Shown here in pieces: positions 1-64,000 of a DNA stretch of 64,000 nucleotides; within the stretch, counting starts at the first letter, position 1, and the number at the start of each line of letters is the position of its first letter. Under the pieces are notes generated by a model. That model saw only the letters and a list, made by a program, of their open reading frames with translations. It did not search any database and was not told the origin of the DNA. Source of the DNA: Nitrospirales bacterium (GTDB taxonomy: Bacteria > Nitrospirota > Nitrospiria > Nitrospirales > UBA8639); NCBI GenBank assembly GCA_020027205.1, contig JAHRAQ010000014.1:8548-72547 (forward strand), read 5' to 3'. The position numbers and the translations under genes are program-made.

Positions 1-23
1 GGGCAAACACCGCCGTCCCCGCC

Positions 24-146
24 TCCTTCCTCCTGTCATTCCCGTCTTTTCCTTCTGTCATCCCCGTCTCTCTCCTTCCGTCATTCCCGCCTTCTCCTTC
101 CGTCATCCCCGTCTTCTCCTTCTGTCACTCCCGCCTCTCTCCTTCC
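24..146. repeat. Tandem half-site array, ~6 copies at 22-23 bp period, unit approx TCCTTCYGTCAYYCCCGYC
   Basis: GTCAT/GTCAC cores at 35, 57, 80, 102, 124, 147; the array runs directly into the REP-like hairpin at 145-184. Confidence 0.8.
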
Positions 147-184
147 GTCATTCCCGACGTTAGTAGTCGGGAATCCATCCTTCT
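145..184 (+). repeat. REP-like hairpin element, family 1 (CCGTCATTCCCGAC-loop-GTCGGGAATCCATCCTTCT)
   Basis: Inverted arms TTCCCGAC / GTCGGGAA around loop gttagta; near-identical copies elsewhere in the window. Confidence 0.85.
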
Positions 185-268
185 GTTCCCATCTTTCCGT
201 TCCCATCTTTCCGTTCCCATCTTTCCGTTCCCATCTTTCTGTTCCCATCTTTCTGTTCCCATCCTTCT
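185..268. repeat. 14-bp tandem repeat x6 (GTTCCCATCTTTCC, last copies slightly diverged)
   Basis: Units at 185, 199, 213, 227, 241, 255; the unit resembles the CCATCCTTCT tail of the adjacent REP element. Confidence 0.9.
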
Positions 269-426
269 GTTGCCTTGTATCGCAACACGTTGTCGGCATC
301 CCCGCGACCGCCACGCCCATCCTTCTGTTTCCTTGTACTGCCAATGACCCCTTACAGACGGATTCCGCGCACCCACCGTTTCCGGCCAACGTCGGCGGCC
401 CCATACCGTTCCATTGACCGCCGTTC

Positions 427-2541
427 ATGCCCGGTGATACCGTGATGCGCATGACCGACACCCGCCCCGCCCGCGCGCCGAATCGCCTCATCCGCGAAAC
501 CAGCCCCTACCTGCTGCAACATGCCTACAACCCCGTGGACTGGCATCCCTGGGGCGAAGAAGCGTTGCAACTCGCCACGGAGCGGGAGGCGCCCATTCTT
601 CTGTCCATCGGCTATTCCGCCTGTCACTGGTGTCATGTGATGGAGCGGGAATCGTTTGAGAACGACGAGATTGCGGCGTTGATGAACCGCCACTACGTCT
701 GCATCAAGGTCGACCGCGAAGAACGCCAGGACCTCGACGAGATTTACATGCAGGCCACCCTCGCCATGAATCATGGACACGGCGGCTGGCCCATGACGGT
801 CTTTCTGACGCCCGACCAGCATCCGATTTTTGCCGGCACGTACTTCCCGCCGACCGACAAATGGGGGCGGCCGGGATTCGGCACGGTGCTCAAACAGATT
901 GCCGACGGATGGGCGACCGACCGCGCCGCCATTGTCGAAAGCGCCGCGCGTTTTGCCGCCCGGCTGCACACGTCCCTGCGCGCCACGTCCCCCGCTGCCG
1001 TGGGGCCGAGGGAGACCGACGCCGCGCTGGAGCAATTTTCGGAGGACTTTGACCCCGTCTACGGCGGGTTCGGCCCGGCGCCAAAGTTTCCGCCGGCCAC
1101 GGGCCTGGCGTTTCTCCTCCGGCGTTCCCATCACACCGGCAACGAGCGCGCCCTGCACATGGTTCGTCACACGCTGGACGCCATGGCGGCCGGCGGCATG
1201 TATGACCACGTTGGGGGCGGCTTTTCCCGCTATTCGACCGACGAAAGATGGCTGGTTCCCCACTTCGAAAAAATGCTCTACGACAACGCGCTGCTGGCCA
1301 AAACTTATCTTGAAACGTTTCAGGCAACGCGCCACCCCGCGTACGAACTCGTGACCCGCGAGATTCTGGATTACATCATCCGGGAAATGACCGCGCCCCA
1401 CGGCGGGTATTATTCCGCCACGGACGCGGATTCGGAGGGCGTCGAAGGCAAGTTTTTTGTCTGGACTCCCGAGCAGATTCGGGACATCGTGCCGTCGGAA
1501 GAGGATGCCGTCAGGTTTTGCGCGTATTACGACATTACGGCGGACGGCAACTGGGAACACACAAACATTCCCCGCACGCCGCGTTCCCCGGCGGAGGTCG
1601 CCGAGCAACTCCACTGCGCCCCGGACGAGTTGCTGAACACCATCGAACGGGTGAAACCGCTGGTCTATCAGGCGCGCCGGCGGCGCGTGCCGCCGGGTCT
1701 GGACGATAAAATCATCACGGCATGGAACGGGATGATGATCAGCGCCATGGCCGAAGCCGCGCGCGTCCTGGACCATGCCCCGTATCGGGACTCCGCCCGC
1801 CGGGCCGCCGATTTTCTGCTCGCCGCGCATTCCCGCCCCGACGGGGGACTGTATCGAACCTCTCGCGGCGACAGAGCCAGGTTCAAGGCGTATCTTGAAG
1901 ATTACGCCTGCCTGATTGAAGCCCTCATCGATCTCTACGAAGTTGGCGGCGAGGAGCGGTATCTTGACGAAGCCGTTCGATTGGGCGACCGGCTGCTGAC
2001 CGACTTTCACGACGAGGAGCAGGGCGGATTTTTTACCACGGCCGCCGACCACGAGTTGCTCATCGCGCGGGGGCGCGAAGGCCCGGACGGCGCCACGCCC
2101 AGCGGCAACGCCGTCGCCGCCATGGCGCTGGCCCGCCTCTCGTTTCACCGGGACCGCGAAGATTTCCGGGACGCCGCCGCGCGGGCCGTCCGGGCCTATG
2201 GGCAACACATCGGCCGCGTGCCGCGGGCCTTCGCCAAGACGTTGATGGCCGCGGAGTTTCTGTCGAACGGACCGGTCGAACTGGCCTTCGTCGGGTCGCC
2301 CCGCGATCCCGAATGCGCCGAACTGCGCCGGGAAGTCGCGCGCCATTTTCTTCCCCACCGCATCATCGCGCATCGCCACCCCGCCGCGCCGGAGTCCCGC
2401 CACCCGCTGCTCCGCGACAAACGGGACGTCAACGGAAGAGCCGCCCTGTACGTGTGTCGAAACTATTCCTGCCAGGCGCCGATTACGCATCCCGAAGACG
2501 TCGCGCGAGCCGTCGCCGCCCCGCCTCAACACGGCGGGTAA
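427..2541 (+). CDS. Thioredoxin-domain protein, DUF255/YyaL-like (thioredoxin fold + six-hairpin/N-acylglucosamine-epimerase-like region)
   Basis: N-terminus [29 protein letters not shown]...[20 protein letters not shown] is the typical family signature; 704-aa ORF; start could be 427, 445 or 451. Confidence 0.85.
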
Positions 2542-2654
2542 CGTCGCCGTGCCCGCCGCCAAGTCGATGACGTCGCCGCATTCATTCGCCATGCCCGTGT
2601 CCCCTCCTTCCGCCATGCCTGTCTTCTCTTTCCGTCATTCCCGCCCATCCCCCT

Positions 2655-2694
2655 CCGTCATTCCCGACATTAGTAGTCGGGAATCCATCCTTCT
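2655..2694 (+). repeat. REP-like hairpin element, family 1
   Basis: CCGTCATTCCCGACattagtaGTCGGGAATCCATCCTTCT. Confidence 0.85.
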
Positions 2695-2727
2695 TTTCCC
2701 TTTCCCCAATTGAGAAGGACGGACAAC

Positions 2728-2767
2728 AGAAAGATGGATTCCCGACAAAAGACGTCGGGAATGACGG
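2728..2767 (-). repeat. REP-like hairpin element, family 1, reverse orientation (different loop)
   Basis: AGAAAGATGGATTCCCGACaaaagacGTCGGGAATGACGG, followed by an extra GTCGGGAATGACGG half-site at 2776-2789. Confidence 0.8.
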
Positions 2768-2808
2768 AGGGGGATGTCGGGAATGACGGAGGGGACGGGT
2801 GACCCCCG

Positions 2809-5484
2809 TCACGCGTTCCGCACCCAGAGATTCCACAGCTGGAACAGATTTTCCCGTTCCCGCGCAAGCGAGTACCGCGCCCACGCGAGCGGAACGGGAT
2901 GTCGATCCCGCGCGCGCCGAATCCAACGCGCGCCGGAGTCCGGGTCGGCGACCACCAGCACCGCGCCGTCGACATCCGTTCGGTACACGCGCATCCGCCG
3001 GTCCCGGTAGGCCCCCACCACCGCCGGGGCCGGATGCCCGTAACGGTTGCCCTGACCGGCGGAGACCACCGCGGCGGTGGCGTTCAACCGTGCAATCCAC
3101 CGTGGATTCAACGAACTCTTTGCCCCGTGATGGGGAATCTTGACGACCGTGGCAGATTGCACCAGCGGATGCTCCGTCAGTCTCTCCAGGGCGTCCACCT
3201 CCGCGTCGGCCGTCAGCAGGATCGAATGCGCGCCGCACGTCACACTCAACACCACCGACAGATTATTCAGGTCGGCGCCGTCGGCATCGCCGGCCATGCG
3301 GCCGCGTTCCGCCGGGGGCGGATTCAGCGAGCGAATCCGGCAACCGCCTTCATCGACAAGGTCCCGCCCCGCCCAGGCGATGTGTTCGACCAGTCCCTTG
3401 TCCCGACCGGCGCGTTCGAGTGCCCGGACGAACGGCTTCCGTCGGTGGACGCCGTTGCCCCAGTACCGCCCAATCTCGAAATGATTGAAAATCCATGGCA
3501 GCCCGCCGATATGATCCAGTTGCGGATGCGTCGCAATGACGTGGTCCAGCCGGCGAATGCCCTGGTCCCACAAATACGGCCCCACCGCCATCTGCCCCAT
3601 GTCCCAACGCTCGTAGGCCGCGCCGCCGTCCACCAGCGCCGTTTGACCATCGGGCAGTTCGATCACCGTGGCGTCGCCCTGCCCGACGTCCAGAAACGTC
3701 ACACGCAACGCATCCGCTTCAAAAGGATGTCTCGGAGACCACACCCACCAGCACAGGCACAGCGCCACCAGGCCCGCGCTCACCCATCGCAGGACTCGTG
3801 CCCGGCCAAAGAACGCCGCGAAGAGGCACAGATAAAATCCCGCCATGGCCAGCACGGACGGCGACGCCACATGCCACCGGGCGCCGGGCATCGAGGCCGC
3901 CGCCCCGATGAACGCGGTCAGGCCGTGCATGACCTCTTGCTGGACCCCGCTCGCGGGCAGGTGGGTCAGACCTCCAAGCAGAACCAGCAACGACGCGCCA
4001 AGCCCCAGCGGCACCACCACCAAGCCGACCAGCGGCACCACAATCGCGTTGGCCGCAAGGCCCATCCAGGCCACCTGATTAAAATAGTACGCCACGAGGG
4101 GCACGGTGGACAGCGTCGCGGCAATGGTCATCACCAGATACCGGCGCGCCCAATGCCGGAGTTTGACCGGCAGGCGGAGCGACGCATCGGCGTCGTCGGC
4201 GTCGCCGATGCCCCCGGCGTTCCTGATGCCCTCGGCATCGCCGGCATCCCGCCCGCTCCACCGCGCCCCCAGGGCAATGGCCAGGACGGAGACGTAGGAC
4301 AGTTGAAAGGAAAGATCATAAATCGCCCTGGGATCAACCAGCGTGGTCAGGAGCGCCGCCAGACTCAACGCGATCAGAATATGCCGTTCGTGTCCGATCC
4401 ACACCGCGAAGAGATACAACAGAAGCATAATCAACGACCGCACCGTCGCCACGTGCGACCCCGACAGCAGCGTGTAAAACACGACCAGCGGAATGGTGAC
4501 CAGCACGGCGAGTTGTTTCGGCGTCAGAATGCAGGACAGTGTTTCCAGCCGGGACGGCGGCAGACGGCGGGCCAGCCCCCGGACACCGAAAAACGACACC
4601 ACGGCCAACAACCCCAGATGCGAACCTGAAATGGAAATGATGTGCACGGTGCCCGTCGTCATAAAATCTTCACGGACCCGCGCGGGGATGTCCCGTTGTT
4701 CTCCGACAATCATGCCCAGAAACAACCCGCGGGCCGGCTGGTCGAACGTGGCGATCGCGGCCTGCCGAACCCGGTGTCTCCACCGGTCGATCCGGCGCCA
4801 GATGCGCGCGCCGACGTCGCCGGCGTCCGGCGGACGCACCCGGATTCGATGGGGGCCTTTGACCGTCGCCACCGCGCGAATGCCGTGATCACGGAGATAC
4901 CGGCCGTAATCAAATCCGCCCGGATTCCGCGTACCGAACGGCGGCCGCACCCTGGCGCGGACGCTCACGCGGTCTCCCCGAAACACCTCGGTATCGGGGT
5001 TGCGCCAGGTGAGACGAAGACGGCCGGACGCGGGACGGCTCGCGCCGTCCGTCTCGACGGAACGCACCGCCACGATCATGGTAATCCGCCCCGGGCTGTG
5101 GGCGACGGGCGCCGCCACGACGCCGGACACGGTGAGGACTCGAGGCTCCACGACGGACAGGACGTCCGCGCGCGCATCGTGCCGCTCGTTCAGCGCCCAG
5201 TACCCCAGGCCGAGCAGGAGACAGGCATAGATCATCAGCCCGCGGCCCGCGGACAACAGGGCCGTCCGCTCACACCGGGACAGCGCCCCGGCCAGGACGA
5301 TCAGCAGTACCAGAACGGTGACGGGAAGAATGGACAGCCAGGACCCCAGAAGAAGCCCCGACACAAAGGCGACAATGCCGACCGGAAAGACCGATGCCGA
5401 CGCAACACCCGTTCCGCCGCTATCCAATGGCGGCCCTGACCACCCCGGCCAACTTTTCCGCGACGTCCCGGATGGTCGAATCAT
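2809..5484 (-). CDS. comEC: DNA internalization-related competence protein ComEC/Rec2 (polytopic membrane region + C-terminal metallo-beta-lactamase domain)
   Basis: Many TM helices; C-terminal VTFLDVGQGDATVIELPDG...VIATHPQLDHIGG...KIPHHGAKSS beta-lactamase-fold motifs. The annotated start overlaps the glmM end by 65 nt, so the true start may be an internal GTG near 5400. Confidence 0.8.
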   Translation of the reverse strand: MIRPSGTSRKSWPGWSGPPLDSGGTGVASASVFPVGIVAFVSGLLLGSWLSILPVTVLVLLIVLAGALSRCERTALLSAGRGLMIYACLLLGLGYWALNERHDARADVLSVVEPRVLTVSGVVAAPVAHSPGRITMIVAVRSVETDGASRPASGRLRLTWRNPDTEVFRGDRVSVRARVRPPFGTRNPGGFDYGRYLRDHGIRAVATVKGPHRIRVRPPDAGDVGARIWRRIDRWRHRVRQAAIATFDQPARGLFLGMIVGEQRDIPARVREDFMTTGTVHIISISGSHLGLLAVVSFFGVRGLARRLPPSRLETLSCILTPKQLAVLVTIPLVVFYTLLSGSHVATVRSLIMLLLYLFAVWIGHERHILIALSLAALLTTLVDPRAIYDLSFQLSYVSVLAIALGARWSGRDAGDAEGIRNAGGIGDADDADASLRLPVKLRHWARRYLVMTIAATLSTVPLVAYYFNQVAWMGLAANAIVVPLVGLVVVPLGLGASLLVLLGGLTHLPASGVQQEVMHGLTAFIGAAASMPGARWHVASPSVLAMAGFYLCLFAAFFGRARVLRWVSAGLVALCLCWWVWSPRHPFEADALRVTFLDVGQGDATVIELPDGQTALVDGGAAYERWDMGQMAVGPYLWDQGIRRLDHVIATHPQLDHIGGLPWIFNHFEIGRYWGNGVHRRKPFVRALERAGRDKGLVEHIAWAGRDLVDEGGCRIRSLNPPPAERGRMAGDADGADLNNLSVVLSVTCGAHSILLTADAEVDALERLTEHPLVQSATVVKIPHHGAKSSLNPRWIARLNATAAVVSAGQGNRYGHPAPAVVGAYRDRRMRVYRTDVDGAVLVVADPDSGARWIRRARDRHPVPLAWARYSLARERENLFQLWNLWVRNA

Positions 5485-6784
5485 CCCGGCCTTCCACCAT
5501 CACCCGCACCAGCGGCTCGGTGCCGGAATGCCGCACCAGAATGCGCCCCGTCCCGTCCAGCCGTGATTCGCCCTCGCCGATCGCCCGTTGCAGTTCGGGA
5601 ATCGAATCCAACGCGCGTTTGTCCCGCACGGTGACGTCGCGCATGACTTGAGGCACGGGGTCCATGCAGGTGATGAGTTCGGAAAGCGGAGTCCCGGAGC
5701 GTTTGATCAATTCGAGCACCTGCATCCCGGAAATCAATCCGTCGCCGCTGGTGTGGTGGTCAAGAAAAATGACGTGGCCCGACGGCTCTCCGCCCAGGTT
5801 ATAGCCGTCCGCCACCATGCGTTCGAGGATATACCGGTCGCCGACCGGCGTTCGGAACAACTCGATCCCGGCCTCGCGCATCGCCAGTTCCAATCCAAAG
5901 TTGCTCATCACGGTGCCCACGACGGTCCCGCGCTTGAGTTGACCCCGGCGGTGCAAGTCCAGAGCGAGGGCGGCCAGAATCCGGTCGCCGTGCGCCACCT
6001 CGCCCCGCGCCGTCACAAACACCGCCCGGTCGCCGTCGCCGTCCAACGCAATGCCGACGTCGCCGTGACCGGCCAGCACGGCCTCTTGCAACCGCTCCGG
6101 CGCAAGCGCCCCGTACCCCGCGTTGATGTTGGTGCCGTTCGGCGCGTCCCCAATCACGGAGACGTCGGCGCCAAGTTCCCGCACCACCGTGGGCAGGACG
6201 GAATATCCGGCGCCATGCGCGCAATCCAGCACCACCTTCATCCCCTGAAAATCCGCCTCGCGCGGCAGCGACCGTTTGACGAATTCAATGTAGCGGCCCA
6301 GGGCGTCGTCGATGCGAAACGCTTTGCCGATGTCGTCCGCCGTCGGACGAAGATGCTCGATCTCGTCCGACACGAGCAAAGATTCAATGCGAGATTCGAG
6401 CCGGTCGGGCAGTTTGAGGCCGTCGTTGGAAAAAAACTTGATGCCGTTGTCCTGATAGGGATTGTGCGAGGCCGAAATCATCACCCCGGCGTCGGCGCGC
6501 AGACTGCGCGTCAAAAAGGCCACGCCGGGCGACGGGATCGGCCCCACCAGCAACACGTCGACGCCCATGGAGCAGATGCCGGAGGTCAGCGCCGACTCCA
6601 GCATGTAGCCGGACAGCCGGGTGTCTTTCCCGATGACAATTTGGTGACGCCCGTCCCGGCGTTTGAACACATGCGCCACGGCGCGGCCCAACTTCAAGGC
6701 CGTTTCGCTCGTCATGGGTTCCCGATTCGCGATGCCCCGCACGCCGTCGGTGCCGAACAACCGCCTCGGATGTTCCTCCGCCAT
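5420..6784 (-). CDS. glmM: Phosphoglucosamine mutase
   Basis: FGTDGVRGIANREPMT, active-site SASHNPYQDNGIKFF, DGDGDR metal-binding loop. Confidence 0.95.
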   Translation of the reverse strand: MAEEHPRRLFGTDGVRGIANREPMTSETALKLGRAVAHVFKRRDGRHQIVIGKDTRLSGYMLESALTSGICSMGVDVLLVGPIPSPGVAFLTRSLRADAGVMISASHNPYQDNGIKFFSNDGLKLPDRLESRIESLLVSDEIEHLRPTADDIGKAFRIDDALGRYIEFVKRSLPREADFQGMKVVLDCAHGAGYSVLPTVVRELGADVSVIGDAPNGTNINAGYGALAPERLQEAVLAGHGDVGIALDGDGDRAVFVTARGEVAHGDRILAALALDLHRRGQLKRGTVVGTVMSNFGLELAMREAGIELFRTPVGDRYILERMVADGYNLGGEPSGHVIFLDHHTSGDGLISGMQVLELIKRSGTPLSELITCMDPVPQVMRDVTVRDKRALDSIPELQRAIGEGESRLDGTGRILVRHSGTEPLVRVMVEGRDDSTIRDVAEKLAGVVRAAIG

Positions 6785-6795
6785 GCCGCCCTCCG

Positions 6796-7647
6796 TCAGG
6801 TTCCGGCAATGGATGCCGACATGCGCACCACCGCGCGCATCGATCCGACGTCGTGCACGCGAACCATGTGCGCCCCGCCCAGCACCGCGGCCGCGACGGC
6901 CGCGGCGGTCCCCATGGCGCGCCGCCGCACGGGGTCGCCGGTGACCGCGCCGATAAAGGATTTGTTCGACACGCCGACCAGCAGCGGACGGCCCAGCCGA
7001 TGCAGCGACCGCAGCCCTTTCAGCAACGCCAGATTGTGCCGCGCCTGTTTTGCAAACCCGATGCCCGGATCGAGAATCATCTGCTCGCGGGCGATGCCGG
7101 CGGCCTCCGCCCGCCGCACGCGGGCGCCGAGTTCGTCGCCGACTTCCTCGACCACGTTGTCATAGCGGCAGTACCGCTGCATGGTGCGCGGCGTGCCCCG
7201 CATATGCATCAGCACCAGCCCGGCGCCGGCGCGCGCGACCACGGACGCCATGCGGGGATCATGCCGCAACGCGCTCACGTCGTTGACGATGACCGCGCCC
7301 CAGTCAATGGCCCGTTCCGCCACGCCGGCCTTGCGGGTGTCCACGGAAATGGGCACCGTCGCCCGTTTGCCGACAACTTCCAGCACCGGCCGCAGACGCC
7401 GCAGTTCCTCCCGTTCATCAATCGCCTCCGCGCCCGGCCGCGTGGATTCGGCGCCGACGTCGATCACGTCGGCGCCCTCGCCGACCATCTGTTCAAAATG
7501 CTCCAGAGCGCGTTGCGGCTCCAGAAACCGCCCGCCGTCGGCAAAGGAGTCCGGCGTCACATTCAGGATTCCCACGACCAGAACGCGCGGTGACAGGGCA
7601 ATGCGGACGTGGCAGGCTCGGATGTGCGCGGCGTGTATGTCATCCAT
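6796..7647 (-). CDS. folP: Dihydropteroate synthase
   Basis: VGILNVTPDSFADGGRF and Pterin-binding fold motifs. Track ORF extends to 7827, but ATG at 7647 has GGGAAG 4 nt upstream and gives the usual N-terminal length. Confidence 0.85.
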   Translation of the reverse strand: MDDIHAAHIRACHVRIALSPRVLVVGILNVTPDSFADGGRFLEPQRALEHFEQMVGEGADVIDVGAESTRPGAEAIDEREELRRLRPVLEVVGKRATVPISVDTRKAGVAERAIDWGAVIVNDVSALRHDPRMASVVARAGAGLVLMHMRGTPRTMQRYCRYDNVVEEVGDELGARVRRAEAAGIAREQMILDPGIGFAKQARHNLALLKGLRSLHRLGRPLLVGVSNKSFIGAVTGDPVRRRAMGTAAAVAAAVLGGAHMVRVHDVGSMRAVVRMSASIAGT

Positions 7648-7842
7648 GAGACTTCCCGCAGCGTTGCCGTGCCCGGCGCCCCGCACAGAATCGCTCGCCA
7701 TGTTCAGGGAAAGAGGTTGCACCGACGTGCCACGAAGACGGGGCCGCGGGGCCGCGCAACCGCAAGGCCACGTAGCCGCAAGGCGGGTGGCCTGTCCCGC
7801 ACAGGTCACACGGAACCGAGCCGGCAAGAACAGAGCGCGGCG

Positions 7843-9660
7843 TCAGACCTGCGCCGGCTCACGGAACAAGGCCCCCTGGTTCATGATCCGGTCAATTTCC
7901 AGGGAGTCCAGCACTTCTTTTTCGAGCAGGGCCTCGGCCAGCGCCCGCAGCGTATGAATATGTTCCGTGAGCATGCTCCTGGCCCGTTCATAGGCTTCCA
8001 CGACCAGGCGTTTGACTTCGTGGTCAATTTCCAGCGCCACCTGCTCGCTGAAATCCCGGCGGGACTGAATTTCCCTGCCCAGGAAAATTTCTTCATCTTT
8101 TTTGCCGAAGGCCAGCGGCCCCAGTTTCGCGCTCAACCCCCACTCGCAGACCATTTTCCGGGCGAGTTCGGTGGCCCGCTCAATGTCGTTGCCCGCGCCG
8201 GTGGTGACGTTTTTCAGAATCAGTTCTTCCGCCACGCGGCCGCCCAGCAGAATGGACAGCGTGTTATACAGAAAATCTTCGGAATAACTGTGCCGGTCAT
8301 CGATGGGCAGTTGCATGGTCATGCCCATCGCGCGCCCCCGTGGAATAATCGTCACTTTGTGGACCGGGTCGGCGCCCGGCAGCAGTTTCGCCATGAGTGC
8401 GTGGCCCGCCTCGTGGTACGCCGTGGTGCGTTTTTCTTCTTCGCTCAAGACCATGCTCTTGCGTTCGGCCCCCATCATGACTTTGTCTTTCGCGTTTTCA
8501 AAATCGACGAGTTCGACCAGTTTCTTGTCCAACCGCGCCGCCCACAGCGCCGCCTCATTGACAAGATTTTCCAAATCGGCGCCCGAAAACCCCGGCGTAC
8601 CCCTGGCAATCTGCTCCAGCGTCACGTCGTCCGCCACGGGCACTTTCCTGGTGTGTACTTTGAGAATCTCCATGCGCCCCCGCACGTCGGGACGGTTGAC
8701 AATCACCTGGCGGTCGAAGCGGCCGGGCCGCAACAGAGCCGGGTCGAGCACGTCGGGACGGTTGGTGGCGGCGACCAGGATCACGCCTTCGGTCGTGTCA
8801 AACCCGTCCATCTCCACCAGGAGTTGATTGAGGGTTTGTTCGCGTTCGTCGTGCCCCCCGCCCAACCCCGCGCCGCGCAGCCGGCCCACCGCGTCGATTT
8901 CGTCAATGAACACAATGCAGGGCGCGTGTTTTTTCCCCTGCTCAAACAAATCGCGGACCCGCGAAGCCCCCACCCCCACGAACATTTCCACAAAGTCGGA
9001 CCCGCTGATGCTGAAGAACGGGGCGCCCGCTTCTCCGGCAATCGCTTTCGCCAACAGGGTTTTGCCCGTGCCCGGAGGGCCGACAATCAGCACCCCTTTG
9101 GGGATGCGCCCTCCCAACTTCTGAAACTTTTGCGGGTCCTTCAGAAACTCGATGATTTCAACGACTTCTTCCTTGGCCTCGTCCACGCCGGCCACGTCGG
9201 CAAACGTCACTTTTTTCTTTTCCTCGGTCAGGAGGCGGGCACGGCTTTTGCCGAACGACAGGGCGCGATTCCCGCCGACCTGCATTTGCCGCATGAGAAA
9301 AAACCAAAGCCCCAGAAACAGAATGAACGGCCCCCACGTCACCAGAAACCTGATATACCAGGGGCTTTCATCCGGCGGCACGGCTTCGATTTGCACGGAT
9401 TGTTCCCGCAGCGTTTTGACCAGATCGGGATATTCCACGGTATAGGTGCGAATCCGGTTCCCGTCTTTCAACACCGCGTTGATCCGGTTATCCGTCATCG
9501 TGACTTTCGCCACGTCCCCCCGCTCAAGATGGGCCATAAAGTCGCTGAACATCACCTCTTCCTCCGGAAAAGGGGACGGCACCGTGAACAGGTTGAACAG
9601 CACGATCATGAAAAACCCGACCACCACCCAAAACAGCAGATTTTTCGCCCGGGAGTTCAT
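7843..9660 (-). CDS. ftsH: ATP-dependent zinc metalloprotease FtsH
   Basis: N-terminal TM, Walker A GPPGTGKT, Walker [13 protein letters not shown], zinc site HEAGHAL. Confidence 0.95.
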
Positions 9661-9858
9661 CCAGATACGTTCCTTTGTCCGATAATGTTCGAGTTAACCG
9701 GCCCGTCACTTCGCCACCGCCGCCGGCGGCGAATCACACGACGTGATCAATCCCGCAATATACCACGGCAACGCCGCCTCTGCAAACACGGCCCCGCACG
9801 GACTTCCCTCCCGCGCCGTTGCGTAACGGCGTCATCTCACAATACGCATCCCGCCGTT

Positions 9859-11271
9859 TCAGGTCGAACACAGCCGGACGACGGCCACCCGCCGGGTCGC
9901 CGGCATCACTCGAAACCGATGATCGGCGCGATAGCCTCCGACCCACAGAATGCCTTCCGGCGCCACCACCAGGGGCACCGTGCGCCGCATACTTTGGCGC
10001 ACCTTCGCATCCGAGAAAAAATCCTGAATTTTTTTTCGCCGCCCTCCCATGCCGTGCGGAAAAAAATAATCGCCGGGCCTCCACGACCGCACCGTCAGAT
10101 CGTGGCCAAACCGGTCGGCGTCCAAATACGCCACGGACGCATCGCGCGGAAACGAGACGCCCTCCACGAGCCGCACCGCGCCTTCAATGGTCTGGCCCGT
10201 CCCCGGCCACCGGATCGATCCGGGAAAAGACCAGAGACAGGACAGGTCCGGCCGGACGCGCCCCTCATGGGCCGTGGGAGTTTCGATGAACGTGATCCGG
10301 TCATATTCCCTCGCCACGTCCAGACGGCCGAACCGGGCCGTTGACCCCGAAATGCCATGCACCACATGTCGAAGAACGGTCTCCACGGCCTCACACCGGA
10401 GCGGCTCCGGCCGGAGACGGGCCGCCGCATGAAGGATCATCCGCCGTTGAATCGGCACGGGAACGGCCAGCAATCCGGCACGACTCACGACAAGACCCTC
10501 CTCATGGCGCACCGTGGCCGAGTCCAGCATGGCCCCGGCCACGTCGTCCAGATACCGGTGTTCATCCCGAAGCACGGCGGCCTGACGGGACAGCGCGCGC
10601 GTCACTCCGGGGTTCAACGTCTTCAGCAACGGGACCAACTCGTGACGAATCCTGCTTCGCAGATACTTCGGATCGGCGTTGCTCGAATCCATTCGGAATC
10701 CGCACCCCTTCTCCTCAAGATACCGCAGCAACTCCGCGCGGCTCACGTGAAGCAGCGGGCGGATCACGCGGGGATGGCGCCGAACCGGCATCCCCGACAA
10801 CCCCGCCAGCCCCGTCCCCCGCAACATCCCCATCAGCACGGTTTCAACCTGATCATCCTGCGTGTGACCCACCGCCACTTTGTCCGCCCCCCAGGCATCG
10901 GCCACGTCCCCCAGGCACGCATAACGCCGTTCGCGCGCCACGGCCTGCACGGATTCCCCCCGGCGTTCCCGAAGCACCAGCGGCAGATGCAGCGTCTTGC
11001 GAAAAAACGGCAGACCAAGGTTCCGCGCCAGACGCTCGACCCACGCCGCATCGTCCGTCGATTCCCCGCCCCGCAATCCATGATCGCAATGCACCACCGC
11101 CAACGCCACCCCCAGCGACTCCCGGCACGCACACAACGCCTGCAGCAGCGCCACCGAATCCGGCCCCCCCGACACCGCCACCAGCACGCGGTCGCCGGCG
11201 GACAGCAGGCCGTCCCGTTGCACCTGTTTCAACAGCGCGTGTTCAAACGCCGGCAGAGACGGTTTCATCAC
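9859..11271 (-). CDS. tilS: tRNA(Ile)-lysidine synthetase
   Basis: PP-loop VAVSGGPDSVALL; GHTQDDQVETVLM; start is GTG 11271 or ATG 11268 (TGATG junction with the ribF stop). Confidence 0.9.
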   Translation of the reverse strand: MMKPSLPAFEHALLKQVQRDGLLSAGDRVLVAVSGGPDSVALLQALCACRESLGVALAVVHCDHGLRGGESTDDAAWVERLARNLGLPFFRKTLHLPLVLRERRGESVQAVARERRYACLGDVADAWGADKVAVGHTQDDQVETVLMGMLRGTGLAGLSGMPVRRHPRVIRPLLHVSRAELLRYLEEKGCGFRMDSSNADPKYLRSRIRHELVPLLKTLNPGVTRALSRQAAVLRDEHRYLDDVAGAMLDSATVRHEEGLVVSRAGLLAVPVPIQRRMILHAAARLRPEPLRCEAVETVLRHVVHGISGSTARFGRLDVAREYDRITFIETPTAHEGRVRPDLSCLWSFPGSIRWPGTGQTIEGAVRLVEGVSFPRDASVAYLDADRFGHDLTVRSWRPGDYFFPHGMGGRRKKIQDFFSDAKVRQSMRRTVPLVVAPEGILWVGGYRADHRFRVMPATRRVAVVRLCST

Positions 11272-12221
11272 ACCTCACCATGCCTCACGCCCGCATCAGC
11301 GCCGGCCAACACCCGCCGGGCCGATTGAACATCCTCCTCGATGCGCGCCGCCAGCCGCCCGGCGTCCTCAAATGTTTCATCCCCGCGAAGATATTTCGCA
11401 AACCGCACCGTGATCCATTCCCCATACGCCGGCCCGTCGCCATCCAGCACGTGCACTTCCAACAGCCGCTCCCCCCCGCCGAACGTCGGCCGCGTCCCCA
11501 CATAACTCACCGACGGCCACGCCTTGTCCCGCCAGACCATCGTCGTCGCATACACCCCGTCCGGCGGCAGCACCCGCCCATCGGGCGGCCGCACATTCGC
11601 CGTCGGATATCCCAACGCGCATCCCCGCCGCGCGCCCGCCACCACCGCGCCCGCCAGCGCATACGGACGCCCCAAATACGCCTCCGCCTGTTCCATCTCC
11701 CCCCGGCGGACGAACTCGCGAATCCGCGTCGAACTCACGACGTTGTCCCCGCAGCGCACCGGCTTGACGACCCGCACCCGGAACCCCGCCGCCGCCGCCA
11801 GCCGCCGCAGCGTCTCCACCGTGCCCGCACGATCCTTCCCAAACACAAACCGCTCCCCCACGAAGAGAGCCTGAATGCCCAGCCCGTCCCTCAAAATGGA
11901 AAAGACAAACTCCTCCGGACTCAACGCGGCAAATGCTTTGGAGAACTCCAGCACGACGAGATGCTCGATGCCCCGCGCCTCCAGCCACGCCAGTTTCTCC
12001 GACGGCGACGTCAAGCATTGGAAGGCGGCGCCGGGATTCAACGTCACCACCGGATGCGGATCAAACGTCAACGCCATCGGCGTGCCCCGTTGTTCACGGG
12101 CGTGGCGCACCACCGAGGCCAGGAGGTGTCGATGACCGATATGCTGGCCGTCAAAATTGCCGATGGTCAGCACCGGCGGCGGCCGGACGGGACGGCGGGG
12201 AAGACCGCGCGACACCTTCAT
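11268..12221 (-). CDS. ribF: Bifunctional riboflavin kinase / FMN adenylyltransferase
   Basis: [17 protein letters not shown]...ALTFDPHP...GFRVRVV...SSTRIR...GYPTANV. True ATG at 12221 (MKVSRG); the 515-aa track ORF is an artefactual upstream extension into hemB. Confidence 0.9.
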
Positions 12222-13201
12222 GGACGGGCGGTCTGCAACAACCCGGCGGCGTCTTTGGCGAAATAGGTGAGGATCAGGTCCGCCCCCGCGCGTTTGATCG
12301 ACACCAGCGTTTCCAGCATCACGTCGGACTCCTGCACCCACCCCGCCGCCGCCGCGGCTTTGATCATGGCGTATTCGCCGCTGACCTGAAACGCCGCCAC
12401 CGGCACATCCACCGCCGCGCGCGTCCGCGCAATCACGTCCAGACACGGCAACGCCGGTTTGATCATCACCGCGTCCGCCCCCTCCTCCACGTCCAGCCGC
12501 ACTTCCCGCATCGCCTCCCGCGCATTGGCGGGATCCATTTGATACGACCCCCGGTCGCCGAACGCCGGCCCCGACCCCGCCGCCTCCCGAAACGGCCGGT
12601 ACAAACACGAGGCGTATTTGGCGGCATACGACATGATGGACACCTGTTCGAAGCCGCGTTGATCCAGCGCATCGCGGATCGCCCCGACGCGCCCGTCCAT
12701 CATGTCGGACGGCGCCACCATGTCGGCGCCGGCCTCCGCGTGGACGGCGGCCATCAGGCGCAAACACTCCAGCGTTTCGTCGTTGAGCACGTCCCCATCC
12801 CGCACCACGCCGCAATGACCATGCGTGGTATATTCATCGATGCAGACGTCCGTCATCACGCACAGCCCTGGCAGTCTCGCCTTGAGCGCGCGCACGGCCC
12901 GAGGCACAATCCCCTTGGGATCGGACGCCGCCGACCCGCGTTCATCCTTGTGCTCGGGAATCCCAAACAGCAACACCGCCGGCACCCCCAGCGCGTGCAC
13001 CTCGACAACTTCATCGACCAGCCCATCAACCGACCAGCGGTATTGCCCAGGCATCGACGGAATCGGCTCCCGCCGCCCCTCTCCCTCCATCACAAACAGC
13101 GGCGCGATCAAATCACCCGGCGACAGCACGGTTTCCCGCGCCATCCGTCGAAGCGCCGGCGTCCGACGCCAACGCCGCGGCCGTTCACGGGGAAACCCCA
13201 T
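12218..13201 (-). CDS. hemB: Porphobilinogen synthase (delta-aminolevulinate dehydratase)
   Basis: [17 protein letters not shown]...LIAPLFV...active-site-type region [12 protein letters not shown]; 327 aa. Confidence 0.95.
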
Positions 13202-13339
13202 GGACTACGCCCCCCCCGCGCGCGCCGCGCCACGCCACCGCCGCGTCGCGCCCCGCCACCGCACCGCGCTCCACCGCCCGCCGTCCGCCGCCGCCGTCAT
13301 TCCCATCCCCTTCTCGCCGTCATTCCTGTCTCTCTCTTG

Positions 13340-13380
13340 CCGTTATTCCCGACGTCCTCATTCGGGAATCCATCTTTCTG
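13340..13380 (+). repeat. REP-like hairpin element, family 1 variant
   Basis: CCGTTATTCCCGAcgtcctcaTTCGGGAATCCATCTTTCTG, preceded by GTCATTCC half-sites at ~13306 and ~13318. Confidence 0.8.
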
Positions 13381-13408
13381 TTTCCTGTCCGTCATTCCCC
13401 GCCCGCCA

Positions 13409-13801
13409 TCACTGCCTCGGAAGATTCGTCAGAAACACCACCAGGTCCCTCACGGACACCAGACCGGCCAGAACGCCGTCCCGGGTCACGCCCAGATGCC
13501 GCACATGTTTCCTGGCCATCAGATCGTTGGCGTCCAGCAGCGTCTTGTGTTCATCGATGCAGACAATCGGCGCCGACATGATGTGTTCCACCGTCGTCCG
13601 CGCCGGGTCCAGACCTTCCGCCACCAGCCGCCGCACCAGATCGGCATCCGTCAAAATGCCGATGATCTCCTTCTCACGGGTGACAAACACGCTGCCGATG
13701 CCTTTGTCGCGCATCATCTCCGCCGCCGTTCGAACAGGGGTGTCGCGATCGACGGTCACAAACTTCGCGGCGGGCACCATAAACGCTTTCACGGGAACCA
13801 T
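13409..13801 (-). CDS. CBS-pair domain protein
   Basis: 130 aa with two CBS-like halves (VTVDRDTPVRTAAEMMRDKGIGSVFV / CIDEHKTLLDANDLMARKHVRHLGV). Confidence 0.8.
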   Translation of the reverse strand: MVPVKAFMVPAAKFVTVDRDTPVRTAAEMMRDKGIGSVFVTREKEIIGILTDADLVRRLVAEGLDPARTTVEHIMSAPIVCIDEHKTLLDANDLMARKHVRHLGVTRDGVLAGLVSVRDLVVFLTNLPRQ

Positions 13802-13874
13802 GGCTCACTCCTTGCGTTGGCGCATGTGACGGCGCCGCGACAACGCGGCGTCTCGTCGGCGCGCCGGGTCTTAT

Positions 13875-15437
13875 TTACGAAGCGGCGGCATCACGGGTGA
13901 CATACCGCACCAGCGACTGCACCATCTCCGGGATCGTATGCCGGGCCGCCGTCACGTGCACGTCCAGGCCCACGTCCCGAATGGTTCGGGCCGTGATCGG
14001 CCCGATGCTGGCGATAATGGTCCCGTTCAGATTTTTTTTCAAATCCGCCGCCCCGTCGAACAGTTGCGAAAAGTTCCGCACGGTGGACGAACTGGCAAAC
14101 ATGACGACATCAATCGCGTGATCGGCAAACAGTTGACGCACGCGCTCCCGTTCCATCGGCGGCGGCACGGCCCGGTAGACCTTCGCCACGCGCACATGCG
14201 CCCCCAGGCGGGCCAGCGTGTCCGGCAACACCTCGCGCGCCTCCGCGGCCCGCGCAATCAACACCCGCCGCCCGGCCACCCCGGCGTTCTGCATCGCCTC
14301 GATCAGCCCTTCGGCCCGGTACGTCGCAGCCGTCAGATCGGCGACGATGCCGAAGGCGCGCACCTCGTCGGCGGTTCGTGGCCCGATGCAGCACACCCGC
14401 GTCCCCGCCAACGCCCGCGCATCAAGACCCTTCGCCCCCAGCCGCCGCATCAACGCCCTCACGCCGTTGACGCTCGTGAACACCGTCCAGTCAAACGTCG
14501 GGAGGTGTTGAATGGCGTCATCCACGTCCGTCCAGTCATCGGGGGGACGGAACGCAATGGCCGGACATTCCACGGGATCTCCTCCATACGCCCTGATTCG
14601 ATCCGACAATTCCGCGGCCTGCGACCCGGCCCGCGTCACCAGCACCCGCTTGCCGAACAACGGCCGCGTCTCAAACCAGTTCAGCCGCTCGCGCAGCCGC
14701 ACCACTTCCCCCACCACCACCACGGCCGGCGGCCGCATCCCCGCCGCCGCCGCCTGCGCCGCAATCGTCCCCAGCGTCCCCGTCACCGTCCGCTGCCCCG
14801 CATAGGTGCCCCATCGAATCACCGCCACCGGCGTCTCCCGTGATTTGCCTTCCTCGATCAACCGCGAGACGATCATCGGCAACTGCATCACCCCCATCAC
14901 AAACACCAGCGTCCCGTCCGCCGAGGCCAGTCGCGGCCACTCCAACGCCGTCCCGTTCTTCGCGGGATCTTCATGCCCCGTGATGAACGCCACGGTCGAA
15001 GCCAGCGTTCGATGCGTGACGGGAATCCCCGCATACGCCGGCACCGCCACCGCCGAGGTCACGCCCGGCACCACTTCAAACGGAATGCGCGCTTCCGCCA
15101 CCACTTCCGCCTCTTCTCCGCCACGTCCAAACACAAACGGGTCACCGCCCTTCAACCGCACCACGCATTTCCCCTCGCGCGCCTTCTCCAGAATCAACCG
15201 GTTGATTTCCTCTTGCGGCCGGTAAGCCCCGCGTCCCCGGCGTCCCACGTAAATCCGCTCCGCCCCCGGCGCCGCGTGATCCAGCAACACCGGATTGGCG
15301 AGATGATCGAACAACACGACGTCGGCCTTCCGCAGACACGCCCGGCCGCGAAGCGTCAACAGGCCGGGATCCCCCGGCCCCGCCCCCACGAAGTAGACCG
15401 TTCCCACGGGACGCAACTCCGTCATGTCACGACCCAC
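13875..15437 (-). CDS. Fused uroporphyrinogen-III C-methyltransferase / uroporphyrinogen-III synthase (CobA-HemD)
   Basis: N-terminal SUMT signature VYFVGAGPGDPGLLTLRG...VVRLKGGDPFVFGRGGEE; C-terminal ~250 aa HemD-like (VLVTRA...FTSVNGV). Confidence 0.85.
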   Translation of the reverse strand: MGRDMTELRPVGTVYFVGAGPGDPGLLTLRGRACLRKADVVLFDHLANPVLLDHAAPGAERIYVGRRGRGAYRPQEEINRLILEKAREGKCVVRLKGGDPFVFGRGGEEAEVVAEARIPFEVVPGVTSAVAVPAYAGIPVTHRTLASTVAFITGHEDPAKNGTALEWPRLASADGTLVFVMGVMQLPMIVSRLIEEGKSRETPVAVIRWGTYAGQRTVTGTLGTIAAQAAAAGMRPPAVVVVGEVVRLRERLNWFETRPLFGKRVLVTRAGSQAAELSDRIRAYGGDPVECPAIAFRPPDDWTDVDDAIQHLPTFDWTVFTSVNGVRALMRRLGAKGLDARALAGTRVCCIGPRTADEVRAFGIVADLTAATYRAEGLIEAMQNAGVAGRRVLIARAAEAREVLPDTLARLGAHVRVAKVYRAVPPPMERERVRQLFADHAIDVVMFASSSTVRNFSQLFDGAADLKKNLNGTIIASIGPITARTIRDVGLDVHVTAARHTIPEMVQSLVRYVTRDAAAS

Positions 15438-15439
15438 GC

Positions 15440-16387
15440 TTACCCACGCCCATACACTTCATCCAGAATCTGCTTGCCGCCGGCGTCCAGCACCCGGTCA
15501 GCCAGCGCGACGCCAAGGCGGGCGGCCTCGTCCACCGGCCCTTCCATCTCATCTCGAATAACGCGCCCGCCGTCAAGACTCGCCACCAGGCCCTTCAACT
15601 TCACCGTCCGGTGTTCCATCACCGCATGACCGGCAATCGGCACCTGGCACCCCCCTTCCAACCGCGCCAAAAACGCCCGCTCCGCCGCCACCTCGACCGC
15701 CGTGGTGCGATCATGCAACGGCGTCAGCACATCCCGCACCCACGCATCATCCGCGCGCGACTCAATCCCCAGCGCGCCCTGACCAATCGCCGGCACACTC
15801 ACCGTCAACGGCAGATATTCCGTCACGCAGTCCGCCCACCCCAACCGGATCAATCCCGCCGCCGCCAGCACAATGGCATCGCACGCCCCCTCCCGAAGTT
15901 TGCGCAGGCGGGTATCCACGTTCCCGCGAAGCATGACAATGGACAGGTCGCCCCGGTGCGCCAGCAACTGCGCCTGCCGCCGCAGACTGCTCGTCCCCAC
16001 CGTCGCGCCCGCCGGGAGATTCCGAAACGCCGGACAATCCCGCGTCACCAGCGCATCCCTGGCATCTTCGCGCGCCGGCACGCAGGCGATGGTCAACCCC
16101 TCCGGCAAGACCGACGGCACGTCCTTCATGCTGTGAACCGCCAGATCGATGTCGCGCCGGTGCAACGCCTCTTCGATTTCCTTGACGAACAATCCCTTCC
16201 CGCCGACGCCGGCCAGCGGCGCGTCCAGCATCTTATCACCGCTCGTGCGAATCGTTCGGAGTTGAACCTCGACGGACGGGGCGAGTTCCCGCAGTTGCGC
16301 CTTCACCCACTCCGCCTGCCAGAGCGCCAGCCGGCTGCCGCGTGTCCCGACCACGAGGGACGACCGGCGTCCATGTACGGAACTCAC
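15440..16387 (-). CDS. hemC: Hydroxymethylbilane synthase (porphobilinogen deaminase)
   Basis: VVGTRGSRLALWQAEWV...TSGD...GGKGLFVKEIE...GNVDTRLRKL. Confidence 0.95.
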   Translation of the reverse strand: MSSVHGRRSSLVVGTRGSRLALWQAEWVKAQLRELAPSVEVQLRTIRTSGDKMLDAPLAGVGGKGLFVKEIEEALHRRDIDLAVHSMKDVPSVLPEGLTIACVPAREDARDALVTRDCPAFRNLPAGATVGTSSLRRQAQLLAHRGDLSIVMLRGNVDTRLRKLREGACDAIVLAAAGLIRLGWADCVTEYLPLTVSVPAIGQGALGIESRADDAWVRDVLTPLHDRTTAVEVAAERAFLARLEGGCQVPIAGHAVMEHRTVKLKGLVASLDGGRVIRDEMEGPVDEAARLGVALADRVLDAGGKQILDEVYGRG

Positions 16388-16457
16388 GCCGATGCCTTAT
16401 CCCGCCGCCCCGTGAGGCGGCGGTGCCATGACGACCCGACGCGGCCGTGCCCCGCGC

Positions 16458-17840
16458 CTATTCCGCAACGTTCTCCCGGTCCGCCGTGACGGCGGCGGCG
16501 GACGGCGGCGCGCCGGGTTCCGACCGGTCGGCGGGATGACGAACGGGCGCGGATTCCGTCGCGTCGCGCTGCGCCTCCAACGGATAACAATGCCCGGCCG
16601 CGTCGGCGGACACCGACCCATTTGACGACGACCGCACCGCGTCTTTCAGCGCGGCCAGCGACCCATGCAGAAGTTTTTTCGCAATGCCCGACGCCAGCGA
16701 TTCCATGGCCTCCCGCTGCTCGGCGGTCAGCCGTTCGAACCGGCCGAAGGCTTTGTCCAGTTCCGCCTGCTTGACGGCCTCCGCGTATTTTTGCAATTCG
16801 ACAATCATGGGCGTCGCCTTCAACGACTGCATCCAGCGCAACACGACGCCGACTTCGTCCCGGACGATGCCTTCGGCCCGTGCCGCCTCCATCCGCCGGT
16901 CTTCGCGGTTCTGCTCGACGTGCGCCTCAAGATCGTCCATATCGAACAGGAAGGCGTTGTCCACCCGGCGCACGTCGGGATCGATGTTGCGGGGCACCGC
17001 CACGTCAATCAGAAACATCGGCCGGTTCCACCGCTCCCGCACCGCCCGTGCCACTTCGTCCGGGCCGATGACATAGTGGGGCGCCCCGGTCGAGCACAGC
17101 ACAATGTCGGCCTTGTGCAACTGCGCGCGAAAGGCGTCAAAAGGCACGAACGTCCCATGAAACCTGTCGACCATGTCCTGCCCGCGCAAGGCATCGCGCG
17201 TCGTGAGCAGCACGTTCCGCACACCGTGACCGACCAGGTGGCGCGCCGCCAGTTTCGCCATCTCCCCGGCGCCCACCAGCATCACCGTCCGCCCCGCCAG
17301 GTTGCCGAACACCTTCTGCGCCAGTTCGACCGCGGCGTAACTGACGGACACCGCGTTTTCCGCGATCCGGGTTTCCGTTCGAACCCGCTTGGCCACCGAA
17401 ATGGCCTTCTGGAACACTTTGTTCAGAATGACGCCGCTGGCGTTGTGCGTTGAAGCGTCACGGAAACACGCCTTCACCTGTCCCAGGATTTGCGGTTCGC
17501 CCACCACGAGGGAATCCAGACTCGAGGCCACTCGAAACAGATGCGTGACGGCGCGATCCCCCGCGTGCCGGTACAGGTGGGGCAACAGCCGCTCCGCCGA
17601 CAACGACAGATGCGCGTCCGCCAGAAACTCCCGAACGGCGGCCACGCCGTCGTCCACGCGATCCGTCACGGCATACACTTCCACGCGATTGCACGTCTGC
17701 AGGAACACCCCTTCGTGGATGTTCGGATGGGCCATGAGCCGGCGGATCGCCTCCCCGACCCGGCTCTCCGGGACCATCAGCAGTTCCCGCAGTTCGACGG
17801 ACGACGTTTTGTGACTCACGCCGACAACGATTACGTTCAT
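16458..17840 (-). CDS. hemA: Glutamyl-tRNA reductase (with ~40-aa low-complexity C-terminal tail)
   Basis: MNVIVVGVSHKTSSVELRE...LQTCNRVEVY...GAGEMAKLAARHL; ATG at 17840 overlaps the upstream stop (ATGA). The 740-aa track ORF is an artefactual extension. Confidence 0.9.
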   Translation of the reverse strand: MNVIVVGVSHKTSSVELRELLMVPESRVGEAIRRLMAHPNIHEGVFLQTCNRVEVYAVTDRVDDGVAAVREFLADAHLSLSAERLLPHLYRHAGDRAVTHLFRVASSLDSLVVGEPQILGQVKACFRDASTHNASGVILNKVFQKAISVAKRVRTETRIAENAVSVSYAAVELAQKVFGNLAGRTVMLVGAGEMAKLAARHLVGHGVRNVLLTTRDALRGQDMVDRFHGTFVPFDAFRAQLHKADIVLCSTGAPHYVIGPDEVARAVRERWNRPMFLIDVAVPRNIDPDVRRVDNAFLFDMDDLEAHVEQNREDRRMEAARAEGIVRDEVGVVLRWMQSLKATPMIVELQKYAEAVKQAELDKAFGRFERLTAEQREAMESLASGIAKKLLHGSLAALKDAVRSSSNGSVSADAAGHCYPLEAQRDATESAPVRHPADRSEPGAPPSAAAVTADRENVAE

Positions 17841-18646
17841 AAGTTGACCGGCAGGCTTTCCTCTTTGAACAGCACTCCGAGAAACGTCAGCAGGACGCCG
17901 ACAAACCCGACGACGGTCAGACAGGCCGCCTTTTTCGCCCGCCATCCGACGGCCACGCGCCCCACCAGCACCGCCAGATAAAACGCCCACGTCACCAGCG
18001 CCCAGATTTGTTCGGAATTCCAACTGATGTAGGCGCCCAGCGTAAGTTGCGCGGACATGGCGCCCATCAGAATCCCCAGGGTGAGCAACGGAAACCCCAG
18101 GACAATGGAGTGCTGGTTCAGCCGGTCCAGCACGTCCAGCGGCGGCAATTTCACGTACAGCAGGTTGAACTGTTTGGACTTCAACAACCAGTCCTGGATG
18201 AGATACATCAGCCCCGCCACAAAGGCCACGGCAAACCCGACGGCGCCCAGCATACTCAACGTGACGTGGACCCACACCACGTGAAACATGGGGTGAAGGG
18301 CCTGGTTCTCCGAAGGCAGGACGGCGGTGGACGCCAGGGCAAGAAAGGCGAGAGGCAGCATGAACGCGCCCAGCACGTAGAGCCGCTGACGGAACACCGC
18401 CGTCAACAACACCACGACCAGGGACCAGGAAAAAAACGACAGGGCATTCCCGAAGGACACCCACGGCGTCGCGTCTCCGGAAAACATCTGAAAGGCCAGC
18501 AGGACGGTATGCACCGCGCACCCGGCACAGGTCACGCCCAGCGCGACCCTGGCCAGCGCGTCCGACCGCCGCAGGAGATACCCCAGCGACAGCAGGGTTC
18601 CAAGAAAATAGAACCCCAGCGTCAGTTGCAACACGGCGACGATCAT
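17837..18646 (-). CDS. Cytochrome c assembly protein family (CcsA/HemX-like polytopic membrane protein)
   Basis: 8 or so TM helices; position directly upstream of hemA as in Bacillus hemAX. Start uncertain (track ORF to 18826; Met at 18646 precedes the first TM helix). Confidence 0.7.
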   Translation of the reverse strand: MIVAVLQLTLGFYFLGTLLSLGYLLRRSDALARVALGVTCAGCAVHTVLLAFQMFSGDATPWVSFGNALSFFSWSLVVVLLTAVFRQRLYVLGAFMLPLAFLALASTAVLPSENQALHPMFHVVWVHVTLSMLGAVGFAVAFVAGLMYLIQDWLLKSKQFNLLYVKLPPLDVLDRLNQHSIVLGFPLLTLGILMGAMSAQLTLGAYISWNSEQIWALVTWAFYLAVLVGRVAVGWRAKKAACLTVVGFVGVLLTFLGVLFKEESLPVNL

Positions 18647-18877
18647 CCACACCTGAATCGCGTGAACACGGCCCACACACCCCGCGCCGGCAGTATATGA
18701 CAGGCCCTTTGGAGATGGCAAGAACGCGGGGACGACCGGATGCCGAAGACCGCCCGCGGCGGCGGACACACTCCGCTCATCGTCATCGGCGTCGTCGGTG
18801 TCGGTGGCGTAAGCAGGCGAAGGCAACGCGCCGCGCGGTCGCCGGAGTCGCGGGAGACGGGTGAAACCCCGTGGCGT

Positions 18878-19663
18878 TCAGCCGCCCGACCCCGCCGTGG
18901 TGCCTCCGCACACGTTCAGCACCTGTCCCGTAATCGCCGCGGCATCGTGTTGACACAGAAACACCGTCAACGCCGCAATCTCCCCCACCTCGGCCATGCG
19001 CTGAATGGGCACCGCCGCCAGCGCGCGCGCACGAAAGGTGTCGGCCGGCATCCCCAACACCGCCGCCGTTTCCTCAATCCCCTGCCGCGCCATGTCCGTG
19101 TCCACCCAAGTCGGACACACCGCATTGACGGTGATGCCCCGCCCCGCCACTTCCAGCGCCAGCGCCTTGGTGAATCCCAGAATACCGTGTTTGGCCGTGC
19201 AATACGCCGCGTAGCCGGGAACACCGAACCGCCCCAGCACGGACGACATGTTGATGATGCGCCCGTAAGCCGGATCCGACATATGAGGCAACACCCGCGT
19301 CGCGCACAAATACGACCCCGTCAAATTGACCCCAAGAATCGCCGACCACCGCGCATCATCGGGATCCTCCATCGGCGTCCGCCCGGACACCCCGGCGTTG
19401 TTGATCAAAATATCAATGCGCCCCCAGGCCTTGACCACAGCCGCCACCACCCGCTCCACGTCACCGGCACAGGTCACGTCGGCGGTCATGCTCATCGCAT
19501 CCCCGCCACGCTCCCGAATCAGGGACACGGTCTGATCGAGACAGTCCCCGCGACGCCCGCACACCGCCACCCGAACGCCCTGCTCCGCCAGCGCCAGCGC
19601 CACGCCCCTCCCGATGCCCGTGCCGCCGCCGGTCACCAGCGCCACCCGATCCCGCAACATCAA
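18878..19663 (-). CDS. SDR-family oxidoreductase (FabG-like)
   Basis: VALVTGGGTGIGRG cofactor motif, NNAG, catalytic Y-x3-K (YCTAK). Confidence 0.85.
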   Translation of the reverse strand: MMLRDRVALVTGGGTGIGRGVALALAEQGVRVAVCGRRGDCLDQTVSLIRERGGDAMSMTADVTCAGDVERVVAAVVKAWGRIDILINNAGVSGRTPMEDPDDARWSAILGVNLTGSYLCATRVLPHMSDPAYGRIINMSSVLGRFGVPGYAAYCTAKHGILGFTKALALEVAGRGITVNAVCPTWVDTDMARQGIEETAAVLGMPADTFRARALAAVPIQRMAEVGEIAALTVFLCQHDAAAITGQVLNVCGGTTAGSGG

Positions 19664-19675
19664 CGCCCCCTCACT

Positions 19676-19716
19676 CCGTCATTCCCGACGTTAGTTGTCG
19701 GGAATCCATCCTTCTG
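19676..19716 (+). repeat. REP-like hairpin element, family 1
   Basis: CCGTCATTCCCGACgttagttGTCGGGAATCCATCCTTCTG. Confidence 0.85.
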
Positions 19717-19953
19717 TTTGGGAACTACTGATTTGACTTCGCACCAATCACGACAAGGCGCAGTGACCGCGCCTTTCATGCGCGCCGACGTAAGTGCGGC
19801 GCATGTAGCAACGGCGTCCGGGACAGGCGCATCTGCGCGTGGAGGCAGCCGCGATAGCGGGCCGATGAAACGCGAAACGGTACGGGGCTTCGCACTTGTG
19901 CGAAGTCACGTAAATAGGTCCCTTCTGTTTCTTCATCCCCATCCCCCGCCCCT

Positions 19954-19994
19954 CCGTCATTCCCGACGTCCTCATTCGGGAATCCATCCTTCCG
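19954..19994 (+). repeat. REP-like hairpin element, family 1 variant
   Basis: CCGTCATTCCCGAcgtcctcaTTCGGGAATCCATCCTTCCG (same loop variant as 13340-13380). Confidence 0.85.
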
Positions 19995-20173
19995 TTCCCC
20001 ATCCCCCCGTCATCATCGCCCAACTTGCCCAACCGCGCCCCGACCCGGCACAATCCGCGGACCATCACCACGCCATCGTCGAGATGCATCACCACGCCGT
20101 GCCGACCCGTCCATGCCCCGGTGGCCGGTGAGACACCGACGCATGGCAGAACCATCGACCGCGAGCGCCATTC

Positions 20174-20866
20174 ATGCCGGGCACGTTGTACATCGTCGGC
20201 ACCCCCATCGGAAACCTGGAAGATTTCACCTTTCGGGCGCACCGGATTTTGCGCCACGTGGCGGTGATCGCGGCGGAGGACACCCGCCACACCCAAACCC
20301 TGTGCCGTCATTACGATATCCGAACGCCGATGACGAGTTATCATGATTTTAATAAAGAAGAAAAAACCCCGGTCCTGCTGGACCGGCTCCGGCAGGGACA
20401 GTCCATCGCGCTGGTCTCCGACGCCGGCACCCCGCTCATCTCGGACCCCGGCTATTATCTGGCGACCCGGGCCATCGCGCTCGACATCCCCCTGGTGCCC
20501 GTACCCGGCCCGTCCTCGGTGATTGCCGCGCTGTCCGTGGCCGGATTGCCCACCGACACCTTCACCTTTGTCGGATTTCTCCCCAGAAAATCGGCGGCCC
20601 GCCTCCGGCTCCTGCACAACCTGCGGGAAGACTCCAACACCCTTGTGGCGTTTGAAACCCCGCATCGCCTCAAGGCCACGCTGCTCGCCCTCCGGGACCA
20701 GTTCCCGGACCGGCGCATCGTCATCGCCCGCGAACTCACGAAGACCCACGAAGAAATGCTTCGAGGCACCGCCGAGACCCTGCTCTCACGCCGCGCGCTC
20801 AAGGGCGAAATGACGCTCATTGTCGAGGGAAAACCCAAACGAAAAAAACCGGCCGGAAAGGCGTGA
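20174..20866 (+). CDS. rsmI: 16S rRNA (cytidine1402-2'-O)-methyltransferase
   Basis: GTLYIVGTPIGNLEDFTFRAHRILRHVAVIAAEDTRHT, TP-methylase fold. Confidence 0.9.
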   Translation: MPGTLYIVGTPIGNLEDFTFRAHRILRHVAVIAAEDTRHTQTLCRHYDIRTPMTSYHDFNKEEKTPVLLDRLRQGQSIALVSDAGTPLISDPGYYLATRAIALDIPLVPVPGPSSVIAALSVAGLPTDTFTFVGFLPRKSAARLRLLHNLREDSNTLVAFETPHRLKATLLALRDQFPDRRIVIARELTKTHEEMLRGTAETLLSRRALKGEMTLIVEGKPKRKKPAGKA

Positions 20867-20876
20867 CCCCGGCCCG

Positions 20877-21131
20877 TTACGCGTCGCCTTTTCGAATGAC
20901 CACGCGATAATGCCGGTCCACCAGTTCACGGCTAAGAATGGTGTGGCCTTCGTTTTCGACGCTCTGCGGGACGTTTCGAACAGGCTCGCCGTCATCAAGA
21001 AGCACCGCCAGCACGTCCCCCGCCCCCATCGTATCCAGCCGCAACTTGGTTTTGACAAAATTATACGGACAGATGACCCCACGAAGGTCCAACACCGCAC
21101 GGGGTTCAACCGTCTGACCTGTGGTCTCCAT
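20877..21131 (-). CDS. TusA/SirA-family sulfur-carrier-like protein
   Basis: 84 aa, LDLRGVICPYNFVKTKLRL...GDVLAVLLDD matches the D-x-RG-x-x-CP motif. Confidence 0.75.
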   Translation of the reverse strand: METTGQTVEPRAVLDLRGVICPYNFVKTKLRLDTMGAGDVLAVLLDDGEPVRNVPQSVENEGHTILSRELVDRHYRVVIRKGDA

Positions 21132-21203
21132 GCCTCACCCGTCTTCCTCACCCGTCTTCACGCCACGAAGGAACGCACAACGCGAACAAGGCCCCAAATG
21201 ACA

Positions 21204-21238
21204 ACGGAGCGTGCCGACTTTCCGTCAACACGCTCCGT
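21204..21238 (-). other. Perfect 10-bp inverted repeat (ACGGAGCGTG ... CACGCTCCGT, 15-nt loop), possible terminator/attenuator
   Basis: Lies between the stop of the 21291-22046 gene and the tusA-like start; no clear U-tract. Confidence 0.35.
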
Positions 21239-21290
21239 CTGTAACGTACACGGCCTTCCGCAAAAGCCATGCTGTCGGGATGCGGCAATG

Positions 21291-22046
21291 TTACTGCACG
21301 GTCCCCTTGTCGATCGTATCCCGACCGGAACCGTAATCCGTCGCAATGGTCTTGCTGGTGCGTTTGTTCACGGTATCCGGTTGCGGCGCGCATTGCCAGC
21401 ACGGAGCCGCCCCCGTGATGACACCCAAACTGGAGGTAATGCCCCCCTTTACCTCGCCCTCCTGAATGCCGCCCTCGGGCACGCCGGTGTATCCGGCCGT
21501 CGGCGTCGCAATCCCCCGGTAGTTGGTGGGATCGGGCCGTTGACCCAGCCCGCCGCCGAAATTAGGGTTGTCCTCACCGCCCAGCAACTGACTGCCCTCC
21601 AGCACGTACACCGAGCGCACCATTTTCCGACCGGTACTGAACTTATGGGCACTGTCGGTTTCCTGCACCGCCGACACGGCGACATAGTCGCCCCGGCCCA
21701 CCGCCTTCAGGTTTTCCATGTTGGTATCGCCGTCAAAATAGAGCGTTTGCAGGTTCAGCCCGCCTCTCAACGTCTGCCGCTCATCGAGTGAACTGCCCCC
21801 CATGTCGAGGAAGAGTTTCCCGCCGGCATAGTCAATCGCCACGACCTCTCCCTGCACGGTTTCCGGCGCCGAGAGATACCGCAACATGTCGCCTTCGTCC
21901 ATGACGCGCGCCCTCGTGCCCGACCCCTGTGATTCGCCGACGCCCGTTCCAAACCCGGAATGCTGCGGCGCGCGTTCCTGCGCCACGGCCAGACTCACCG
22001 AGCCTGCAAGAATCATCGCTGCTCCAATGTACCCTAACTTCCGCAT
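21291..22046 (-). CDS. Hypothetical exported protein
   Basis: Signal peptide MRKLGYIGAAMILAGSVSLAVAQE; GAAGGAGG RBS; own consensus-like promoter upstream; no family recognised. Confidence 0.6.
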   Translation of the reverse strand: MRKLGYIGAAMILAGSVSLAVAQERAPQHSGFGTGVGESQGSGTRARVMDEGDMLRYLSAPETVQGEVVAIDYAGGKLFLDMGGSSLDERQTLRGGLNLQTLYFDGDTNMENLKAVGRGDYVAVSAVQETDSAHKFSTGRKMVRSVYVLEGSQLLGGEDNPNFGGGLGQRPDPTNYRGIATPTAGYTGVPEGGIQEGEVKGGITSSLGVITGAAPCWQCAPQPDTVNKRTSKTIATDYGSGRDTIDKGTVQ

Positions 22047-22136
22047 GGGCCCCTCCTTCGGGAAGTGTTAGTGAATAATCGCGGATAAAGAATCATGCCT
22101 CTGACGGCACTGTTCATAGTCCCAGAGATGCGCCCG

Positions 22137-22165
22137 ACTATAGTAATCTCTTCGCACGATGTCAA
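22137..22165 (-). promoter_or_regulatory. Sigma70-type promoter TTGACA-N17-TATAGT
   Basis: -35 at 22165-22160, -10 at 22142-22137 on the - strand, ~90 nt upstream of ATG 22046. Confidence 0.55.
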
Positions 22166-22309
22166 GGGGTTTTCTGCCTGTCGGATTCAAGACGAGAAAG
22201 CCCCCCGTAAAGTCCCGTCGCCCCCTTCCGGCGTCCCGATAAACACTTGGCCCCCGTCCGCCGAAAATCTCACGTCGTCCAGCCTAACTCATTGAAAATG
22301 AAAGTGGAA

Positions 22310-22396
22310 TGGTGCCCGGACCGAGGGTCGAACTCGGACTCTTTTGCAAGAACCAGATTTTGAGTCTGGCGCGTCTGCCAGTTCCGCCATCCGGGC
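22310..22396 (-). tRNA. tRNA-Leu (anticodon CAA), CCA encoded
   Basis: GCCCGGA acceptor stem pairs with TCCGGGC-A-CCA; anticodon stem-loop CCAGA-CTCAAAA-TCTGG; long variable arm; GGTTCGA(C)-type T-loop GAGTTCGACCCTC. Confidence 0.9.
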
Positions 22397-22439
22397 CGCC
22401 CAGTCAAACTACGATTTGTAGCATGATTCCCGGTCACCG

Positions 22440-23189
22440 TCAACGCGGGCGCCGCCCCGTCGCCGCCTTCATGGCCTGGGGAGACGCCGGCACGGTCAGC
22501 CACCCTTCGTCCGCAAAGGACACATGCCGTCCGTCCCCGATGATGACATGGTCCAGCACCTGGATGCCAAGAATCTCGCCGGCGGCCTGCAGCCGCGCCG
22601 TCAACGCCCGGTCTTCCCGGCTCGGCGTCGGGTCCCCGCTGGGATGATTATGCACAAAAATCACCGCCGCCGCCGAGGCGCGCACGGCGCCGTTGAACAC
22701 TTCTCGGGGATGGACCAGACTGCTGGTCAGCGTCCCCTGGGACACGGTGTCCCAACGAATCATGGCGTGTTTCGCGTCGAGCAGGATGACGCGGCATTCC
22801 TCCTTCTTCATGTCCCGCATCTCCGGCGCAAAATGCTCATAGACCATGCGGCTGGTCGTAATCGCCCGCTTCGGCTCCAACGGGACCTTCAACGCGCGCT
22901 TCCCCAGTTCGATGGCCGCCTTGATCTGGGCCGCTTTGGCCGGGCCGATGCCGGGAATGACGCAGAGTTCCTGCACGCTGCGATTGGCCAACTCCTGCAC
23001 GCCGTTCACCTGTTCCAGCACTTCCCGGCCGACGTCCACGGCCGACTTTGACTGCCGCCCCACCCGCAGCACAATCGCCAGCAGGTGCGCGTCCGACAGC
23101 ACGTCCGCGCCTTCCGCCAGCAACCGTTCGCGCGGACGCTCCCCTTCCGGCCACCGCGCAATCGACTGTGGAGACGAGTGTTGAGACAT
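22440..23189 (-). CDS. radC: RadC-family (JAB/MPN domain) protein
   Basis: ERPRERLLAEGADVLSDAHLLAIVLRVG...HNHPSGDPTPSREDRALT; start at MSQHSS (23189). Confidence 0.85.
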   Translation of the reverse strand: MSQHSSPQSIARWPEGERPRERLLAEGADVLSDAHLLAIVLRVGRQSKSAVDVGREVLEQVNGVQELANRSVQELCVIPGIGPAKAAQIKAAIELGKRALKVPLEPKRAITTSRMVYEHFAPEMRDMKKEECRVILLDAKHAMIRWDTVSQGTLTSSLVHPREVFNGAVRASAAAVIFVHNHPSGDPTPSREDRALTARLQAAGEILGIQVLDHVIIGDGRHVSFADEGWLTVPASPQAMKAATGRRPR

Positions 23190-23251
23190 CCGGGATTCTT
23201 GCCGCCGAAAAAGTCCGTATGTTACCGTTTCCCGTTTGCAGGGAGCAAGCG

Positions 23252-23830
23252 ATGCGCGTCGTTGCCGGCACACACAAAGGTCGCCGCCTCAAGGCCCCCG
23301 ACGGGGAGGATCTCCGTCCCACCGGCGCCCGCGTCCGCGAAGCCCTCTTCGCCATTCTGTCGCCACGTCTCCGAGACGCCGCCGTGCTCGATCTCTACGC
23401 CGGCACCGGGGCCTTGAGCCTTGAATCGTTGAGCCGAGGCGCCCGCCTTGCCGTCTGCGTCGAACATCACCCCGGCGCGTTGCGTCTGCTGCATGACAAC
23501 GTCGCACGCTGCGGATACGACACCCACTGCGTCGTCATCGCCAAAGACGTCGAAACATTTCTGGCGTCGCCGCCGTCAGACGGCGCGCCGGCGGTGTTTG
23601 ACATCATCCTCGCCGACCCGCCCTATCACACCGTGGACGCGGCGCAACTCCTTGAGCGGATCGACCAAAGCGGCACCCTCGCCGCCGACGGCCTCGTCGT
23701 GCTGGAACATTGGTGCAAACGCCCGCCGCCGCCGACCGCCGGCTCACTCACGCACATCCGGCAGGCGAGATACGGCGACACCCAACTCACCTTCTTTCAG
23801 CGCGCCCCCGCGCCCGCCACGGCCGTATGA
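23252..23830 (+). CDS. rsmD: 16S rRNA (guanine966-N2)-methyltransferase
   Basis: MRVVAGTHKGRRLKAP...RPTGARVREALF...LDLYAGTGALSLESLSRGA...ILADPPY; GGGAG RBS 6 nt upstream of ATG 23252. Confidence 0.85.
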   Translation: MRVVAGTHKGRRLKAPDGEDLRPTGARVREALFAILSPRLRDAAVLDLYAGTGALSLESLSRGARLAVCVEHHPGALRLLHDNVARCGYDTHCVVIAKDVETFLASPPSDGAPAVFDIILADPPYHTVDAAQLLERIDQSGTLAADGLVVLEHWCKRPPPPTAGSLTHIRQARYGDTQLTFFQRAPAPATAV

Positions 23831-24311
23831 CCCTCGCCGTCTACCCGGGCACCTTCGACCCCATCACCCGCGGTCACACCGACATCGTCCGCCGCAGCCT
23901 CGGTCTGTTTGATCGACTCATCCTCGCCGTCGCCCCCAACCCGCGCAAAGAACCGCTGCTGCCGCTGGCCGACCGCGTCGCCCTCGCCCAAACGGCCATG
24001 AAGGACTTCCCCACGGTCGCCGTGGAGCCGTTCGAAGAACTCCTCGTCGACTACGTCCGCCGGCGCGGCGCCCAGGCCATCGTCCGGGGTCTGCGCGCCG
24101 TCTCCGACTTCGAACATGAATTCCAAATGGCACTCCTGAACCGGAAAATTGACGACCGCCTGGAAACCGTCTTCCTCATGCCCAGCGAAGAGTACTCCTA
24201 CCTGACCTCCAGCCTCGTCAAAGAACTCGCCCTCTTCGACGGCGACCTCGACCCCTTCCTCATCCCCGAAGCCGCCGCCCGCCTTCGCCGCGCCTACCAC
24301 AGGGACCCGAC

Positions 24312-24315
<4 letters not shown>
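23827..24315 (+). CDS. coaD: Phosphopantetheine adenylyltransferase
   Basis: AVYPGTFDPITRGHTDIV...SDFEHEFQMALLNR...SSSLVKE; ATGA overlap with the rsmD stop. Confidence 0.95.
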
Positions 24316-25505
<1,190 letters not shown>

Positions 25506-25515
25506 CCGCCGCCCC

Positions 25516-25551
25516 CCGTCAGTCCCGACGTCTCTAATCAGGAATCCATCC
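25516..25551 (+). repeat. Degenerate REP-like element, family 1
   Basis: CCGTCAGTCCCGACgtctctaaTCAGGAATCCATCC ends 1 nt before the fmdB-like ATG. Confidence 0.6.
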
Positions 25552-25552
25552 C

Positions 25553-25963
25553 ATGCCCATCTACGAATACGAATGCCAAACCTGCCGGCACCGCTTCGAA
25601 CTCCAACAAAAGTTCACCGACCCGCCCATTGACACATGCCCTCAATGCGGCGCCGCCGTCCGCAAACTCATCTCCGCCCCCGGCCTCATGTTCAAAGGCA
25701 CCGGCTGGTACATCACCGACTACTCCGACAAACTCAAAGACCCCGCCGCCCAATCCGGCAAAGGCGACAGCAAGGGGGAGGCGAAGGGGGATGCCGGCAA
25801 AGGCGACTCTGCCAAAGGCGACTCTGCGAAAAGCGAATCCGGCGGCGGCGCCAACCCGCCGTCGTCCTCGTCGTCCTCGTCGTCCACCCCTGCCCCCGCT
25901 GGCTCAACATCCCCGACCCCATCATCAACCAAACCGCCCCCACGCAACCCCGCCGGTTCCTGA
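25553..25963 (+). CDS. FmdB-family zinc-ribbon protein with Lys/Gly/Asp/Ser-rich tail
   Basis: [16 protein letters not shown]...CPQCG (CxxC...CxxC), classic FmdB N-terminus. Confidence 0.8.
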
Positions 25964-25994
25964 CGCCGGCCCTGCGCGCCACCGTCCCGCCTGA

Positions 25995-26064
25995 CCGTCA
26001 TTCCGCGCCGTCGACGCCATTGACCGCAGAACCATGCGCACGCGGAATCCATCCGAAAGATGTC
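25995..26064 (+). repeat. REP-like element, family 2 (~70 bp; CCGTCATTCCGCGC ... GCGCGGAATCCATCCGAAAGA)
   Basis: Arms ATTCCGCG / CGCGGAAT separated by ~40 nt; second copy at 58585-58654. Confidence 0.75.
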
Positions 26065-26083
26065 AAGGGCAGGACAAGGAAAA

Positions 26084-26123
26084 AGAAGGATGGATTCCCG
26101 ATTACTAATGTCGGGAATGACGG
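26084..26123 (-). repeat. REP-like hairpin element, family 1, reverse orientation
   Basis: AGAAGGATGGATTCCCGAttactaaTGTCGGGAATGACGG, followed by GAATGACGG / GGATGACGG half-sites to ~26155. Confidence 0.8.
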
Positions 26124-26347
26124 AAGGAGGAATGACGGATAGAGGGGATGACGGATGGAAAAACACGAATGGCTGCGTCCTTCCCACGCCGCCGCCGCCC
26201 GCACTTGACACCACCGCGTCCCGCGTCTAACCTTGCGCCTCTGTCGTGAAGTCGGCCACGAGGAACCGTTCCCGCGTCGCGCACGCGTTCCCTCGCCGCC
26301 TCGCCGATCCCGCAACCATGGATTCAATCAAGAAGGAGTGCCGTCTG

Positions 26348-26902
26348 ATGCAACCCGTGAGTCACCATGCCCGCCGCCGCGCCGGCCGGCCGTTCCTCGC
26401 CCTCATCGCGTCGATCATCCTCGCCGGCCTGACCGCCACCCCCCACGCCGCCGCGCAAGACTCGTTCCGCGTGGGCATCGTGGACCTGCAAGCCATCTTT
26501 CAACAATCCGCCTACGGCAAACGCAAACGCGCGGAGTTCGAAGAACATGAAGCCGCCCGCAAAAAAGTGCTGGGGTCGGACGAAGAAGAAGTGATGAAAC
26601 TCCAGGAAAAGTTTCTCGCGAGCCGGGAGTCAGGCGGCACCGACCTGGCCTCCGTGGAGGAACAACTGCAACGCAAATTCCGAAAGTATCAACAACGGGA
26701 ACAGACGTTCCGGCAGGAAATGTCGCAAAAACGGAGCGACATGATGACCGAGTACGTCGAGCAACTGCAGGTCGCCGCCAAGACCATCGCCGAACGGGAG
26801 AACCTGGCGTTGATTGTCGACCTGAACGTGGCGCTCTACGTCGCCGAGAAGTTGAACGTGACCGAGGACGTCCTCAAGGAGTTTGAAACACTCCATCCCT
26901 GA
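26348..26902 (+). CDS. OmpH/Skp-family periplasmic chaperone
   Basis: Signal peptide then VGIVDLQAIFQQSAYGKRKRAEFE and charged coiled-coil body; AAGGAG 10 nt upstream of ATG 26348. Confidence 0.7.
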   Translation: MQPVSHHARRRAGRPFLALIASIILAGLTATPHAAAQDSFRVGIVDLQAIFQQSAYGKRKRAEFEEHEAARKKVLGSDEEEVMKLQEKFLASRESGGTDLASVEEQLQRKFRKYQQREQTFRQEMSQKRSDMMTEYVEQLQVAAKTIAERENLALIVDLNVALYVAEKLNVTEDVLKEFETLHP

Positions 26903-26991
26903 CGCGACACCCGCCGCACACCCCCGCCATCCCCCACTCCGTCATTCCGCGCCCCCGCCGTTTGGCATCGACGGCCCGCACCTCACACGCA

Positions 26992-27067
26992 TGGCGCGCC
27001 CGGCAGGGGTCGAACCTGCGACCCTCGGCTTAGAAGGCCGATGCTCTATCCACTGAGCTACGGGCGC
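26992..27067 (-). tRNA. tRNA-Arg (anticodon TCT), CCA encoded
   Basis: GCGCCCGTAGCTCAGTGGATAGAGC...TCGGC-CTTCTAA-GCCGA...GGTTCGACCCCTGCCGGGCGCGCCA. Confidence 0.9.
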
Positions 27068-27155
27068 ACAGTCGTCAGAAGGAGGCAGGCGCGGCCCCGA
27101 AGGCGCGGCGCCGTGGAACGCCGGCCCCACGCATCGGGCCGAGACGTCAACCGGA

Positions 27156-27210
<55 letters not shown>

Positions 27211-27233
<23 letters not shown>

Positions 27234-27846
27234 ACAGATTCATGCGCGCATGATACCGTTGCAACCATGCTCTGGCTCTGCCCAACGCCCGTCCACGATG
27301 ACTGATCGCATTCTTCCGGTCAAGCGACAACTCGGCCAGCGTGCGGCCCAGCGACGGCACCACAAACACCGGGTCATACCCAAACCCGCCGCCCCCTGCG
27401 CACGCCTCCGCAATCCGTCCGTGCAGCACGCCTTCCATGAACTCAACGACCCCGTCGCGGGGATCCGCAATAGCCACCACCGTCACAAACCTGGCGCCGC
27501 GGCGGGCCGCCGGCACACCCTTCAACTCCTCCAGCAACTTTCGGCAGTTGTCGGCATACGTCGCGCCGTCGCCGGCATACCGCGCCGCCCACGCGCCCGG
27601 ACGTCCGCCCAGCGCCTCGACTTCCAACCCCGTGTCATCGGCCAGCGTCAACAGCCCCGTCCACCGCGCCATCTCGACGGCCTTCTTGCCGGCGTTCGCG
27701 CGGCACGTCTCGCCGTCCTCCACCACCGCCGGCGCCGAGGGAAACTCATCCAGCGTCCGAATGGTCACGGCGAGGTCGCGCAACACCGCCTTCATCTCCC
27801 GCACCTTGTTCCGATTGCCCGTCGCCAGCACCAACTCCATGACCAC
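27211..27846 (-). CDS. rdgB: Non-canonical purine NTP pyrophosphatase (RdgB/HAM1 family)
   Basis: LVLATGNRNKVREM...DDTGLEVEALGGRPG...GFGYDPVF...SHRGRAL; start is GTG 27846 or ATG 27840; last ~7 codons overlap the 5' end of tRNA-Pro. Confidence 0.85.
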
Positions 27847-28589
27847 TAACCGAGATGACCGACGTGCTCCCGTTGAATCTCAATGAGACGCCGCACCCCC
27901 TCCCATCCCAACGCCACAAACCGATCCAGATCGTCCTTCCCGAACGACCCTCGTTCCGCCGTCCCCTGAATTTCCACCAGACGCCCCTGGCCGGTCATGA
28001 CGAGATTCATATCCACCTCCGCCGCGGAATCTTCTTCGTAACACAAATCCACCAGGCACGCCCCTCCGACTCTGCCCACGCTGATGGCGGCCAGATAATC
28101 GGTCAGCGGAAACTTCTTCAACCCCTTCTGCTTTCGCAACTTGACCAGCGCATCCGCCAGCGCGATAAACGCCCCGGTGATCGACGCCGTCCGCGTCCCC
28201 CCGTCCGCCTGAATCACATCGCAGTCAATCCAGATTGTCCGCTCGCCCATCGCGGACACATCCGTCACCGCCCGCAGCGCCCGCCCCACCAGCCGTTGAA
28301 TCTCCAGCGTCCGACCGCTCTGTTTCCCCCTCGTGGCTTCGCGCGGCGTCCGATCGTGCGTCGCCCGCGGCAGCATGGCATACTCCGCCGTCACCCAGCC
28401 CTGCCCCTTGTCCCGCAAAAACGGCGGCACCTTGTCTTCTATCGACGCCGTGCAAATCACTTTCGTGTCGCCCATCTCCATCAACACCGAGCCGTCCGCG
28501 TGTTTGACAAACGGACGGGTGATCTTCACGGGACGAATGTCTTCAGGCCGACGGCCGTCGGGCCGCCGCGCTGACGCCATCTCGTTCAT
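27846..28589 (-). CDS. rph: Ribonuclease PH
   Basis: [18 protein letters not shown]...[17 protein letters not shown]...[17 protein letters not shown]...[15 protein letters not shown]; start at MNEMAS (28589). Confidence 0.95.
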
Positions 28590-28619
28590 CGGCACTCGTA
28601 CCTCACAACAAAGTGGTGA

Positions 28620-30296
<1,677 letters not shown>

Positions 30297-30367
30297 ACGC
30301 CACCCCGACGAGCCGGGTCGACGCCGCCGACTTCGTCCCGTCATCGCACCGCAAGGAGCCACCACGC

Positions 30368-30616
30368 ATGAATATGAAACACCTGACCGGCATCGGCGCC
30401 CGCGCCGTCGTCGCGTGCGCCCTGATGGCCGGATGCGCGTGCACGCCCGTGCGCACCTCATGGTCAAAACCCGGCGCCCCGCCCGGCGAATTTGAACGAG
30501 TCAGCGCCCTGTGCGAGCAGGACCGCGGCATCACCGGGCTGAAAGGCGACGCCGGCTACGACGTTTGCATGCAGCAGCACGGGTGGTTTTTAATTCAGGA
30601 GCCGGCGCAAGAATAA
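30368..30616 (+). CDS. Small putative lipoprotein
   Basis: 82 aa, lipobox ALMAGC, AAGGAG ~10 nt upstream of ATG 30368. Confidence 0.5.
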   Translation: MNMKHLTGIGARAVVACALMAGCACTPVRTSWSKPGAPPGEFERVSALCEQDRGITGLKGDAGYDVCMQQHGWFLIQEPAQE

Positions 30617-30639
30617 CGAACACGGCTCGCCGTAGAACA

Positions 30640-30727
30640 GGAGGGGTGCTGGAGTGGTCGAACAGGCCGGTCTTGAAAACCGGAGTCCCTCACGGGACCG
30701 TGGGTTCAAATCCCACCCCCTCCGCCA
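30640..30727 (+). tRNA. tRNA-Ser (anticodon TGA), CCA encoded
   Basis: GGAGGGG acceptor; CCGGT-CTTGAAA-ACCGG anticodon stem-loop; long variable arm; GGTTCAAATCC T-loop; CCCCTCCGCCA 3' end. Confidence 0.9.
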
Positions 30728-30757
30728 CGGCGCCTGCCTCGGCTGTCGGCGGCGGCG

Positions 30758-31381
30758 TCATCTCGCCGGCGACACGGTGATCGCAACTTGATCGTTCACC
30801 GTCTTGCACGTATGCACACAGACCCCGCATCCCACGCAACGGGCGCCGTCAACGGCAATGGTCATTGACGAAAAATCCATGCCGATTGCGCCGGTGGGAC
30901 ATTGGGCCACGCAGGCGTTACAGCCCTGGCCCGCCGTGCATAGCCGCTGCGACACCACGGCCAGCCCCATGGCCACGCCGGCGACCGTCCCCACCGGACG
31001 CAGCGCTTCCGGTTCGCAGGCCGCAACGCAGGGAAAATCCGCGCAGAGATAACACGGGGTTTCGTCAGGATAGATGACGGGGGTCTGCCGCTCCGCCGGG
31101 ATTCGAATACTCCCGTGCGGGCAGGCCGTGACACAATCGCCGCAGCCCGTGCAGGTGTCAAGGAAACGATCTTCCGTCAACGCGCCGGGAGGCCGCAGCC
31201 AGTCGGTTCGGACGGGCGACGGGGTCTCGTCCTTCGCCTTTTCCGCGTCCCGCTGCCTGACGTACTCCTGCATCGTGACGCCGAGGGACACCACGCTCTG
31301 TTTCAGAAAGTTTCTGCGTCCGAAGACGGGATCGGAGTCTTTGGGATGGTCTTTGGGATGGTCTTTGGAGGACTGCGCCAT
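30758..31381 (-). CDS. Ferredoxin-type protein with four [4Fe-4S]-type Cys motifs and a Tat-like signal (NapF/NapG-like)
   Basis: RRNFLKQS twin-arginine; CTGCGDCVTACP, CYLCADFPCVAACEP, CTAGQGCNACVAQCP, CVGCGVCVHTC; N-terminal HPKDHPKD from a 12-bp tandem repeat (31337-31369). Confidence 0.75.
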   Translation of the reverse strand: MAQSSKDHPKDHPKDSDPVFGRRNFLKQSVVSLGVTMQEYVRQRDAEKAKDETPSPVRTDWLRPPGALTEDRFLDTCTGCGDCVTACPHGSIRIPAERQTPVIYPDETPCYLCADFPCVAACEPEALRPVGTVAGVAMGLAVVSQRLCTAGQGCNACVAQCPTGAIGMDFSSMTIAVDGARCVGCGVCVHTCKTVNDQVAITVSPAR

Positions 31382-31413
31382 GCACGTCGCCCTGGCCTGT
31401 ATCGGCAATGAAT

Positions 31414-32412
31414 CTACACTACCCCGGCGGCGCGAAGCCGGTACACTTCCACGCATCGGTCGCACGCGCCGTACTCGACGTCCCACCCCGGATGATTGTC
31501 CCTGATATAATCCAGGACGTACGGCTCCACTTTTTCTTCCATGTCTTCCACCCAGGAATAGGTGGGAAAACGACAGAGCGGACAGGGAAACCCCGGCATC
31601 AGCATGGGCTTGGTGGGCACGTCCGGGATCTCGCTTTCCTCGACCTCGACCGCGCGTTCCATGACCCGAATGGTGTCCTGGGCCATTTCGACAAATTCGG
31701 CGTTGGTGAAAAACTCCGTCTGCCAGAGTCCTTCAAACACTGATTCAATCTGCGTGGGCGGCACCTTCCGGTACCAGGAACGAAACTCCCGCAGGCGGTA
31801 TTCCCGGCTGAACATCGGCTCTTTCCCCGACCGCGCAATGCGGCTGTCTACATGCAAACTCCACAGAATGCGGTAGCGATTCAGGATGAGATGCTCTTCG
31901 CCGGGATTCATCCCGACTTTGGTGTCGGGGTCGTAGCCGAACGCCGGATTGAGCATGTCGGAGATATGGGTCAATTCATGCCGCAGATAGCGGTTGATGG
32001 CCGGATCATAAAACCGCCGTGGAATCAGTTTAATCCCGACGCCCTTTTGCCCTTTTTCTTCAAACTGACGCGCCAGTTTCTCCTCGACGGTCCCCCATTT
32101 TCGGAGAATGTCCACGCCTTCCTGATCTTCTTTGAGCACGCCCCGAACAAGCACGATGCCGATTTTTTCCTTCAGATCGTCAAACTCGTTGAACCCGTCT
32201 TTCAGGATGTCGGCAAAGCCCCACTTGGCAAAGAGGTGCTGGTAGAGTTTTTTGAATTCCGGCTCCCGGTCGTCCAGGGAAAACTTTTCATAAATCGGGT
32301 CGGCCAATTCATGAAATTCGTTGTAGTAGGTGGGGTCGCCTTCGCGCTCGGTTTTTTCCGCAAAGGAATCGATGACCTCCTGCAACAACGCCGGTTGGAA
32401 GCGAATGTCCAT
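31414..32412 (-). CDS. Hypothetical protein with HExxH motif and C-terminal CxxC...CxxC zinc-ribbon
   Basis: RHELTHISDM (31966-31980) and CPLCRF...CDRCVEVY; no family recognised; lower GC than the left neighbours. Confidence 0.6.
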   Translation of the reverse strand: MDIRFQPALLQEVIDSFAEKTEREGDPTYYNEFHELADPIYEKFSLDDREPEFKKLYQHLFAKWGFADILKDGFNEFDDLKEKIGIVLVRGVLKEDQEGVDILRKWGTVEEKLARQFEEKGQKGVGIKLIPRRFYDPAINRYLRHELTHISDMLNPAFGYDPDTKVGMNPGEEHLILNRYRILWSLHVDSRIARSGKEPMFSREYRLREFRSWYRKVPPTQIESVFEGLWQTEFFTNAEFVEMAQDTIRVMERAVEVEESEIPDVPTKPMLMPGFPCPLCRFPTYSWVEDMEEKVEPYVLDYIRDNHPGWDVEYGACDRCVEVYRLRAAGVV

Positions 32413-32637
32413 GGTTCTATCCCTTCACGTCTCTCAACGTCATGGGAACGGCGCCCCATCGCCCCATGCGTCGGCCGATGCCCCGGTCATGCCACGCGCC
32501 GCCGTTCCTTGACGGCAGTCGCCACGGCTGGCTACCATGGGCCGCACGCCCTTCGTCGTTTATCATAAGCGGACGGGTGTTCAGACGCAAGGCCCCATGC
32601 TCAATCGCACGCCACGTCCGGTCCGAATGGTCGCCTG

Positions 32638-33741
32638 ATGCATGATCCGTACACCTCATCCCCGCCCGGCGGCCTCGCAAGGCTCACGGAAGTGCCGCAA
32701 CCGGCCCTGCCGCCCATTGACGCTCTGGAATACTGGAACGCCGGCGCGCATGTCGCCAGGACATTTCGAGGACATTCTCACGGCGTCTGGGATGTGGCGT
32801 TGTCCCCCGACGGCGTGACGCTCGCCAGCGTCGGCGCCGACCGCTTCGTGCGCATCTGGGAAATTGAAACGGGACGGCTGCTCAAATCCCTGAAAGGACA
32901 CACCAGCGATATCCGCCAGGTCGAGTTCAGCCCCGACGGCCACACCCTCGCCACGGGCAGCGAAGATCGAACCATACGACTGTGGAACCCGCATACGGGA
33001 GAAACCACCCGCCTGTTGTTCACCCAGTACGATCATGCCGTATGCAGCATCTCGTTTTCTCCGGACGGCCTGATGCTGGCCCGGGCCGGGCAGAATAAAG
33101 ACATCAAAATCTGGGAGATTGCCACCGGGACGGAATTGATGACGCTCCTTGGCAAAGATCAATACGACCATCACTGGACCGTCTGCACGGCATTTTCTCC
33201 CGACGGCCTCCATCTGGTCGGCGGAAGCGACATTGGGAAGTTAAAACTGTACGAAGTCCTGCCCAGCGGAGAAGAGAAACGGGTGCATAACGGCCATTGG
33301 CGTGACGAGCCTAACGATGAAGAAACGGAATACCGGGGGTTTTTTGTCGATGAACATGGCGGGTTTCAAAAGCCCATGGAATACTGGATCGGATCCATTG
33401 CGTTCACGCCCGACGGGCGCACCATGATGACGGGCAGCCGGGACGCCTCGATCAAATATTTTGCCATGCCCGACATGAAAGAACTGCACACCGTGAAAGG
33501 ACACGCCGAATGGGTGCGCGGTTTGCTTGTCTCCCCGGACGGAAAACTCCTGGTGAGTTGCAGTGACGACCACACCATCAAGATGTGGGACATGCAGACC
33601 AGACGGCAGGTGCGCGTACTCACCGACCACCGCGGACCCGTCCGAGGCATTGCCTTTTCTCCGGACGGACGGTATCTCGCCAGCGCGTCATGGGACCGAA
33701 CGGTGAAATTATGGAAGGGCGGAGGCGATGCCGAAGCCTGA
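32638..33741 (+). CDS. WD40-repeat (beta-propeller) protein
   Basis: Repeated GH...VWDVALSPDG / SDIRQVEFSPDG / TIRLWN / IKIWE / TIKMWD / TVKLWK units, about 7 blades. Confidence 0.8.
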   Translation: MHDPYTSSPPGGLARLTEVPQPALPPIDALEYWNAGAHVARTFRGHSHGVWDVALSPDGVTLASVGADRFVRIWEIETGRLLKSLKGHTSDIRQVEFSPDGHTLATGSEDRTIRLWNPHTGETTRLLFTQYDHAVCSISFSPDGLMLARAGQNKDIKIWEIATGTELMTLLGKDQYDHHWTVCTAFSPDGLHLVGGSDIGKLKLYEVLPSGEEKRVHNGHWRDEPNDEETEYRGFFVDEHGGFQKPMEYWIGSIAFTPDGRTMMTGSRDASIKYFAMPDMKELHTVKGHAEWVRGLLVSPDGKLLVSCSDDHTIKMWDMQTRRQVRVLTDHRGPVRGIAFSPDGRYLASASWDRTVKLWKGGGDAEA

Positions 33742-33768
33742 CCGCGCATCGCGCTTGGCCGCCGCATG

Positions 33769-35196
33769 TCAGACAGAGGACTCGACGTCGTCCGGCGTCG
33801 CAATGTCGTACCGTTTACATTTCTCCCACAAGGCTTTCCGCGAGAGGCCCAGGGATTTCGCGGCGACGGAGCGACTCCATCCTTCCCGCGCCAGCACGGA
33901 CAGAATGTACTCCTTTTCGCAACGCTCCCGCACGTCGGCAAGCGTCCCCCGCACGCTCGCGGAAGACGACAACCCTTCCTGACAAAACCCGCATTCGGAT
34001 TGCACGGCCCCTCCAAGCGAAGGGCAATTGGTGTGTCCGCAGAGATCAGCAATCCTGATTTCTTCGCGTTCCCTGGCCAGCACCATGGCCCGTTCAATCG
34101 TATTTTCCAATTCACGAATGTTCCCGGGGAAGGAATACCGGAGCAGAAGTTCCTGGGCCGACGCGGAAAATTTTTTCGCGGCACGCGGCGCCCGTCTCGC
34201 GCTTTGCCGCAAAAATTGATTCGCCAGAATCAGCACGTCTTCCTTGCGCTCTCTCAAAGGGGGCAGGGTCACGGGCATGACGTTTAATCGATAGAACAAA
34301 TCTTCGCGAAATCGTCCGGCTTCAACTTCTTTTTTGAGATCTTTTTGCGTGGCACAGACCAACCGCACGTCGCTTTCAATGGTCTCGCCTCCCCCGACTC
34401 GTTCAAACCGGCGCTCCTGCAACACGCGCAGCAATTTCACCTGCACCACGGGGGACACCTCTCCGATTTCATCCAAAAACAGAGTGCCCTTGTGGGCGAG
34501 TTCAAACCGCCCGAGTCGTTGCTTGACGGCTCCGGTAAAGGCGCCTTTCTCGTGGCCGAACAATTCTGTTTCCAACAGCGTTTCGGGCAATGCCGCACAA
34601 CTGACTTTAATAAACGCCCGGTCGCATCGCGGACTGTTTCGATGGATGGCGTTGGCAATGACTTCTTTTCCGGTTCCGCTTTCGCCCAGCACCAGCACCG
34701 TCGTATCCGTTGTGGCCACCAGTTTGACCTTGTCCAGAATCTGACGCATCTGTTCGTTTTTTCCGACAATCCCGTCGAAATTAAACTGCCCCTCAAGCGC
34801 TTGACGAAGGACCGTATTTTCCTGTCGCAAGTCCTGAACCTCAATGGCCCGGCGCACCGTCAGCAGAAATTCATCCACGGAAAACGGCTTGGTGATATAA
34901 TCATGCGCTCCAAATTTCATGGCCTGCACGGCCGTGTCAACCGACCCGTGCGCGGTCATCACAATGACTTCGGTTTCCGGAGAACACTCCTTGCACATCC
35001 GCACCACTTGCAAACCGTCACTGCCCGGCATTTTCAAATCGGTCACCACCACATCGTAACGGCTCACCCGTGTTTTTTTGAGACCATCCTCGCCATTGGA
35101 CGCCTCCTGGGCCTGATACCCCTCGGCCCGAAGCGCGTCCAGCATGGACAACCGCATGAGCGGCTCATCATCAATAATCAACACCGATCGAGTCAT
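33769..35196 (-). CDS. Sigma54-dependent response regulator (REC + AAA+ + Fis-type HTH, NtrC family)
   Basis: REC domain with DLKMPG; Walker A GESGTGKE; GAFTGA loop (EKGAFTGA); C-terminal HTH AAKSLGLSRKALWEK; extra Cys4 linker. Confidence 0.9.
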   Translation of the reverse strand: MTRSVLIIDDEPLMRLSMLDALRAEGYQAQEASNGEDGLKKTRVSRYDVVVTDLKMPGSDGLQVVRMCKECSPETEVIVMTAHGSVDTAVQAMKFGAHDYITKPFSVDEFLLTVRRAIEVQDLRQENTVLRQALEGQFNFDGIVGKNEQMRQILDKVKLVATTDTTVLVLGESGTGKEVIANAIHRNSPRCDRAFIKVSCAALPETLLETELFGHEKGAFTGAVKQRLGRFELAHKGTLFLDEIGEVSPVVQVKLLRVLQERRFERVGGGETIESDVRLVCATQKDLKKEVEAGRFREDLFYRLNVMPVTLPPLRERKEDVLILANQFLRQSARRAPRAAKKFSASAQELLLRYSFPGNIRELENTIERAMVLAREREEIRIADLCGHTNCPSLGGAVQSECGFCQEGLSSSASVRGTLADVRERCEKEYILSVLAREGWSRSVAAKSLGLSRKALWEKCKRYDIATPDDVESSV

Positions 35197-37592
35197 CCGG
35201 AGACCTTCTCCATTGCCGCCCGGTTTGCGCTCAAGGGAAGACTCACGGTGAAAACGGTGCCCTTGCCCACTTCGCTCTCCACGGTCAACTTCCCGCCATG
35301 GCGTTCAACAATACCCAAACTTACCGACAAGCCCAGGCCCGTCCCTTCACCCGTGCCCTTCGTGGTAAAAAACGGGTCAAAAATATGCGGGCGCGCTTCA
35401 GGAGGAATACCCGCCCCGGTATCGGCCACGTCAATCTCGCAATGGCCATTGACCGTTCTGGTGCGGAGGGTGATGGATCCCCCCGCTTCGGTCGCCTGCA
35501 CGGCGTTGAGAATCAAATTGGTTAACACCTGCTCAATCATCTGCGGGTCGACAAACAGCGGCGGCAGGCTATTTTCTGCGATTTCGCGCAACCGAAGACC
35601 TTTCCGGTCAATCACATGATTCGTCAAGGCCAGCACACGACCGACCAACCCGTTCAGATCATTCATGGAAAATTCGGGATCCCGTTGTTGGGAAAAATCC
35701 AGTAATTGACGAATGATCTTTTGAGCGCGCCGCAGCCCGTCTTCCATGTCCATGAAATACTTTTCCTGACGTTCAGCCGACAACATCCCCTTCCGCATAT
35801 TATGAAGACAATTCAAAATTCCCCCCAGGGGATTGTTGATTTCATGCGCCACGCCGGCGGCCAGTTTGCCGACCGAGACAAGGCGCTCGGTGTTTCGAAA
35901 TTGCTGTTCCATGAGTTTGCGGTCGGTAATATCCCGCGCGATGCCCAGCACGCCGTGCCGTTCGTTGTCCAGCGGAGAAACGCTGACAAGCACCGACCGA
36001 AGCCCTCCTGTCCGACTGATCACTTCCACTTCATATTCCTGCTTCACTTTCATCTCAAGAATATCTTTCAGGCGGCGCCCACGCTGGCGCTTTGCGACCA
36101 GGGACAGAAACGGCCGGCCCAGCAGATCCTCTTTGCGATACCCCCAATTTTCCACTTTGCCGTTCACATAGGTAAAACATTGATCGTGATCGAGGGTATA
36201 AATCACATCGTTGGCGTTTTCGAGAAGACTTTCCAGATACGTTTGCGTTTCCCGTATCTCGCGCGTCCTGTCCCGCACCTTCGCCTCCAACTCTTCGCTG
36301 TGACGCTGGAGCCGCTTTTCTGATTCGGAAAGTTGTTTGGTCTGGGCGGCCACTTCCTGTTTCAACTGAACGGTGTGCCGGTCAATCTGCCGTTGCATGG
36401 TGTTGAACGCCTCGGCAAGCGTTTCAATTTCATCGCCGGTCTTCACCACCAGGGGATACTCCAGATTCCCGCTGCCAATCCGCTTCACGCCTTCATGCAG
36501 GGTTTGAATCGGGCTCATAATTTTTCGAGCCACAACAAGCCCCGCCAGCCACAAAATGCCGAACACCACGACGCCGTACATCGCAATCTTCACCAGCAAA
36601 TGCCGCAAGGGAGCATAGGTCTCCTCCGGATTCTGACGCACAATTGTCAGCCATTGTCTGCCGCGAAAACTTTCCGGCGCCAGCGTTTCCTGAATCCTTA
36701 AATGAGCATACCCGACCAATGAATCCCGCGCGCCATGGGTATCGCGATTCACCTGCACCCATCCGGCCTGATCCCCGTTCACGGCGGCCACCATGGCCGG
36801 GGGCACGGTGTGCTGTTCCAGCGACAACACCGGACAGATCAAGGGCACCCCGGCGGTATCCATGAGCATGGCGTGACCGGTCACGCCGGCCGTCACTTCT
36901 GAAATTGAACGGAACAATGAATCCCGTCGCAACATAATACTTACGGTCCCCAACGTCCGCCGGGGATTGTGATCAACGATAGGCACCACCACGTTCAGTA
37001 CATGCGTACCGAAGGACGGCTCGAAGGTGAGATCGCTCACGTAAATTTGACCACGGCCCTGATGCAACGCCGAAGCCCACCATTCCGAGTCGCCATAATA
37101 AAATTTGACCTGCGGCAACGAACTGAGGACCAGCGCCCCCTGACTATCGGTCACCACAATACCCAAGTAGTCGGACTTCCTGACGGCATGCCAGTCCACA
37201 AGATACTTGGTCGCAATACGATTGACGAAGGCGGGAAATTCACGGGGATTGGTTCGCGAACGCCAGCGCGCTTCCCATTCTTCGATAAAAGCCCTGATGG
37301 AATCCGGCTCTCTCCCTTCATAACTGCGATTGGCATTTTTGACCGCCGTTCGAATAAAGGGAATAGTGGCTAACTGTTGCGCCTCATTAATGCCGCGCAG
37401 GATTTGCGTCTCGATTTTTCTCGCGACTTCAACCGCAATGCCCTTGAAATTGGACCCCGTGGTTTCCCGAAGCGCCTGACGTTCTTCTCTATAGGCAAGA
37501 CCTAACGAAAGAGTCAGCGGAAGGAGTCCAACCAGCACCATGCCTAAAATCGTTTTGCGCTGGAGGCTATGTGACCAAATCCATCGTTTCAT
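35193..37592 (-). CDS. Sensor histidine kinase (TM, Cache-like periplasmic region, HAMP, coiled coil, PAS, HisKA, HATPase_c)
   Basis: H-box AAGVAHEINNPLGGI; N/G boxes LNAVQAT, DTGAGIP, GTGLGLS; ATGA overlap with the regulator start. Confidence 0.85.
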   Translation of the reverse strand: MKRWIWSHSLQRKTILGMVLVGLLPLTLSLGLAYREERQALRETTGSNFKGIAVEVARKIETQILRGINEAQQLATIPFIRTAVKNANRSYEGREPDSIRAFIEEWEARWRSRTNPREFPAFVNRIATKYLVDWHAVRKSDYLGIVVTDSQGALVLSSLPQVKFYYGDSEWWASALHQGRGQIYVSDLTFEPSFGTHVLNVVVPIVDHNPRRTLGTVSIMLRRDSLFRSISEVTAGVTGHAMLMDTAGVPLICPVLSLEQHTVPPAMVAAVNGDQAGWVQVNRDTHGARDSLVGYAHLRIQETLAPESFRGRQWLTIVRQNPEETYAPLRHLLVKIAMYGVVVFGILWLAGLVVARKIMSPIQTLHEGVKRIGSGNLEYPLVVKTGDEIETLAEAFNTMQRQIDRHTVQLKQEVAAQTKQLSESEKRLQRHSEELEAKVRDRTREIRETQTYLESLLENANDVIYTLDHDQCFTYVNGKVENWGYRKEDLLGRPFLSLVAKRQRGRRLKDILEMKVKQEYEVEVISRTGGLRSVLVSVSPLDNERHGVLGIARDITDRKLMEQQFRNTERLVSVGKLAAGVAHEINNPLGGILNCLHNMRKGMLSAERQEKYFMDMEDGLRRAQKIIRQLLDFSQQRDPEFSMNDLNGLVGRVLALTNHVIDRKGLRLREIAENSLPPLFVDPQMIEQVLTNLILNAVQATEAGGSITLRTRTVNGHCEIDVADTGAGIPPEARPHIFDPFFTTKGTGEGTGLGLSVSLGIVERHGGKLTVESEVGKGTVFTVSLPLSANRAAMEKVSG

Positions 37593-37683
37593 TTCGGGAA
37601 CAACCCCAAAAGATGGACGGCTTCTGACGCGGGCATGTTCGAAAAAACTCTTTCAGGAGCGCCCGGTCCCTGTCAAGAAGGCC

Positions 37684-38607
37684 TCATGCGGCCCCCCGAC
37701 CGAACAGGCGCCCTGCCCCGCCCGGCCACACACACAGGAGCGGACTGGCCACAAACACGGAGGAATACGTCCCGATAAGCACCCCCAGTAACAACGCAAG
37801 AGCAAAATCGTGGAGCACCTCGCCCCCAAAGATCGTCAGAGGTACCAGGACCAGCACCACTGTCAGGGTCGTGACCAGCGTGCGGCTGAGCACCTGATTG
37901 ATGCCGTTATTGATAATGGTCGTGATGGGATCACGGCGGCGGATGCGAAGATTTTCCCGAATGCGGTCAAAGACAACGACAGAGTCGGTGAGAGAATAGC
38001 CGGCGAGGGTCAGCAACGCCGTCACGACCATGATCGTAATTTCCTTGTCCAGCAGGTAATAGCATCCCAGGACGGTCAGCACGTCATGAAAAGTCGCAAT
38101 CGCCGCGGCCACGCCAAACCGCAACTCAAACCGCGTCGCGACATAGAGAATGATCCCAATAAAAGAAATGGCAATGGCCAGCAGCGCATCCTGCTGAAGA
38201 CGGCTCCCGATCGTCGGGCCGATGGCCGTGCTCGCCTCAAGAACAAATTGGTTATGCGGAAATTCCCGCTCAAAGGCGCGCACGATTCTTTCCGCAATTT
38301 TTTGTTCAAGCGTATCGTCCGTCTTCATGCGAATCAGGAGCGTGTTATCCGTGGTAAACTCCTGAAGTTCCGCGTCACCCAATTTATGCTTTCCAAGAGC
38401 CTGACGGGCTTGCTCAATCTCAATGGCCTCTTCAAATTTTAACTGGACGGCCGTGCCGCCGGAAAAATCAATCCCAAGGTTGGCCGCCCCTCTCCCAATC
38501 TGAACAACGGCGACCAATCCGATCAGCACCAGCAGACCGGAAACGCCAAAGGCAATGTGACGTTTCCCCATGAAGTCAATGTTTGTTTTCCCGATAATTT
38601 CCAACAT
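37684..38607 (-). CDS. secF: Protein translocase subunit SecF
   Basis: GIDFSGGT, six TM helices, FDRIREN motif. Confidence 0.9.
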   Translation of the reverse strand: MLEIIGKTNIDFMGKRHIAFGVSGLLVLIGLVAVVQIGRGAANLGIDFSGGTAVQLKFEEAIEIEQARQALGKHKLGDAELQEFTTDNTLLIRMKTDDTLEQKIAERIVRAFEREFPHNQFVLEASTAIGPTIGSRLQQDALLAIAISFIGIILYVATRFELRFGVAAAIATFHDVLTVLGCYYLLDKEITIMVVTALLTLAGYSLTDSVVVFDRIRENLRIRRRDPITTIINNGINQVLSRTLVTTLTVVLVLVPLTIFGGEVLHDFALALLLGVLIGTYSSVFVASPLLCVWPGGAGRLFGRGAA

Positions 38608-38625
38608 TGCCGTCCCCCGAATATG

Positions 38626-40266
38626 TTAAATGCTCAACCGTTCACGCTTGCGACGATTGATGAAATCAAAGACGACCTTGGTCCCGATCAATGCGGTGAC
38701 AAGATTAATCCCTATCCCCAGACACAGGGTCACGGCAAACCCTTTGATAGGCCCGGTCCCGAACAAAAACAGCGCCAGTCCGGTAATCAGGATGGTCACG
38801 TGAGAATCAACAATGGTCAGGAAGGCTTTCTCGTACCCGGCATCCACTGCTAATCGAACGGGGCGTCCCTGGCGAAGTTCCTCACGAATGCGTTCAAAAA
38901 TTAAAATGTTGGAATCCACCCCCATCCCGATGGTCAAAATAATCCCGGCGATGCCCGGCAACGTCAGCGTGGCATTGAGTCCCGACAACGCCCCCAGCAA
39001 ACAGAGAAGATTCAAGACCAGGGCCGCATCGGCGATCAAGCCGGACACCCGGTAGTAGAGCACCATAAAAATCAACACAATACCTCCGGCGATCATGGTG
39101 GTCTTCAGCCCCTTCTCAATGGAATCCCGGCCCAACGAAGGGCCCACCGTCAGATCCTGCACCATTTTCATGGGCGCGGGAAGCGCGCCGGCCCGCAGGA
39201 CAATCGCCAGATCATTTGCCTCGTCCGTCGTGAAGTTCCCGGTAATCTGTGCGCGCCCGCCGAGAATAGGCTCATTGATGCGGGGGGCCGAATAAATCGT
39301 GCCATCCAGGACAATGGCCATAAACTTCCCCACGTTATCGGTGGTCACGTGCCCGAATGCTTTCGCGCCTTTGCTGCCGAACGTGACGCCCACATACGTT
39401 TCATTAAATTCGGTGTAATTGACACGCGCGTCTTGCAGCACGTCCCCGGTCAAGACCGCCGCTTTGCGAACGAGTCGAGGCCGGCTCAACACCGGAAGCC
39501 CCTCCCGCTCGTCCTGAATGGATTCAAACAAAATTTCCGACCCTTCGGGCACCTTGTCAGAAAATTCCTCCAACATGCGCCGCTCCTCATTCCGATTGAT
39601 CTGGAGAGGCAGCCCAAGTCCGGCTTCATTTTCCTCGTCAATCATCCTGAATTCCAGCAAGGCGGTGTCCTGGATCAATTTTTTCGCGCGCTCGGAATCG
39701 CTGACTCCGGGAAGTTGAATGACAATTTCCGTTCTTCCCTGACGCTGCAACAACGGTTCCGTGACGCCAAATTGATCGATTCGATTTCGAATCGTTTCCA
39801 ATGCCTGATTAATGGCGGCGTTTTTGACGCGAGTCACTTCAGATTCAAGCAATTCAAAGACAAGGATACGATGGTCCGTGGAAGCCCTGAAATACGAGGG
39901 AAACTCCTCACGAATCAACGCGGCCACCGGTTCAACCTGATCTTCTTCCGCCAGTTCAAGTTGAATTTGAACGCTGCCGATTCGCTCAACGGTGACAACG
40001 GCATTATTCTGTTCGGCTAAAAATTCCTGCATTGATTTGACAACACGGTCAACGGCAATCTCGACGGCCCGGTCCTCTTCCACTTCCAACACCAGATGGA
40101 TGCCACCCTGTAAATCAAGGCCAAGCGAGACACCACGGGGAGGAAACACCAATTTCGCGCCGTCCGGAATTCGATCATACAATCCCGGCCAGGAGGGAAT
40201 AAACAGATAGATCGACGCCAGGGACAGAAACAGGATAAGGAGCAGACGGTTGCGAATTTTTTTCAT
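38626..40266 (-). CDS. secD: Protein translocase subunit SecD
   Basis: LGLDLQGGIHLVLEV, large periplasmic domain, GIAGIILTIGMGVDSNILIFERIREE. Confidence 0.9.
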   Translation of the reverse strand: MKKIRNRLLLILFLSLASIYLFIPSWPGLYDRIPDGAKLVFPPRGVSLGLDLQGGIHLVLEVEEDRAVEIAVDRVVKSMQEFLAEQNNAVVTVERIGSVQIQLELAEEDQVEPVAALIREEFPSYFRASTDHRILVFELLESEVTRVKNAAINQALETIRNRIDQFGVTEPLLQRQGRTEIVIQLPGVSDSERAKKLIQDTALLEFRMIDEENEAGLGLPLQINRNEERRMLEEFSDKVPEGSEILFESIQDEREGLPVLSRPRLVRKAAVLTGDVLQDARVNYTEFNETYVGVTFGSKGAKAFGHVTTDNVGKFMAIVLDGTIYSAPRINEPILGGRAQITGNFTTDEANDLAIVLRAGALPAPMKMVQDLTVGPSLGRDSIEKGLKTTMIAGGIVLIFMVLYYRVSGLIADAALVLNLLCLLGALSGLNATLTLPGIAGIILTIGMGVDSNILIFERIREELRQGRPVRLAVDAGYEKAFLTIVDSHVTILITGLALFLFGTGPIKGFAVTLCLGIGINLVTALIGTKVVFDFINRRKRERLSI

Positions 40267-40284
40267 CGTGCTTTCTCCGGCGCG

Positions 40285-40605
40285 CTATCCTTCGTCGTTC
40301 GTCCGCAACTGCGCCACATACTCGCGCTGAACTTTGATTTTCGTATTATCGTCAATCTGCACGGTGACGGTGTCTTTGTCCAGCCGCGTGATGGAACCCC
40401 ATATGCCGGAAGACAGGATAATCCTGTCCCCTTTTTTTAACTTGCTTAACATTTCCTTCTGTCGTTTTTGTTTTTTCTGCTGGGGCAGGATCAGGAGAAA
40501 ATAAAACACCGCAAAAATCAAAACAAACGGCGCCAGCGACAACAGCCCCGCCGACCCCTCCGATGATCCTCCTGCCTGCGCCCACGCGATTGCGGCAATT
40601 CCCAT
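40285..40605 (-). CDS. yajC: Preprotein translocase subunit YajC
   Basis: Single TM then LLILPQQKKQKRQKEMLSKLKKGDRI..SGIWGSI; position between tgt and secD. Confidence 0.85.
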   Translation of the reverse strand: MGIAAIAWAQAGGSSEGSAGLLSLAPFVLIFAVFYFLLILPQQKKQKRQKEMLSKLKKGDRIILSSGIWGSITRLDKDTVTVQIDDNTKIKVQREYVAQLRTNDEG

Positions 40606-40606
40606 T

Positions 40607-41794
40607 TTAACAATCCTTTCCCTGTGAAACGTCCACCGGCCGGCAACGATGACCGTCTTCCATCAGCCGCACATAGGCACGGCTACGCACACAGTCACGA
40701 CGTTGCTGATAGAACCGCCGGCGAAACGCGAGAAATTCTCCGCCCTGAATCGCCGAACGCATCTCGGCCATCAGGGTTCGATAATACCAAAGATTATGAA
40801 TGGTATTAAACCGTACGCCCAACATTTCATTTGAGACAAACAAATGCCGCAAGTAGGCACGGGAATACTTCCGACAGACGTCACAACCGCATTGTTCATC
40901 AATCGGAGATTCATCCTTTGCGTATTGAGCCTGCTTGATCACAATCCTTCCCCGATTCGTGAACAAACATCCTGTCCGCCCATGTCGCGACGGCATCACG
41001 CAATCAAACAAATCCATGCCGCGCATGACGCCTTCAACCAAGTCTTCGGGAAGACCGACGCCCATCAGGTAACGCGGGTGAGAACACGGCAGTTCGTCCA
41101 CTGACGCTTCAACCATGGCAAACAGGGCGGGCTTTGATTCTCCCAACGACAAACCGCCGATGGCATACCCGTCAAATCCGACTTCCACCAACTCGCGGGC
41201 CGACTGACGACGGAGATCGACATCCAGCGCTCCCTGCACAATACCAAACAATGCCTGGTGGCGGCCACGGGAAGCCAGAACACACCGTTTCGCCCACTGC
41301 GTTGTTCGCGCCACCGCGGCACGAGCCTGTTCCTTTGAACAGGACGGGGTCGGACATTCATCCAAGGCCATCATAATGTCTGCCCCCAGGGCCATCTGGA
41401 TTTCCATGCACAATTCTGGGGTCAAATGGTGCGTTGAGCCATCCAAATGAGATTGAAAGACAATGCCCTCATCCGTAATCGTACGCAACGCCGCAAGGCT
41501 GATCAACTGAAAACCGCCGCTATCGGTTAGAATCGAACCATTCCACCCGGTAAATTGATGGAGCCCGCCTTGTTCCCGAATGGCATGATGACCGGGTCGC
41601 AAGTACAAATGATAGGCATTACTTAACATTAACTCGAAACCCAGCCCCCGCAACTCATCGGGTGCGATACCCTTGACCGTGCCCAATGTCCCGACGGGCA
41701 TAAACGCCGGCGTGTCGACTGTTCCGTGAACAGTGGACAGAACGGCGGATCGAGCCGCACAGTCGAGGTCATGCCTGACAACGGAAAAGTCCAT
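40607..41794 (-). CDS. tgt: tRNA-guanine transglycosylase (queuine tRNA-ribosyltransferase)
   Basis: TPAFMPVGTLGTVKG...LSNAYHLYLRPG...TDSGGFQ...zinc site CGCDVC...H; start at MDFSVV (41794). Confidence 0.9.
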   Translation of the reverse strand: MDFSVVRHDLDCAARSAVLSTVHGTVDTPAFMPVGTLGTVKGIAPDELRGLGFELMLSNAYHLYLRPGHHAIREQGGLHQFTGWNGSILTDSGGFQLISLAALRTITDEGIVFQSHLDGSTHHLTPELCMEIQMALGADIMMALDECPTPSCSKEQARAAVARTTQWAKRCVLASRGRHQALFGIVQGALDVDLRRQSARELVEVGFDGYAIGGLSLGESKPALFAMVEASVDELPCSHPRYLMGVGLPEDLVEGVMRGMDLFDCVMPSRHGRTGCLFTNRGRIVIKQAQYAKDESPIDEQCGCDVCRKYSRAYLRHLFVSNEMLGVRFNTIHNLWYYRTLMAEMRSAIQGGEFLAFRRRFYQQRRDCVRSRAYVRLMEDGHRCRPVDVSQGKDC

Positions 41795-41874
41795 TACAAA
41801 AAAGGGATACCCGGCAAAGGGGCACATTTCGCCATAGAACCATCACGCGGAAGGGTATGCGGTCCGGGAACGTC

Positions 41875-43629
41875 TTACATTTTTTCCGGGGCCGTGACAC
41901 CCAACAACCCAAGTCCATTTCGCAGAATCACCTGTACCTGTTTCAAAAGCACCAATCGGGCAATCGTCACCGTCCGGGACACCCGTACCGATTCATTCGA
42001 AACATCGAATGTCTCGCGGTCGTTGCATTCCGGGTCTTCGACGCCGTCACTCTGTGAAGGGAGGACCCGATGTTTGTAATAAAAAACGTGGAGCAACCCC
42101 GCAAGTTCCTGCAGATAAAACGTGATACGATGCGGGGCCAACTCCCTGGCGCTGGCTTCAAGCATGCCGGGAAACCCGGACAAATGTTTGATCAGCCGAA
42201 TTTCTTCAGGCTGCCGCAACGCGGCCAGCGAGGCCTCGCCAACAGCGGGAACCGGCACCCCCCGGTCGCGAGCGGTCCTGAACAAACTGACGAGCCGCGC
42301 ATGAGCATACTGGACATAATACACGGGGTTTTCGGCGGACTGTTGTTTCGCCAATTCCAGGTCGAATTCAAGATGCGTGTCGGAACGACGCATCAGAAAA
42401 AAAAATTTCGCGGCATCGGCGCCCACTTCATCAACCACGCCCCGGAGCGTGACAAATTCTCCGGCCCGTTTGGACATTTCAATGGTTTTGCCTCCACGCA
42501 ACAACCGCACCATTTGGACCAGAACCACCCGCAAGCGCTCTTTGGCATGACCAAAAGCCTGAATCGCGGCCTGCATGCGCGGGACGTATCCATGATGATC
42601 CGCGCCCCAAACATTAATCAGCCAATCGTACCCTCGGCGCAGTTTGTCAAAATGGTAGGCGATGTCTGAAGCCAAATAGGTATAGTGCCCATCCTGTTTG
42701 CAGACCACGCGGTCTTTTTCATCCTGAAATTGCGAAGACCGGAACCATGTCGCGCCGTCTTTGGCAAACACCAGACCGCGCTGTTCGAGATCGGCCAGAG
42801 CTTCCCGTATTTTCCCCGAAGAAAACAGCGAGGCTTCGCTGTACCAGGTCTCAAACTCCACGCCGAATCGCACCAGATCTTCCCGAATCTCCCGCACAAG
42901 TTTTTGAGCGGCCAACTCGCCGCACGTTCGCCGCGCATCTTCGGGACCGGCGGTCAACAGACGGTCACCCTGTTCTTGCACCACGGCCTGGGTCAGATCC
43001 TTCAGATAGTCTCCGTGATAACCATCCTCGGGCACAACACATTCCCGGCCGTGCATTGCAAGATAACGCGCATACACGGAATCGGCCAGCAATTTCATCT
43101 GACGACCGGCATCGTTGATATAATATTCTTTATCCACCGCATAACCGGATGACTTCAGCAATCGGGCCAGCGCTTCGCCAAGAGCGGCGCCGCGTCCATG
43201 CCCCATATGGAGCGGGCCGGTGGGATTGGCGCTGACAAACTCCAGCAAGACACGTTGCCCCCGTCCGACATCACTGTGCCCGTATCGGTCGCCCATGCGT
43301 TCAATGGCTTCAAGCACGGCAAACCAACAGTCCGGTCGAAGCGTGACATTTAAAAATCCCGGCGGGGCGACCGACACCGTTTTCACAAGAGGGCACGTGG
43401 TTTTGAGTTGCTCGGCGATCACCTGCGCCACTTCGAGCGGAGACCGGTTTTCCTGTTTCGCGACGACCATGGCCACGCCGGACGACAAATCCCCCCATTC
43501 TTCCTTCCTGGGAAAGTCAACGGCAGGACGCGGGAAGCATGTTGATTGCAACAATCCCCGCTCCCGAGCCTGCAACAGGGCGCCGGCGATGGCGGAACTC
43601 ACCTGTTCTTGAACAATTCCAATAGCCAT
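41875..43629 (-). CDS. argS: Arginyl-tRNA synthetase
   Basis: EFVSANPTGPLHMGHGR (HIGH region), MSKRAGEFV (KMSKS-like), C-terminal anticodon-binding domain ending in M; start at MAIGIV (43629). Confidence 0.9.
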   Translation of the reverse strand: MAIGIVQEQVSSAIAGALLQARERGLLQSTCFPRPAVDFPRKEEWGDLSSGVAMVVAKQENRSPLEVAQVIAEQLKTTCPLVKTVSVAPPGFLNVTLRPDCWFAVLEAIERMGDRYGHSDVGRGQRVLLEFVSANPTGPLHMGHGRGAALGEALARLLKSSGYAVDKEYYINDAGRQMKLLADSVYARYLAMHGRECVVPEDGYHGDYLKDLTQAVVQEQGDRLLTAGPEDARRTCGELAAQKLVREIREDLVRFGVEFETWYSEASLFSSGKIREALADLEQRGLVFAKDGATWFRSSQFQDEKDRVVCKQDGHYTYLASDIAYHFDKLRRGYDWLINVWGADHHGYVPRMQAAIQAFGHAKERLRVVLVQMVRLLRGGKTIEMSKRAGEFVTLRGVVDEVGADAAKFFFLMRRSDTHLEFDLELAKQQSAENPVYYVQYAHARLVSLFRTARDRGVPVPAVGEASLAALRQPEEIRLIKHLSGFPGMLEASARELAPHRITFYLQELAGLLHVFYYKHRVLPSQSDGVEDPECNDRETFDVSNESVRVSRTVTIARLVLLKQVQVILRNGLGLLGVTAPEKM

Positions 43630-43649
43630 GATGTGCCCATCGCAAAGAA

Positions 43650-44762
43650 TCAGGAAGCACGGGAAAGGCGGGGTGGGAATGTACCACAGCCTTTTGGGGC
43701 CTGACAAACCACAGGATGCTTCGTGAACCGCCTCACCGACGTCGGTTGCGCAGGCTTCGGCCTGACGGACGCCAGTTGCGTTTTGACGATCCCCTGCAAT
43801 GCGTCAACCGAATGGGTCAAACAGACACGATCCCGGCATTGCCGAACCTGCGACCATGCCCGGCACCGACACACAGGGCCTTGTCGCACGACAACGTGCG
43901 CGCCGGGCGGCCGCCATTGCGCGGGATTCGTCGGACCAAAGATCGCCACGGTGGGCACCCCCAGGGCGGCGGCCAGATGCGTCAAACCGGAGTCATGCCC
44001 AAGAAACACATCCGCGCGGGTCAGCGAACAAGCCATTGCTTCAAGGGTTTTCCCGCGAAGCATCTCATGAGGCGTCTCACCGACGACATGCAGAAGACGC
44101 CCCGCGGCATCGCGATCGGCGGGGCCTTCACAGATGACCACCCTGATCGCGGCATCCCGTGCCAGGGCATGTACAAGACGGCCCAGTGGTTCGCAGGGAA
44201 GACATTTGTGCGGACTGCCGCTGCCGGGATGGAGAAAGACCGTGCGAGCGACACGCTCATCACAATGACCGTCGACAGATTCCGACCCGGGCATCGTCAA
44301 GAGAGCAAAGGGTATCCTTCCACCCTTCACGTGACTTTGTGCGCGCAAGGTTTCCATGTATCGTTCCGACATATGACACGATTGCAACCCGGTATCATAC
44401 GGCGACAGGAGCCGGACATGCGGAATGCCAAGATTTCGAAAACGGCGCGCCAGGGCGGCGCCTTCGTCCCGGAGCCATCCCACCACATGCGTCGTTTGGG
44501 ACAGCGTTTCCCGAATCGAAACCGGCAAGGCGGAATCTTCGCCATACAATGCCGTCAGCGCCGCCCCCTCCGTACTCCACGCTTGATCGACTTCTCCGCA
44601 AATCCGCAGCAACCGGCCAATCTTGTTTTGCGCGACGAGCACCAACGCATGAGACGCAAACCTTCGGCGCATCATCCTGATCGCCGGCAGAGCCAGCAGC
44701 ACGTCCCCCAACGCCCCGGGATGGATGATCAACACATACCGCCGTATTGCCGAATCGTTCAT
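43650..44762 (-). CDS. Glycosyltransferase family 9 (heptosyltransferase-like)
   Basis: RRYVLIIHPGALGDVLLALPAIRMMRRRF N-terminus and C-terminal FLGHDSGLTHLAAALGVPTVAIFGPT. Confidence 0.75.
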   Translation of the reverse strand: MNDSAIRRYVLIIHPGALGDVLLALPAIRMMRRRFASHALVLVAQNKIGRLLRICGEVDQAWSTEGAALTALYGEDSALPVSIRETLSQTTHVVGWLRDEGAALARRFRNLGIPHVRLLSPYDTGLQSCHMSERYMETLRAQSHVKGGRIPFALLTMPGSESVDGHCDERVARTVFLHPGSGSPHKCLPCEPLGRLVHALARDAAIRVVICEGPADRDAAGRLLHVVGETPHEMLRGKTLEAMACSLTRADVFLGHDSGLTHLAAALGVPTVAIFGPTNPAQWRPPGAHVVVRQGPVCRCRAWSQVRQCRDRVCLTHSVDALQGIVKTQLASVRPKPAQPTSVRRFTKHPVVCQAPKGCGTFPPRLSRAS

Positions 44763-45376
44763 GAACGGGGACGAGAGACGGGAGCAACACTCCGGGCAAA
44801 TTCAACGTCATCCGGCGAGTTCACATTCAGAAAAGAAAGAAGTTGCGGGTTCAACCTCTTCATTTCCACTTCGGGAAGACGATGGACGTTGAGACCCGGT
44901 TGATCCGCAAGATGCCGAAGACAAAAATCCTTTGCGTCCATCATGGCCTTGACACATGGAACGCATCGTTTGGAGTACACGGCATGCAGCGGCTGAAGGC
45001 CATGTTCCAACTCGGCCAGCACAACGTCGGCTTCCGGGGCAACGTTCACGCAATATGAAACGACGTCCGGATCCAGAAACGGCATATCGCAGGCCGCGAC
45101 AAAAATTCGAGGATGGCGGGCATGATACAGCCCCGAATACAGCCCTCCCACGGCCGCGCACCCCGGTACAACATCCGTGACCATGGTAATTCTCTCGTCC
45201 GGCTTTTCCAAATCCTCTTCGGCCAACACAAGCAACACTTCCGGAAAGAGATTAAGAAAAACGGACAGGACCCTGTCCAAAAGAGGTTGGCCATGAATGG
45301 AGATCCGCCGTTTATCCGTCCCCATTCTCCGGCTTTTTCCGCCAGCCAGGACCACGCCGGAAATTTCCCGAAGCAT
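44759..45376 (-). CDS. mobA: Molybdenum cofactor guanylyltransferase
   Basis: GVVLAGGKSRRMGTDK...VACDMPFL. Confidence 0.8.
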   Translation of the reverse strand: MLREISGVVLAGGKSRRMGTDKRRISIHGQPLLDRVLSVFLNLFPEVLLVLAEEDLEKPDERITMVTDVVPGCAAVGGLYSGLYHARHPRIFVAACDMPFLDPDVVSYCVNVAPEADVVLAELEHGLQPLHAVYSKRCVPCVKAMMDAKDFCLRHLADQPGLNVHRLPEVEMKRLNPQLLSFLNVNSPDDVEFARSVAPVSRPRS

Positions 45377-45395
45377 CGTCGGTCGATCACATCAT

Positions 45396-45424
45396 AAAAA
45401 AAGGGGGTGGATGTCTCCACCCCC
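45396..45424 (-). terminator. Rho-independent terminator (GGGGGTGGA-gaca-TCCACCCCC followed by T7 on the - strand)
   Basis: Perfect 9-bp GC stem plus U-run, 48 nt after the stop at 45472; a second hairpin GGCACAGA...TCTGTGCC lies at 45441-45466. Confidence 0.75.
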
Positions 45425-45471
45425 TTGAACGCCATGGACAGGCACAGAAGACGCGGCCTCTGTGCCCGGCA

Positions 45472-47295
45472 TTACACCTGGCCGCCGGCCTTCCTTCTGT
45501 TCGCCCGCCGGCCCAACACCCAGCCTTCCACAATAATGACTCCCAGCATGATAAACGCCGGATAGATATACGTCGCCGTCGGAATCGGCGGCTCCATCAC
45601 CAGATAGTAAAACGCGGAGACCGCCATCTTGCGACCCACATCCCCATTGTGTCCATCCCAGGCGAAAAAGACCATCGGGATATACTTGCCGCCTTCCAGG
45701 TAGGCCACTTCATCGTAATCGCCCTTGAGCGGCCGCTTCAGAATGACGGTCCACCGTCCGTGTGACCATTCGGCTTTGACGACCTCCACTTCTTCGGCAA
45801 AATCCACCTCGGTGAAATCCTCATCCCAGCCGGTACCTTCATAGACCGCCACGGTACCGTCCGCCGTCCATTTCGTAATATCAACGGGAAACGTTTCGTC
45901 ACCCCAGAAATACCGTGGTTTGCGCGGCGCGGGCAACTCCTGCCACTTGATCGGAAATTGGAACGCAATGCCGTCGTTGTACACCGCATACCGGTTCTGT
46001 TTCGCAGCAATGGATTCTTTATGGAAAGGATCTTTGTCAAACGACGATCCCAAGGGAGTTTGCTCCCGCACCCCGTAATCGTCCAGGTTCACTTCCGTCG
46101 GATCCCAGTCCATTTCCCCTTCCTGCATACTCTTGGTACGGTCGTTCCACCGGAACAAAAACTCAATATGCGTCTCGTTGTACAACGCCTGAACCCACAC
46201 GTCATCAATCCGATTCACAAAATTGCGCGGCTTATGGGTAATTTGCCCGCCCATGGCAATCCACCGCCGCCGGATGAGATTCCACCGCTCATCATCCGCC
46301 TCCGTGGGCAGATCGCCTTCCACGAATTTCGACGGAATCACGAAGTTGCTCTTGGGCTTGTCCGTCAACGGATCAATCGGTAACGCCTCCCCGTCCGCCA
46401 GTTGTTGCGCCGTGTCCCCCGAGACCTGCCCCTCCGGAACGGCAATGTCCATGACACGCTCGCACAACGAATTCACATAATTGGCAATATCCCATCGTTC
46501 ATCCACGCTCGTGTTATCGGCAAACGACGGCATCGGCGTGCCGTTCAACCCCGTTGAGAAGGTGCGAAAAATATTCTCCACGTTGTAGGGGTCCTGCCGA
46601 CTCCCCCGGAAATTCCAGCATTTATGCCAGTCCGCCGGTTGAATGGGAAAGCCCCAGTCATCCTTTAAATTAAACGCATTGCCGTCACCGCGCCCTTCCA
46701 GGCCGTGACATTCGATGCACTTTTTCTCCACCACCAACTCCGACCCCCGCTGGATGGATTCCGACGTTGCGTCTTTCGGGGACAATGACTCCAAATCCAG
46801 CACAAAAAACTCTTCAAACTCTTCATCCTGCCAACTCCTGTCCTCCACCAACTGCGTGGTCACAAACGCCAGCACGTCCCGGCGCTGCTGGTCGGTCAAA
46901 ATCCCCTCCCAGGGCGGCATGGCCGACCCCGGCAACCCATGGCTCACCGTGTCGAACAAATCCACGTCAATCAGCGGCAACTGCCCGCTCGCCGTATGCC
47001 GAATCTTGAACGTCCCGACGTTGAAATTCCGCGGCCTCGGCCACAAGCGCACCGCGCCCGGCCCGTCTCCGGCCCCGTCAACTCCGTGACACCAGACACA
47101 TTTCGTGAAATACACGCGCTTGCCCGCTTCAACGCTTTCCGCCGCGGGCGCCTGCGGCAGTCCCTGCGCGACAAACCCTTCCGGAAGTTCCTCCTGTGCC
47201 CACCCGCTTCCGGTCATACCCGGCCACATGCCCGCCCCCGCAAGCATCCCCCAGCATGCCGCTGTGACGGTGGCGATTTTCATCGTGCGCATCAT
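45472..47295 (-). CDS. Exported diheme cytochrome c fused to an EB_dh/DOMON-like (NxrC/EbdC-type heme-b) domain, C-terminal TM anchor
   Basis: Signal peptide MMRTMKIATVTAACWGMLAGAG; CVWCHG and CIECHG; C-terminal half DDVWVQALYNETHIEFLFRWND...NDGIAFQFP...GRWTVILKRPL...FAWDGHNGDVG resembles the EB_dh family; final hydrophobic helix + RRANRRK. Confidence 0.65.
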   Translation of the reverse strand: MMRTMKIATVTAACWGMLAGAGMWPGMTGSGWAQEELPEGFVAQGLPQAPAAESVEAGKRVYFTKCVWCHGVDGAGDGPGAVRLWPRPRNFNVGTFKIRHTASGQLPLIDVDLFDTVSHGLPGSAMPPWEGILTDQQRRDVLAFVTTQLVEDRSWQDEEFEEFFVLDLESLSPKDATSESIQRGSELVVEKKCIECHGLEGRGDGNAFNLKDDWGFPIQPADWHKCWNFRGSRQDPYNVENIFRTFSTGLNGTPMPSFADNTSVDERWDIANYVNSLCERVMDIAVPEGQVSGDTAQQLADGEALPIDPLTDKPKSNFVIPSKFVEGDLPTEADDERWNLIRRRWIAMGGQITHKPRNFVNRIDDVWVQALYNETHIEFLFRWNDRTKSMQEGEMDWDPTEVNLDDYGVREQTPLGSSFDKDPFHKESIAAKQNRYAVYNDGIAFQFPIKWQELPAPRKPRYFWGDETFPVDITKWTADGTVAVYEGTGWDEDFTEVDFAEEVEVVKAEWSHGRWTVILKRPLKGDYDEVAYLEGGKYIPMVFFAWDGHNGDVGRKMAVSAFYYLVMEPPIPTATYIYPAFIMLGVIIVEGWVLGRRANRRKAGGQV

Positions 47296-47355
47296 TGATT
47301 GTCCCTCTGCGTTACAAGTTCGTCCCCAAAGCCGCCACGGGCCGCCGGTCATGGG

Positions 47356-48321
47356 TTAGTCCCACGTCCGGGGGTAATACCCCGTGTGCCAGTATTCGAA
47401 CATGACCACTTTCCAGATTTCATCCACCGTCAAGTGCTGTTCCCATGGCGGCATCACCGAGGCCCAGGGGAAGCCTTCGCCCGGCAACCCGATGCCCCCC
47501 TTCGAGACGCGCCAGAACACAAACGTCTCCTGCAACTGCGCAATCGTCCCCGCATCCGTGAAATTCGCCGGAATCGGGTTAAACGCATAGGCCCACAACC
47601 CGCGGCCGTTTAAATTATCCCCGTGACAGAAATGGCAATTCTGAAAAAATATCTCCCCGCCTTCCCGCACGTACTTGATGTACCCGTCCGCGTTTGGGTC
47701 CCACGGATTGTAATTCGGATCATTCACGTCCTTCATCAACCGCCCCATGGCCTGCTCCACAATCCGGGCATCGGTGTATCCCTGATCGTAGTCTCCATCC
47801 GCATTGACCCGGTACGGATTTTCCACCACTTGCAACACGAACGTCTTCCCATGCACCTTGGTGGTCGCCGGCGGCGCCGGATGCACCGTCCGCAATTCAA
47901 TGGGTTCTTCAAAACTCGGCAGGAACGAACTGTACGCAAAGCCGCCCAGCGCCAGCGGAATCACGACCAACATGGCCGTGCGAACCGATTGATGAAAGTT
48001 AGTAATCCCGTCCATGACGTTGAGAATGGGACGCTTGAATTCCTGCCATTCCTTCTCGGACCCCGACACCCACATGAAAATCCCGCAGGCGGAGACCGTG
48101 CCGTAAATGGCGCGCACGCTGAAGGGAATGGGCGGATAAATACGGTATTTTAAATACAACTGAATGAACACAAACACGCCCACCCCCGCCCAAAATTTCG
48201 GAATCCCCATCCCGGACCGGTGAAGCGCCCAATTGACCAGGACAAACACCAAAATCGACAACCCCAACTCCGAAATCATCTGCATCGGCATGTAGCCTTC
48301 CACCAATTTCAGCCAAGTCAT
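47356..48321 (-). CDS. Membrane-anchored (about 4 TM) monoheme cytochrome c
   Basis: N-terminal TM helices; single CHFCHG; distal Met region SVMPPWE. Confidence 0.7.
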   Translation of the reverse strand: MTWLKLVEGYMPMQMISELGLSILVFVLVNWALHRSGMGIPKFWAGVGVFVFIQLYLKYRIYPPIPFSVRAIYGTVSACGIFMWVSGSEKEWQEFKRPILNVMDGITNFHQSVRTAMLVVIPLALGGFAYSSFLPSFEEPIELRTVHPAPPATTKVHGKTFVLQVVENPYRVNADGDYDQGYTDARIVEQAMGRLMKDVNDPNYNPWDPNADGYIKYVREGGEIFFQNCHFCHGDNLNGRGLWAYAFNPIPANFTDAGTIAQLQETFVFWRVSKGGIGLPGEGFPWASVMPPWEQHLTVDEIWKVVMFEYWHTGYYPRTWD

Positions 48322-48376
48322 CGTCCCTCTCTCCCGCGTTGCGAAATGACAGAATCCAAGGATTCGTCTTTCATCA

Positions 48377-49693
48377 TCAATTGAACGCTTCCAGCGCCGG
48401 CAACTCCTGCCCCTGCTTCAAACTGGACAGATAATCCACGATTTTATTGACGGCGCCGGCGCTTAATTTCTGCCCGAAATCCTTCGGCATCTGGTTGTCG
48501 GGAAAATCCTGCACCACGTACATGCTGGGATTTAAAATCGACTCCGTGATGTATTCGCGGGTCGACTGTGCGTGGCCCTTGTAAGCCGGATCCTTGAGCC
48601 TTTGCGGCGCATTGCTGCCTTCAAGCAACAGGGGGCCCACTTTTCCGGTGGCGCCTTCAATGCCGGGAATTGTGTGACAGGCGGGACACCCCGCTTTCAT
48701 AAAGAGATCGGTGATCGGCTCCTCTCCGGTGGCCAGCACGCCCCCCGCCGCCGCGTCATCGCCCTCACTCGCCTGTGGCCGGTCCGCCTCGGGAACAAAT
48801 TTCTCATAGGAGACTTCAATTTCATCGTACGTCGGCGCCTCCATCCCCTGGCGCACGTACAACCAAGTGTCCACCGCCGCCAACTCTCCAAGGGTCAGCG
48901 AAATCGGCGGCTTGTGAATTCTGGGCATGGGGCTTTCCGTGTCGTTGGTGCCTTTCACGCCAAATCCCGGCACGACAAAGCAACTCGGACAGGCATGGGA
49001 CTCCGCAATATATTCCTGCCCGTTTGTCGCGGTCCCCGACCCGTCAAACGCCTCTTTCTGAACCGTCGGGCGAGCGGTGGGATTATCCATATAATACAAT
49101 TCGTGCTTCAACCGTTCGTGGCTTCGGTCGGGGATCCCCCAGAGATTCGGCGCGCGTTCACTTAAAAATCCCTGATTGAAGCCATGACACAGGGGGCACT
49201 GGCCTTTCCCGATCGCCCCCTGAACCTTGCTTTGCCCAAGTCCGCCAAAGATGATTTTTTCGCCCTCGTCCGCCAACTGCTGCTGGGTCATGCTTTGGAA
49301 ATCCAGTTTCACTTCCGGCGGCGGGAAGCCGCCCTCGACCTGCGGCAACCAGTTACCGTATCCGGACAACGCGGCCGCCACAAAAAACATGGCCCCCCCG
49401 ATTTTCATGAGGGCCCCGATATTGGTGAAATAGATGCCCATGATGTACGTCAGGCAGGTGATCATGACCAACGACACCGGCAGCAGACGGCTTTCCCCGT
49501 AAAAATTGTTTTTGTAATTCGCAATGGCGATAAAGGCCAGGAAGACACACAACATGCCGATGCCCGTCTTGAAGAGGGCGTTCTTCCTTTGAACCGGGTC
49601 CGTGATGCGGACCTGGCAATACACCAGAAGCCCCGTCAAAAAGGCAAACGCCGGCCATCCAATTGAGATGGCTTCCGTAATGAGTTCACCCAC
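48377..49693 (-). CDS. Membrane-anchored (about 4 TM) diheme cytochrome c
   Basis: CPLCHG and CPACHT motifs; GTG start with GGAGGAGG 4 nt upstream. Confidence 0.7.
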   Translation of the reverse strand: MGELITEAISIGWPAFAFLTGLLVYCQVRITDPVQRKNALFKTGIGMLCVFLAFIAIANYKNNFYGESRLLPVSLVMITCLTYIMGIYFTNIGALMKIGGAMFFVAAALSGYGNWLPQVEGGFPPPEVKLDFQSMTQQQLADEGEKIIFGGLGQSKVQGAIGKGQCPLCHGFNQGFLSERAPNLWGIPDRSHERLKHELYYMDNPTARPTVQKEAFDGSGTATNGQEYIAESHACPSCFVVPGFGVKGTNDTESPMPRIHKPPISLTLGELAAVDTWLYVRQGMEAPTYDEIEVSYEKFVPEADRPQASEGDDAAAGGVLATGEEPITDLFMKAGCPACHTIPGIEGATGKVGPLLLEGSNAPQRLKDPAYKGHAQSTREYITESILNPSMYVVQDFPDNQMPKDFGQKLSAGAVNKIVDYLSSLKQGQELPALEAFN

Positions 49694-49713
49694 CGTCCTC
49701 CTCCAATCACAAA

Positions 49714-49747
49714 GTCACCCCGACCCTGCATTCAAGGTCGGGGTGAC
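49714..49747 (-). other. Intercistronic perfect 12-bp stem-loop (GTCACCCCGACC-10 nt-GGTCGGGGTGAC)
   Basis: Sits between the bd-like gene stop (49786) and the next cytochrome c start (49693). Confidence 0.6.
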
Positions 49748-49785
49748 TTCGCCCTAGTCGGTATCGTTGATGTGCCACGTCACGA

Positions 49786-51750
49786 TCAATAATGGCTTGT
49801 GGCCGGTTGCGGCGCGCCCCCCGGAACAGGCTGCATCGCCGGAACGGGCGCCTTCTTCGCGCCCAGCGCACCCAGCCAGAAGACAAAGAGAATCGTAATC
49901 CAGAAGAACAGCACGTTAAAGGAAATCACATTGGCCCCGAATCCGATGGTATGGGTATAGGCCCAGGGCGAGTTGTCACGCATAATCTCATTGACGTGCC
50001 AAAACAACCTGACCGAAGACCGGATATACCCCATCAATCCCATCATCCACGTAAAGGCCGTGGCCAGCATAATCAGGGCATATTGCGAACGGGGCGCGAT
50101 CTGACCCCACCGAATCGGCCCAAGTTCCCTGGACTGCCTTAACATCGCCAGATTCAACGCCGACCCGATAAAGAGACAGGACAGCGTTCCGGCAACCTGT
50201 GGAATGGAGAGTCCTATTCGCACGTTGGCGGGGATGAAATACCCGTAACAGGCCACCCAGATGTTATTGAGATGGGCCACGACAAAGAACGTGATCAGAA
50301 AAATATTGCCGAACTTCGCCCATTTCACCGCCGGCACCCGATTGCCGCGCTGATACCAGATGAAACTGGCGATCGTGGTCATGATGATCGCGTTAATGCC
50401 GCCGTTCTTCGCGGACATCACGCCATAGTTCCCCAGCACCGGATGCTGCTGACCGCCCATGGCTTTTAACTCGGCCGGCGTCATGACAATGGTGTGAGGC
50501 GTGATAAACACCAGCAGTCCCACCACGAGAATAAACACGAAATACTTGATATATCGCTGGAACCGCTCGCCCCCGGTCATGCGCCCCAGGGCCTGCCAGA
50601 GATAATAGTTCGTCGTCAAAAACAGAATGCCGATCATGGTGGCCTGAATGATAAACAACCAGGCCAGCAACCCGCCCATCAGAGTAATGCCCATCTGCTG
50701 ACGGTAGGCATACACTTCGCGCATGAGCCAGTAGCCGGCAAACGGCAGGGGAATCAAAAAGGCCACGCCGAGCGCCATCGCGATATACCCCATCCAGTCA
50801 TAGTGCGCGCGCTCTTCGTCATTCTTGGCCGACAGAAACCGGTAGGCCGCATAAGCCGCCACCACGCCGCCGCCGAAGGCCATATTTCCGAGAATCCGAT
50901 GCACGTTCAGCGGATTCCAGAGCGCCGTGTGGATGACGTGCCAGATATTCCCCAGATACCGCCCCTGCTCATCCACGCCGGCCGGCGACATCATAAAGCC
51001 GATCCAGGAATTGGCGAGGAACATCAACACCGTCCCGATCACATTCAACACCACCGACATGCTGGCATGGAGCCATTTCAGCATCCCCTCTTTCATCTTG
51101 TCCCATCCATAGTAGTAGATGTAGAGAGTGCCGCTCTCCGCCACGAACATCAGGGCATAGATATGCATGACCGGGCGGAAAATGCTGGACAGATATCCGA
51201 AGAAGGCGGGGTAGAGCGTCAGAAACGTGAAGATCAGAATGCCGCCGAGAATGGCCGTCAGCGAGTACGCCGTCAGGCTGATCTTGATAAAATCATACGC
51301 CAGTTGGTCGTACTTCTTCGCCATGGCCTTGTCTTTCGTGATCAACCCGGCGAATTCAATGCACATACAGAAAATCGGCACGGCCAGAACAAAACTGCCG
51401 TAGTACAGATGCTGCTGATTGGCGACCCAGAGCAGGACACGGCTTTCAAAGTTATAGCGCGGATAAAAGGCTTCCGTGTCCTCCGTTTTCGGCGCCGGCA
51501 TGCCGACGACGGGGCCTTCGGTTTTGTAGTAGACATCTCTCCCGACTTCGACCGGCTCCGCCTCGCCTTCCCCCTCGGCTTCTTGAGCCATCACAACATC
51601 GGGCGGCGGCCCGCCAGTCGCCGACGCGCCCCCCGCGGCCAGAGCCGGCAACGCCGTCAAAATCGGGAGCACCAACATGGCTCCCATCGCAAAGAGACCG
51701 CTGACCGCCAGAATATTTTTCCTGGTCTGTCTACTCATGAGGCGACCCAT
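49786..51750 (-). CDS. Cytochrome bd-like oxidase, CydA-related polytopic protein (paralog 1)
   Basis: QQHLYYGSF, FVAESGTLYIYYYGWDK, KWLH, LWNPLNVHR align by eye with E. coli CydA His19 / Glu99-Glu107 / His126 / His186 regions; long extra C-terminal TM region; AAGGAGG 6 nt upstream of ATG 51750. Confidence 0.8.
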   Translation of the reverse strand: MGRLMSRQTRKNILAVSGLFAMGAMLVLPILTALPALAAGGASATGGPPPDVVMAQEAEGEGEAEPVEVGRDVYYKTEGPVVGMPAPKTEDTEAFYPRYNFESRVLLWVANQQHLYYGSFVLAVPIFCMCIEFAGLITKDKAMAKKYDQLAYDFIKISLTAYSLTAILGGILIFTFLTLYPAFFGYLSSIFRPVMHIYALMFVAESGTLYIYYYGWDKMKEGMLKWLHASMSVVLNVIGTVLMFLANSWIGFMMSPAGVDEQGRYLGNIWHVIHTALWNPLNVHRILGNMAFGGGVVAAYAAYRFLSAKNDEERAHYDWMGYIAMALGVAFLIPLPFAGYWLMREVYAYRQQMGITLMGGLLAWLFIIQATMIGILFLTTNYYLWQALGRMTGGERFQRYIKYFVFILVVGLLVFITPHTIVMTPAELKAMGGQQHPVLGNYGVMSAKNGGINAIIMTTIASFIWYQRGNRVPAVKWAKFGNIFLITFFVVAHLNNIWVACYGYFIPANVRIGLSIPQVAGTLSCLFIGSALNLAMLRQSRELGPIRWGQIAPRSQYALIMLATAFTWMMGLMGYIRSSVRLFWHVNEIMRDNSPWAYTHTIGFGANVISFNVLFFWITILFVFWLGALGAKKAPVPAMQPVPGGAPQPATSHY

Positions 51751-51848
51751 GACCAACCTCCTTCTTGGCGTGGAAAGGCTCAATGGAAAGGCTCAAACAC
51801 CCGAAGCCCGGGGATTGCCCGGCTTGAGAAGCCACCGGAGACATGGCC

Positions 51849-51971
51849 TTACCGCAGAATATAGAAATAATCCAGTCCCTGCATATCCATCAGCACCCAG
51901 TCAAGGAACTGAAAGTACGCCACCGCAATCACAATGGAAATCCCGACGTATAAAGCCGTCTGCATCTGCAT
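51849..51971 (-). CDS. Micro-ORF, 40-aa single-TM peptide (MQMQTALYVGISIVIAVAYFQFLDWVLMDMQGLDYFYILR)
   Basis: GGGAGGAG 4 nt upstream of ATG 51971; one hydrophobic helix; immediately upstream of the bd-like gene. Confidence 0.45.
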   Translation of the reverse strand: MQMQTALYVGISIVIAVAYFQFLDWVLMDMQGLDYFYILR

Positions 51972-52009
51972 CGCACTCCTCCCGTCGTCCCGTCGTTCAG
52001 GAGACTCGT

Positions 52010-52123
52010 TCAGCAAGGACATTGAATGCCGGCAAACCAGTAGAAAAACCACAGGCCCACGGCACAAGTCACATAAAATATCGCCTTGCCTACCTTGATT
52101 GGAACCGGATCTGATTGGGCCAT
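52010..52123 (-). CDS. Micro-ORF, 37-aa single-TM peptide (MAQSDPVPIKVGKAIFYVTCAVGLWFFYWFAGIQCPC)
   Basis: AAGAGGA 5 nt upstream of ATG 52123; one hydrophobic helix; first ORF after the consensus promoter; below the ORF-track size cut-off. Confidence 0.45.
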   Translation of the reverse strand: MAQSDPVPIKVGKAIFYVTCAVGLWFFYWFAGIQCPC

Positions 52124-52259
52124 CGCAGTCCTCTTATGCTTAGATATTTAACCTTAGCGAATTATACGCTTGACACGACACCCGTGATATGATAAGCAAC
52201 AACCACGTTTTCTTTTGAGCGGGATGATACACATGCGAAGCAACGCCAAACTGTTTGAC

Positions 52260-52288
52260 ATTATAGTGTTGGCCGGGATGGTTGTCAA
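52260..52288 (-). promoter_or_regulatory. Perfect consensus sigma70 promoter TTGACA-N17-TATAAT
   Basis: -35 at 52288-52283 and -10 at 52265-52260 (read on the - strand), in an AT-rich gap ~135 nt upstream of the first micro-ORF. Confidence 0.6.
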
Positions 52289-52365
52289 CATTCTTTTGGC
52301 CGTCTTTTTGATCCTGTACTACTTTGATTTTCTTTAGGTTTTCCGCAATATCCCGCACGCCATTT

Positions 52366-53265
52366 TCAGCCGGGCAGCCCGCCACGGGGCGGCGGTTTCT
52401 TCTGGTCTGACGTCGCACACCGAAAGCCGATGGTTTCATCCCGGAAATCCGGGACCATGAAACTTCTGGCCGTGATTCGCAAATCCGTTCCATAACTCGT
52501 GTAGCCCGCGCCTCGAAGCGTTTTATACCCGCCGCGGTCCGCCACGGTCGCGGGTCGGGAATCATCGGGACGACCAACTTGCTCCCGGTACCAGTCATCC
52601 CCCCATTCCATCAAATTTCCAAAACCGTCATGCACGCCGAACGGGCTTCTGTCCAGGGGAAACGATCCCACGGGAGATGTCGCGTCATATCCATCCTCGC
52701 CGCCTCCCAGGTTCGCCTTGCGGGGTCTGGGAGAATTGCCCCACGGCCACAACCGTCCGTCCAGGCCGCGCATCGCTTTTTCCCATTCGGCTTCCGTGGG
52801 CAACCGGGCCTCTCGCCATCTGCAATAGGCATCCGCGTCGTACCAGGAGACATAGGCCACCGGCTGATTCGGCCCGCGCAACTGGGCCAGCCGTTTGGCA
52901 TATCGTGACGGAGGCCCCGGCTTGCGGTGCCCCGTGGCCTTCACAAATCGCCCGTACTGGTAATTCGTCACCTCATACCGGTCAATCCAAAATCCCGGAA
53001 GGGTGACGAGACGCTCGGGACGTTCATTCAACCCGCCCCGCGTGGTCCCCTGAATGAACGCACCGGGAGGAATCCACACCATGTCTTCCCCCACAAGAGC
53101 CGGCGGGGCGTCGGAGGAAAACACCTGCGTCGCCCGTGGCCGGCCCATGTCCGCGTGGTCTGGGTCGGGCGGCGGCGGCGTGGTCCCGCGAAAAATCCCC
53201 GCCAGCGGCATCCCGACCATAAACAGAATCACGGCCAGCAGAATCAGTTTCAGTCGCCCTTCCAT
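52366..53265 (-). CDS. FGE-sulfatase-domain (SUMF1/NirV/PvdO-like) protein, N-terminal TM anchor, lacks FGE catalytic Cys pair
   Basis: MVWIPPGAFIQG...FWIDRYEVTNYQY...QPVAYVSWYDADAYCRW...RLPTEAEWEKA...FGNLMEWGDD...IGFRCA. Confidence 0.85.
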   Translation of the reverse strand: MEGRLKLILLAVILFMVGMPLAGIFRGTTPPPPDPDHADMGRPRATQVFSSDAPPALVGEDMVWIPPGAFIQGTTRGGLNERPERLVTLPGFWIDRYEVTNYQYGRFVKATGHRKPGPPSRYAKRLAQLRGPNQPVAYVSWYDADAYCRWREARLPTEAEWEKAMRGLDGRLWPWGNSPRPRKANLGGGEDGYDATSPVGSFPLDRSPFGVHDGFGNLMEWGDDWYREQVGRPDDSRPATVADRGGYKTLRGAGYTSYGTDLRITARSFMVPDFRDETIGFRCATSDQKKPPPRGGLPG

Positions 53266-53307
53266 ACCCTCGCCGTCTCACGCCGCACCCGTTCCCCGAC
53301 CACCCCC

Positions 53308-54225
53308 TTACAAGGGCTGGTCGCCGTCCTCAACGGTCCGGGCGCAACGGAATCCTATCGTCGCGTCGGTGCGCCACATCTTGGCCGAAAACCGTTTGGT
53401 CACTCTCGCGTTAAGTTTGGAATCACGCCAGGTGCCCCCTCGGATGACTTTAAATTCCGTGCTGTCCGGCCCGGGAGGATTGAGGAACGGCGCCCGGTGA
53501 TAATAAGACGGGTCATACGTATCCGCCACCCATTCCGCGACGTTCCCCACCATGTCGTAGACCCCGTACGGACTCCGGCCGCCTTCATACGACCCCACGG
53601 GCGACAGATACCGCGCCCCGTCGCCGTCGCCGTCGATGTTGGACACCGTGTCGCTGAACTCATTGCCCCAAGGGTACAGCCGCCGGCCTTCCCCGCGCGC
53701 CGCTTTTTCCCATTCGGCTTCCGTGGGCAGCCGTTTTCCCGCCCAGCGGCAATAGGCAAACGCATCATTCCAGCCGATGCCCACCACGGGAAAATCCGGG
53801 TCCGTGAGGTGGGCGATGTCTTCCTCAAACACCGGTACCTGCGGGGCTTCCCGCTTGGTCATGTTGACAAAACGCTCGTATTCCGACTGCGTTACTTCCT
53901 TGAGATCGACAAAATAGGCCTTGAGATACACGGGATGCGCGGGAGCCTCGTCGGGATCGCCCTGCTCATAGCCCATGGTAAAAGGCCCTTCGGGGATTTC
54001 CACCATCTCCCGCCCCTCATTGCCGGCCATGGTCCGGTACATGGAAAAATCCCGAAGCGCCACCGGCTCAATAATCCGCGGCTCCGCGCGTTGTTCGGAC
54101 CGTGAGACCAGCCGGTCCCGCTCGGTCCGCCCTTTATACGTTTCATAGACCAGCATCACCATCATCAGGATAAACGAGGCAAAAACAAAGATGATGGAGC
54201 CGATCAGGACACCGCGATTTTCCAT
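53308..54225 (-). CDS. FGE-sulfatase-domain (SUMF1/NirV/PvdO-like) protein, N-terminal TM anchor, lacks FGE catalytic Cys pair
   Basis: MVEIPEGPFTMG...YFVDLKEVTQSEY...PVVGIGWNDAFAYCRWAGKRLPTEAEWEKAARG...YDMVGNVAEWVAD...IGFRCA; GGAGG 5 nt upstream of ATG 54225. Confidence 0.85.
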   Translation of the reverse strand: MENRGVLIGSIIFVFASFILMMVMLVYETYKGRTERDRLVSRSEQRAEPRIIEPVALRDFSMYRTMAGNEGREMVEIPEGPFTMGYEQGDPDEAPAHPVYLKAYFVDLKEVTQSEYERFVNMTKREAPQVPVFEEDIAHLTDPDFPVVGIGWNDAFAYCRWAGKRLPTEAEWEKAARGEGRRLYPWGNEFSDTVSNIDGDGDGARYLSPVGSYEGGRSPYGVYDMVGNVAEWVADTYDPSYYHRAPFLNPPGPDSTEFKVIRGGTWRDSKLNARVTKRFSAKMWRTDATIGFRCARTVEDGDQPL

Positions 54226-54308
54226 ACGCCTCCGGCAATCACCCGTTGACGGCCGCGCACACATCGGAGCGCCCGCAGGCCCCCATCGTCACAGCCGCAC
54301 AGGATAAG

Positions 54309-54509
54309 TTACGCGCGTTTGGACAGCAACCCGGCCAGGACAAACGCCGCGACGCCGCCGCACAGTATCGACCCCAGCAACAAATAATACTCCGGATCGC
54401 CATGGTGCACGCCAGATGCAAACCCCCGCAACAAGACGGCGGCCATCACCGTGGCGGCCACCATGACCCCGGACCACAGCAGCCGTGCCGCGTCGCACTT
54501 CTCATTCAT
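54309..54509 (-). CDS. Small 2-TM membrane protein (66 aa)
   Basis: Two hydrophobic helices; 8-nt overlap with the upstream gene; no family recognised. Confidence 0.45.
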
Positions 54510-54912
54510 GGCTATCCCCGCTTTCCCCAAGTACCGGATGATTCCGTGGCGCCGGCATCGCCAGCGTCGGCGGCGGCGCGGAGGGCGTCACACGCGGCCG
54601 CCGGAACCTGTCCATCAACATCGAGATCCATATGCCCAAAAATCCCCCGATGGCCGCCCCGGAACCCGCGCCGACCGTGATATTGCCGGCCCCCGACACC
54701 GCCCAGGCCAAGGCCCCGCCTCCCATCGCCCCGGCCACGATGCCGGCGAAAAACCGGCGGCCTCCAAGCAGCCCGATCCCCATCCCCAGGAGCAACCCCA
54801 TGCCCGTGGCCACGTAGAGAAACGCGCCACCCAGCAATATGCCGATCAGCGCCCCGACCGTCCCCATGACCGCGACGCCCAGCGCCACGTCCGGCACCCA
54901 GGCTTTAACCAT
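54502..54912 (-). CDS. Glycine-zipper-rich membrane protein
   Basis: GxxxG-type runs ([32 protein letters not shown]...[16 protein letters not shown]); GGAGGG 6 nt upstream of ATG 54912. Confidence 0.55.
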
Positions 54913-54947
54913 GGCGGCCCTCCGCGTCACCGGCCGCCGTCCCCGCC

Positions 54948-55589
54948 TCATTCCGCGCTGACTTCAATCGCCCCAAAATCCACTTCCACACCGGGGCCGC
55001 TTTGCAGCGAAATACCCCACGCCATCGGCGCCGGGTCATGCCCGTGAATCTCCCGAAAATCCCGGTAGGCATTGACCTCTTCCTCGACCCACGCCCCCAG
55101 CGGATGCCGGCCCGAACGCACCACCACCTCCGCCGCCCCGAACAACCCGCCGTCCGTGACCGACCCCCGGCGTTTCCGATCACTCCAGACGTATTTGGTG
55201 GACACCGGAATAAACAGCACATCCGTATCCAGATTCGCAAAGACCGCCGCAAAAAACTCCGCGCCCTCCGGGGCCGAATGCAGACGCCACCGCCACCGCA
55301 GCACGGGATGCGTGCGGGGGTTCCATGCAATCCGCCTGGTGTACACCCGCTGATTCGCCCGCGCGCCTTTCAGAAACGCGGCGTCGCCCTCGGTGTGCAC
55401 GGCGTACGCCTCTTTCGCCGTCGCCGTGCTGCGCGACCCTTCCCATCCGCGAGGAAAGCCATCCGCGTCGGGATGACGAAAATCCTCAAGCGCCACGGTC
55501 GGAGCCGCTGGCCCGCCGACCAGCGGCCAGCCGACCACCATCAGCGCCACGGCCCCCGTGAGGAGCAGGCGTCGTCGTCGTCCGTTCAC
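54948..55589 (-). CDS. Exported protein, tentatively DUF3047/concanavalin-like
   Basis: Signal peptide [17 protein letters not shown]; the family call is a weak recollection only; GTG start overlaps the bd-like 2 stop (GTGA). Confidence 0.45.
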
Positions 55590-57493
55590 GCCGACTCCTC
55601 TCGTGACAACGCCCGCGCAAAAGCCACACCGCCGTCGGCGGCGGGTTGATCGGCCTCCGTCATCCGCTCTTGCGCGGACAGCCGGAACAACACAAACACC
55701 GACACCCAGAAGACGGCCATGTTCATGGTCACCATCTTGGCAACAAACGCCAGGTGCGGCGTGAACGCCCAGGGCGACAGATCCGCCAGCACCTCATGCA
55801 CGTGCCAGCCCACCCGCCCGGCGGAGCGAATGTACCCCATCAGCCCCATCACCCAGGAAAACGTCGCCGCCACCCCGAACAACGCCACCATCCCCCGCAC
55901 GGAAATCCCGCCCCATTGCACGGGGCCGCGCCGCTCACTCCCCCTTACCATCAGATGATTGATCAACAATCCGCCCGCCACCACCATCGCCGTCGTCGCA
56001 CTCTGCGGGACGGACAACCCGACCCGAACGTGCGCGGGAAGATAAAATCCATACACCGCGACCCAGATGATATTGCCCATGCCCGCGACAAACAACGCCG
56101 CTATCGCCGCGTTGCCAGCCCGCGCCCAGGGCACCCGGATGATCCGGTTCGCCCGCCCGTACAACAACGCGCTCAACCCCGTCAGACAGACCATCACATT
56201 CATCGCCCCGTTTTTCGCCGACATCACCCCAAACGCCCCGATCACCGGATGCTGCGCCGCCCCCACCGCCTTCATCTCCCCCGCCGTCATCGCCATCGTA
56301 TGCGGCGTCACCCACACCACAAACGCCGCCATCAGCCCCCCGACAATCCATTTGAACCAGGGATGATACCGTCCGCCGTCACGGAACCGCCCAAGCGATT
56401 GCCAGACGTAATAATTGATCCCCAGAAACAACGCCCCCACCGTCGCCGCCTGAATCACAAACGCCCACGACAGCATCCCCCCCATCATCGTCATCCCCAT
56501 CTCCTGACGGAACGTAAAGACGGCGCGCATCAGCCAGTATCCCGCAAACGGCATCGGCACCAGCGCCCCCACCATCACCACCAGAAACACGCAGCCCATC
56601 CAATCGTAGTACGCCCGCGCCTCCCGCCGCCGGGTCTGCAAAAACCGATAGGCCGCGAACGCCACCACCACGGCGCCCCCGGACATCACATCCGCCAGAA
56701 ACCGATGCGCGTTGAGCGGATTCCACAACGGCGAATGCAGCACGTGCCAGACATTCCCCAGAAACTGCCCCTCGGCGTTCACCCCCGCCGGCGCCATCAT
56801 GAACGACGCCCACGCATTCACCAGCAGCAGCAACAGCACCCCCATGCCGTTGACCAGCACCCCGAGCGACAGATGCAGCCATTTCCGGACGCCGGACGCC
56901 AGACCAGCCCAACTGTAGTAATACACCACCAGCAGCAGGGATTCCCCGACGAACACCGAGGCATACACCGGCATCATGCTCTTGAACGTCGCCCCCAGAT
57001 ACCGCATCACATCGGGATACAGCGTCACCAACGCCCCCAGCATCACGCCCCCCAGCCACGCCGTCACCGCCATCGCCAGCACCCCCACCCGCAGCACGTC
57101 CCGGCCCAGCCCATCGAACCGCGCCGCCGCCCGCCCGTCGCGACGCGACAGCCCAATGAATTCGAGCAGCAGCGCAAACAACGGCAGCGCCAGCACAAAG
57201 CCCCCGAAATAGGTATGCTGCTGCGTCACAAACCAGATGACGGTACGGTTATCCAGATACCGCCACTGCGGATACCTCGGCGCCACCGCCGCGGCGGGCA
57301 AACTCTGCGGAACGCCCTCCGTCTGATAATAGACGTCCCGCGTCGACTGCGATGCCGACGCCGCATCCACCCCCGCCGTCGGCGCGCCGGCCACGACACA
57401 GACCCCGCCCAACAGCAGCATCACCACCCCGCGCCGCACCATCCCCATCACGTCCGTCCCCCGATTACAAACGCCGGCAGCCGTCATTCCCAC
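55586..57493 (-). CDS. Cytochrome bd-like oxidase, CydA-related polytopic protein (paralog 2)
   Basis: Same landmarks as paralog 1 (QQHTYFGGF, FVGESLLLVVYYYSW, KWLH, WHVLHSPLWNPLNAHR, TPHT, AQHPVIG, GWHVHEV); start uncertain (57493 GTG, or ATG 57448/57442). Confidence 0.8.
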   Translation of the reverse strand: MGMTAAGVCNRGTDVMGMVRRGVVMLLLGGVCVVAGAPTAGVDAASASQSTRDVYYQTEGVPQSLPAAAVAPRYPQWRYLDNRTVIWFVTQQHTYFGGFVLALPLFALLLEFIGLSRRDGRAAARFDGLGRDVLRVGVLAMAVTAWLGGVMLGALVTLYPDVMRYLGATFKSMMPVYASVFVGESLLLVVYYYSWAGLASGVRKWLHLSLGVLVNGMGVLLLLLVNAWASFMMAPAGVNAEGQFLGNVWHVLHSPLWNPLNAHRFLADVMSGGAVVVAFAAYRFLQTRRREARAYYDWMGCVFLVVMVGALVPMPFAGYWLMRAVFTFRQEMGMTMMGGMLSWAFVIQAATVGALFLGINYYVWQSLGRFRDGGRYHPWFKWIVGGLMAAFVVWVTPHTMAMTAGEMKAVGAAQHPVIGAFGVMSAKNGAMNVMVCLTGLSALLYGRANRIIRVPWARAGNAAIAALFVAGMGNIIWVAVYGFYLPAHVRVGLSVPQSATTAMVVAGGLLINHLMVRGSERRGPVQWGGISVRGMVALFGVAATFSWVMGLMGYIRSAGRVGWHVHEVLADLSPWAFTPHLAFVAKMVTMNMAVFWVSVFVLFRLSAQERMTEADQPAADGGVAFARALSREESA

Positions 57494-57495
57494 AC

Positions 57496-58527
57496 CTACC
57501 CCGACGCCCGCTGCCCCATTTTGGCAAACAGTTCCATCACAAACGGGCAGCGTTTCAACGTTTCCGGCACGATGCCCCGCGTACGCGCTTCAACGTGCAC
57601 CCGCGCCCCCAGCGCATACCCATACCCGGCCGTCATCGCCCCCGTCATCCCGCCCACGAGCAGATGCGCGCCGAACGGCACGCGCTCCCATTGCAACACA
57701 AACAGCACAACGCCCATCTGCGTCGCATAATACGTCAACGCAAACGCCAGACACGGCCACATCCAAAACCGGAACACCTCCCACCATGGCCGGGCCTTGA
57801 GACGGTCGGCGGCAAGGACATGCGGGTATCGACCCGACAAAAAGGCGCCGTGCGCGCCACAGGCCGCCACCACGCACACCGCCGCCGCCAACCCCGCCTC
57901 GCCCCCCGCGCCGTCCCCGCCGAGACCGGACGCCGCCGCCACCGCGCCGCCGGCCGCCAGCCCCGCGCCCGCCCAACCGACCAGCCGCCGCGCGTCACGC
58001 CCGGGCAGACCACGCCACACGCCGCCGTCGGGAAACGTCACCATCCGCCCGCCCTGCGCTTCCAGGCGCACGACGTGCCCGATTTCAAACGCATCGCGCG
58101 TGACCGCCGTGCAGGCAATGATCAATGCCATCATCGCCGGCCCTTCGGGATGCAGGAGAAAATTATAGTCGACAAACAGCGCCAGCAACGCCAAGACCAA
58201 CAGCGACAGTTGCACGCCATAGACACATCCGATCCATCCGCCCACCCACAGGAGACGGCGAACGCCGTCCGTGCGCACGATGCGCGCCGGCGACGCCCGC
58301 CGCCCCATCGCATACGCCCAGTACGCGGTCGGCGTCGCGAGCATCCCGCTCATCGCCAACAACAGCCATGGATCGGAAAGCGGACGCGCGTGAGTCAAGA
58401 TCCGGTAAAGAAGAAACACCACCAGCCCCGGCGCGACCATGACCCAGCGTTTTCGCCGTCGAACGTCGGGGGCCGTGACGGCCGCCTGCAGTTGGGGCAG
58501 CACCCGAAGCGCTAATCGATGCAGCAT
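57496..58527 (-). CDS. Polytopic membrane protein, no recognised family
   Basis: 343 aa, multiple hydrophobic helices plus a Gly/Ala-rich loop; GGGAG 5 nt upstream of ATG 58527. Confidence 0.55.
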   Translation of the reverse strand: MLHRLALRVLPQLQAAVTAPDVRRRKRWVMVAPGLVVFLLYRILTHARPLSDPWLLLAMSGMLATPTAYWAYAMGRRASPARIVRTDGVRRLLWVGGWIGCVYGVQLSLLVLALLALFVDYNFLLHPEGPAMMALIIACTAVTRDAFEIGHVVRLEAQGGRMVTFPDGGVWRGLPGRDARRLVGWAGAGLAAGGAVAAASGLGGDGAGGEAGLAAAVCVVAACGAHGAFLSGRYPHVLAADRLKARPWWEVFRFWMWPCLAFALTYYATQMGVVLFVLQWERVPFGAHLLVGGMTGAMTAGYGYALGARVHVEARTRGIVPETLKRCPFVMELFAKMGQRASG

Positions 58528-58584
58528 CGCACTCCCAGGAGGGCATAACCCGGCGCGTAAAACCGGCGACGAGCGGAGTCCCTG

Positions 58585-58654
58585 CCGTCATTCCGCGCCA
58601 TCGACGCCATTGACGACGCCATTGACCGCAGAACCCCCCGCACGCGGAATCCAT
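58585..58654 (+). repeat. REP-like element, family 2 (copy with a 12-bp internal duplication GACGCCATTGAC)
   Basis: CCGTCATTCCGCGCCATCGACGCCATTGACGACGCCATTGACCGCAGAACC...CGCGGAATCCATCCGAAAGA, compare 25995-26064. Confidence 0.75.
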
Positions 58655-58686
58655 CCGAAAGACGTTTCAATGGCCGGCTCCGAATG

Positions 58687-59163
58687 TCACGCCGGCGCCG
58701 ACAGCCCGAAATACCGCGTCTTGACTTCCTCCATCAGCGCCACCGTCACCTCCGGCATCTCCCGGTCCTGCGCGGTGCGTTCCAGTTCCACGCGGGCCAT
58801 CGCGCGCACCGCGTCGGGAATGCGGGACAACCGGCGCGCCGCGTCGGGATGCCAGGACACCGGGCCGGGCGACCGGGCCTCCGTCATCACCCCCGTCGAA
58901 ATCAGCGTCAGACGCTGCCGACCGGCATACTCTTCCACCTCGTGCCGCACCAGACACGCCGCGTAGGGCGGCAGCCGGTCCAGACGATGTCGCGCCTCGT
59001 CCGTCCAGACCGGATGGTCAAAAAAACGGGACGCCTCCCGGGCGTCCGCCTCAATCCCCACCTGACATCCGCACGTCTGACAGGCGTAACGCAGCAGGGC
59101 GCGCCCCGCCTCCCCTTCTTCGATGAGACGACATTGAAAACCCGACCCGCAGCCGCACGTCAC
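58687..59163 (-). CDS. Cys-rich protein with two PCP_red-like (protochlorophyllide reductase subunit B C-terminal-like) repeats
   Basis: MTCGCGSGFQC...CQTCGC then VWTDEARHRLDRLPPYAACLVRHEVEEYA and VSWHPDAARRLSRIPDAVRAMARVELERTA. Confidence 0.6.
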   Translation of the reverse strand: MTCGCGSGFQCRLIEEGEAGRALLRYACQTCGCQVGIEADAREASRFFDHPVWTDEARHRLDRLPPYAACLVRHEVEEYAGRQRLTLISTGVMTEARSPGPVSWHPDAARRLSRIPDAVRAMARVELERTAQDREMPEVTVALMEEVKTRYFGLSAPA

Positions 59164-59169
59164 CGGGGA

Positions 59170-59886
59170 CTATCCGATTTTTCCGGGATACAGAATATAC
59201 AGCATGGCATACGTCGCGCTGCCGGTGACAAACAGAACGCAATACACCAGGATCGTCACCCGGCCCAGAATCCGGTGACGCCGCGCGCCGTTCGGCCAGA
59301 TACGCTGAATCGCCACCTCCACGCCGAACACCATCGCCAGCAGCGCGACCAGGCCGGCATAGACGCCGAATTTGCCCATGGAAAACCCGGCGGTGACCAC
59401 GCGACCGAGAAACAACAGCAGCACGACGGCGGTCACGCCCCCAAACATCATCCCGATTTTTTTCCGGGTGGTTTGCAGCAGGGCGTCTTGCAGGATGCGC
59501 CGCCCGTTGACAAACATCTGGGAGCGAAACCCCAGGACAATCATATACACCGCCATGATCAACCCAATCACGACCAGAAGAATGTGCGCCGTCAGCAACG
59601 GCACAAACACGGTGTCATACATCCACTGCGACCCGCCGAACCCTTCCTTCCCTTCAAAGGCCAGCACCCCCAGTTGGCGAAACAGATAATAACTCGTGAA
59701 AAACGCGAGCATGGCCGCCATGCCCCCCAGCATCAGCCAGTGATGCCCGGTCCCCTTGCCGCGTTTGGCCTGCACGCCGCCGACAAGAAACAGCACGGTG
59801 AACAACAGCGCCATCGTCTGACTGATGTCGGCCCCCATCGTCGCATGGGTTCCGGCAAATCCCGGGTCCCGCAACCATTCAGCCAT
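59170..59886 (-). CDS. 6-TM membrane protein, DUF420/CtaM-like C-terminus
   Basis: C-terminus RRHRILGRVTILVYCVLFVTGSATYAMLYILYPG resembles the DUF420 signature as I recall it; start moved to MAEWL (59886) because the upstream extension translates a REP-like motif (AFAGMTKE). Confidence 0.5.
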   Translation of the reverse strand: MAEWLRDPGFAGTHATMGADISQTMALLFTVLFLVGGVQAKRGKGTGHHWLMLGGMAAMLAFFTSYYLFRQLGVLAFEGKEGFGGSQWMYDTVFVPLLTAHILLVVIGLIMAVYMIVLGFRSQMFVNGRRILQDALLQTTRKKIGMMFGGVTAVVLLLFLGRVVTAGFSMGKFGVYAGLVALLAMVFGVEVAIQRIWPNGARRHRILGRVTILVYCVLFVTGSATYAMLYILYPGKIG

Positions 59887-60922
59887 GTCCGCCTCCTTTG
59901 TCATGCCGGCGAAGGCCGGACTCCAGTCCGTCAGTTCCCCCTCCCGGTTTAATGCCCTGCACCATCGCCCCCGGCGCAAACTCCGTGACGGATTCAAACC
60001 CGGCCTGCGTCATCCACTCCATGACTTCCCCCGTGGTGAAACATTCTCCCTGTTCCGTGTTCACCAGGATATGCACGGCGAACGCCGTGGTCCAGGCCGG
60101 GCTTGTTCGATCCGGGTCCAGAAACCGGTCTTTGATCAGCAACCGGCCGGCGCCCGTCACATGCGCAAACGCGTTGCGCACCAGCCGTGCGTTGGCCCGG
60201 CGGTTCTGATAATGCAGCACGTCGGACAGGAGCGCCAGATCGTAGGGGCCGCCCCATGCGTCCGTATGAAAGTTCCCGGGCCGCAAGGCAATGCGATCCT
60301 CCAACCCGGCGTCGCGAACATACCGTTCCGTCACCCGCAGCGTTTGCGGAAGATCAAACACGGTGGCCTTGAGATGAGGATAGGCGCGACACAACGCAAT
60401 CGCGTTCGTGCCGACGCCGCCGCCGACGTCCACCATGTGTTCGCGCCCGTTCAGGCGGAGGGACTTCGCCAGACTCATCCCGCTCCCCCGGCCGACGCGG
60501 TCCAACACCGCCAGCACGTTGGCCCCCATGGCCGGATCGTTTTCAAACACATGGCGACGCACGGGCGCCACGCCGGTGCGGACGGTCTCTTCCAACTTGC
60601 CCCAGTTCGCCCATTCCGAATCGTGCAGCGCCAGAAGGTGGCCGACGTAGTCCGGACTGGTGTTCACCAGATGTTTCCGGGCGACGCCGGTATTCGCGAC
60701 AAGGCCCTCCCGTTTTGTCAAGACACGCATCGCGACCAGGGCGTTGACGAGCAGCGTCAACGCCCGTTCATCGAGAGACAACCGCCGGGCCAGGCCGGCG
60801 GGAGAATCGCCGTGGCCGTCCAGGGCCGAAAAAATGTCCAGTTTCACCGCCGTCAGGAGAATTTTCGTCTCCCAGTAATACCCCATCTGAAAAATTTCGG
60901 CGAGCGACAGATCCCGAGACAC
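59879..60922 (-). CDS. SAM-dependent O-methyltransferase (Methyltransf_2/COMT-like with N-terminal dimerisation-type domain)
   Basis: MVDVGGGVGTNAIAL SAM-binding motif, ATVFDLPQ, LLSDVLHY; GTG start at 60922. Confidence 0.75.
   Translation of the reverse strand: MSRDLSLAEIFQMGYYWETKILLTAVKLDIFSALDGHGDSPAGLARRLSLDERALTLLVNALVAMRVLTKREGLVANTGVARKHLVNTSPDYVGHLLALHDSEWANWGKLEETVRTGVAPVRRHVFENDPAMGANVLAVLDRVGRGSGMSLAKSLRLNGREHMVDVGGGVGTNAIALCRAYPHLKATVFDLPQTLRVTERYVRDAGLEDRIALRPGNFHTDAWGGPYDLALLSDVLHYQNRRANARLVRNAFAHVTGAGRLLIKDRFLDPDRTSPAWTTAFAVHILVNTEQGECFTTGEVMEWMTQAGFESVTEFAPGAMVQGIKPGGGTDGLESGLRRHDKGGGHG
59898..59932 (+). repeat. REP-like motif variant (GTCATGCCGGCgaaGGCCGGACTCC)
   Basis: Short hairpin GCCGGC/GGCCGG with GTCAT left flank, inside the 3' end of the methyltransferase ORF. 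Confidence 0.4.
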
Positions 60923-61025
60923 GGCATATCCTTCGCAGGATCAATGCGGGAAACCAGGGTCGATTCAGGAGGTGATGGTAACGGGACGGATTCTGCGAAC
61001 GCAAGGCGGGGGAGGCCCACGAAAC

Positions 61026-61063
61026 GGAACGGGCGGCAATGGCCCGCCATTGCCGCCCGTTCC
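61026..61063 (-). terminator. Strong 17-bp perfect hairpin (GGAACGGGCGGCAATGG-cccg-CCATTGCCGCCCGTTCC), terminator-like
   Basis: 33 nt downstream of the stop at 61096; only a weak U-tract (GTTTCG) follows on the - strand. Confidence 0.5.
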
Positions 61064-61095
61064 GCGGTCTTCACAACGACGCGGTCTCCGGCTCG

Positions 61096-61890
61096 TTACA
61101 TCTTGAACTTGTTCTTCTTTTTGATATCGAAGTTGACGTTCACGGTCGAGCCGTCCTTGACTTCCACGTCCATCGTCACGTTCCCGGCCACCGGATGCCA
61201 GGCCAGCACCTTGTGTTTGCCGGCGGGGACATCGGCGATTTCAAACGACCCGTCACCGCCCGACACGCCGAAATGGCCGTTGCTCACGGGCAAAAACCAT
61301 GCCTGCATAAACTCATGCTGGTCACATTGCAACCGGAGCACCGAACCTTTTCTGGCCATGCGCATCTTGATTTTCTTGTCCAGTTTGTCGCCCTTTTTGG
61401 CCAAACCGATGTTGAACAAGGTCGAGGATTTCGCCCCCAGCACGTCAAAACTGTGCGGGTTGTGCAAGACCCCTTCTTTGGACTTCGGATCACTGGCATC
61501 CGCGTCGGTATTCTCCACAATGAAGTTCCCTTTGTTCACCAACACGCCGGTAAAGGGCAGGAACTCGCACAACTTGGCGATCACCTTGGGCGTCTGCTGA
61601 AAGCCCTTGTCCTTAATCCCCCGCACGGACACGATGGCGTTTTTGAGACCTTTGCCCGCGCCCACTTCGACTTCTTTCAGCAACCGCGTGTCGTCGCCTT
61701 TTTTGCTGGGATTCTGCTTGCAGAACTCCGGATTGGGAAATTTGGAAAAGGCAAACTCTTTCGGCGGAATGGATTTGCCGGAATACGTGATTTTGCCTTT
61801 AATGGTCCCGCCGGCCTGAACCATCAGGGGCATGGCCGCCAGCATTCCGCCAAAAACCATGGACAGCATGAGCAATGGACGATTCCTCAT
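61096..61890 (-). CDS. Exported cupredoxin-like protein with C-terminal carboxypeptidase-regulatory-like beta domain
   Basis: Signal peptide; LHNPH ... CDQHEFM (C-x2-H-x2-M, type-1-copper-like spacing); GSFEIADVPAGKHKVLAWHP; GGAGG RBS before ATG 61890. Confidence 0.5.
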   Translation of the reverse strand: MRNRPLLMLSMVFGGMLAAMPLMVQAGGTIKGKITYSGKSIPPKEFAFSKFPNPEFCKQNPSKKGDDTRLLKEVEVGAGKGLKNAIVSVRGIKDKGFQQTPKVIAKLCEFLPFTGVLVNKGNFIVENTDADASDPKSKEGVLHNPHSFDVLGAKSSTLFNIGLAKKGDKLDKKIKMRMARKGSVLRLQCDQHEFMQAWFLPVSNGHFGVSGGDGSFEIADVPAGKHKVLAWHPVAGNVTMDVEVKDGSTVNVNFDIKKKNKFKM

Positions 61891-61938
61891 CTTCTCTCCT
61901 CCCTTAAAATGACCTTCAAATCCGAACAAGTGCCACCT

Positions 61939-61966
61939 TGTATAACAACGCGCTTGCGAGTGTCAA
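61939..61966 (-). promoter_or_regulatory. Sigma70-type promoter TTGACA-N16-TATACA
   Basis: -35 at 61966-61961, -10 at 61944-61939 (- strand), ~50 nt upstream of ATG 61890. Confidence 0.5.
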
Positions 61967-62020
61967 ATACGCCGTCTCTCCGCGTCCCATGCGTCCGCAC
62001 GGCGTCGGGCCGGCGGCGAT

Positions 62021-64000
62021 TCAGGGAGACGGCGAAGCCGCCTCATCCCCCATCTTCGAAAAAGGCGTCCGCGACTTCGCCATGGCCGCGGACACGTCCC
62101 GAACGTGCTCCGCCAACGCCTCGGCCCGCGCCACGGGACTGGAGCAGAGTGTGTCGGTGCAGACATAGGCCAGCGGGCCTGCCGCCACGGGAAACGTCAC
62201 CTCTCCAATGGACAGGGAATCAACGTGAGGGTCCAGAAATCGCACCACTTTTCCGGGAACATACACCGCCAAACTGCGGCGAAAAAGTTGTTGCGCCTCC
62301 GCCGAGGCTTTGTCCCCCACCACGACAATCTGCACGGGATGATGGAGAAACCGATGGAGCGCGCGGCCCGTCGGCGCGACCGGCAACGGCGCGGACCCGA
62401 CGAGGAAACGAAGCACGTTCCGGGCGTGTTCACGATACCGCGGATTCCGGGTGAGATAAAACAGGTCGGACAACACCGTGGACAGGACGGCATTCACCGG
62501 GCGATCCTTATGGGGAAACTTCAGCAATCCCAGAGCGGACGACGCCGGCGCCCGGTCAAAAAATCCGCCGCCCTGATCATCTTCAAGCACACTGATGCAG
62601 TCCGCCATGACGGTTTCTGCATGGTCGAGATACCGCCGCTCCCCGGTGGCGACAAAGGCTTCCATCAGCGCATCCGCAAAAAAGACCTGGTCGGTCAGCA
62701 ACCCGAATTGCCGCGGGTGCCCACGGCGAAGAAAATGCGCCATCCCGCGTCCGGGTTGATACCGTTCTTTGTACAGCCGCCGAAGCGTTGTGAGGGCAAA
62801 CGCCCCGGGCTGATCATGCGCCAACGCCTGGGAGACCTTGAGAAACGCTTTGGCCATCATCCCGTTCCCGTCGGTCAACATCGTCCGGTCAACGGCGGGA
62901 ACACCGACGGCGAGACGCCGCGCCGCGTCCAAAGCAAAAAACTCCTCCCCCGGCACGTCGGCGTCGATGTCGGCGTCGGCGTCGACGCCCGCGCCGCCCC
63001 CGCGTCGAACATCGGCATCCTGGCTGGCATAAAAACCGCCGCGCTCCCGGTCGGACAGAAACCGCGCCACGTACCGCATCGTCCCTTCCACCACGTCACG
63101 ATACCGGGCCAGCCCGGTGCTTTGATACGCCTCAAGATAATTGAGCAGATTGTACGCCTGCACGTCCAGCGTCTTTTCATAATGGGGCCGCGACCAATCC
63201 GCCTCCTCGGCGTAACGGAAAAATCCGCCCCAGACCGGATCGTAGAGTTTCAACTGCCGATCCAGCGTGAACAACGCCATCCGCCGATATTCGGAACGCG
63301 GGTCACGGAAATGGCGGGCAAAGGCCAGGGCAATCGCCGCCGGCTCAAAAAATTTCGGCGCCTCGCCGAAGCCCCCGTTCACCCGGTCGTATTGTCGCGT
63401 CATGGCTTCGAGCAATTGATCCAGCATCGCCGGATGAATGGGGCCGCGACGCGGCGCGCGCGCCCGCTGGGCGGACTCCACCCGCGCCCAGACCCTGGCG
63501 GCCCGTTCGGTCATCACCTGTTTGTTGTCCCGGTACGCCGTCTCGGCGGCACGCAGCGCGTCGATGATTTCGTCGGAGGTCAGAAAATTCGCCTGAAACA
63601 CGATTTCTCCGGATGGGAGCAGGATGCCGGTGGTCGGCCACCCGCCATGTTTGTACCGCGCCGTGATGTCCGGCCGTTGATCGGCGTCAACCCTGACGGG
63701 AATAAATCCGTCATTCAACAGGCCCGCCACCCGTGGATCACGGTACGTGGCCGACTCCATCACATGACAGGCGTGACACCACACCGCCGTGAGATCGAGC
63801 AGGATCAACTTGTCTTCGGCATGAGCGCGCTCAAACGCCCCGGCGCCCCACGGCAGCCACCGGATCGTTGAAGCACCGGCGGCGGTGTCGGTGGTGGCGA
63901 CGGCGGTGGTGGCGACGGTGGCGGTGGCGGCGACGGTGGCGACGGCGGTGGCGACGGCATCGGTAGTAGCACCGACGGCAGGGTGACCAACCCTTCCGTC
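62021..64000 (-). CDS. Second DUF255/YyaL-like thioredoxin-fold protein, 5' end beyond the window
   Basis: IRWLPWGAGAFERAHAEDKLILLDLTAVWCHACHVMESATYRD...GGWPTT. The frame stays open upstream of the track start (63808) to position 64000 through an Ala/Thr/Val-rich stretch. Confidence 0.8.
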   Translation of the reverse strand, partial: DGRVGHPAVGATTDAVATAVATVAATATVATTAVATTDTAAGASTIRWLPWGAGAFERAHAEDKLILLDLTAVWCHACHVMESATYRDPRVAGLLNDGFIPVRVDADQRPDITARYKHGGWPTTGILLPSGEIVFQANFLTSDEIIDALRAAETAYRDNKQVMTERAARVWARVESAQRARAPRRGPIHPAMLDQLLEAMTRQYDRVNGGFGEAPKFFEPAAIALAFARHFRDPRSEYRRMALFTLDRQLKLYDPVWGGFFRYAEEADWSRPHYEKTLDVQAYNLLNYLEAYQSTGLARYRDVVEGTMRYVARFLSDRERGGFYASQDADVRRGGGAGVDADADIDADVPGEEFFALDAARRLAVGVPAVDRTMLTDGNGMMAKAFLKVSQALAHDQPGAFALTTLRRLYKERYQPGRGMAHFLRRGHPRQFGLLTDQVFFADALMEAFVATGERRYLDHAETVMADCISVLEDDQGGGFFDRAPASSALGLLKFPHKDRPVNAVLSTVLSDLFYLTRNPRYREHARNVLRFLVGSAPLPVAPTGRALHRFLHHPVQIVVVGDKASAEAQQLFRRSLAVYVPGKVVRFLDPHVDSLSIGEVTFPVAAGPLAYVCTDTLCSSPVARAEALAEHVRDVSAAMAKSRTPFSKMGDEAASPSP
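63885..63960. repeat. Imperfect short tandem repeat (GGTGGCGAC / GGCGGTGGC units)
   Basis: Encodes the ATAVATVAATATVATTAVATT low-complexity N-terminal region of the partial DUF255 gene. Confidence 0.5.

Follow-up and report, generated by a model that had tools for sequence, protein, structure and literature searches.

The six-protein unit on the minus strand of the window (the whole 64,000-nucleotide stretch of Nitrospirales DNA analysed here) is the Nitrospirales copy of a respiratory module that is conserved across four phyla. It is almost certainly the equivalent of the bd-like_3/alt_NxrC_2 cluster of N. moscoviensis (NITMOv2_3640-3643), with kustd1709-1712 as its Kuenenia counterpart, and it also matches Murali's OR-N2 family and Manganitrophus TO_1. 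The cluster is thus not new but a new species' copy of a gene set already described in nitrite-oxidising Nitrospira, and both functional hypotheses for it, an O2 reductase and a complex-III-like enzyme, are already published. Comparison with other bacteria suggests that the module may not be an O2-reducing enzyme. Our tentative preference, to which we give a probability of roughly 45%, is a quinone-linked, non-oxidase mechanism in which a complex-III-like module connects a haem site in the membrane with NXR, cytochrome c and cupredoxin.

The unit encodes two single-TM micro-proteins, a CydA-like protein of 654 aa (A), two membrane cytochromes c, one dihaem and one monohaem, and an NxrC-like protein (Table 1). 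Its identity rests on domain hits, fold and an OR-N2 residue signature compared with Murali Table S6, on a gene order and gene sizes like those of NITMOv2_3640-3643, with bd-like_4 six genes off, and on the presence of a Kustd1711 homologue, the identical gene order in Kuenenia and the conserved boundaries of the unit. By gene context and gene sizes it is unlike the NIDE0901/bd-like_2 locus.

Table 1. Features of the module and its surroundings (positions are those of the window)
Feature	Position	Strand	Description
Intrinsic terminator	45394..45426	-	Stem GGGGGTGG...CCACCCCC, then T7
NxrC-like subunit, 626-aa ORF	45472..47352	-	alt_NxrC_2 orthologue
Membrane-anchored monohaem cytochrome c, 321 aa	47356..48321	-	About 4 TM segments; CHFCH; Pfam Cytochrome_CBB3 and Cytochrom_C
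Membrane-anchored dihaem cytochrome c, 438 aa	48377..49693	-	4 N-terminal TM segments; CPLCH and CPACH; Pfam Cytochrom_C
CydA-like "bd-like" haem-b membrane protein A, 654 aa	49786..51750	-	OR-N2 type; bd-like_3 orthologue
Micro-ORF 2, 38 aa	51849..51965	-	One TM segment; conserved LMDxQGLDYFY tail; SD GGGAGGAG
Micro-ORF 1, 37 aa	52010..52123	-	One TM segment; invariant C-terminal ...GIQCPC; SD motif AAGAGGA
Sigma70-type promoter	52260..52288	-	TTGACA-N17-TATAAT; sole 12/12 match in 45-53 kb
Antisense micro-ORF, 34 aa	52233..52337	+	MRSNAKLFDIIVLAGMVVNILLAVFLILYYFDFL; divergent from operon
Genes between B and operon	52366..55589	-	Pfam; synteny in 70-76/80 loci
Two membrane-anchored FGE-sulfatase-domain proteins	53308-54264, 52366-53265	-	Pfam
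Gly-rich 3-TM protein	54502-54951	-	Between B and operon
DUF3047 protein	54948-55589	-	Pfam
Second CydA-like paralogue B, 635-aa ORF	55586..57493	-	bd-like_4 orthologue; start uncertain
Genes upstream of B	57496..60922	-	Pfam; synteny in 65-66/80 loci
Membrane protein, 343 aa	within 57496..60922	-	Conserved; upstream of B
PCP_red zinc-finger-like protein	58687-59163	-	Pfam
DUF420 membrane protein	59170-59997	-	Pfam
O-methyltransferase	59879-60922	-	Pfam
Cupredoxin-like protein, 277 aa	61096..61929	-	Invariant H...C-x2-H-x2-M; C-terminal CarboxypepD_reg-like domain

A preliminary description, made from the sequence alone, had proposed one co-directional unit running from a perfect sigma70 promoter to a hairpin with a T7 run, and both elements are indeed in place. 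This very strong promoter is perfect in 74/77 related Nitrospirales loci and carries one mismatch in 2 more, which fits the high transcript ranks (17th to 39th among all) of the N. moscoviensis orthologues of the four large genes. At the other end, the last gene is followed by a hairpin (dG <= -10 kcal/mol; 45426-45401 in the window) and a T-run in 66/66 loci, with varying loop sequences. Both promoter boxes, -35 and -10, fall within the coding sequence of an antisense micro-ORF that is intact in 77 sequences (the window and 76 loci), with a conserved ATG, a variable stop codon and a pN/pS of 0.076. The four synonymous third-codon positions of this ORF that lie inside the hexamers are invariant in 77/77 loci; its other degenerate third positions, outside the hexamers, vary. 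The preliminary description had overlooked this ORF, as it had paralogue B, the cupredoxin-like gene and the EB_dh domain.

The two single-TM micro-ORFs that it did report are borne out by their TM segments, Shine-Dalgarno motifs and conservation, in 77/80 loci for micro-ORF 1 (core pN 0.078 vs pS 0.78) and 79/80 for micro-ORF 2 (pN 0.25 vs pS 0.73). With shifted frames as a control, pN/pS ratios are about 1 or more for both, and judged by these substitution patterns both micro-ORFs are under purifying selection. Micro-ORF 1 was not detected in the nine loci sampled outside Nitrospirales (anammox, Methylomirabilota, Acidobacteria), and the two micro-proteins belong only to the Nitrospirales version of the module.

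Protein A, whose start ATG at 51750 is backed by an AAGGAGG motif, had been recognised by eye from three CydA landmarks, and these align to His19 (H125), Glu107 (E216) and His186 (H295). Pfam Cyt_bd_oxida_I matches it significantly (7e-20), within profile positions 3-241 of 418, that is, in the N-terminal half only. An AF2 model (pLDDT 83) has 14 TM helices preceded by an N-terminal signal or anchor, and its top 10 PDB matches in Foldseek are all CydA chains, aligned over about 550 columns; an OR-N structure was not found among the PDB hits. What was first taken for an extra C-terminal TM region is largely a diverged C-terminal half of CydA into which helices have been inserted. The OR-N2 signature comprises H125, Y209, E216, H239, H295, M456, S589 and W595, and equivalents of His19, His186, Met393, Glu107, His126 and Asn148 are all kept. 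In contrast to canonical CydA, Glu445, a ligand of the third haem, is replaced by Ser and Glu99 by Tyr, which leaves ligands for no more than two of the three bd haems. The Q-loop with its Lys252/Glu257 is absent, and the sequence of A has no recognisable quinone-binding site (PMC3578206). A Cyt_bd_oxida_II profile found no match among the ORFs tested across the 64-kb window, and the original picture of a CydA-derived bd-like protein without Q-loop or CydB, co-transcribed with c-type cytochromes, holds. So does the remark that this class, which was put forward from genomic work on Nitrospira and Nitrospina, is biochemically uncharacterised, as statements from 2024-2025 agree (PMC10839748, PMC12342949). 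At 77-97% identity across Nitrospirales, A is the most conserved bd-like paralogue of the order.

The three downstream proteins carry 2, 1 and 2 CxxCH motifs, as had been counted, but the third is not simply a cytochrome c. It is an NxrC-like haem b/c protein with a signal peptide, two cytochrome c domains (CVWCH, CIECH; Pfam Cytochrom_C, 2e-22), an EB_dh haem-b domain (2e-13) and a C-terminal TM helix, and its true start may be at an internal MMRTMK. It matches TIGR03477, "DMSO reductase type II haem b subunit", at 6e-20, and its dihaem part matches 6h5l_B at 1.6e-46; in periplasmic enzymes of the type-II DMSO-reductase group, NXR among them, a haem-b domain of this kind serves as the gamma subunit. 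The dihaem cytochrome is homologous to the solved Kustd1711 of Kuenenia (7zs0, E 2e-8). In Scalindua, Anammoxibacter and Acidobacteria it forms a natural fusion with the bd-like protein, and such a single polypeptide supports a physical complex. The monohaem cytochrome has orthologues of 32-38% identity in the loci from anammox bacteria, Methylomirabilota and Acidobacteria. The cupredoxin-like protein has a weak Pfam match and a copper-ligand motif that is invariant over four phyla; Scalindua, Methylomirabilota and Acidobacteria have homologues of it beside the module (tblastn E 8e-9 to 5e-27). Because it travels with the module across phyla, the subunit list first offered as defined is incomplete. 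In both Acidobacteria loci a Usp+PCP_red gene precedes the module.

The four large genes are found in unchanged order in anammox bacteria, for example Scalindua rubra, and in Kuenenia they lie inside the nxr cluster (PMC6423088); in these strict anaerobes the module is both present and expressed. The anammox and Methylomirabilota/Rokubacteria homologues carry all 26 signature residues unchanged. In each of the sampled Methylomirabilota and Acidobacteria loci (6/6) the module leads, without a change of strand, into a cupredoxin-like gene and then a complete haem-copper oxidase operon, the gaps being -4 to about 100 nt. The same arrangement is known for alternative complex III and caa3 oxidase. 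In 62/80 Nitrospirales loci the terminator is followed by mobA, which is needed for the Mo-bis-MGD cofactor of NXR. Together these observations speak for a shared non-oxidase role and against one specific to O2. Several points count against a quinone-linked module: the missing quinone site; the retained equivalents of His19, Glu107, His126 and Asn148, which in true bd oxidases line the proton channel and the site of O2 reduction and which an oxidase would need; the lack of haem-copper oxidases in most Nitrospirales, where A leads the bd-like paralogues in transcription and conservation; and the conventional complex III copies also present in Nitrospira. Anaerobes can, moreover, retain oxidases for detoxification, the adjacency of COX genes is circumstantial, and the comparison beyond Nitrospirales covers only nine loci.

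The strongest alternative is the cytochrome c:O2 oxidoreductase of the preliminary description, an interpretation shared by Murali 2021 for OR-N2 and by Yu 2022 for TO_1. On this view the His125-ligated haem of A would receive electrons from NXR or cytochrome c and reduce O2 to water, and cytoplasmic protons would enter by a Glu216/His239 pathway, generating proton-motive force as in canonical bd oxidases. Its case is the CydA fold with the retained residues listed above, the absence of a haem-copper oxidase from the window and within 10 kb in 80 Nitrospirales loci, the standing of bd-like_3 as the most highly transcribed bd-like paralogue of N. moscoviensis (rank 37 vs rank 185 for bd-like_2), expression of Manganitrophus TO_1 at the 98th percentile, and the fact that many Nitrospinota have no candidate oxidase other than OR-N enzymes. 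Yet the same module sits in strict anaerobes and shares an operon with a complete haem-copper oxidase in all six sampled aerobes of two other phyla, two terminal oxidases within one operon being an unlikely design. The incomplete haem ligands, the Lys that replaces the His19 equivalent in acidobacterial homologues, and the Nitrospira literature, which proposes NIDE0901/bd-like_2 as the terminal oxidase, also weigh against it. We regard O2 reduction by the module as possible but less likely, and the claim of a complete oxidoreductase as not well supported.

It is also conceivable, if rather improbable, that the module is a membrane dock or electron hub for NXR without terminal chemistry of its own, or that its CydA-like haem site handles, in place of O2 or quinone, some nitrogen or oxygen species such as NO, nitrite or H2O2. 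The NxrC-like subunit would anchor NxrAB, and the c haems would share electrons among bd-like_2, cbb3 and bc complexes. The gamma-subunit domain with its TM anchor, the 62-kDa band argument and anchor proposal of Mundinger 2019 (PMC6606698), the Kuenenia nxr location and the Kustd1711 haems, whose potential of about +350 mV fits the nitrite/nitrate couple, are all consistent with this. But no NXR gene was seen within about 10 kb of the module in the Methylomirabilota and Acidobacteria loci, where COX genes lie beside it, and 14 TM helices, high identity across the order and conserved haem ligands and Glu/His pathway suggest catalysis, not scaffolding. Paralogue B, found in every locus long enough to contain it, is 45% identical to A over 595 aa (tblastn) and matches Cyt_bd_oxida_I at 2e-14. 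That B is the missing "CydB" in a CydAA'-type heterodimer with A is very unlikely: B is encoded 3.8 kb upstream in the same direction, in conserved synteny, it retains A's signature residues, and the superfamily has documented or proposed pairs of this type, but at least four conserved genes and A's own promoter stand between them, transcripts of its N. moscoviensis orthologue are about 10-fold scarcer than those of bd-like_3 (262 vs 2645), and only one CydA-like gene accompanies the module in the nine anammox, Methylomirabilota and Acidobacteria loci.

Returning to the quinone-linked module, a complex-III-like role in reverse electron transport was suggested earlier by Lucker 2013 (PMC3578206) and Mundinger 2019. 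We speculate that electrons enter at the NxrC-like subunit, donated by periplasmic NxrAB or else by a soluble cytochrome c or cupredoxin, and that they would cross about five c haems to a haem pair held by H295/M456 and H125 of the CydA-like subunit, where the membrane site would most likely trade electrons with the quinone pool and not with O2. In Methylomirabilota and Acidobacteria the module would run forward and supply the haem-copper oxidase encoded beside it. Nitrite oxidisers and anammox bacteria would run it backward with proton-motive force as the drive, so that electrons from nitrite may be raised to quinone and serve reverse electron transport and CO2 fixation.

The cluster described here is already known under four names, and the window's copy is a new orthologue, of itself only that; the part worth following up is a comparative argument against an oxidase function. 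Six closely packed genes run along the minus strand from 52.3 to 45.4 kb (see the table): two micro-ORFs, a CydA-like (bd-like) protein, here called protein A, and three CxxCH proteins, all present as the preliminary description had listed them. The perfect sigma70 promoter that it had placed ahead of them is also there and is unique in the scanned region; it is kept in 74 of 77 syntenic Nitrospirales loci, with one mismatch in two others, and the hairpin and T-run terminator has a strong counterpart after the last operon gene in 66/66 loci. The conservation of promoter and terminator across Nitrospirales, together with conservation of and selection on the micro-ORFs, shows that the unit and its parts are real, and the observation as a whole was thereby confirmed and extended. 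An Rfam scan of 44-59 kb placed McaS over the terminator below threshold (E 0.8), which we took as chance, and gave no other match.

Positions of the operon, its regulatory elements and neighbouring features in the window
Feature	Position	Strand	Description
Cupredoxin-like gene	61096-61929	-	277 aa
Genes upstream of B	57496-60922	-	family-less 343-aa membrane protein, PCP_red, DUF420 membrane protein, O-methyltransferase
Paralogue B (CydA-like)	55586-57493	-	45% identical to A; Pfam Cyt_bd_oxida_I 2e-14; six conserved genes between B and A
FGE-sulfatase-domain pair	52366-54264	-	two tandem membrane-anchored proteins; Pfam 1e-54, 3e-58
Antisense ORF	52233-52337	+	34 aa, single TM, MRSNAKLFDIIVLAGMVVNILLAVFLILYYFDFL; overlaps operon promoter
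Operon promoter	52288-52260	-	TTGACA-17-TATAAT; sole 12/12 site in 8 kb scanned (consensus scan)
TTGACA of candidate antisense promoter	52170-52175	+	within operon 5' UTR; TTGACA and GATAAG pair within 52170-52196
Micro-ORF 1	52010-52123	-	37 aa
Micro-ORF 2	51849-51965	-	38 aa
Protein A (CydA-like)	49786-51750	-	654 aa; AAGGAGG precedes ATG at 51750
Dihaem cytochrome c		-	438 aa; CPLCH and CPACH; four predicted TM segments
Monohaem cytochrome c		-	321 aa; CHFCH; ~4 TM segments
NxrC-like protein		-	626 aa; CVWCH and CIECH; C-terminal TM helix
Terminator	45426-45394	-	11-bp GC-rich hairpin and T-run
mobA	44759-45376	-	molybdenum cofactor guanylyltransferase family
Further TP_methylase	20174-20866	+	
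Haem/cytochrome c maturation cluster	12218-18826	-	ALAD (hemB), fused HemD/uroporphyrin methylase, hemC, hemA, Cytochrom_C_asm protein

Protein A has the fold of bd oxidase subunit I. Its Pfam match to Cyt_bd_oxida_I is significant (7e-20) and confined to profile positions 3-241 of 418, and the CydA landmarks picked out earlier by eye held up on alignment to E. coli CydA (sequence checked against 6rko_A) and mycobacterial CydA. A homologue search with A returned more than 6000 matches, the best 120 of them at 77-94% identity, and those of the 120 that named a source were all Nitrospirales. The AlphaFold2 model (pLDDT 83, pTM 0.83) has an N-terminal signal/anchor helix, a short periplasmic segment and then 14 TM helices; its ten best structural matches in the PDB are bd oxidase subunit I chains (E 2e-8 to 6e-5), followed by CydB chains at E ~0.02, with no OR-N-type structure among the matches. 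Compared with the canonical CydAB(X) enzymes (E. coli 6rko and others), A keeps the haem b558 ligands (H295 for His186, M456 for Met393), the His19 haem ligand (H125), Glu107 (E216), His126 (H239) and Asn148 (N258), where H295 was fixed from a phmmer alignment to 9r2g and a constant +26 offset. It differs in having Tyr209 for Glu99 and Ser589 for Glu445 at the haem site, in five additional TM helices and in its c-type cytochrome partners. TM helices replace the Q-loop region, and neither alignment nor model offers a counterpart to the Q-loop quinol residues Lys252 and Glu257, the latter aligning to a gap. CydB is missing from the module, as the preliminary description had noted for the 64 kb: Cyt_bd_oxida_II found no match among the ORFs tested there, and no CydB is seen in 80 syntenic loci. 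A "split CydB" made up of 4 + 4 + 1 TM helices of the three cytochrome subunits was also considered and is unsupported, profile searches of the two TM domains against the PDB having given nothing significant. CydX of the canonical enzymes and the window's micro-ORFs look unrelated by eye.

These features place A in the OR-N2 family of Murali, Gennis and Hemp (2021), which is defined by 14 TM helices, no quinol site and a set of signature residues, all of them found in A (H125, Y209, E216, Y223, Y225, H239, H295, M456/N460, S589, W595). The OR-N2 reference TKS59798.1 in their Table S6 has H99, Y183, E190, Y197, Y199, H213, H269, M430/N434, S563 and W569, a constant offset of +26. OR-N2 operons encode several cytochromes c and an EbdC homologue, and the same is true of the window operon. 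Pfam finds Cytochrom_C or Cytochrome_CBB3 in all three of its cytochromes; the bd-like and cytochrome c domains expected by the preliminary description thus stood, while the last protein also carries an EB_dh domain that had gone unseen (2e-13, 51.2 bits against a cut-off of 33.3). NCBIfam TIGR03477 ("DMSO reductase family type II enzyme, haem b subunit") matches the same 626-aa protein at 6e-20, below the model's full-length cut-off and hence as a domain only. From these profile matches, we assign to this protein the EB_dh haem-b domain of type II DMSO-reductase gamma subunits, making it NxrC/EbdC-like; a PDB profile search found no solved relative of the domain. Among solved structures, Kustd1711 (7zs0_A) matches the dihaem cytochrome at E 2e-8, in an alignment that takes in both haem domains.

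Several published clusters can be recognized in this composition. Nitrospira moscoviensis has four bd-like paralogues according to Mundinger et al. 2019 (PMC6606698), and the window cluster matches what is described there as bd-like_3/alt_NxrC_2, rather than the bd-like_2 locus. Gene order is shared, in that bd-like_3 (NITMOv2_3643, 1905 nt), a putative dihaem c (3642, 1314 nt) and a putative monohaem c (3641, 1038 nt) are followed by NITMOv2_3640 (alt_NxrC_2, a "cytochrome c containing gamma subunit"); the proteins are of 634/437/345 aa against 654/438/321 aa in the window, and the match is judged by order and size. The second paralogue, bd-like_4 (NITMOv2_3650), likewise lies six genes away, as paralogue B does from A. 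N. moscoviensis is a different species, and its RefSeq numbering, as seen in the expression table, leaves the micro-ORFs no slot. The NIDE0901-like bd-like_2 (Lucker 2010; NITMOv2_0737), proposed as a terminal oxidase, belongs to the same OR-N family and shows the same order of bd-like gene, two cytochromes c and an alternative NxrC (alt_NxrC_1), but it lies with bd-like_1 and adjoins a Rieske/cytochrome b complex and an OR-N1 paralogue (PMC6606698), unlike the window cluster. Among the ORFs tested across the 64 kb there is no Rieske, cytochrome b or OR-N1 gene. Putative CuB-type histidine ligands have reportedly been claimed for NIDE0901.

The cluster is conserved in Nitrospina and anammox bacteria (PMC6606698; Lucker et al. 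2013, PMC3578206). The nxr cluster of Kuenenia, a strict anaerobe, includes the dihaem kustd1709, the monohaem 1710, the dihaem 1711 and the cydA-like 1712, in the same order as in the window, and in this host the module adjoins nxrABC; Kustd1711 has haems at about +350 mV, and its match to the window's dihaem cytochrome verifies the Kuenenia link directly. Manganitrophus TO_1 (Yu et al., bioRxiv 10.1101/2021.11.15.468770), from a manganese oxidiser, has the same composition and was given the name of terminal oxidase ahead of any biochemistry; identity to A is 44% for a Manganitrophaceae/Nitrospira cluster representative. Both functional ideas have likewise been published already, a terminal oxidase on the one hand and an NXR (nitrite oxidoreductase) anchor with complex-III-like reverse electron transport on the other. 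Papers of 2024 and 2025 state that experimental confirmation is still lacking (PMC10839748, PMC12342949), and our literature searches found no biochemical or structural study of the cluster.

A HMMER search of 1.8 billion cluster representatives yielded only 900 related clusters, several of them long proteins that join a bd-like domain to one resembling the window's dihaem cytochrome. A profile built from distant representatives added no new taxa, its list being dominated by Nitrospira A-type proteins. The fused protein as query led to anammox bacteria (Candidatus Scalindua rubra, S. sediminis, Anammoxibacter) and to Acidobacteria (Sulfidibacter corallicola and MAGs), and unfused relatives of ~600 aa occur in Methylomirabilota/Rokubacteria. 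We compared the neighbourhoods of nine such loci: three anammox-type, four from Methylomirabilota/Rokubacteria and two from Acidobacteria. Behind the fusion come a monohaem c and a dihaem-c protein with EB_dh in Scalindua rubra, and a trihaem-c protein with EB_dh on a 5.1-Mb ENA contig, while on the Anammoxibacter contig the fusion stands alone; the bd-like and dihaem parts fused in Scalindua and Anammoxibacter are separate genes in the Kuenenia listing. The four Methylomirabilota/Rokubacteria loci (L082, L085, L087, L088) read bd-like, c, c, c + EB_dh, a ~230-aa protein, COX2, COX1, CtaA, CtaB and COX3, on a single strand with gaps of -4 to ~80 nt. The two acidobacterial loci (L083, L086) read Usp+PCP_red, fusion, c, c + EB_dh, a small gene and the ~230-aa protein, and continue with COX1, COX3, COX4 ... 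COX2 (SCO1). In all six, to judge from gene layout, one transcription unit seems to take in the bd-like module, the cupredoxin-like gene and then a complete haem-copper oxidase operon, an arrangement of which we found no mention in the papers searched.

Orthology across these loci is confirmed by tblastn for all four large subunits, with the bd-like proteins at 44-48% identity, the monohaem c at E 1e-45 to 1e-65 and the NxrC-like protein at E 1e-59 to 1e-78. The ~230-aa protein is the tblastn counterpart of the window's cupredoxin-like gene, and the copper-ligand motif H...C-x2-H-x2-M of this protein is invariant across four phyla. COX1 and COX2 lie within 10 kb of the module in 6/6 Methylomirabilota/Acidobacteria loci; over the same distance they are absent from the 80 Nitrospirales loci and the three anammox-type loci, and they are absent from the window. 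The anammox and Rokubacteria proteins share all 26 family-core residues of A. Both acidobacterial fused proteins have Lys at the His19 position (H125 in A), a histidine reportedly universal in the bd superfamily, with the other signature residues unchanged.

At the head of the window operon, the two micro-ORFs are both under purifying selection: in their cores pN/pS is 0.078/0.78 for ORF 1 and 0.25/0.73 for ORF 2, against shifted-frame control ratios of ~1 or more. Micro-ORF 1 ends in Gly-Ile-Gln-Cys-Pro-Cys, invariant in nearly all of 78 sequences; this GIQCPC tail resembles a metal-binding site, and several copper-related genes (cupredoxin-like, FGE-like, DUF420) lie nearby. A third micro-gene lies antisense to the promoter. 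An alignment of the promoter region from 19 loci showed three-base periodicity running through the -35 and -10 boxes and ending at a conserved CAT, and the corresponding antisense ORF is intact in 77 sequences (the window and 76 loci), its protein near-invariant (pN/pS 0.076), its stop codons variable and purine-rich SD-like motifs upstream. The operon's -35 and -10 boxes lie within codons 17-19 and 10-11 of this ORF. Four third-codon positions within the hexamers, one of them in an ATA codon for isoleucine, are invariant in 77/77, and every other degenerate third position varies; these frozen synonymous positions show selection on the promoter DNA itself, added to the coding constraint. Within the operon's 5' UTR, the plus strand carries a TTGACA conserved across loci, followed after ~15-16 nt by GATAAG (GATACT or GATAAT in relatives). 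By motif, this pair could be a candidate promoter of the antisense ORF; if it is real, the operon and the antisense ORF would have overlapping transcription starts that face in opposing directions. The antisense ORF finds no mention in the consulted passages of Mundinger et al. 2019 (PMC6606698). Homologues of the three micro-proteins were not found by tblastn in the nine loci outside Nitrospirales, the sampled anammox loci (Scalindua rubra, Anammoxibacter and L084) included.

The operon sits in a block of ~17 kb that is syntenic across 80 Nitrospirales loci retrieved by a species-representative genome scan; the window's species is outside that representative set, and its best DNA match is ~85% identical. 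The block runs cupredoxin-like, O-methyltransferase, DUF420, PCP_red protein, 343-aa membrane protein, bd-like B, DUF3047, Gly-rich membrane protein, two FGE-sulfatase-like proteins, the two micro-ORFs, bd-like A, two cytochromes c, the NxrC-like protein and mobA. B has the OR-N2-type Glu at the Glu107 position, against Gly in OR-N1. The FGE-sulfatase pair, between the two bd-like genes, occurs in 75-76 of the 80 loci, and DUF420 is the family to which the aa3-oxidase factor CtaM belongs. Next to the operon terminator, on its downstream side, lies mobA, there in 62/80 loci; since mobA acts in Mo-bis-MGD cofactor synthesis, its position fits a link to NXR, a molybdoenzyme. G+C is 0.53-0.59 at ~32000-54000, against 0.62-0.68 on both sides, and within it lie the bd-like operon, secDF/yajC, tgt, argS and a pair of sigma54 two-component genes. 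Long ORFs opposite real genes (54309-54530 on the minus strand; on the plus strand, for example, 55646-57730 and 43716-44903) lack either a homologue among the 80 loci or a Pfam match and are most likely high-GC artefacts.

What, then, might the module do? The fusions show that bd-like protein and dihaem cytochrome function together in a single complex. One shared chemistry is suggested by the signature, which is the same in three physiological settings: in strict anaerobes, in aerobes whose operon also encodes an aa3-type oxidase, and in nitrite oxidisers that have no haem-copper oxidase. Reversible electron transfer linking the membrane (in the simplest case its quinone pool) to periplasmic carriers of high potential fits each of these settings, and on comparative sequence evidence we favour a complex-III-like electron-transfer role, at a probability of roughly 0.45; in Nitrospirales the NxrC-like subunit would give periplasmic NxrAB a place to dock. 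Sequence also speaks against this role, in that a quinone site is not recognisable and the bd active-site and proton-path residues are conserved in A. We propose more tentatively a fuller version, in which the module would be not an O2 reductase but a third "complex III" built on a CydA scaffold, able to pass electrons either way between quinone and a partner that is cytochrome c or cupredoxin. The modules of Methylomirabilota and Acidobacteria would supply the haem-copper oxidase whose genes follow immediately downstream; those of Nitrospirales and anammox bacteria would work in reverse, coupling NXR to the quinone pool. The Nitrospirales module would be joined by lineage-specific micro-subunits, one ending in the invariant Cys-Pro-Cys; its operon promoter lies within a nearly invariant antisense micro-gene, which may oppose it. 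Alternative complex III is encoded next to caa3 oxidase genes (the act-cox arrangement). It too is a multi-haem-c complex with a polytopic membrane subunit placed directly upstream of a haem-copper oxidase operon, as the module is in Methylomirabilota and Acidobacteria; it differs in its NrfD-like and FeS subunits and has no CydA-like haem protein, and the likeness would be one of analogy, not homology.

O2 reduction, we think, is less likely, and is the nearest competitor of the complex-III-like role. Murali, Gennis and Hemp (2021) assign O2 reduction to OR-N2 proteins, cytochrome c being the probable donor, and the preliminary description had proposed a complete candidate cytochrome c:O2 oxidoreductase; its unit of a CydA-like protein with cytochromes c stands, while the oxidase function does not sit well with the anammox and COX-adjacent contexts, which lead us to question the O2-reductase assignment for A's clade. 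Such a function would suit nitrite oxidisers without a haem-copper oxidase and would account for the conserved bd residues, but in the aerobes it would duplicate the aa3-type oxidase of the operon, and strict anaerobes offer it little justification. In N. moscoviensis A's orthologue is the most expressed bd-like gene, a point in favour of O2 reduction, with transcript ranks of 17, 29, 37 and 39 for the bd-like_3 cluster genes, 185 for bd-like_2 and 921 for bd-like_4 (PMC6606698). An NXR dock, an electron hub or some other chemistry seems improbable to us, and an obligatory A/B heterodimer, with B as the missing CydB partner, very improbable indeed.

A place within the 40 most transcribed gene sets of N. 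moscoviensis and its standing as the most conserved bd-like paralogue make the cluster's function central to how Nitrospirales reduce O2 and pass electrons from nitrite to quinone. Identity of the signature in anaerobes and placement upstream of aa3-type oxidase operons in two phyla give a concrete and cheap discriminator between an oxidase and a complex-III-like role, and Sulfidibacter corallicola, cultured and non-nitrifying, would be the discriminating host. Meanwhile, some caution is advisable in metagenome studies, where OR-N2 genes should not be annotated as terminal oxidases. Nitrospirales make much of the world's nitrate, and which enzyme reduces their O2, and by what route electrons from nitrite reach quinone, are key questions for the group.

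Follow-up and report, generated by a model that had tools for sequence, protein, structure and literature searches.

In soils, oceans, and wastewater plants, nitrite is oxidized mainly by Nitrospira and its relatives. Most Nitrospira-type bacteria lack a conventional heme-copper terminal oxidase, and the build, cofactors, and electron donors of their bd-like enzymes have been a question since 2010. A duplicate bd-like gene, bd-like_4, has been reported "a few genes" away from bd-like_3 in all Nitrospira genomes, and the cupredoxin-like and zinc-finger proteins of the cluster have already been mentioned (PMC6606698, PMC3578206). Among oxidase-biogenesis factors, CtaM (DUF420) is one with experimental support (PMC13344008, PMC8239418). 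It is needed for active heme-copper oxidases and has been proposed to be a copper exporter (PMC13344008), and DUF420 is similar to one half of heme A synthase (PMC8239418). What is known of the role of CtaM in heme-copper oxidase activity comes solely from genetics in Bacillus and Staphylococcus (PMC13344008, PMC8239418).

The locus described here lies within a window of 64,000 nucleotides, the whole stretch of Nitrospirales DNA that was analyzed. Genes A to K (52366-61966) are all on the - strand, and no CxxCH motif was found when their translations were scanned, whereas M, N, and O, which follow the first bd-like paralog, contain this motif. An earlier note on this DNA had described an unbroken - strand run of genes without CxxCH; the open reading frames and strand are as it described, and the sequence motifs that it quoted are all present in the translations. 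Matches to FGE-sulfatase (twice), DUF420, PCP_red (twice), DUF3047, Methyltransf_2, and Cyt_bd_oxida_I all passed the Pfam cut-offs. By Pfam, CxxCH motifs, synteny, and comparison with PMC6606698, L-M-N-O (45472..51750, - strand) encode two membrane cytochromes c and an alternative NxrC of the cytochrome c/EB_dh type alongside bd-like paralog 1 (L, presumed bd-like_3). The second paralog, F (55586..57493, - strand; ~14 transmembrane [TM] helices), matches the reported duplicate in position. Judged by gene arrangement rather than direct sequence comparison, L and F most likely correspond to bd-like_3 and bd-like_4, respectively, of the published work.

Both F and L match the four-helix O2-reduction core of CydA in sequence. 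Cyt_bd_oxida_I (PF01654) was matched by L (E 7e-20) and by the N-terminal half only of F (E 2e-14). As only profile positions 4-249 of 418 align in F, the Q-loop/quinol-site part is unmatched. The equivalents of His19/Glu99/His186, placed with an alignment to 9r2g_A, do not vary among orthologs; they are H93/E184/H263 in F and H125/E216/H295 in L. Across the whole of F, identity to L is 46%, and F retains every His/Glu conserved in L (H93, E184, H207, H250, H253, H263, H398, H415, and H564). No CydB gene was found at the locus, and E is not CydB-like by Foldseek. A canonical quinol oxidase (qOR) was rejected for F and L, as both the Q-loop/quinol-binding region and the CydB partner are missing.

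The gene order A-B-C-D-E-F-G-H-J-K-L-M-N-O is kept in ~60 of 67 loci, representing ~60 species-level Nitrospirales genomes, so that the neighborhood is not unique to one genome. Protein identity across the syntenic loci falls to 41 to 55% with the order still kept, while the flanks vary (U is present in one clade only, and P is variable). Spacing is conserved between E and F (6 nt), F and G (0 nt), G and H (0 nt), and C and D (11 nt), and C starts 4 nt past the B stop. The translational coupling of E-F-G-H is conserved across Nitrospirales loci. Wider gaps separate A from B (174 nt), D from E (104 nt), and K from L (~560 nt), and J and K have short gaps of their own (~40 nt). Nine outgroup or paralog bd-like loci, all nearer to L than to F, were inspected over ~10 kb on each side. 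There, no match was obtained with profile HMMs built from B, C, E, G, H, J, and K. The association that the earlier note had anticipated is thus kept in ~60 Nitrospirales species, but the set does not accompany bd-like genes at these nine loci. Because the order is kept in ~60 species and the set is absent from the nine distant loci, B to K are, among the loci examined, a Nitrospirales-specific block tied to bd-like_4.

Our preferred reading, to which we assign a probability of roughly 0.45, is that this block encodes a second, low-abundance bd-like complex (E-F-G-H and perhaps J and K) together with a small biogenesis trio (B-C-D). The genes might instead be accessory genes of other processes, such as small-molecule methylation or periplasmic protein handling, held beside F by phylogenetic inertia. 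The block has so far been seen in one order only, and the families of B, G, J, and K are broad, with roles that are diverse or unknown. We nevertheless consider this quite unlikely, as order and near-zero spacing were kept at 41 to 55% identity while the flanks changed, and as those block genes that could be retrieved from published expression data are similarly expressed.

These data come from the retrievable part of the PMC6606698 supplement, which covers one species (Nitrospira moscoviensis) under one growth condition, and unnamed N. moscoviensis genes were matched to window genes by length, order, and annotation. In that part of the supplement, alt_NxrC_2, the A-like gene, and bd-like_3 rank 17, 20, and 37, and the D-like, FGE-like, OMT, E-like, and bd-like_4 genes rank 471, 539, 668, 788, and 921 (PMC6606698). 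Among these entries, the presumed counterparts of the block are expressed at ~10-fold lower levels than bd-like_3, the alternative NxrC, and A. The five genes assigned to K (or J), F, E, D, and B were transcribed at similar, moderate levels, in keeping with the coexpression that the earlier note had proposed to look for.

The region between K and L also sets the two paralogs apart. A predicted consensus sigma-70 promoter of the bd-like_3 operon (52260..52288, - strand; 12/12 consensus matches) is conserved, spacer included, in 52/52 loci, and by its sequence it separates the bd-like_3 operon from B to K. It is followed by two small open reading frames with Shine-Dalgarno sequences, both on the - strand. 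sORF-a (52010..52123; ~55 loci) encodes a 37-amino-acid single-TM peptide with an invariant C-terminal QCPC, and sORF-b (51849..51971; 55 loci) encodes a single-TM peptide of 40 amino acids in which the motif LMDxQGLDY(F/W)Y is invariant. This arrangement bears on the idea that F is the noncatalytic partner of L in a single CydAA'-type heterodimer, with the intervening genes encoding extra subunits. Adjacent paralogous cydA genes have been proposed to coassociate (Murali et al.; the OR-N "a/b" logic), OR-N1 and OR-N2 of Nitrospirales have been suggested to pair in the CydAA' manner, and F and L are always neighbors. However, the transcripts of the two genes are ~10-fold apart in the retrievable N. 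moscoviensis data (rank 37 versus 921), L is preceded by a conserved promoter and leader of its own, F keeps all conserved His/Glu residues with no degeneration, and outgroup L-type genes lack a second paralog. A heterodimer of F and L is therefore very unlikely.

Gene A (61096..61890, - strand) encodes an exported protein of 264 amino acids with a cupredoxin-like domain, recognized by its motif and by AF2/Foldseek, and a C-terminal beta-sandwich for which Foldseek on the AF2 model returned matches to CarboxypepD_reg. The residues H143-N-P-H146 ... C189-x2-H192-x2-M195 are invariant in 36 orthologs and correspond in sequence to a putative type-1 copper ligand set (His...Cys-x2-His-x2-Met); the outgroup homolog L073_246 shows this pattern too. 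A had no Pfam match and no PDB sequence match. Foldseek matches of its modeled domain (pLDDT 65-75) to amicyanin, plastocyanin, and CuA had probabilities of 0.84 to 0.98 with weak E values (0.02 to 0.1). The earlier designation of A as cupredoxin-like thus holds for the ligand pattern and is weaker for the fold. At the outgroup locus L073, an A-like gene lies directly upstream of the L-type bd-like gene, and the B-K block is absent. The presumed A ortholog of N. moscoviensis, NITMOv2_3655, holds rank 20 in the supplement, compared to 471 to 921 for the block. Based on this adjacency and on the expression of the presumed ortholog, A was assigned to the bd-like_3 electron-transfer unit and not to the accessory block, which speaks against the copper-delivery role first suggested for it. 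Under our preferred reading, the bd-like_4 block would lie between two halves of an older unit, namely, A on one side and bd-like_3, the two cytochromes c, and the alternative NxrC on the other.

Of the B-K proteins, those encoded by the tightly coupled B-C-D are the likeliest candidates for a role in inserting cofactors or metal into the bd-like enzymes. C (59170..59886, - strand) is a six-TM DUF420 (CtaM-like) protein. DUF420 matched profile positions 4-101 (E 4e-15, 56.7 bits) and a C-terminal fragment matched positions 83-130; with the insertion spliced out, a single match extended over positions 4-130 (E 1.7e-18, 67.6 bits). DUF420 is therefore not confined to the C terminus, as first supposed, but is present at full length and split by a ~2-TM insertion. 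The conserved alignment of the orthologs begins at MAEWLR, and H51, H85, H86, H138, and H241 are invariant. The oxidase role that the earlier note gives for CtaM agrees with the published work on this factor, and DUF420 is the only family in the gene set with an oxidase-biogenesis precedent. D (58687..59163, - strand) is a cytoplasmic protein with a CxC...CxxC zinc-ribbon-like N terminus (C3, C5, C28, and C31 invariant in orthologs) and two PCP_red repeats (PF08369, E 1e-18), as had been proposed; in profile searches, both repeats matched the BchB C-terminal domain (residues 468-523) and the stand-alone domains 2kru and 2l09. B (59879..60922, - strand) is a cytoplasmic S-adenosylmethionine (SAM)-dependent family-2 small-molecule methyltransferase (Methyltransf_2 and Dimerisation, E 1.4e-20), in line with its earlier naming as an O-methyltransferase. 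Its nearest PDB entries are generic family-2 O-methyltransferases. A BchU/CrtF-type assignment was rejected, with TIGR02716 scoring 65.8 bits against a 276-bit cut-off and generic O-methyltransferases being closer. B resembles natural-product methyltransferases without a link to respiration, which counts against the reading of a trio beside a complex.

It is highly improbable, if conceivable, that B-C-D make or insert a modified tetrapyrrole for the bd-like oxidases, with E, sORF-a, and the FGE-fold proteins completing a metallocenter assembly line; if true, the Nitrospira oxidases would contain a variant of heme or chlorin not known until now. The basis cited for this idea is that B is distantly BchU-like, that DUF420 approximates half of heme A synthase, and that D has two protochlorophyllide-capping PCP_red domains.

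According to the preferred reading, the translationally coupled E, F, G, and H would most likely form the second low-abundance membrane complex, one without c-type cytochrome subunits. E (57496..58527, - strand) is a membrane protein of 343 amino acids with ~8 helices, for which neither a Pfam family nor a PDB profile match was found. It has ~1,000 homologs, and all named matches are from Nitrospirales or Nitrospirae. Its AF2 model (pLDDT 83.6, pTM 0.81) gave no PDB fold match with Foldseek (best E 0.38), pointing to a predicted fold without a PDB counterpart. H126-P-x-G-P-x-M-M and C327-P-F-x-M331 are invariant in E. G (54948..55589, - strand) is a signal-anchored periplasmic DUF3047 protein (PF11249, E 3e-14, 53.5 bits versus a cut-off of 27) for which no solved structural relative was found; its start overlaps the F stop in a GTGA, which was verified as previously noted. 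H (54502..54912, - strand; 136 amino acids as called) is a three-TM glycine-zipper membrane protein that matches no Pfam family and is conserved in ~60 loci. I (54309..54509, - strand), a 66-amino-acid two-TM open reading frame that had been counted as a member of the set, shows no conservation: the other loci that were examined have no comparable open reading frame between H and J, and their H-J gap is just tens of nucleotides. It is therefore probably not part of the system.

J (53308..54225, - strand) and K (52366..53265, - strand) are each anchored by an N-terminal TM helix and match FGE-sulfatase (PF03781; E 2.5e-58 and 1.2e-54, respectively). That they lack the catalytic Cys pair, as had been pointed out, was confirmed in an alignment to human FGE (2aft/1y1e), in which no Cys occupies the C336/C341 positions. 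Likewise, no conserved Cys occurs in this segment in 56 to 57 orthologs, in which the only invariant Cys residues are C172/C307 in J and C148/C283 in K. The copper ligands of FGE are exactly these two absent residues, and the proposed link from FGE to copper therefore fails. A catalytic formylglycine-generating enzyme was rejected for J and K, the fold being present and the copper-binding pair absent. Their best equivalog-level similarities were to GldK, EgtB, SenA, and PvdO, with all NCBIfam scores far under the cut-offs. By analogy with PorK/GldK and PvdO-type members, J and K would most likely be noncatalytic accessory or binding subunits on what is presumed to be the outer face of the membrane, but they could instead act on an unrelated periplasmic substrate.

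The earlier note had suggested that the whole set (A to E and G to K) may be an assembly, cofactor-modification, or copper-delivery module maturing the bd-like oxidases, including the abundant bd-like_3. The gene association is real, and C, as a DUF420/CtaM-like protein, belongs to a known family of oxidase-biogenesis factors. Coupling and synteny fit dedicated assembly factors equally well. Furthermore, the block lies ~10-fold below the structural genes in the retrievable N. moscoviensis data, as is often the case for assembly factors. The invariant motifs of E and the CPC at the C terminus of sORF-a may point to Cu(I) handling, of which such motifs are typical. However, J and K lack the copper-binding Cys pair of FGE, A would be an abundant cupredoxin-like member of the bd-like_3 unit rather than a delivery factor, and bd-like_4 itself lies within the block and, in the same supplement, at its expression level. 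In addition, outgroup L-type bd-like genes occur with cytochromes c and the alternative NxrC but without B, C, E, G, H, J, and K, and the L-type enzyme thus does not need these genes nearby. Overall, we regard a module serving both oxidases as unlikely and prefer a second bd-like complex with its own trio.

Two parts can be told apart on this analysis. One is an ancient core made up of the cupredoxin-like protein, bd-like_3, the alternative NxrC, and both cytochromes c, along with a pair of small membrane peptides that had been overlooked and that follow a strong, invariant promoter. The other is the lineage-specific bd-like_4 block, with seven conserved proteins that have no assigned role; the predicted fold of one of these is unmatched in the PDB. 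The outcome is a set of testable candidate subunits and biogenesis factors for the bd-like enzymes.

L-M-N-O resemble the Nitrospira bd-like_3/alt_NxrC_2 cluster in combining bd-like_3 with two cytochromes c and an alternative NxrC, but the published accounts treat the genes between and upstream of the paralogs just as "conserved proteins of unknown function" (PMC6606698, PMC3578206). Our literature search found no paper tying FGE, DUF420, or DUF3047 to this cluster. Cupredoxin-like proteins of the cluster had been described before (PMC3578206). Like CtaM of Bacillus and Staphylococcus, which acts in aa3/caa3 biogenesis, C has a full DUF420 domain and adjoins a respiratory oxidase gene, but it carries the ~2-TM insertion and neighbors a bd-type rather than a heme-copper oxidase, no gene for the latter being found within the window. 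J and K have the complete FGE-sulfatase fold known from SUMF1 and its noncatalytic relatives (PvdO, PorK/GldK, the EgtB C-domain, and NirV) and differ from SUMF1 in lacking the catalytic Cys pair and in their N-terminal TM anchors. With the OR-N family, the paralogs have in common the absence of a quinol site, ~14 helices, a mostly Nitrospirota distribution, and duplication-born paralog pairs, although its description covers electron donors and operon partners (e.g., PetABD) and not the accessory set found here (Murali, Gennis & Hemp 2021). Compared to canonical CydAB(X), F and L have ~14 rather than 9 TM helices and no CydB, but they match the N-terminal half of CydA, including the His19/Glu99/His186 equivalents, and the small single-TM peptides encoded beside L recall CydX-type subunits.

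The region from 52366 to 61966 is an uninterrupted series of genes on the minus strand, designated A (cupredoxin-like) to K, and a motif scan found no CxxCH motif in the encoded proteins, both as the earlier note had described. The three genes following the first bd-like paralog, L (49786-51750, -), encode cytochromes c (M, N and O) with one or two CxxCH motifs apiece, and O also carries an EB_dh (NxrC-like) domain. Pfam searches supported the domain calls of that note: B (59879-60922, -) matched Methyltransf_2 and the O-methyltransferase dimerisation domain, C (59170-59886, -) DUF420, D (58687-59163, -) two PCP_red repeats, F (55586-57493, -), the second bd-like paralog, cytochrome bd subunit I (N-terminal half), G (54948-55589, -) DUF3047, and both J (53308-54225, -; E 1e-58) and K (52366-53265, -; E 1e-55) FGE-sulfatase. 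No Pfam family matched E (57496-58527, -), a 343-aa membrane protein, or H (54502-54912, -). Every sequence motif quoted in the note was found in the window proteins, and the GTGA overlap of F and G is present in the sequence.

All window proteins were compared with 67 Nitrospirales loci by tblastn. The order A-B-C-D-E-F-G-H-J-K-L-M-N-O was kept wherever the contig was long enough, including in the genus Nitrospira, where F is just 54 to 59% identical. The proposed association of the block genes with the bd-like gene is thus real, conserved and lineage-specific, and not unique to this genome. The flanks vary among these loci: the flanking gene P is variable, and U, a DUF255/thioredoxin-like gene upstream of A (62021-63808, -; N-terminal CHACH), is restricted to the marine/sponge clade and is missing at this position in loci of the genus Nitrospira. 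Short spacing is also conserved (0 to 6 nt for E-F, F-G and G-H, 11 nt for C-D and about 4 nt for B-C), with true gaps at A|B (about 174 nt), D|E (about 104 nt) and K|L (about 560 nt). Mere inertia of the neighbourhood could account for a shared gene order, but translational coupling has been kept across deep divergence, and we regard this explanation as quite unlikely.

The K|L gap contains a sigma-70 promoter (52288-52260, -) matching the consensus at 12 of 12 positions (TTGACA-17-TATAAT), and promoter and spacer (TTGACAACCATxCCGGCCAAxACTATAAT) are kept in 52/52 Nitrospirales loci, which argues that L-M-N-O is its own transcription unit. The near-invariant spacer may conceal a regulator site. 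A sigma-54-dependent response regulator and a dCache/PAS histidine kinase are paired elsewhere in the window (33769-37592, -). Within the leader of the L operon, which spans roughly 500 nt, two short single-TM ORFs follow good Shine-Dalgarno sequences. The first, sORF-a (52123-52010, -), encodes 37 aa with QCPC as its invariant C-terminus; the second, sORF-b (51971-51849, -), encodes 40 aa that include the invariant motif LMDxQGLDY(F/W)Y. Conservation of the two extends to about 55 Nitrospirales loci, and neither was detected in an outgroup locus. They could represent CydX-like small subunits; no discussion of them was found in the literature searched on the cluster.

In N. moscoviensis, bd-like_3 has been reported from a strongly transcribed cluster that also holds two cytochromes c and alt_NxrC_2 (Mundinger et al., PMC6606698); published accounts place its duplicate, bd-like_4, a few genes away in all Nitrospira genomes. 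Cupredoxin-like proteins of this cluster had been described by Lucker et al. (PMC3578206). As L-M-N-O and F show the same arrangement, L is presumed to be bd-like_3 and F bd-like_4, an assignment made by gene arrangement and not by sequence comparison. Excerpts of the N. moscoviensis supplement name NITMOv2_3640, 3643, 3650 and 3654; the other genes were matched by length, order and annotation, NITMOv2_3655 (798 nt, exported) to A, NITMOv2_3652 (495 nt) to D, NITMOv2_3651 (1071 nt, membrane) to E and NITMOv2_3647 (915 nt) to one FGE-fold gene, K or J. In these excerpts, alt_NxrC_2 (NITMOv2_3640; O), the A counterpart and bd-like_3 (NITMOv2_3643; L) hold expression ranks 17, 20 and 37, respectively. 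Normalised values were approximately ten-fold lower for the counterparts of D (rank 471), K or J (539), B (NITMOv2_3654, a family-2 O-methyltransferase; 668), E (788) and F (bd-like_4, NITMOv2_3650; 921). On these excerpted data, A groups with the bd-like_3 unit and B to K group with bd-like_4. The ten-fold gap, together with the separate promoter of bd-like_3, makes it very unlikely that the two bd-like paralogs form a heterodimer.

A first homology search recovered relatives of F only in Nitrospirales genomes. A full HMMER search with F returned 710 relatives, the best full-length ones at most 41% identical, and loci of representatives from this search, mostly of unassigned taxonomy, provided the outgroup contexts. 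A profile built from 14 distant bd-like proteins, meant to reach Nitrospina and anammox orthologs, returned only Nitrospirales proteins. Stand-alone bd-like genes occur at loci L069 (its sequence cluster labelled both Nitrospira sp. and Manganitrophaceae), L071, L076 and L077 (10001-11950); the last is a paralog whose 90%-identity cluster includes a Nitrospira tepida protein, and it adjoins a GAF/sigma-54 activator. No accessory families were found near the L077 gene, suggesting that the accessory set is specific to bd-like_4. Locus L075 is of the Rieske/cytochrome b type, and L073 and L074 carry clusters of bd-like, cytochrome c, cytochrome c and cytochrome c/EB_dh genes. The metagenome contig L072 (5936-11899) combines two bd-like genes with alternative-NxrC-like and cytochrome c genes. 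Between its bd-like genes lies a D-like 545-aa Usp-PCP_red fusion, which indicates that the link of PCP_red to bd-like/alternative NxrC clusters extends beyond the Nitrospirales. At L073 (3376-9371), an A-like cupredoxin gene (E 3e-13; HN...CNVHAEM) immediately precedes the bd-like gene; a UbiE-like methyltransferase gene and a PEMT-like gene lie farther upstream. All inspected outgroup bd-like proteins are nearer L than F. Profile HMMs of B, C, E, G, H, J and K, built from Nitrospirales orthologs, had no match in nine outgroup/paralog loci, and the D-like (L072) and A-like (L073) genes were the only counterparts found in the outgroups. The L073 arrangement, without the bd-like_4 block, is presumed to be the ancestral one. 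The simplest history read from these sequences would start from an ancestral unit of A and L-M-N-O; B to K, including the duplicate F, would have been placed in it in the Nitrospirales.

The description of A as cupredoxin-like is based on a ligand pattern and on weak resemblances of its predicted fold. In 36 orthologs, H143-N-P-H146 and C189-x2-H192-x2-M195 do not vary, and the AF2 model, which has a clear CarboxypepD_reg-like C-terminal domain, weakly resembled amicyanin, plastocyanin and CuA domains in domain-level Foldseek comparisons; however, A matched no family model (Pfam) or PDB sequence. We prefer a role as electron carrier over the copper-delivery role suggested by the earlier note, as A goes with the bd-like_3 unit both in expression and in outgroup adjacency. 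A is an abundant cupredoxin-like protein and probably an ancestrally linked partner of bd-like_3. Weak paralogs of A (25 to 36% identity) lie further upstream in many loci, past the window edge.

Along its whole length, F shares 46% identity with L. It retains all conserved His residues and the Glu99 equivalent, which suggests that this paralog probably binds heme and is functional instead of being a degenerate partner. The window also encodes hemA (GlutR with a long N-terminal extension), hemC and a cobA/hemD fusion (13875-18680, -), about 35 kb from the block; these are probably housekeeping genes without a link to it. E, the neighbour of F, has the length expected of a divergent CydB beside a CydA-like gene, and this identity was ruled out: its confident AF2 model (8 helices, pLDDT 83.6, pTM 0.81) matched no PDB chain in Foldseek, cytochrome bd structures included, and no PDB sequence was hit in a profile search. 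Among about 1000 homologs of E, every named match is from Nitrospirales or Nitrospirae, and the predicted structure apparently represents an undescribed membrane fold so far found only in sequences with these labels. Its invariant HPxGPxMM and CPFxM motifs are no more than suggestive.

The DUF420 domain of C, previously described as a C-terminal feature, is complete but broken by an insertion of roughly 2 TM: the C-terminal fragment alone covers profile positions 83-130, and the spliced sequence covers 4-130 (67.6 bits). D has an invariant CxC...CxxC, and both of its PCP_red repeats match the BchB C-terminal domain. The nearest relatives of B are generic small-molecule family-2 methyltransferases, with weak similarity to BchU/CrtF, and a G profile found no match among PDB sequences. 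For J and K, scores stay well short of all NCBIfam equivalog cut-offs (top matches GldK, EgtB, SenA and PvdO). Aligned to human FGE, J has no cysteine at the C336/C341 positions and thus lacks the catalytic pair, as had been noted, and no conserved cysteine occurs in this segment in 56-57 orthologs of J and K. With the Cu-ligand cysteines missing, the FGE-fold proteins no longer provide a link to copper. The 66-aa 2-TM ORF (54309-54509, -) exists, but it was ruled out as a conserved small subunit of the system, as the other loci examined have no equivalent and H and J are there only tens of nucleotides apart. It occupies a roughly 240-nt H-J stretch missing from those loci, and its weak resemblance to the Gly-zipper segment of H suggests that it may be a local partial duplication.

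Our preferred, tentative reading (probability roughly 0.45) is that E-F-G-H, perhaps with J and K, would form a second, low-abundance bd-like complex without cytochrome c subunits. J and K would perhaps be accessory subunits at its outer face, and B-C-D would be the part of the block with a plausible role in biogenesis. The earlier note read the region as a metal-centre maturation or copper-delivery module for bd-like oxidases. The DUF420 precedent speaks for this, as CtaM/DUF420 is needed for active aa3/caa3 oxidases and has recently been proposed as a copper exporter (PMC13344008), and DUF420 is similar to half of heme A synthase (PMC8239418). However, this functional reading is supported only in part: two of its three knowledge props fail, since precisely the copper site of FGE is missing from J and K and the cupredoxin is tied to bd-like_3, and we consider such a module possible but doubtful. 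A literature search found no paper that relates these genes to FGE-like, DUF420 or DUF3047 proteins. Set beside the bd-like_3 cluster published for N. moscoviensis, the block adds a previously undescribed accessory set to a bd-like oxidase cluster, which is of moderate interest for nitrifier bioenergetics.
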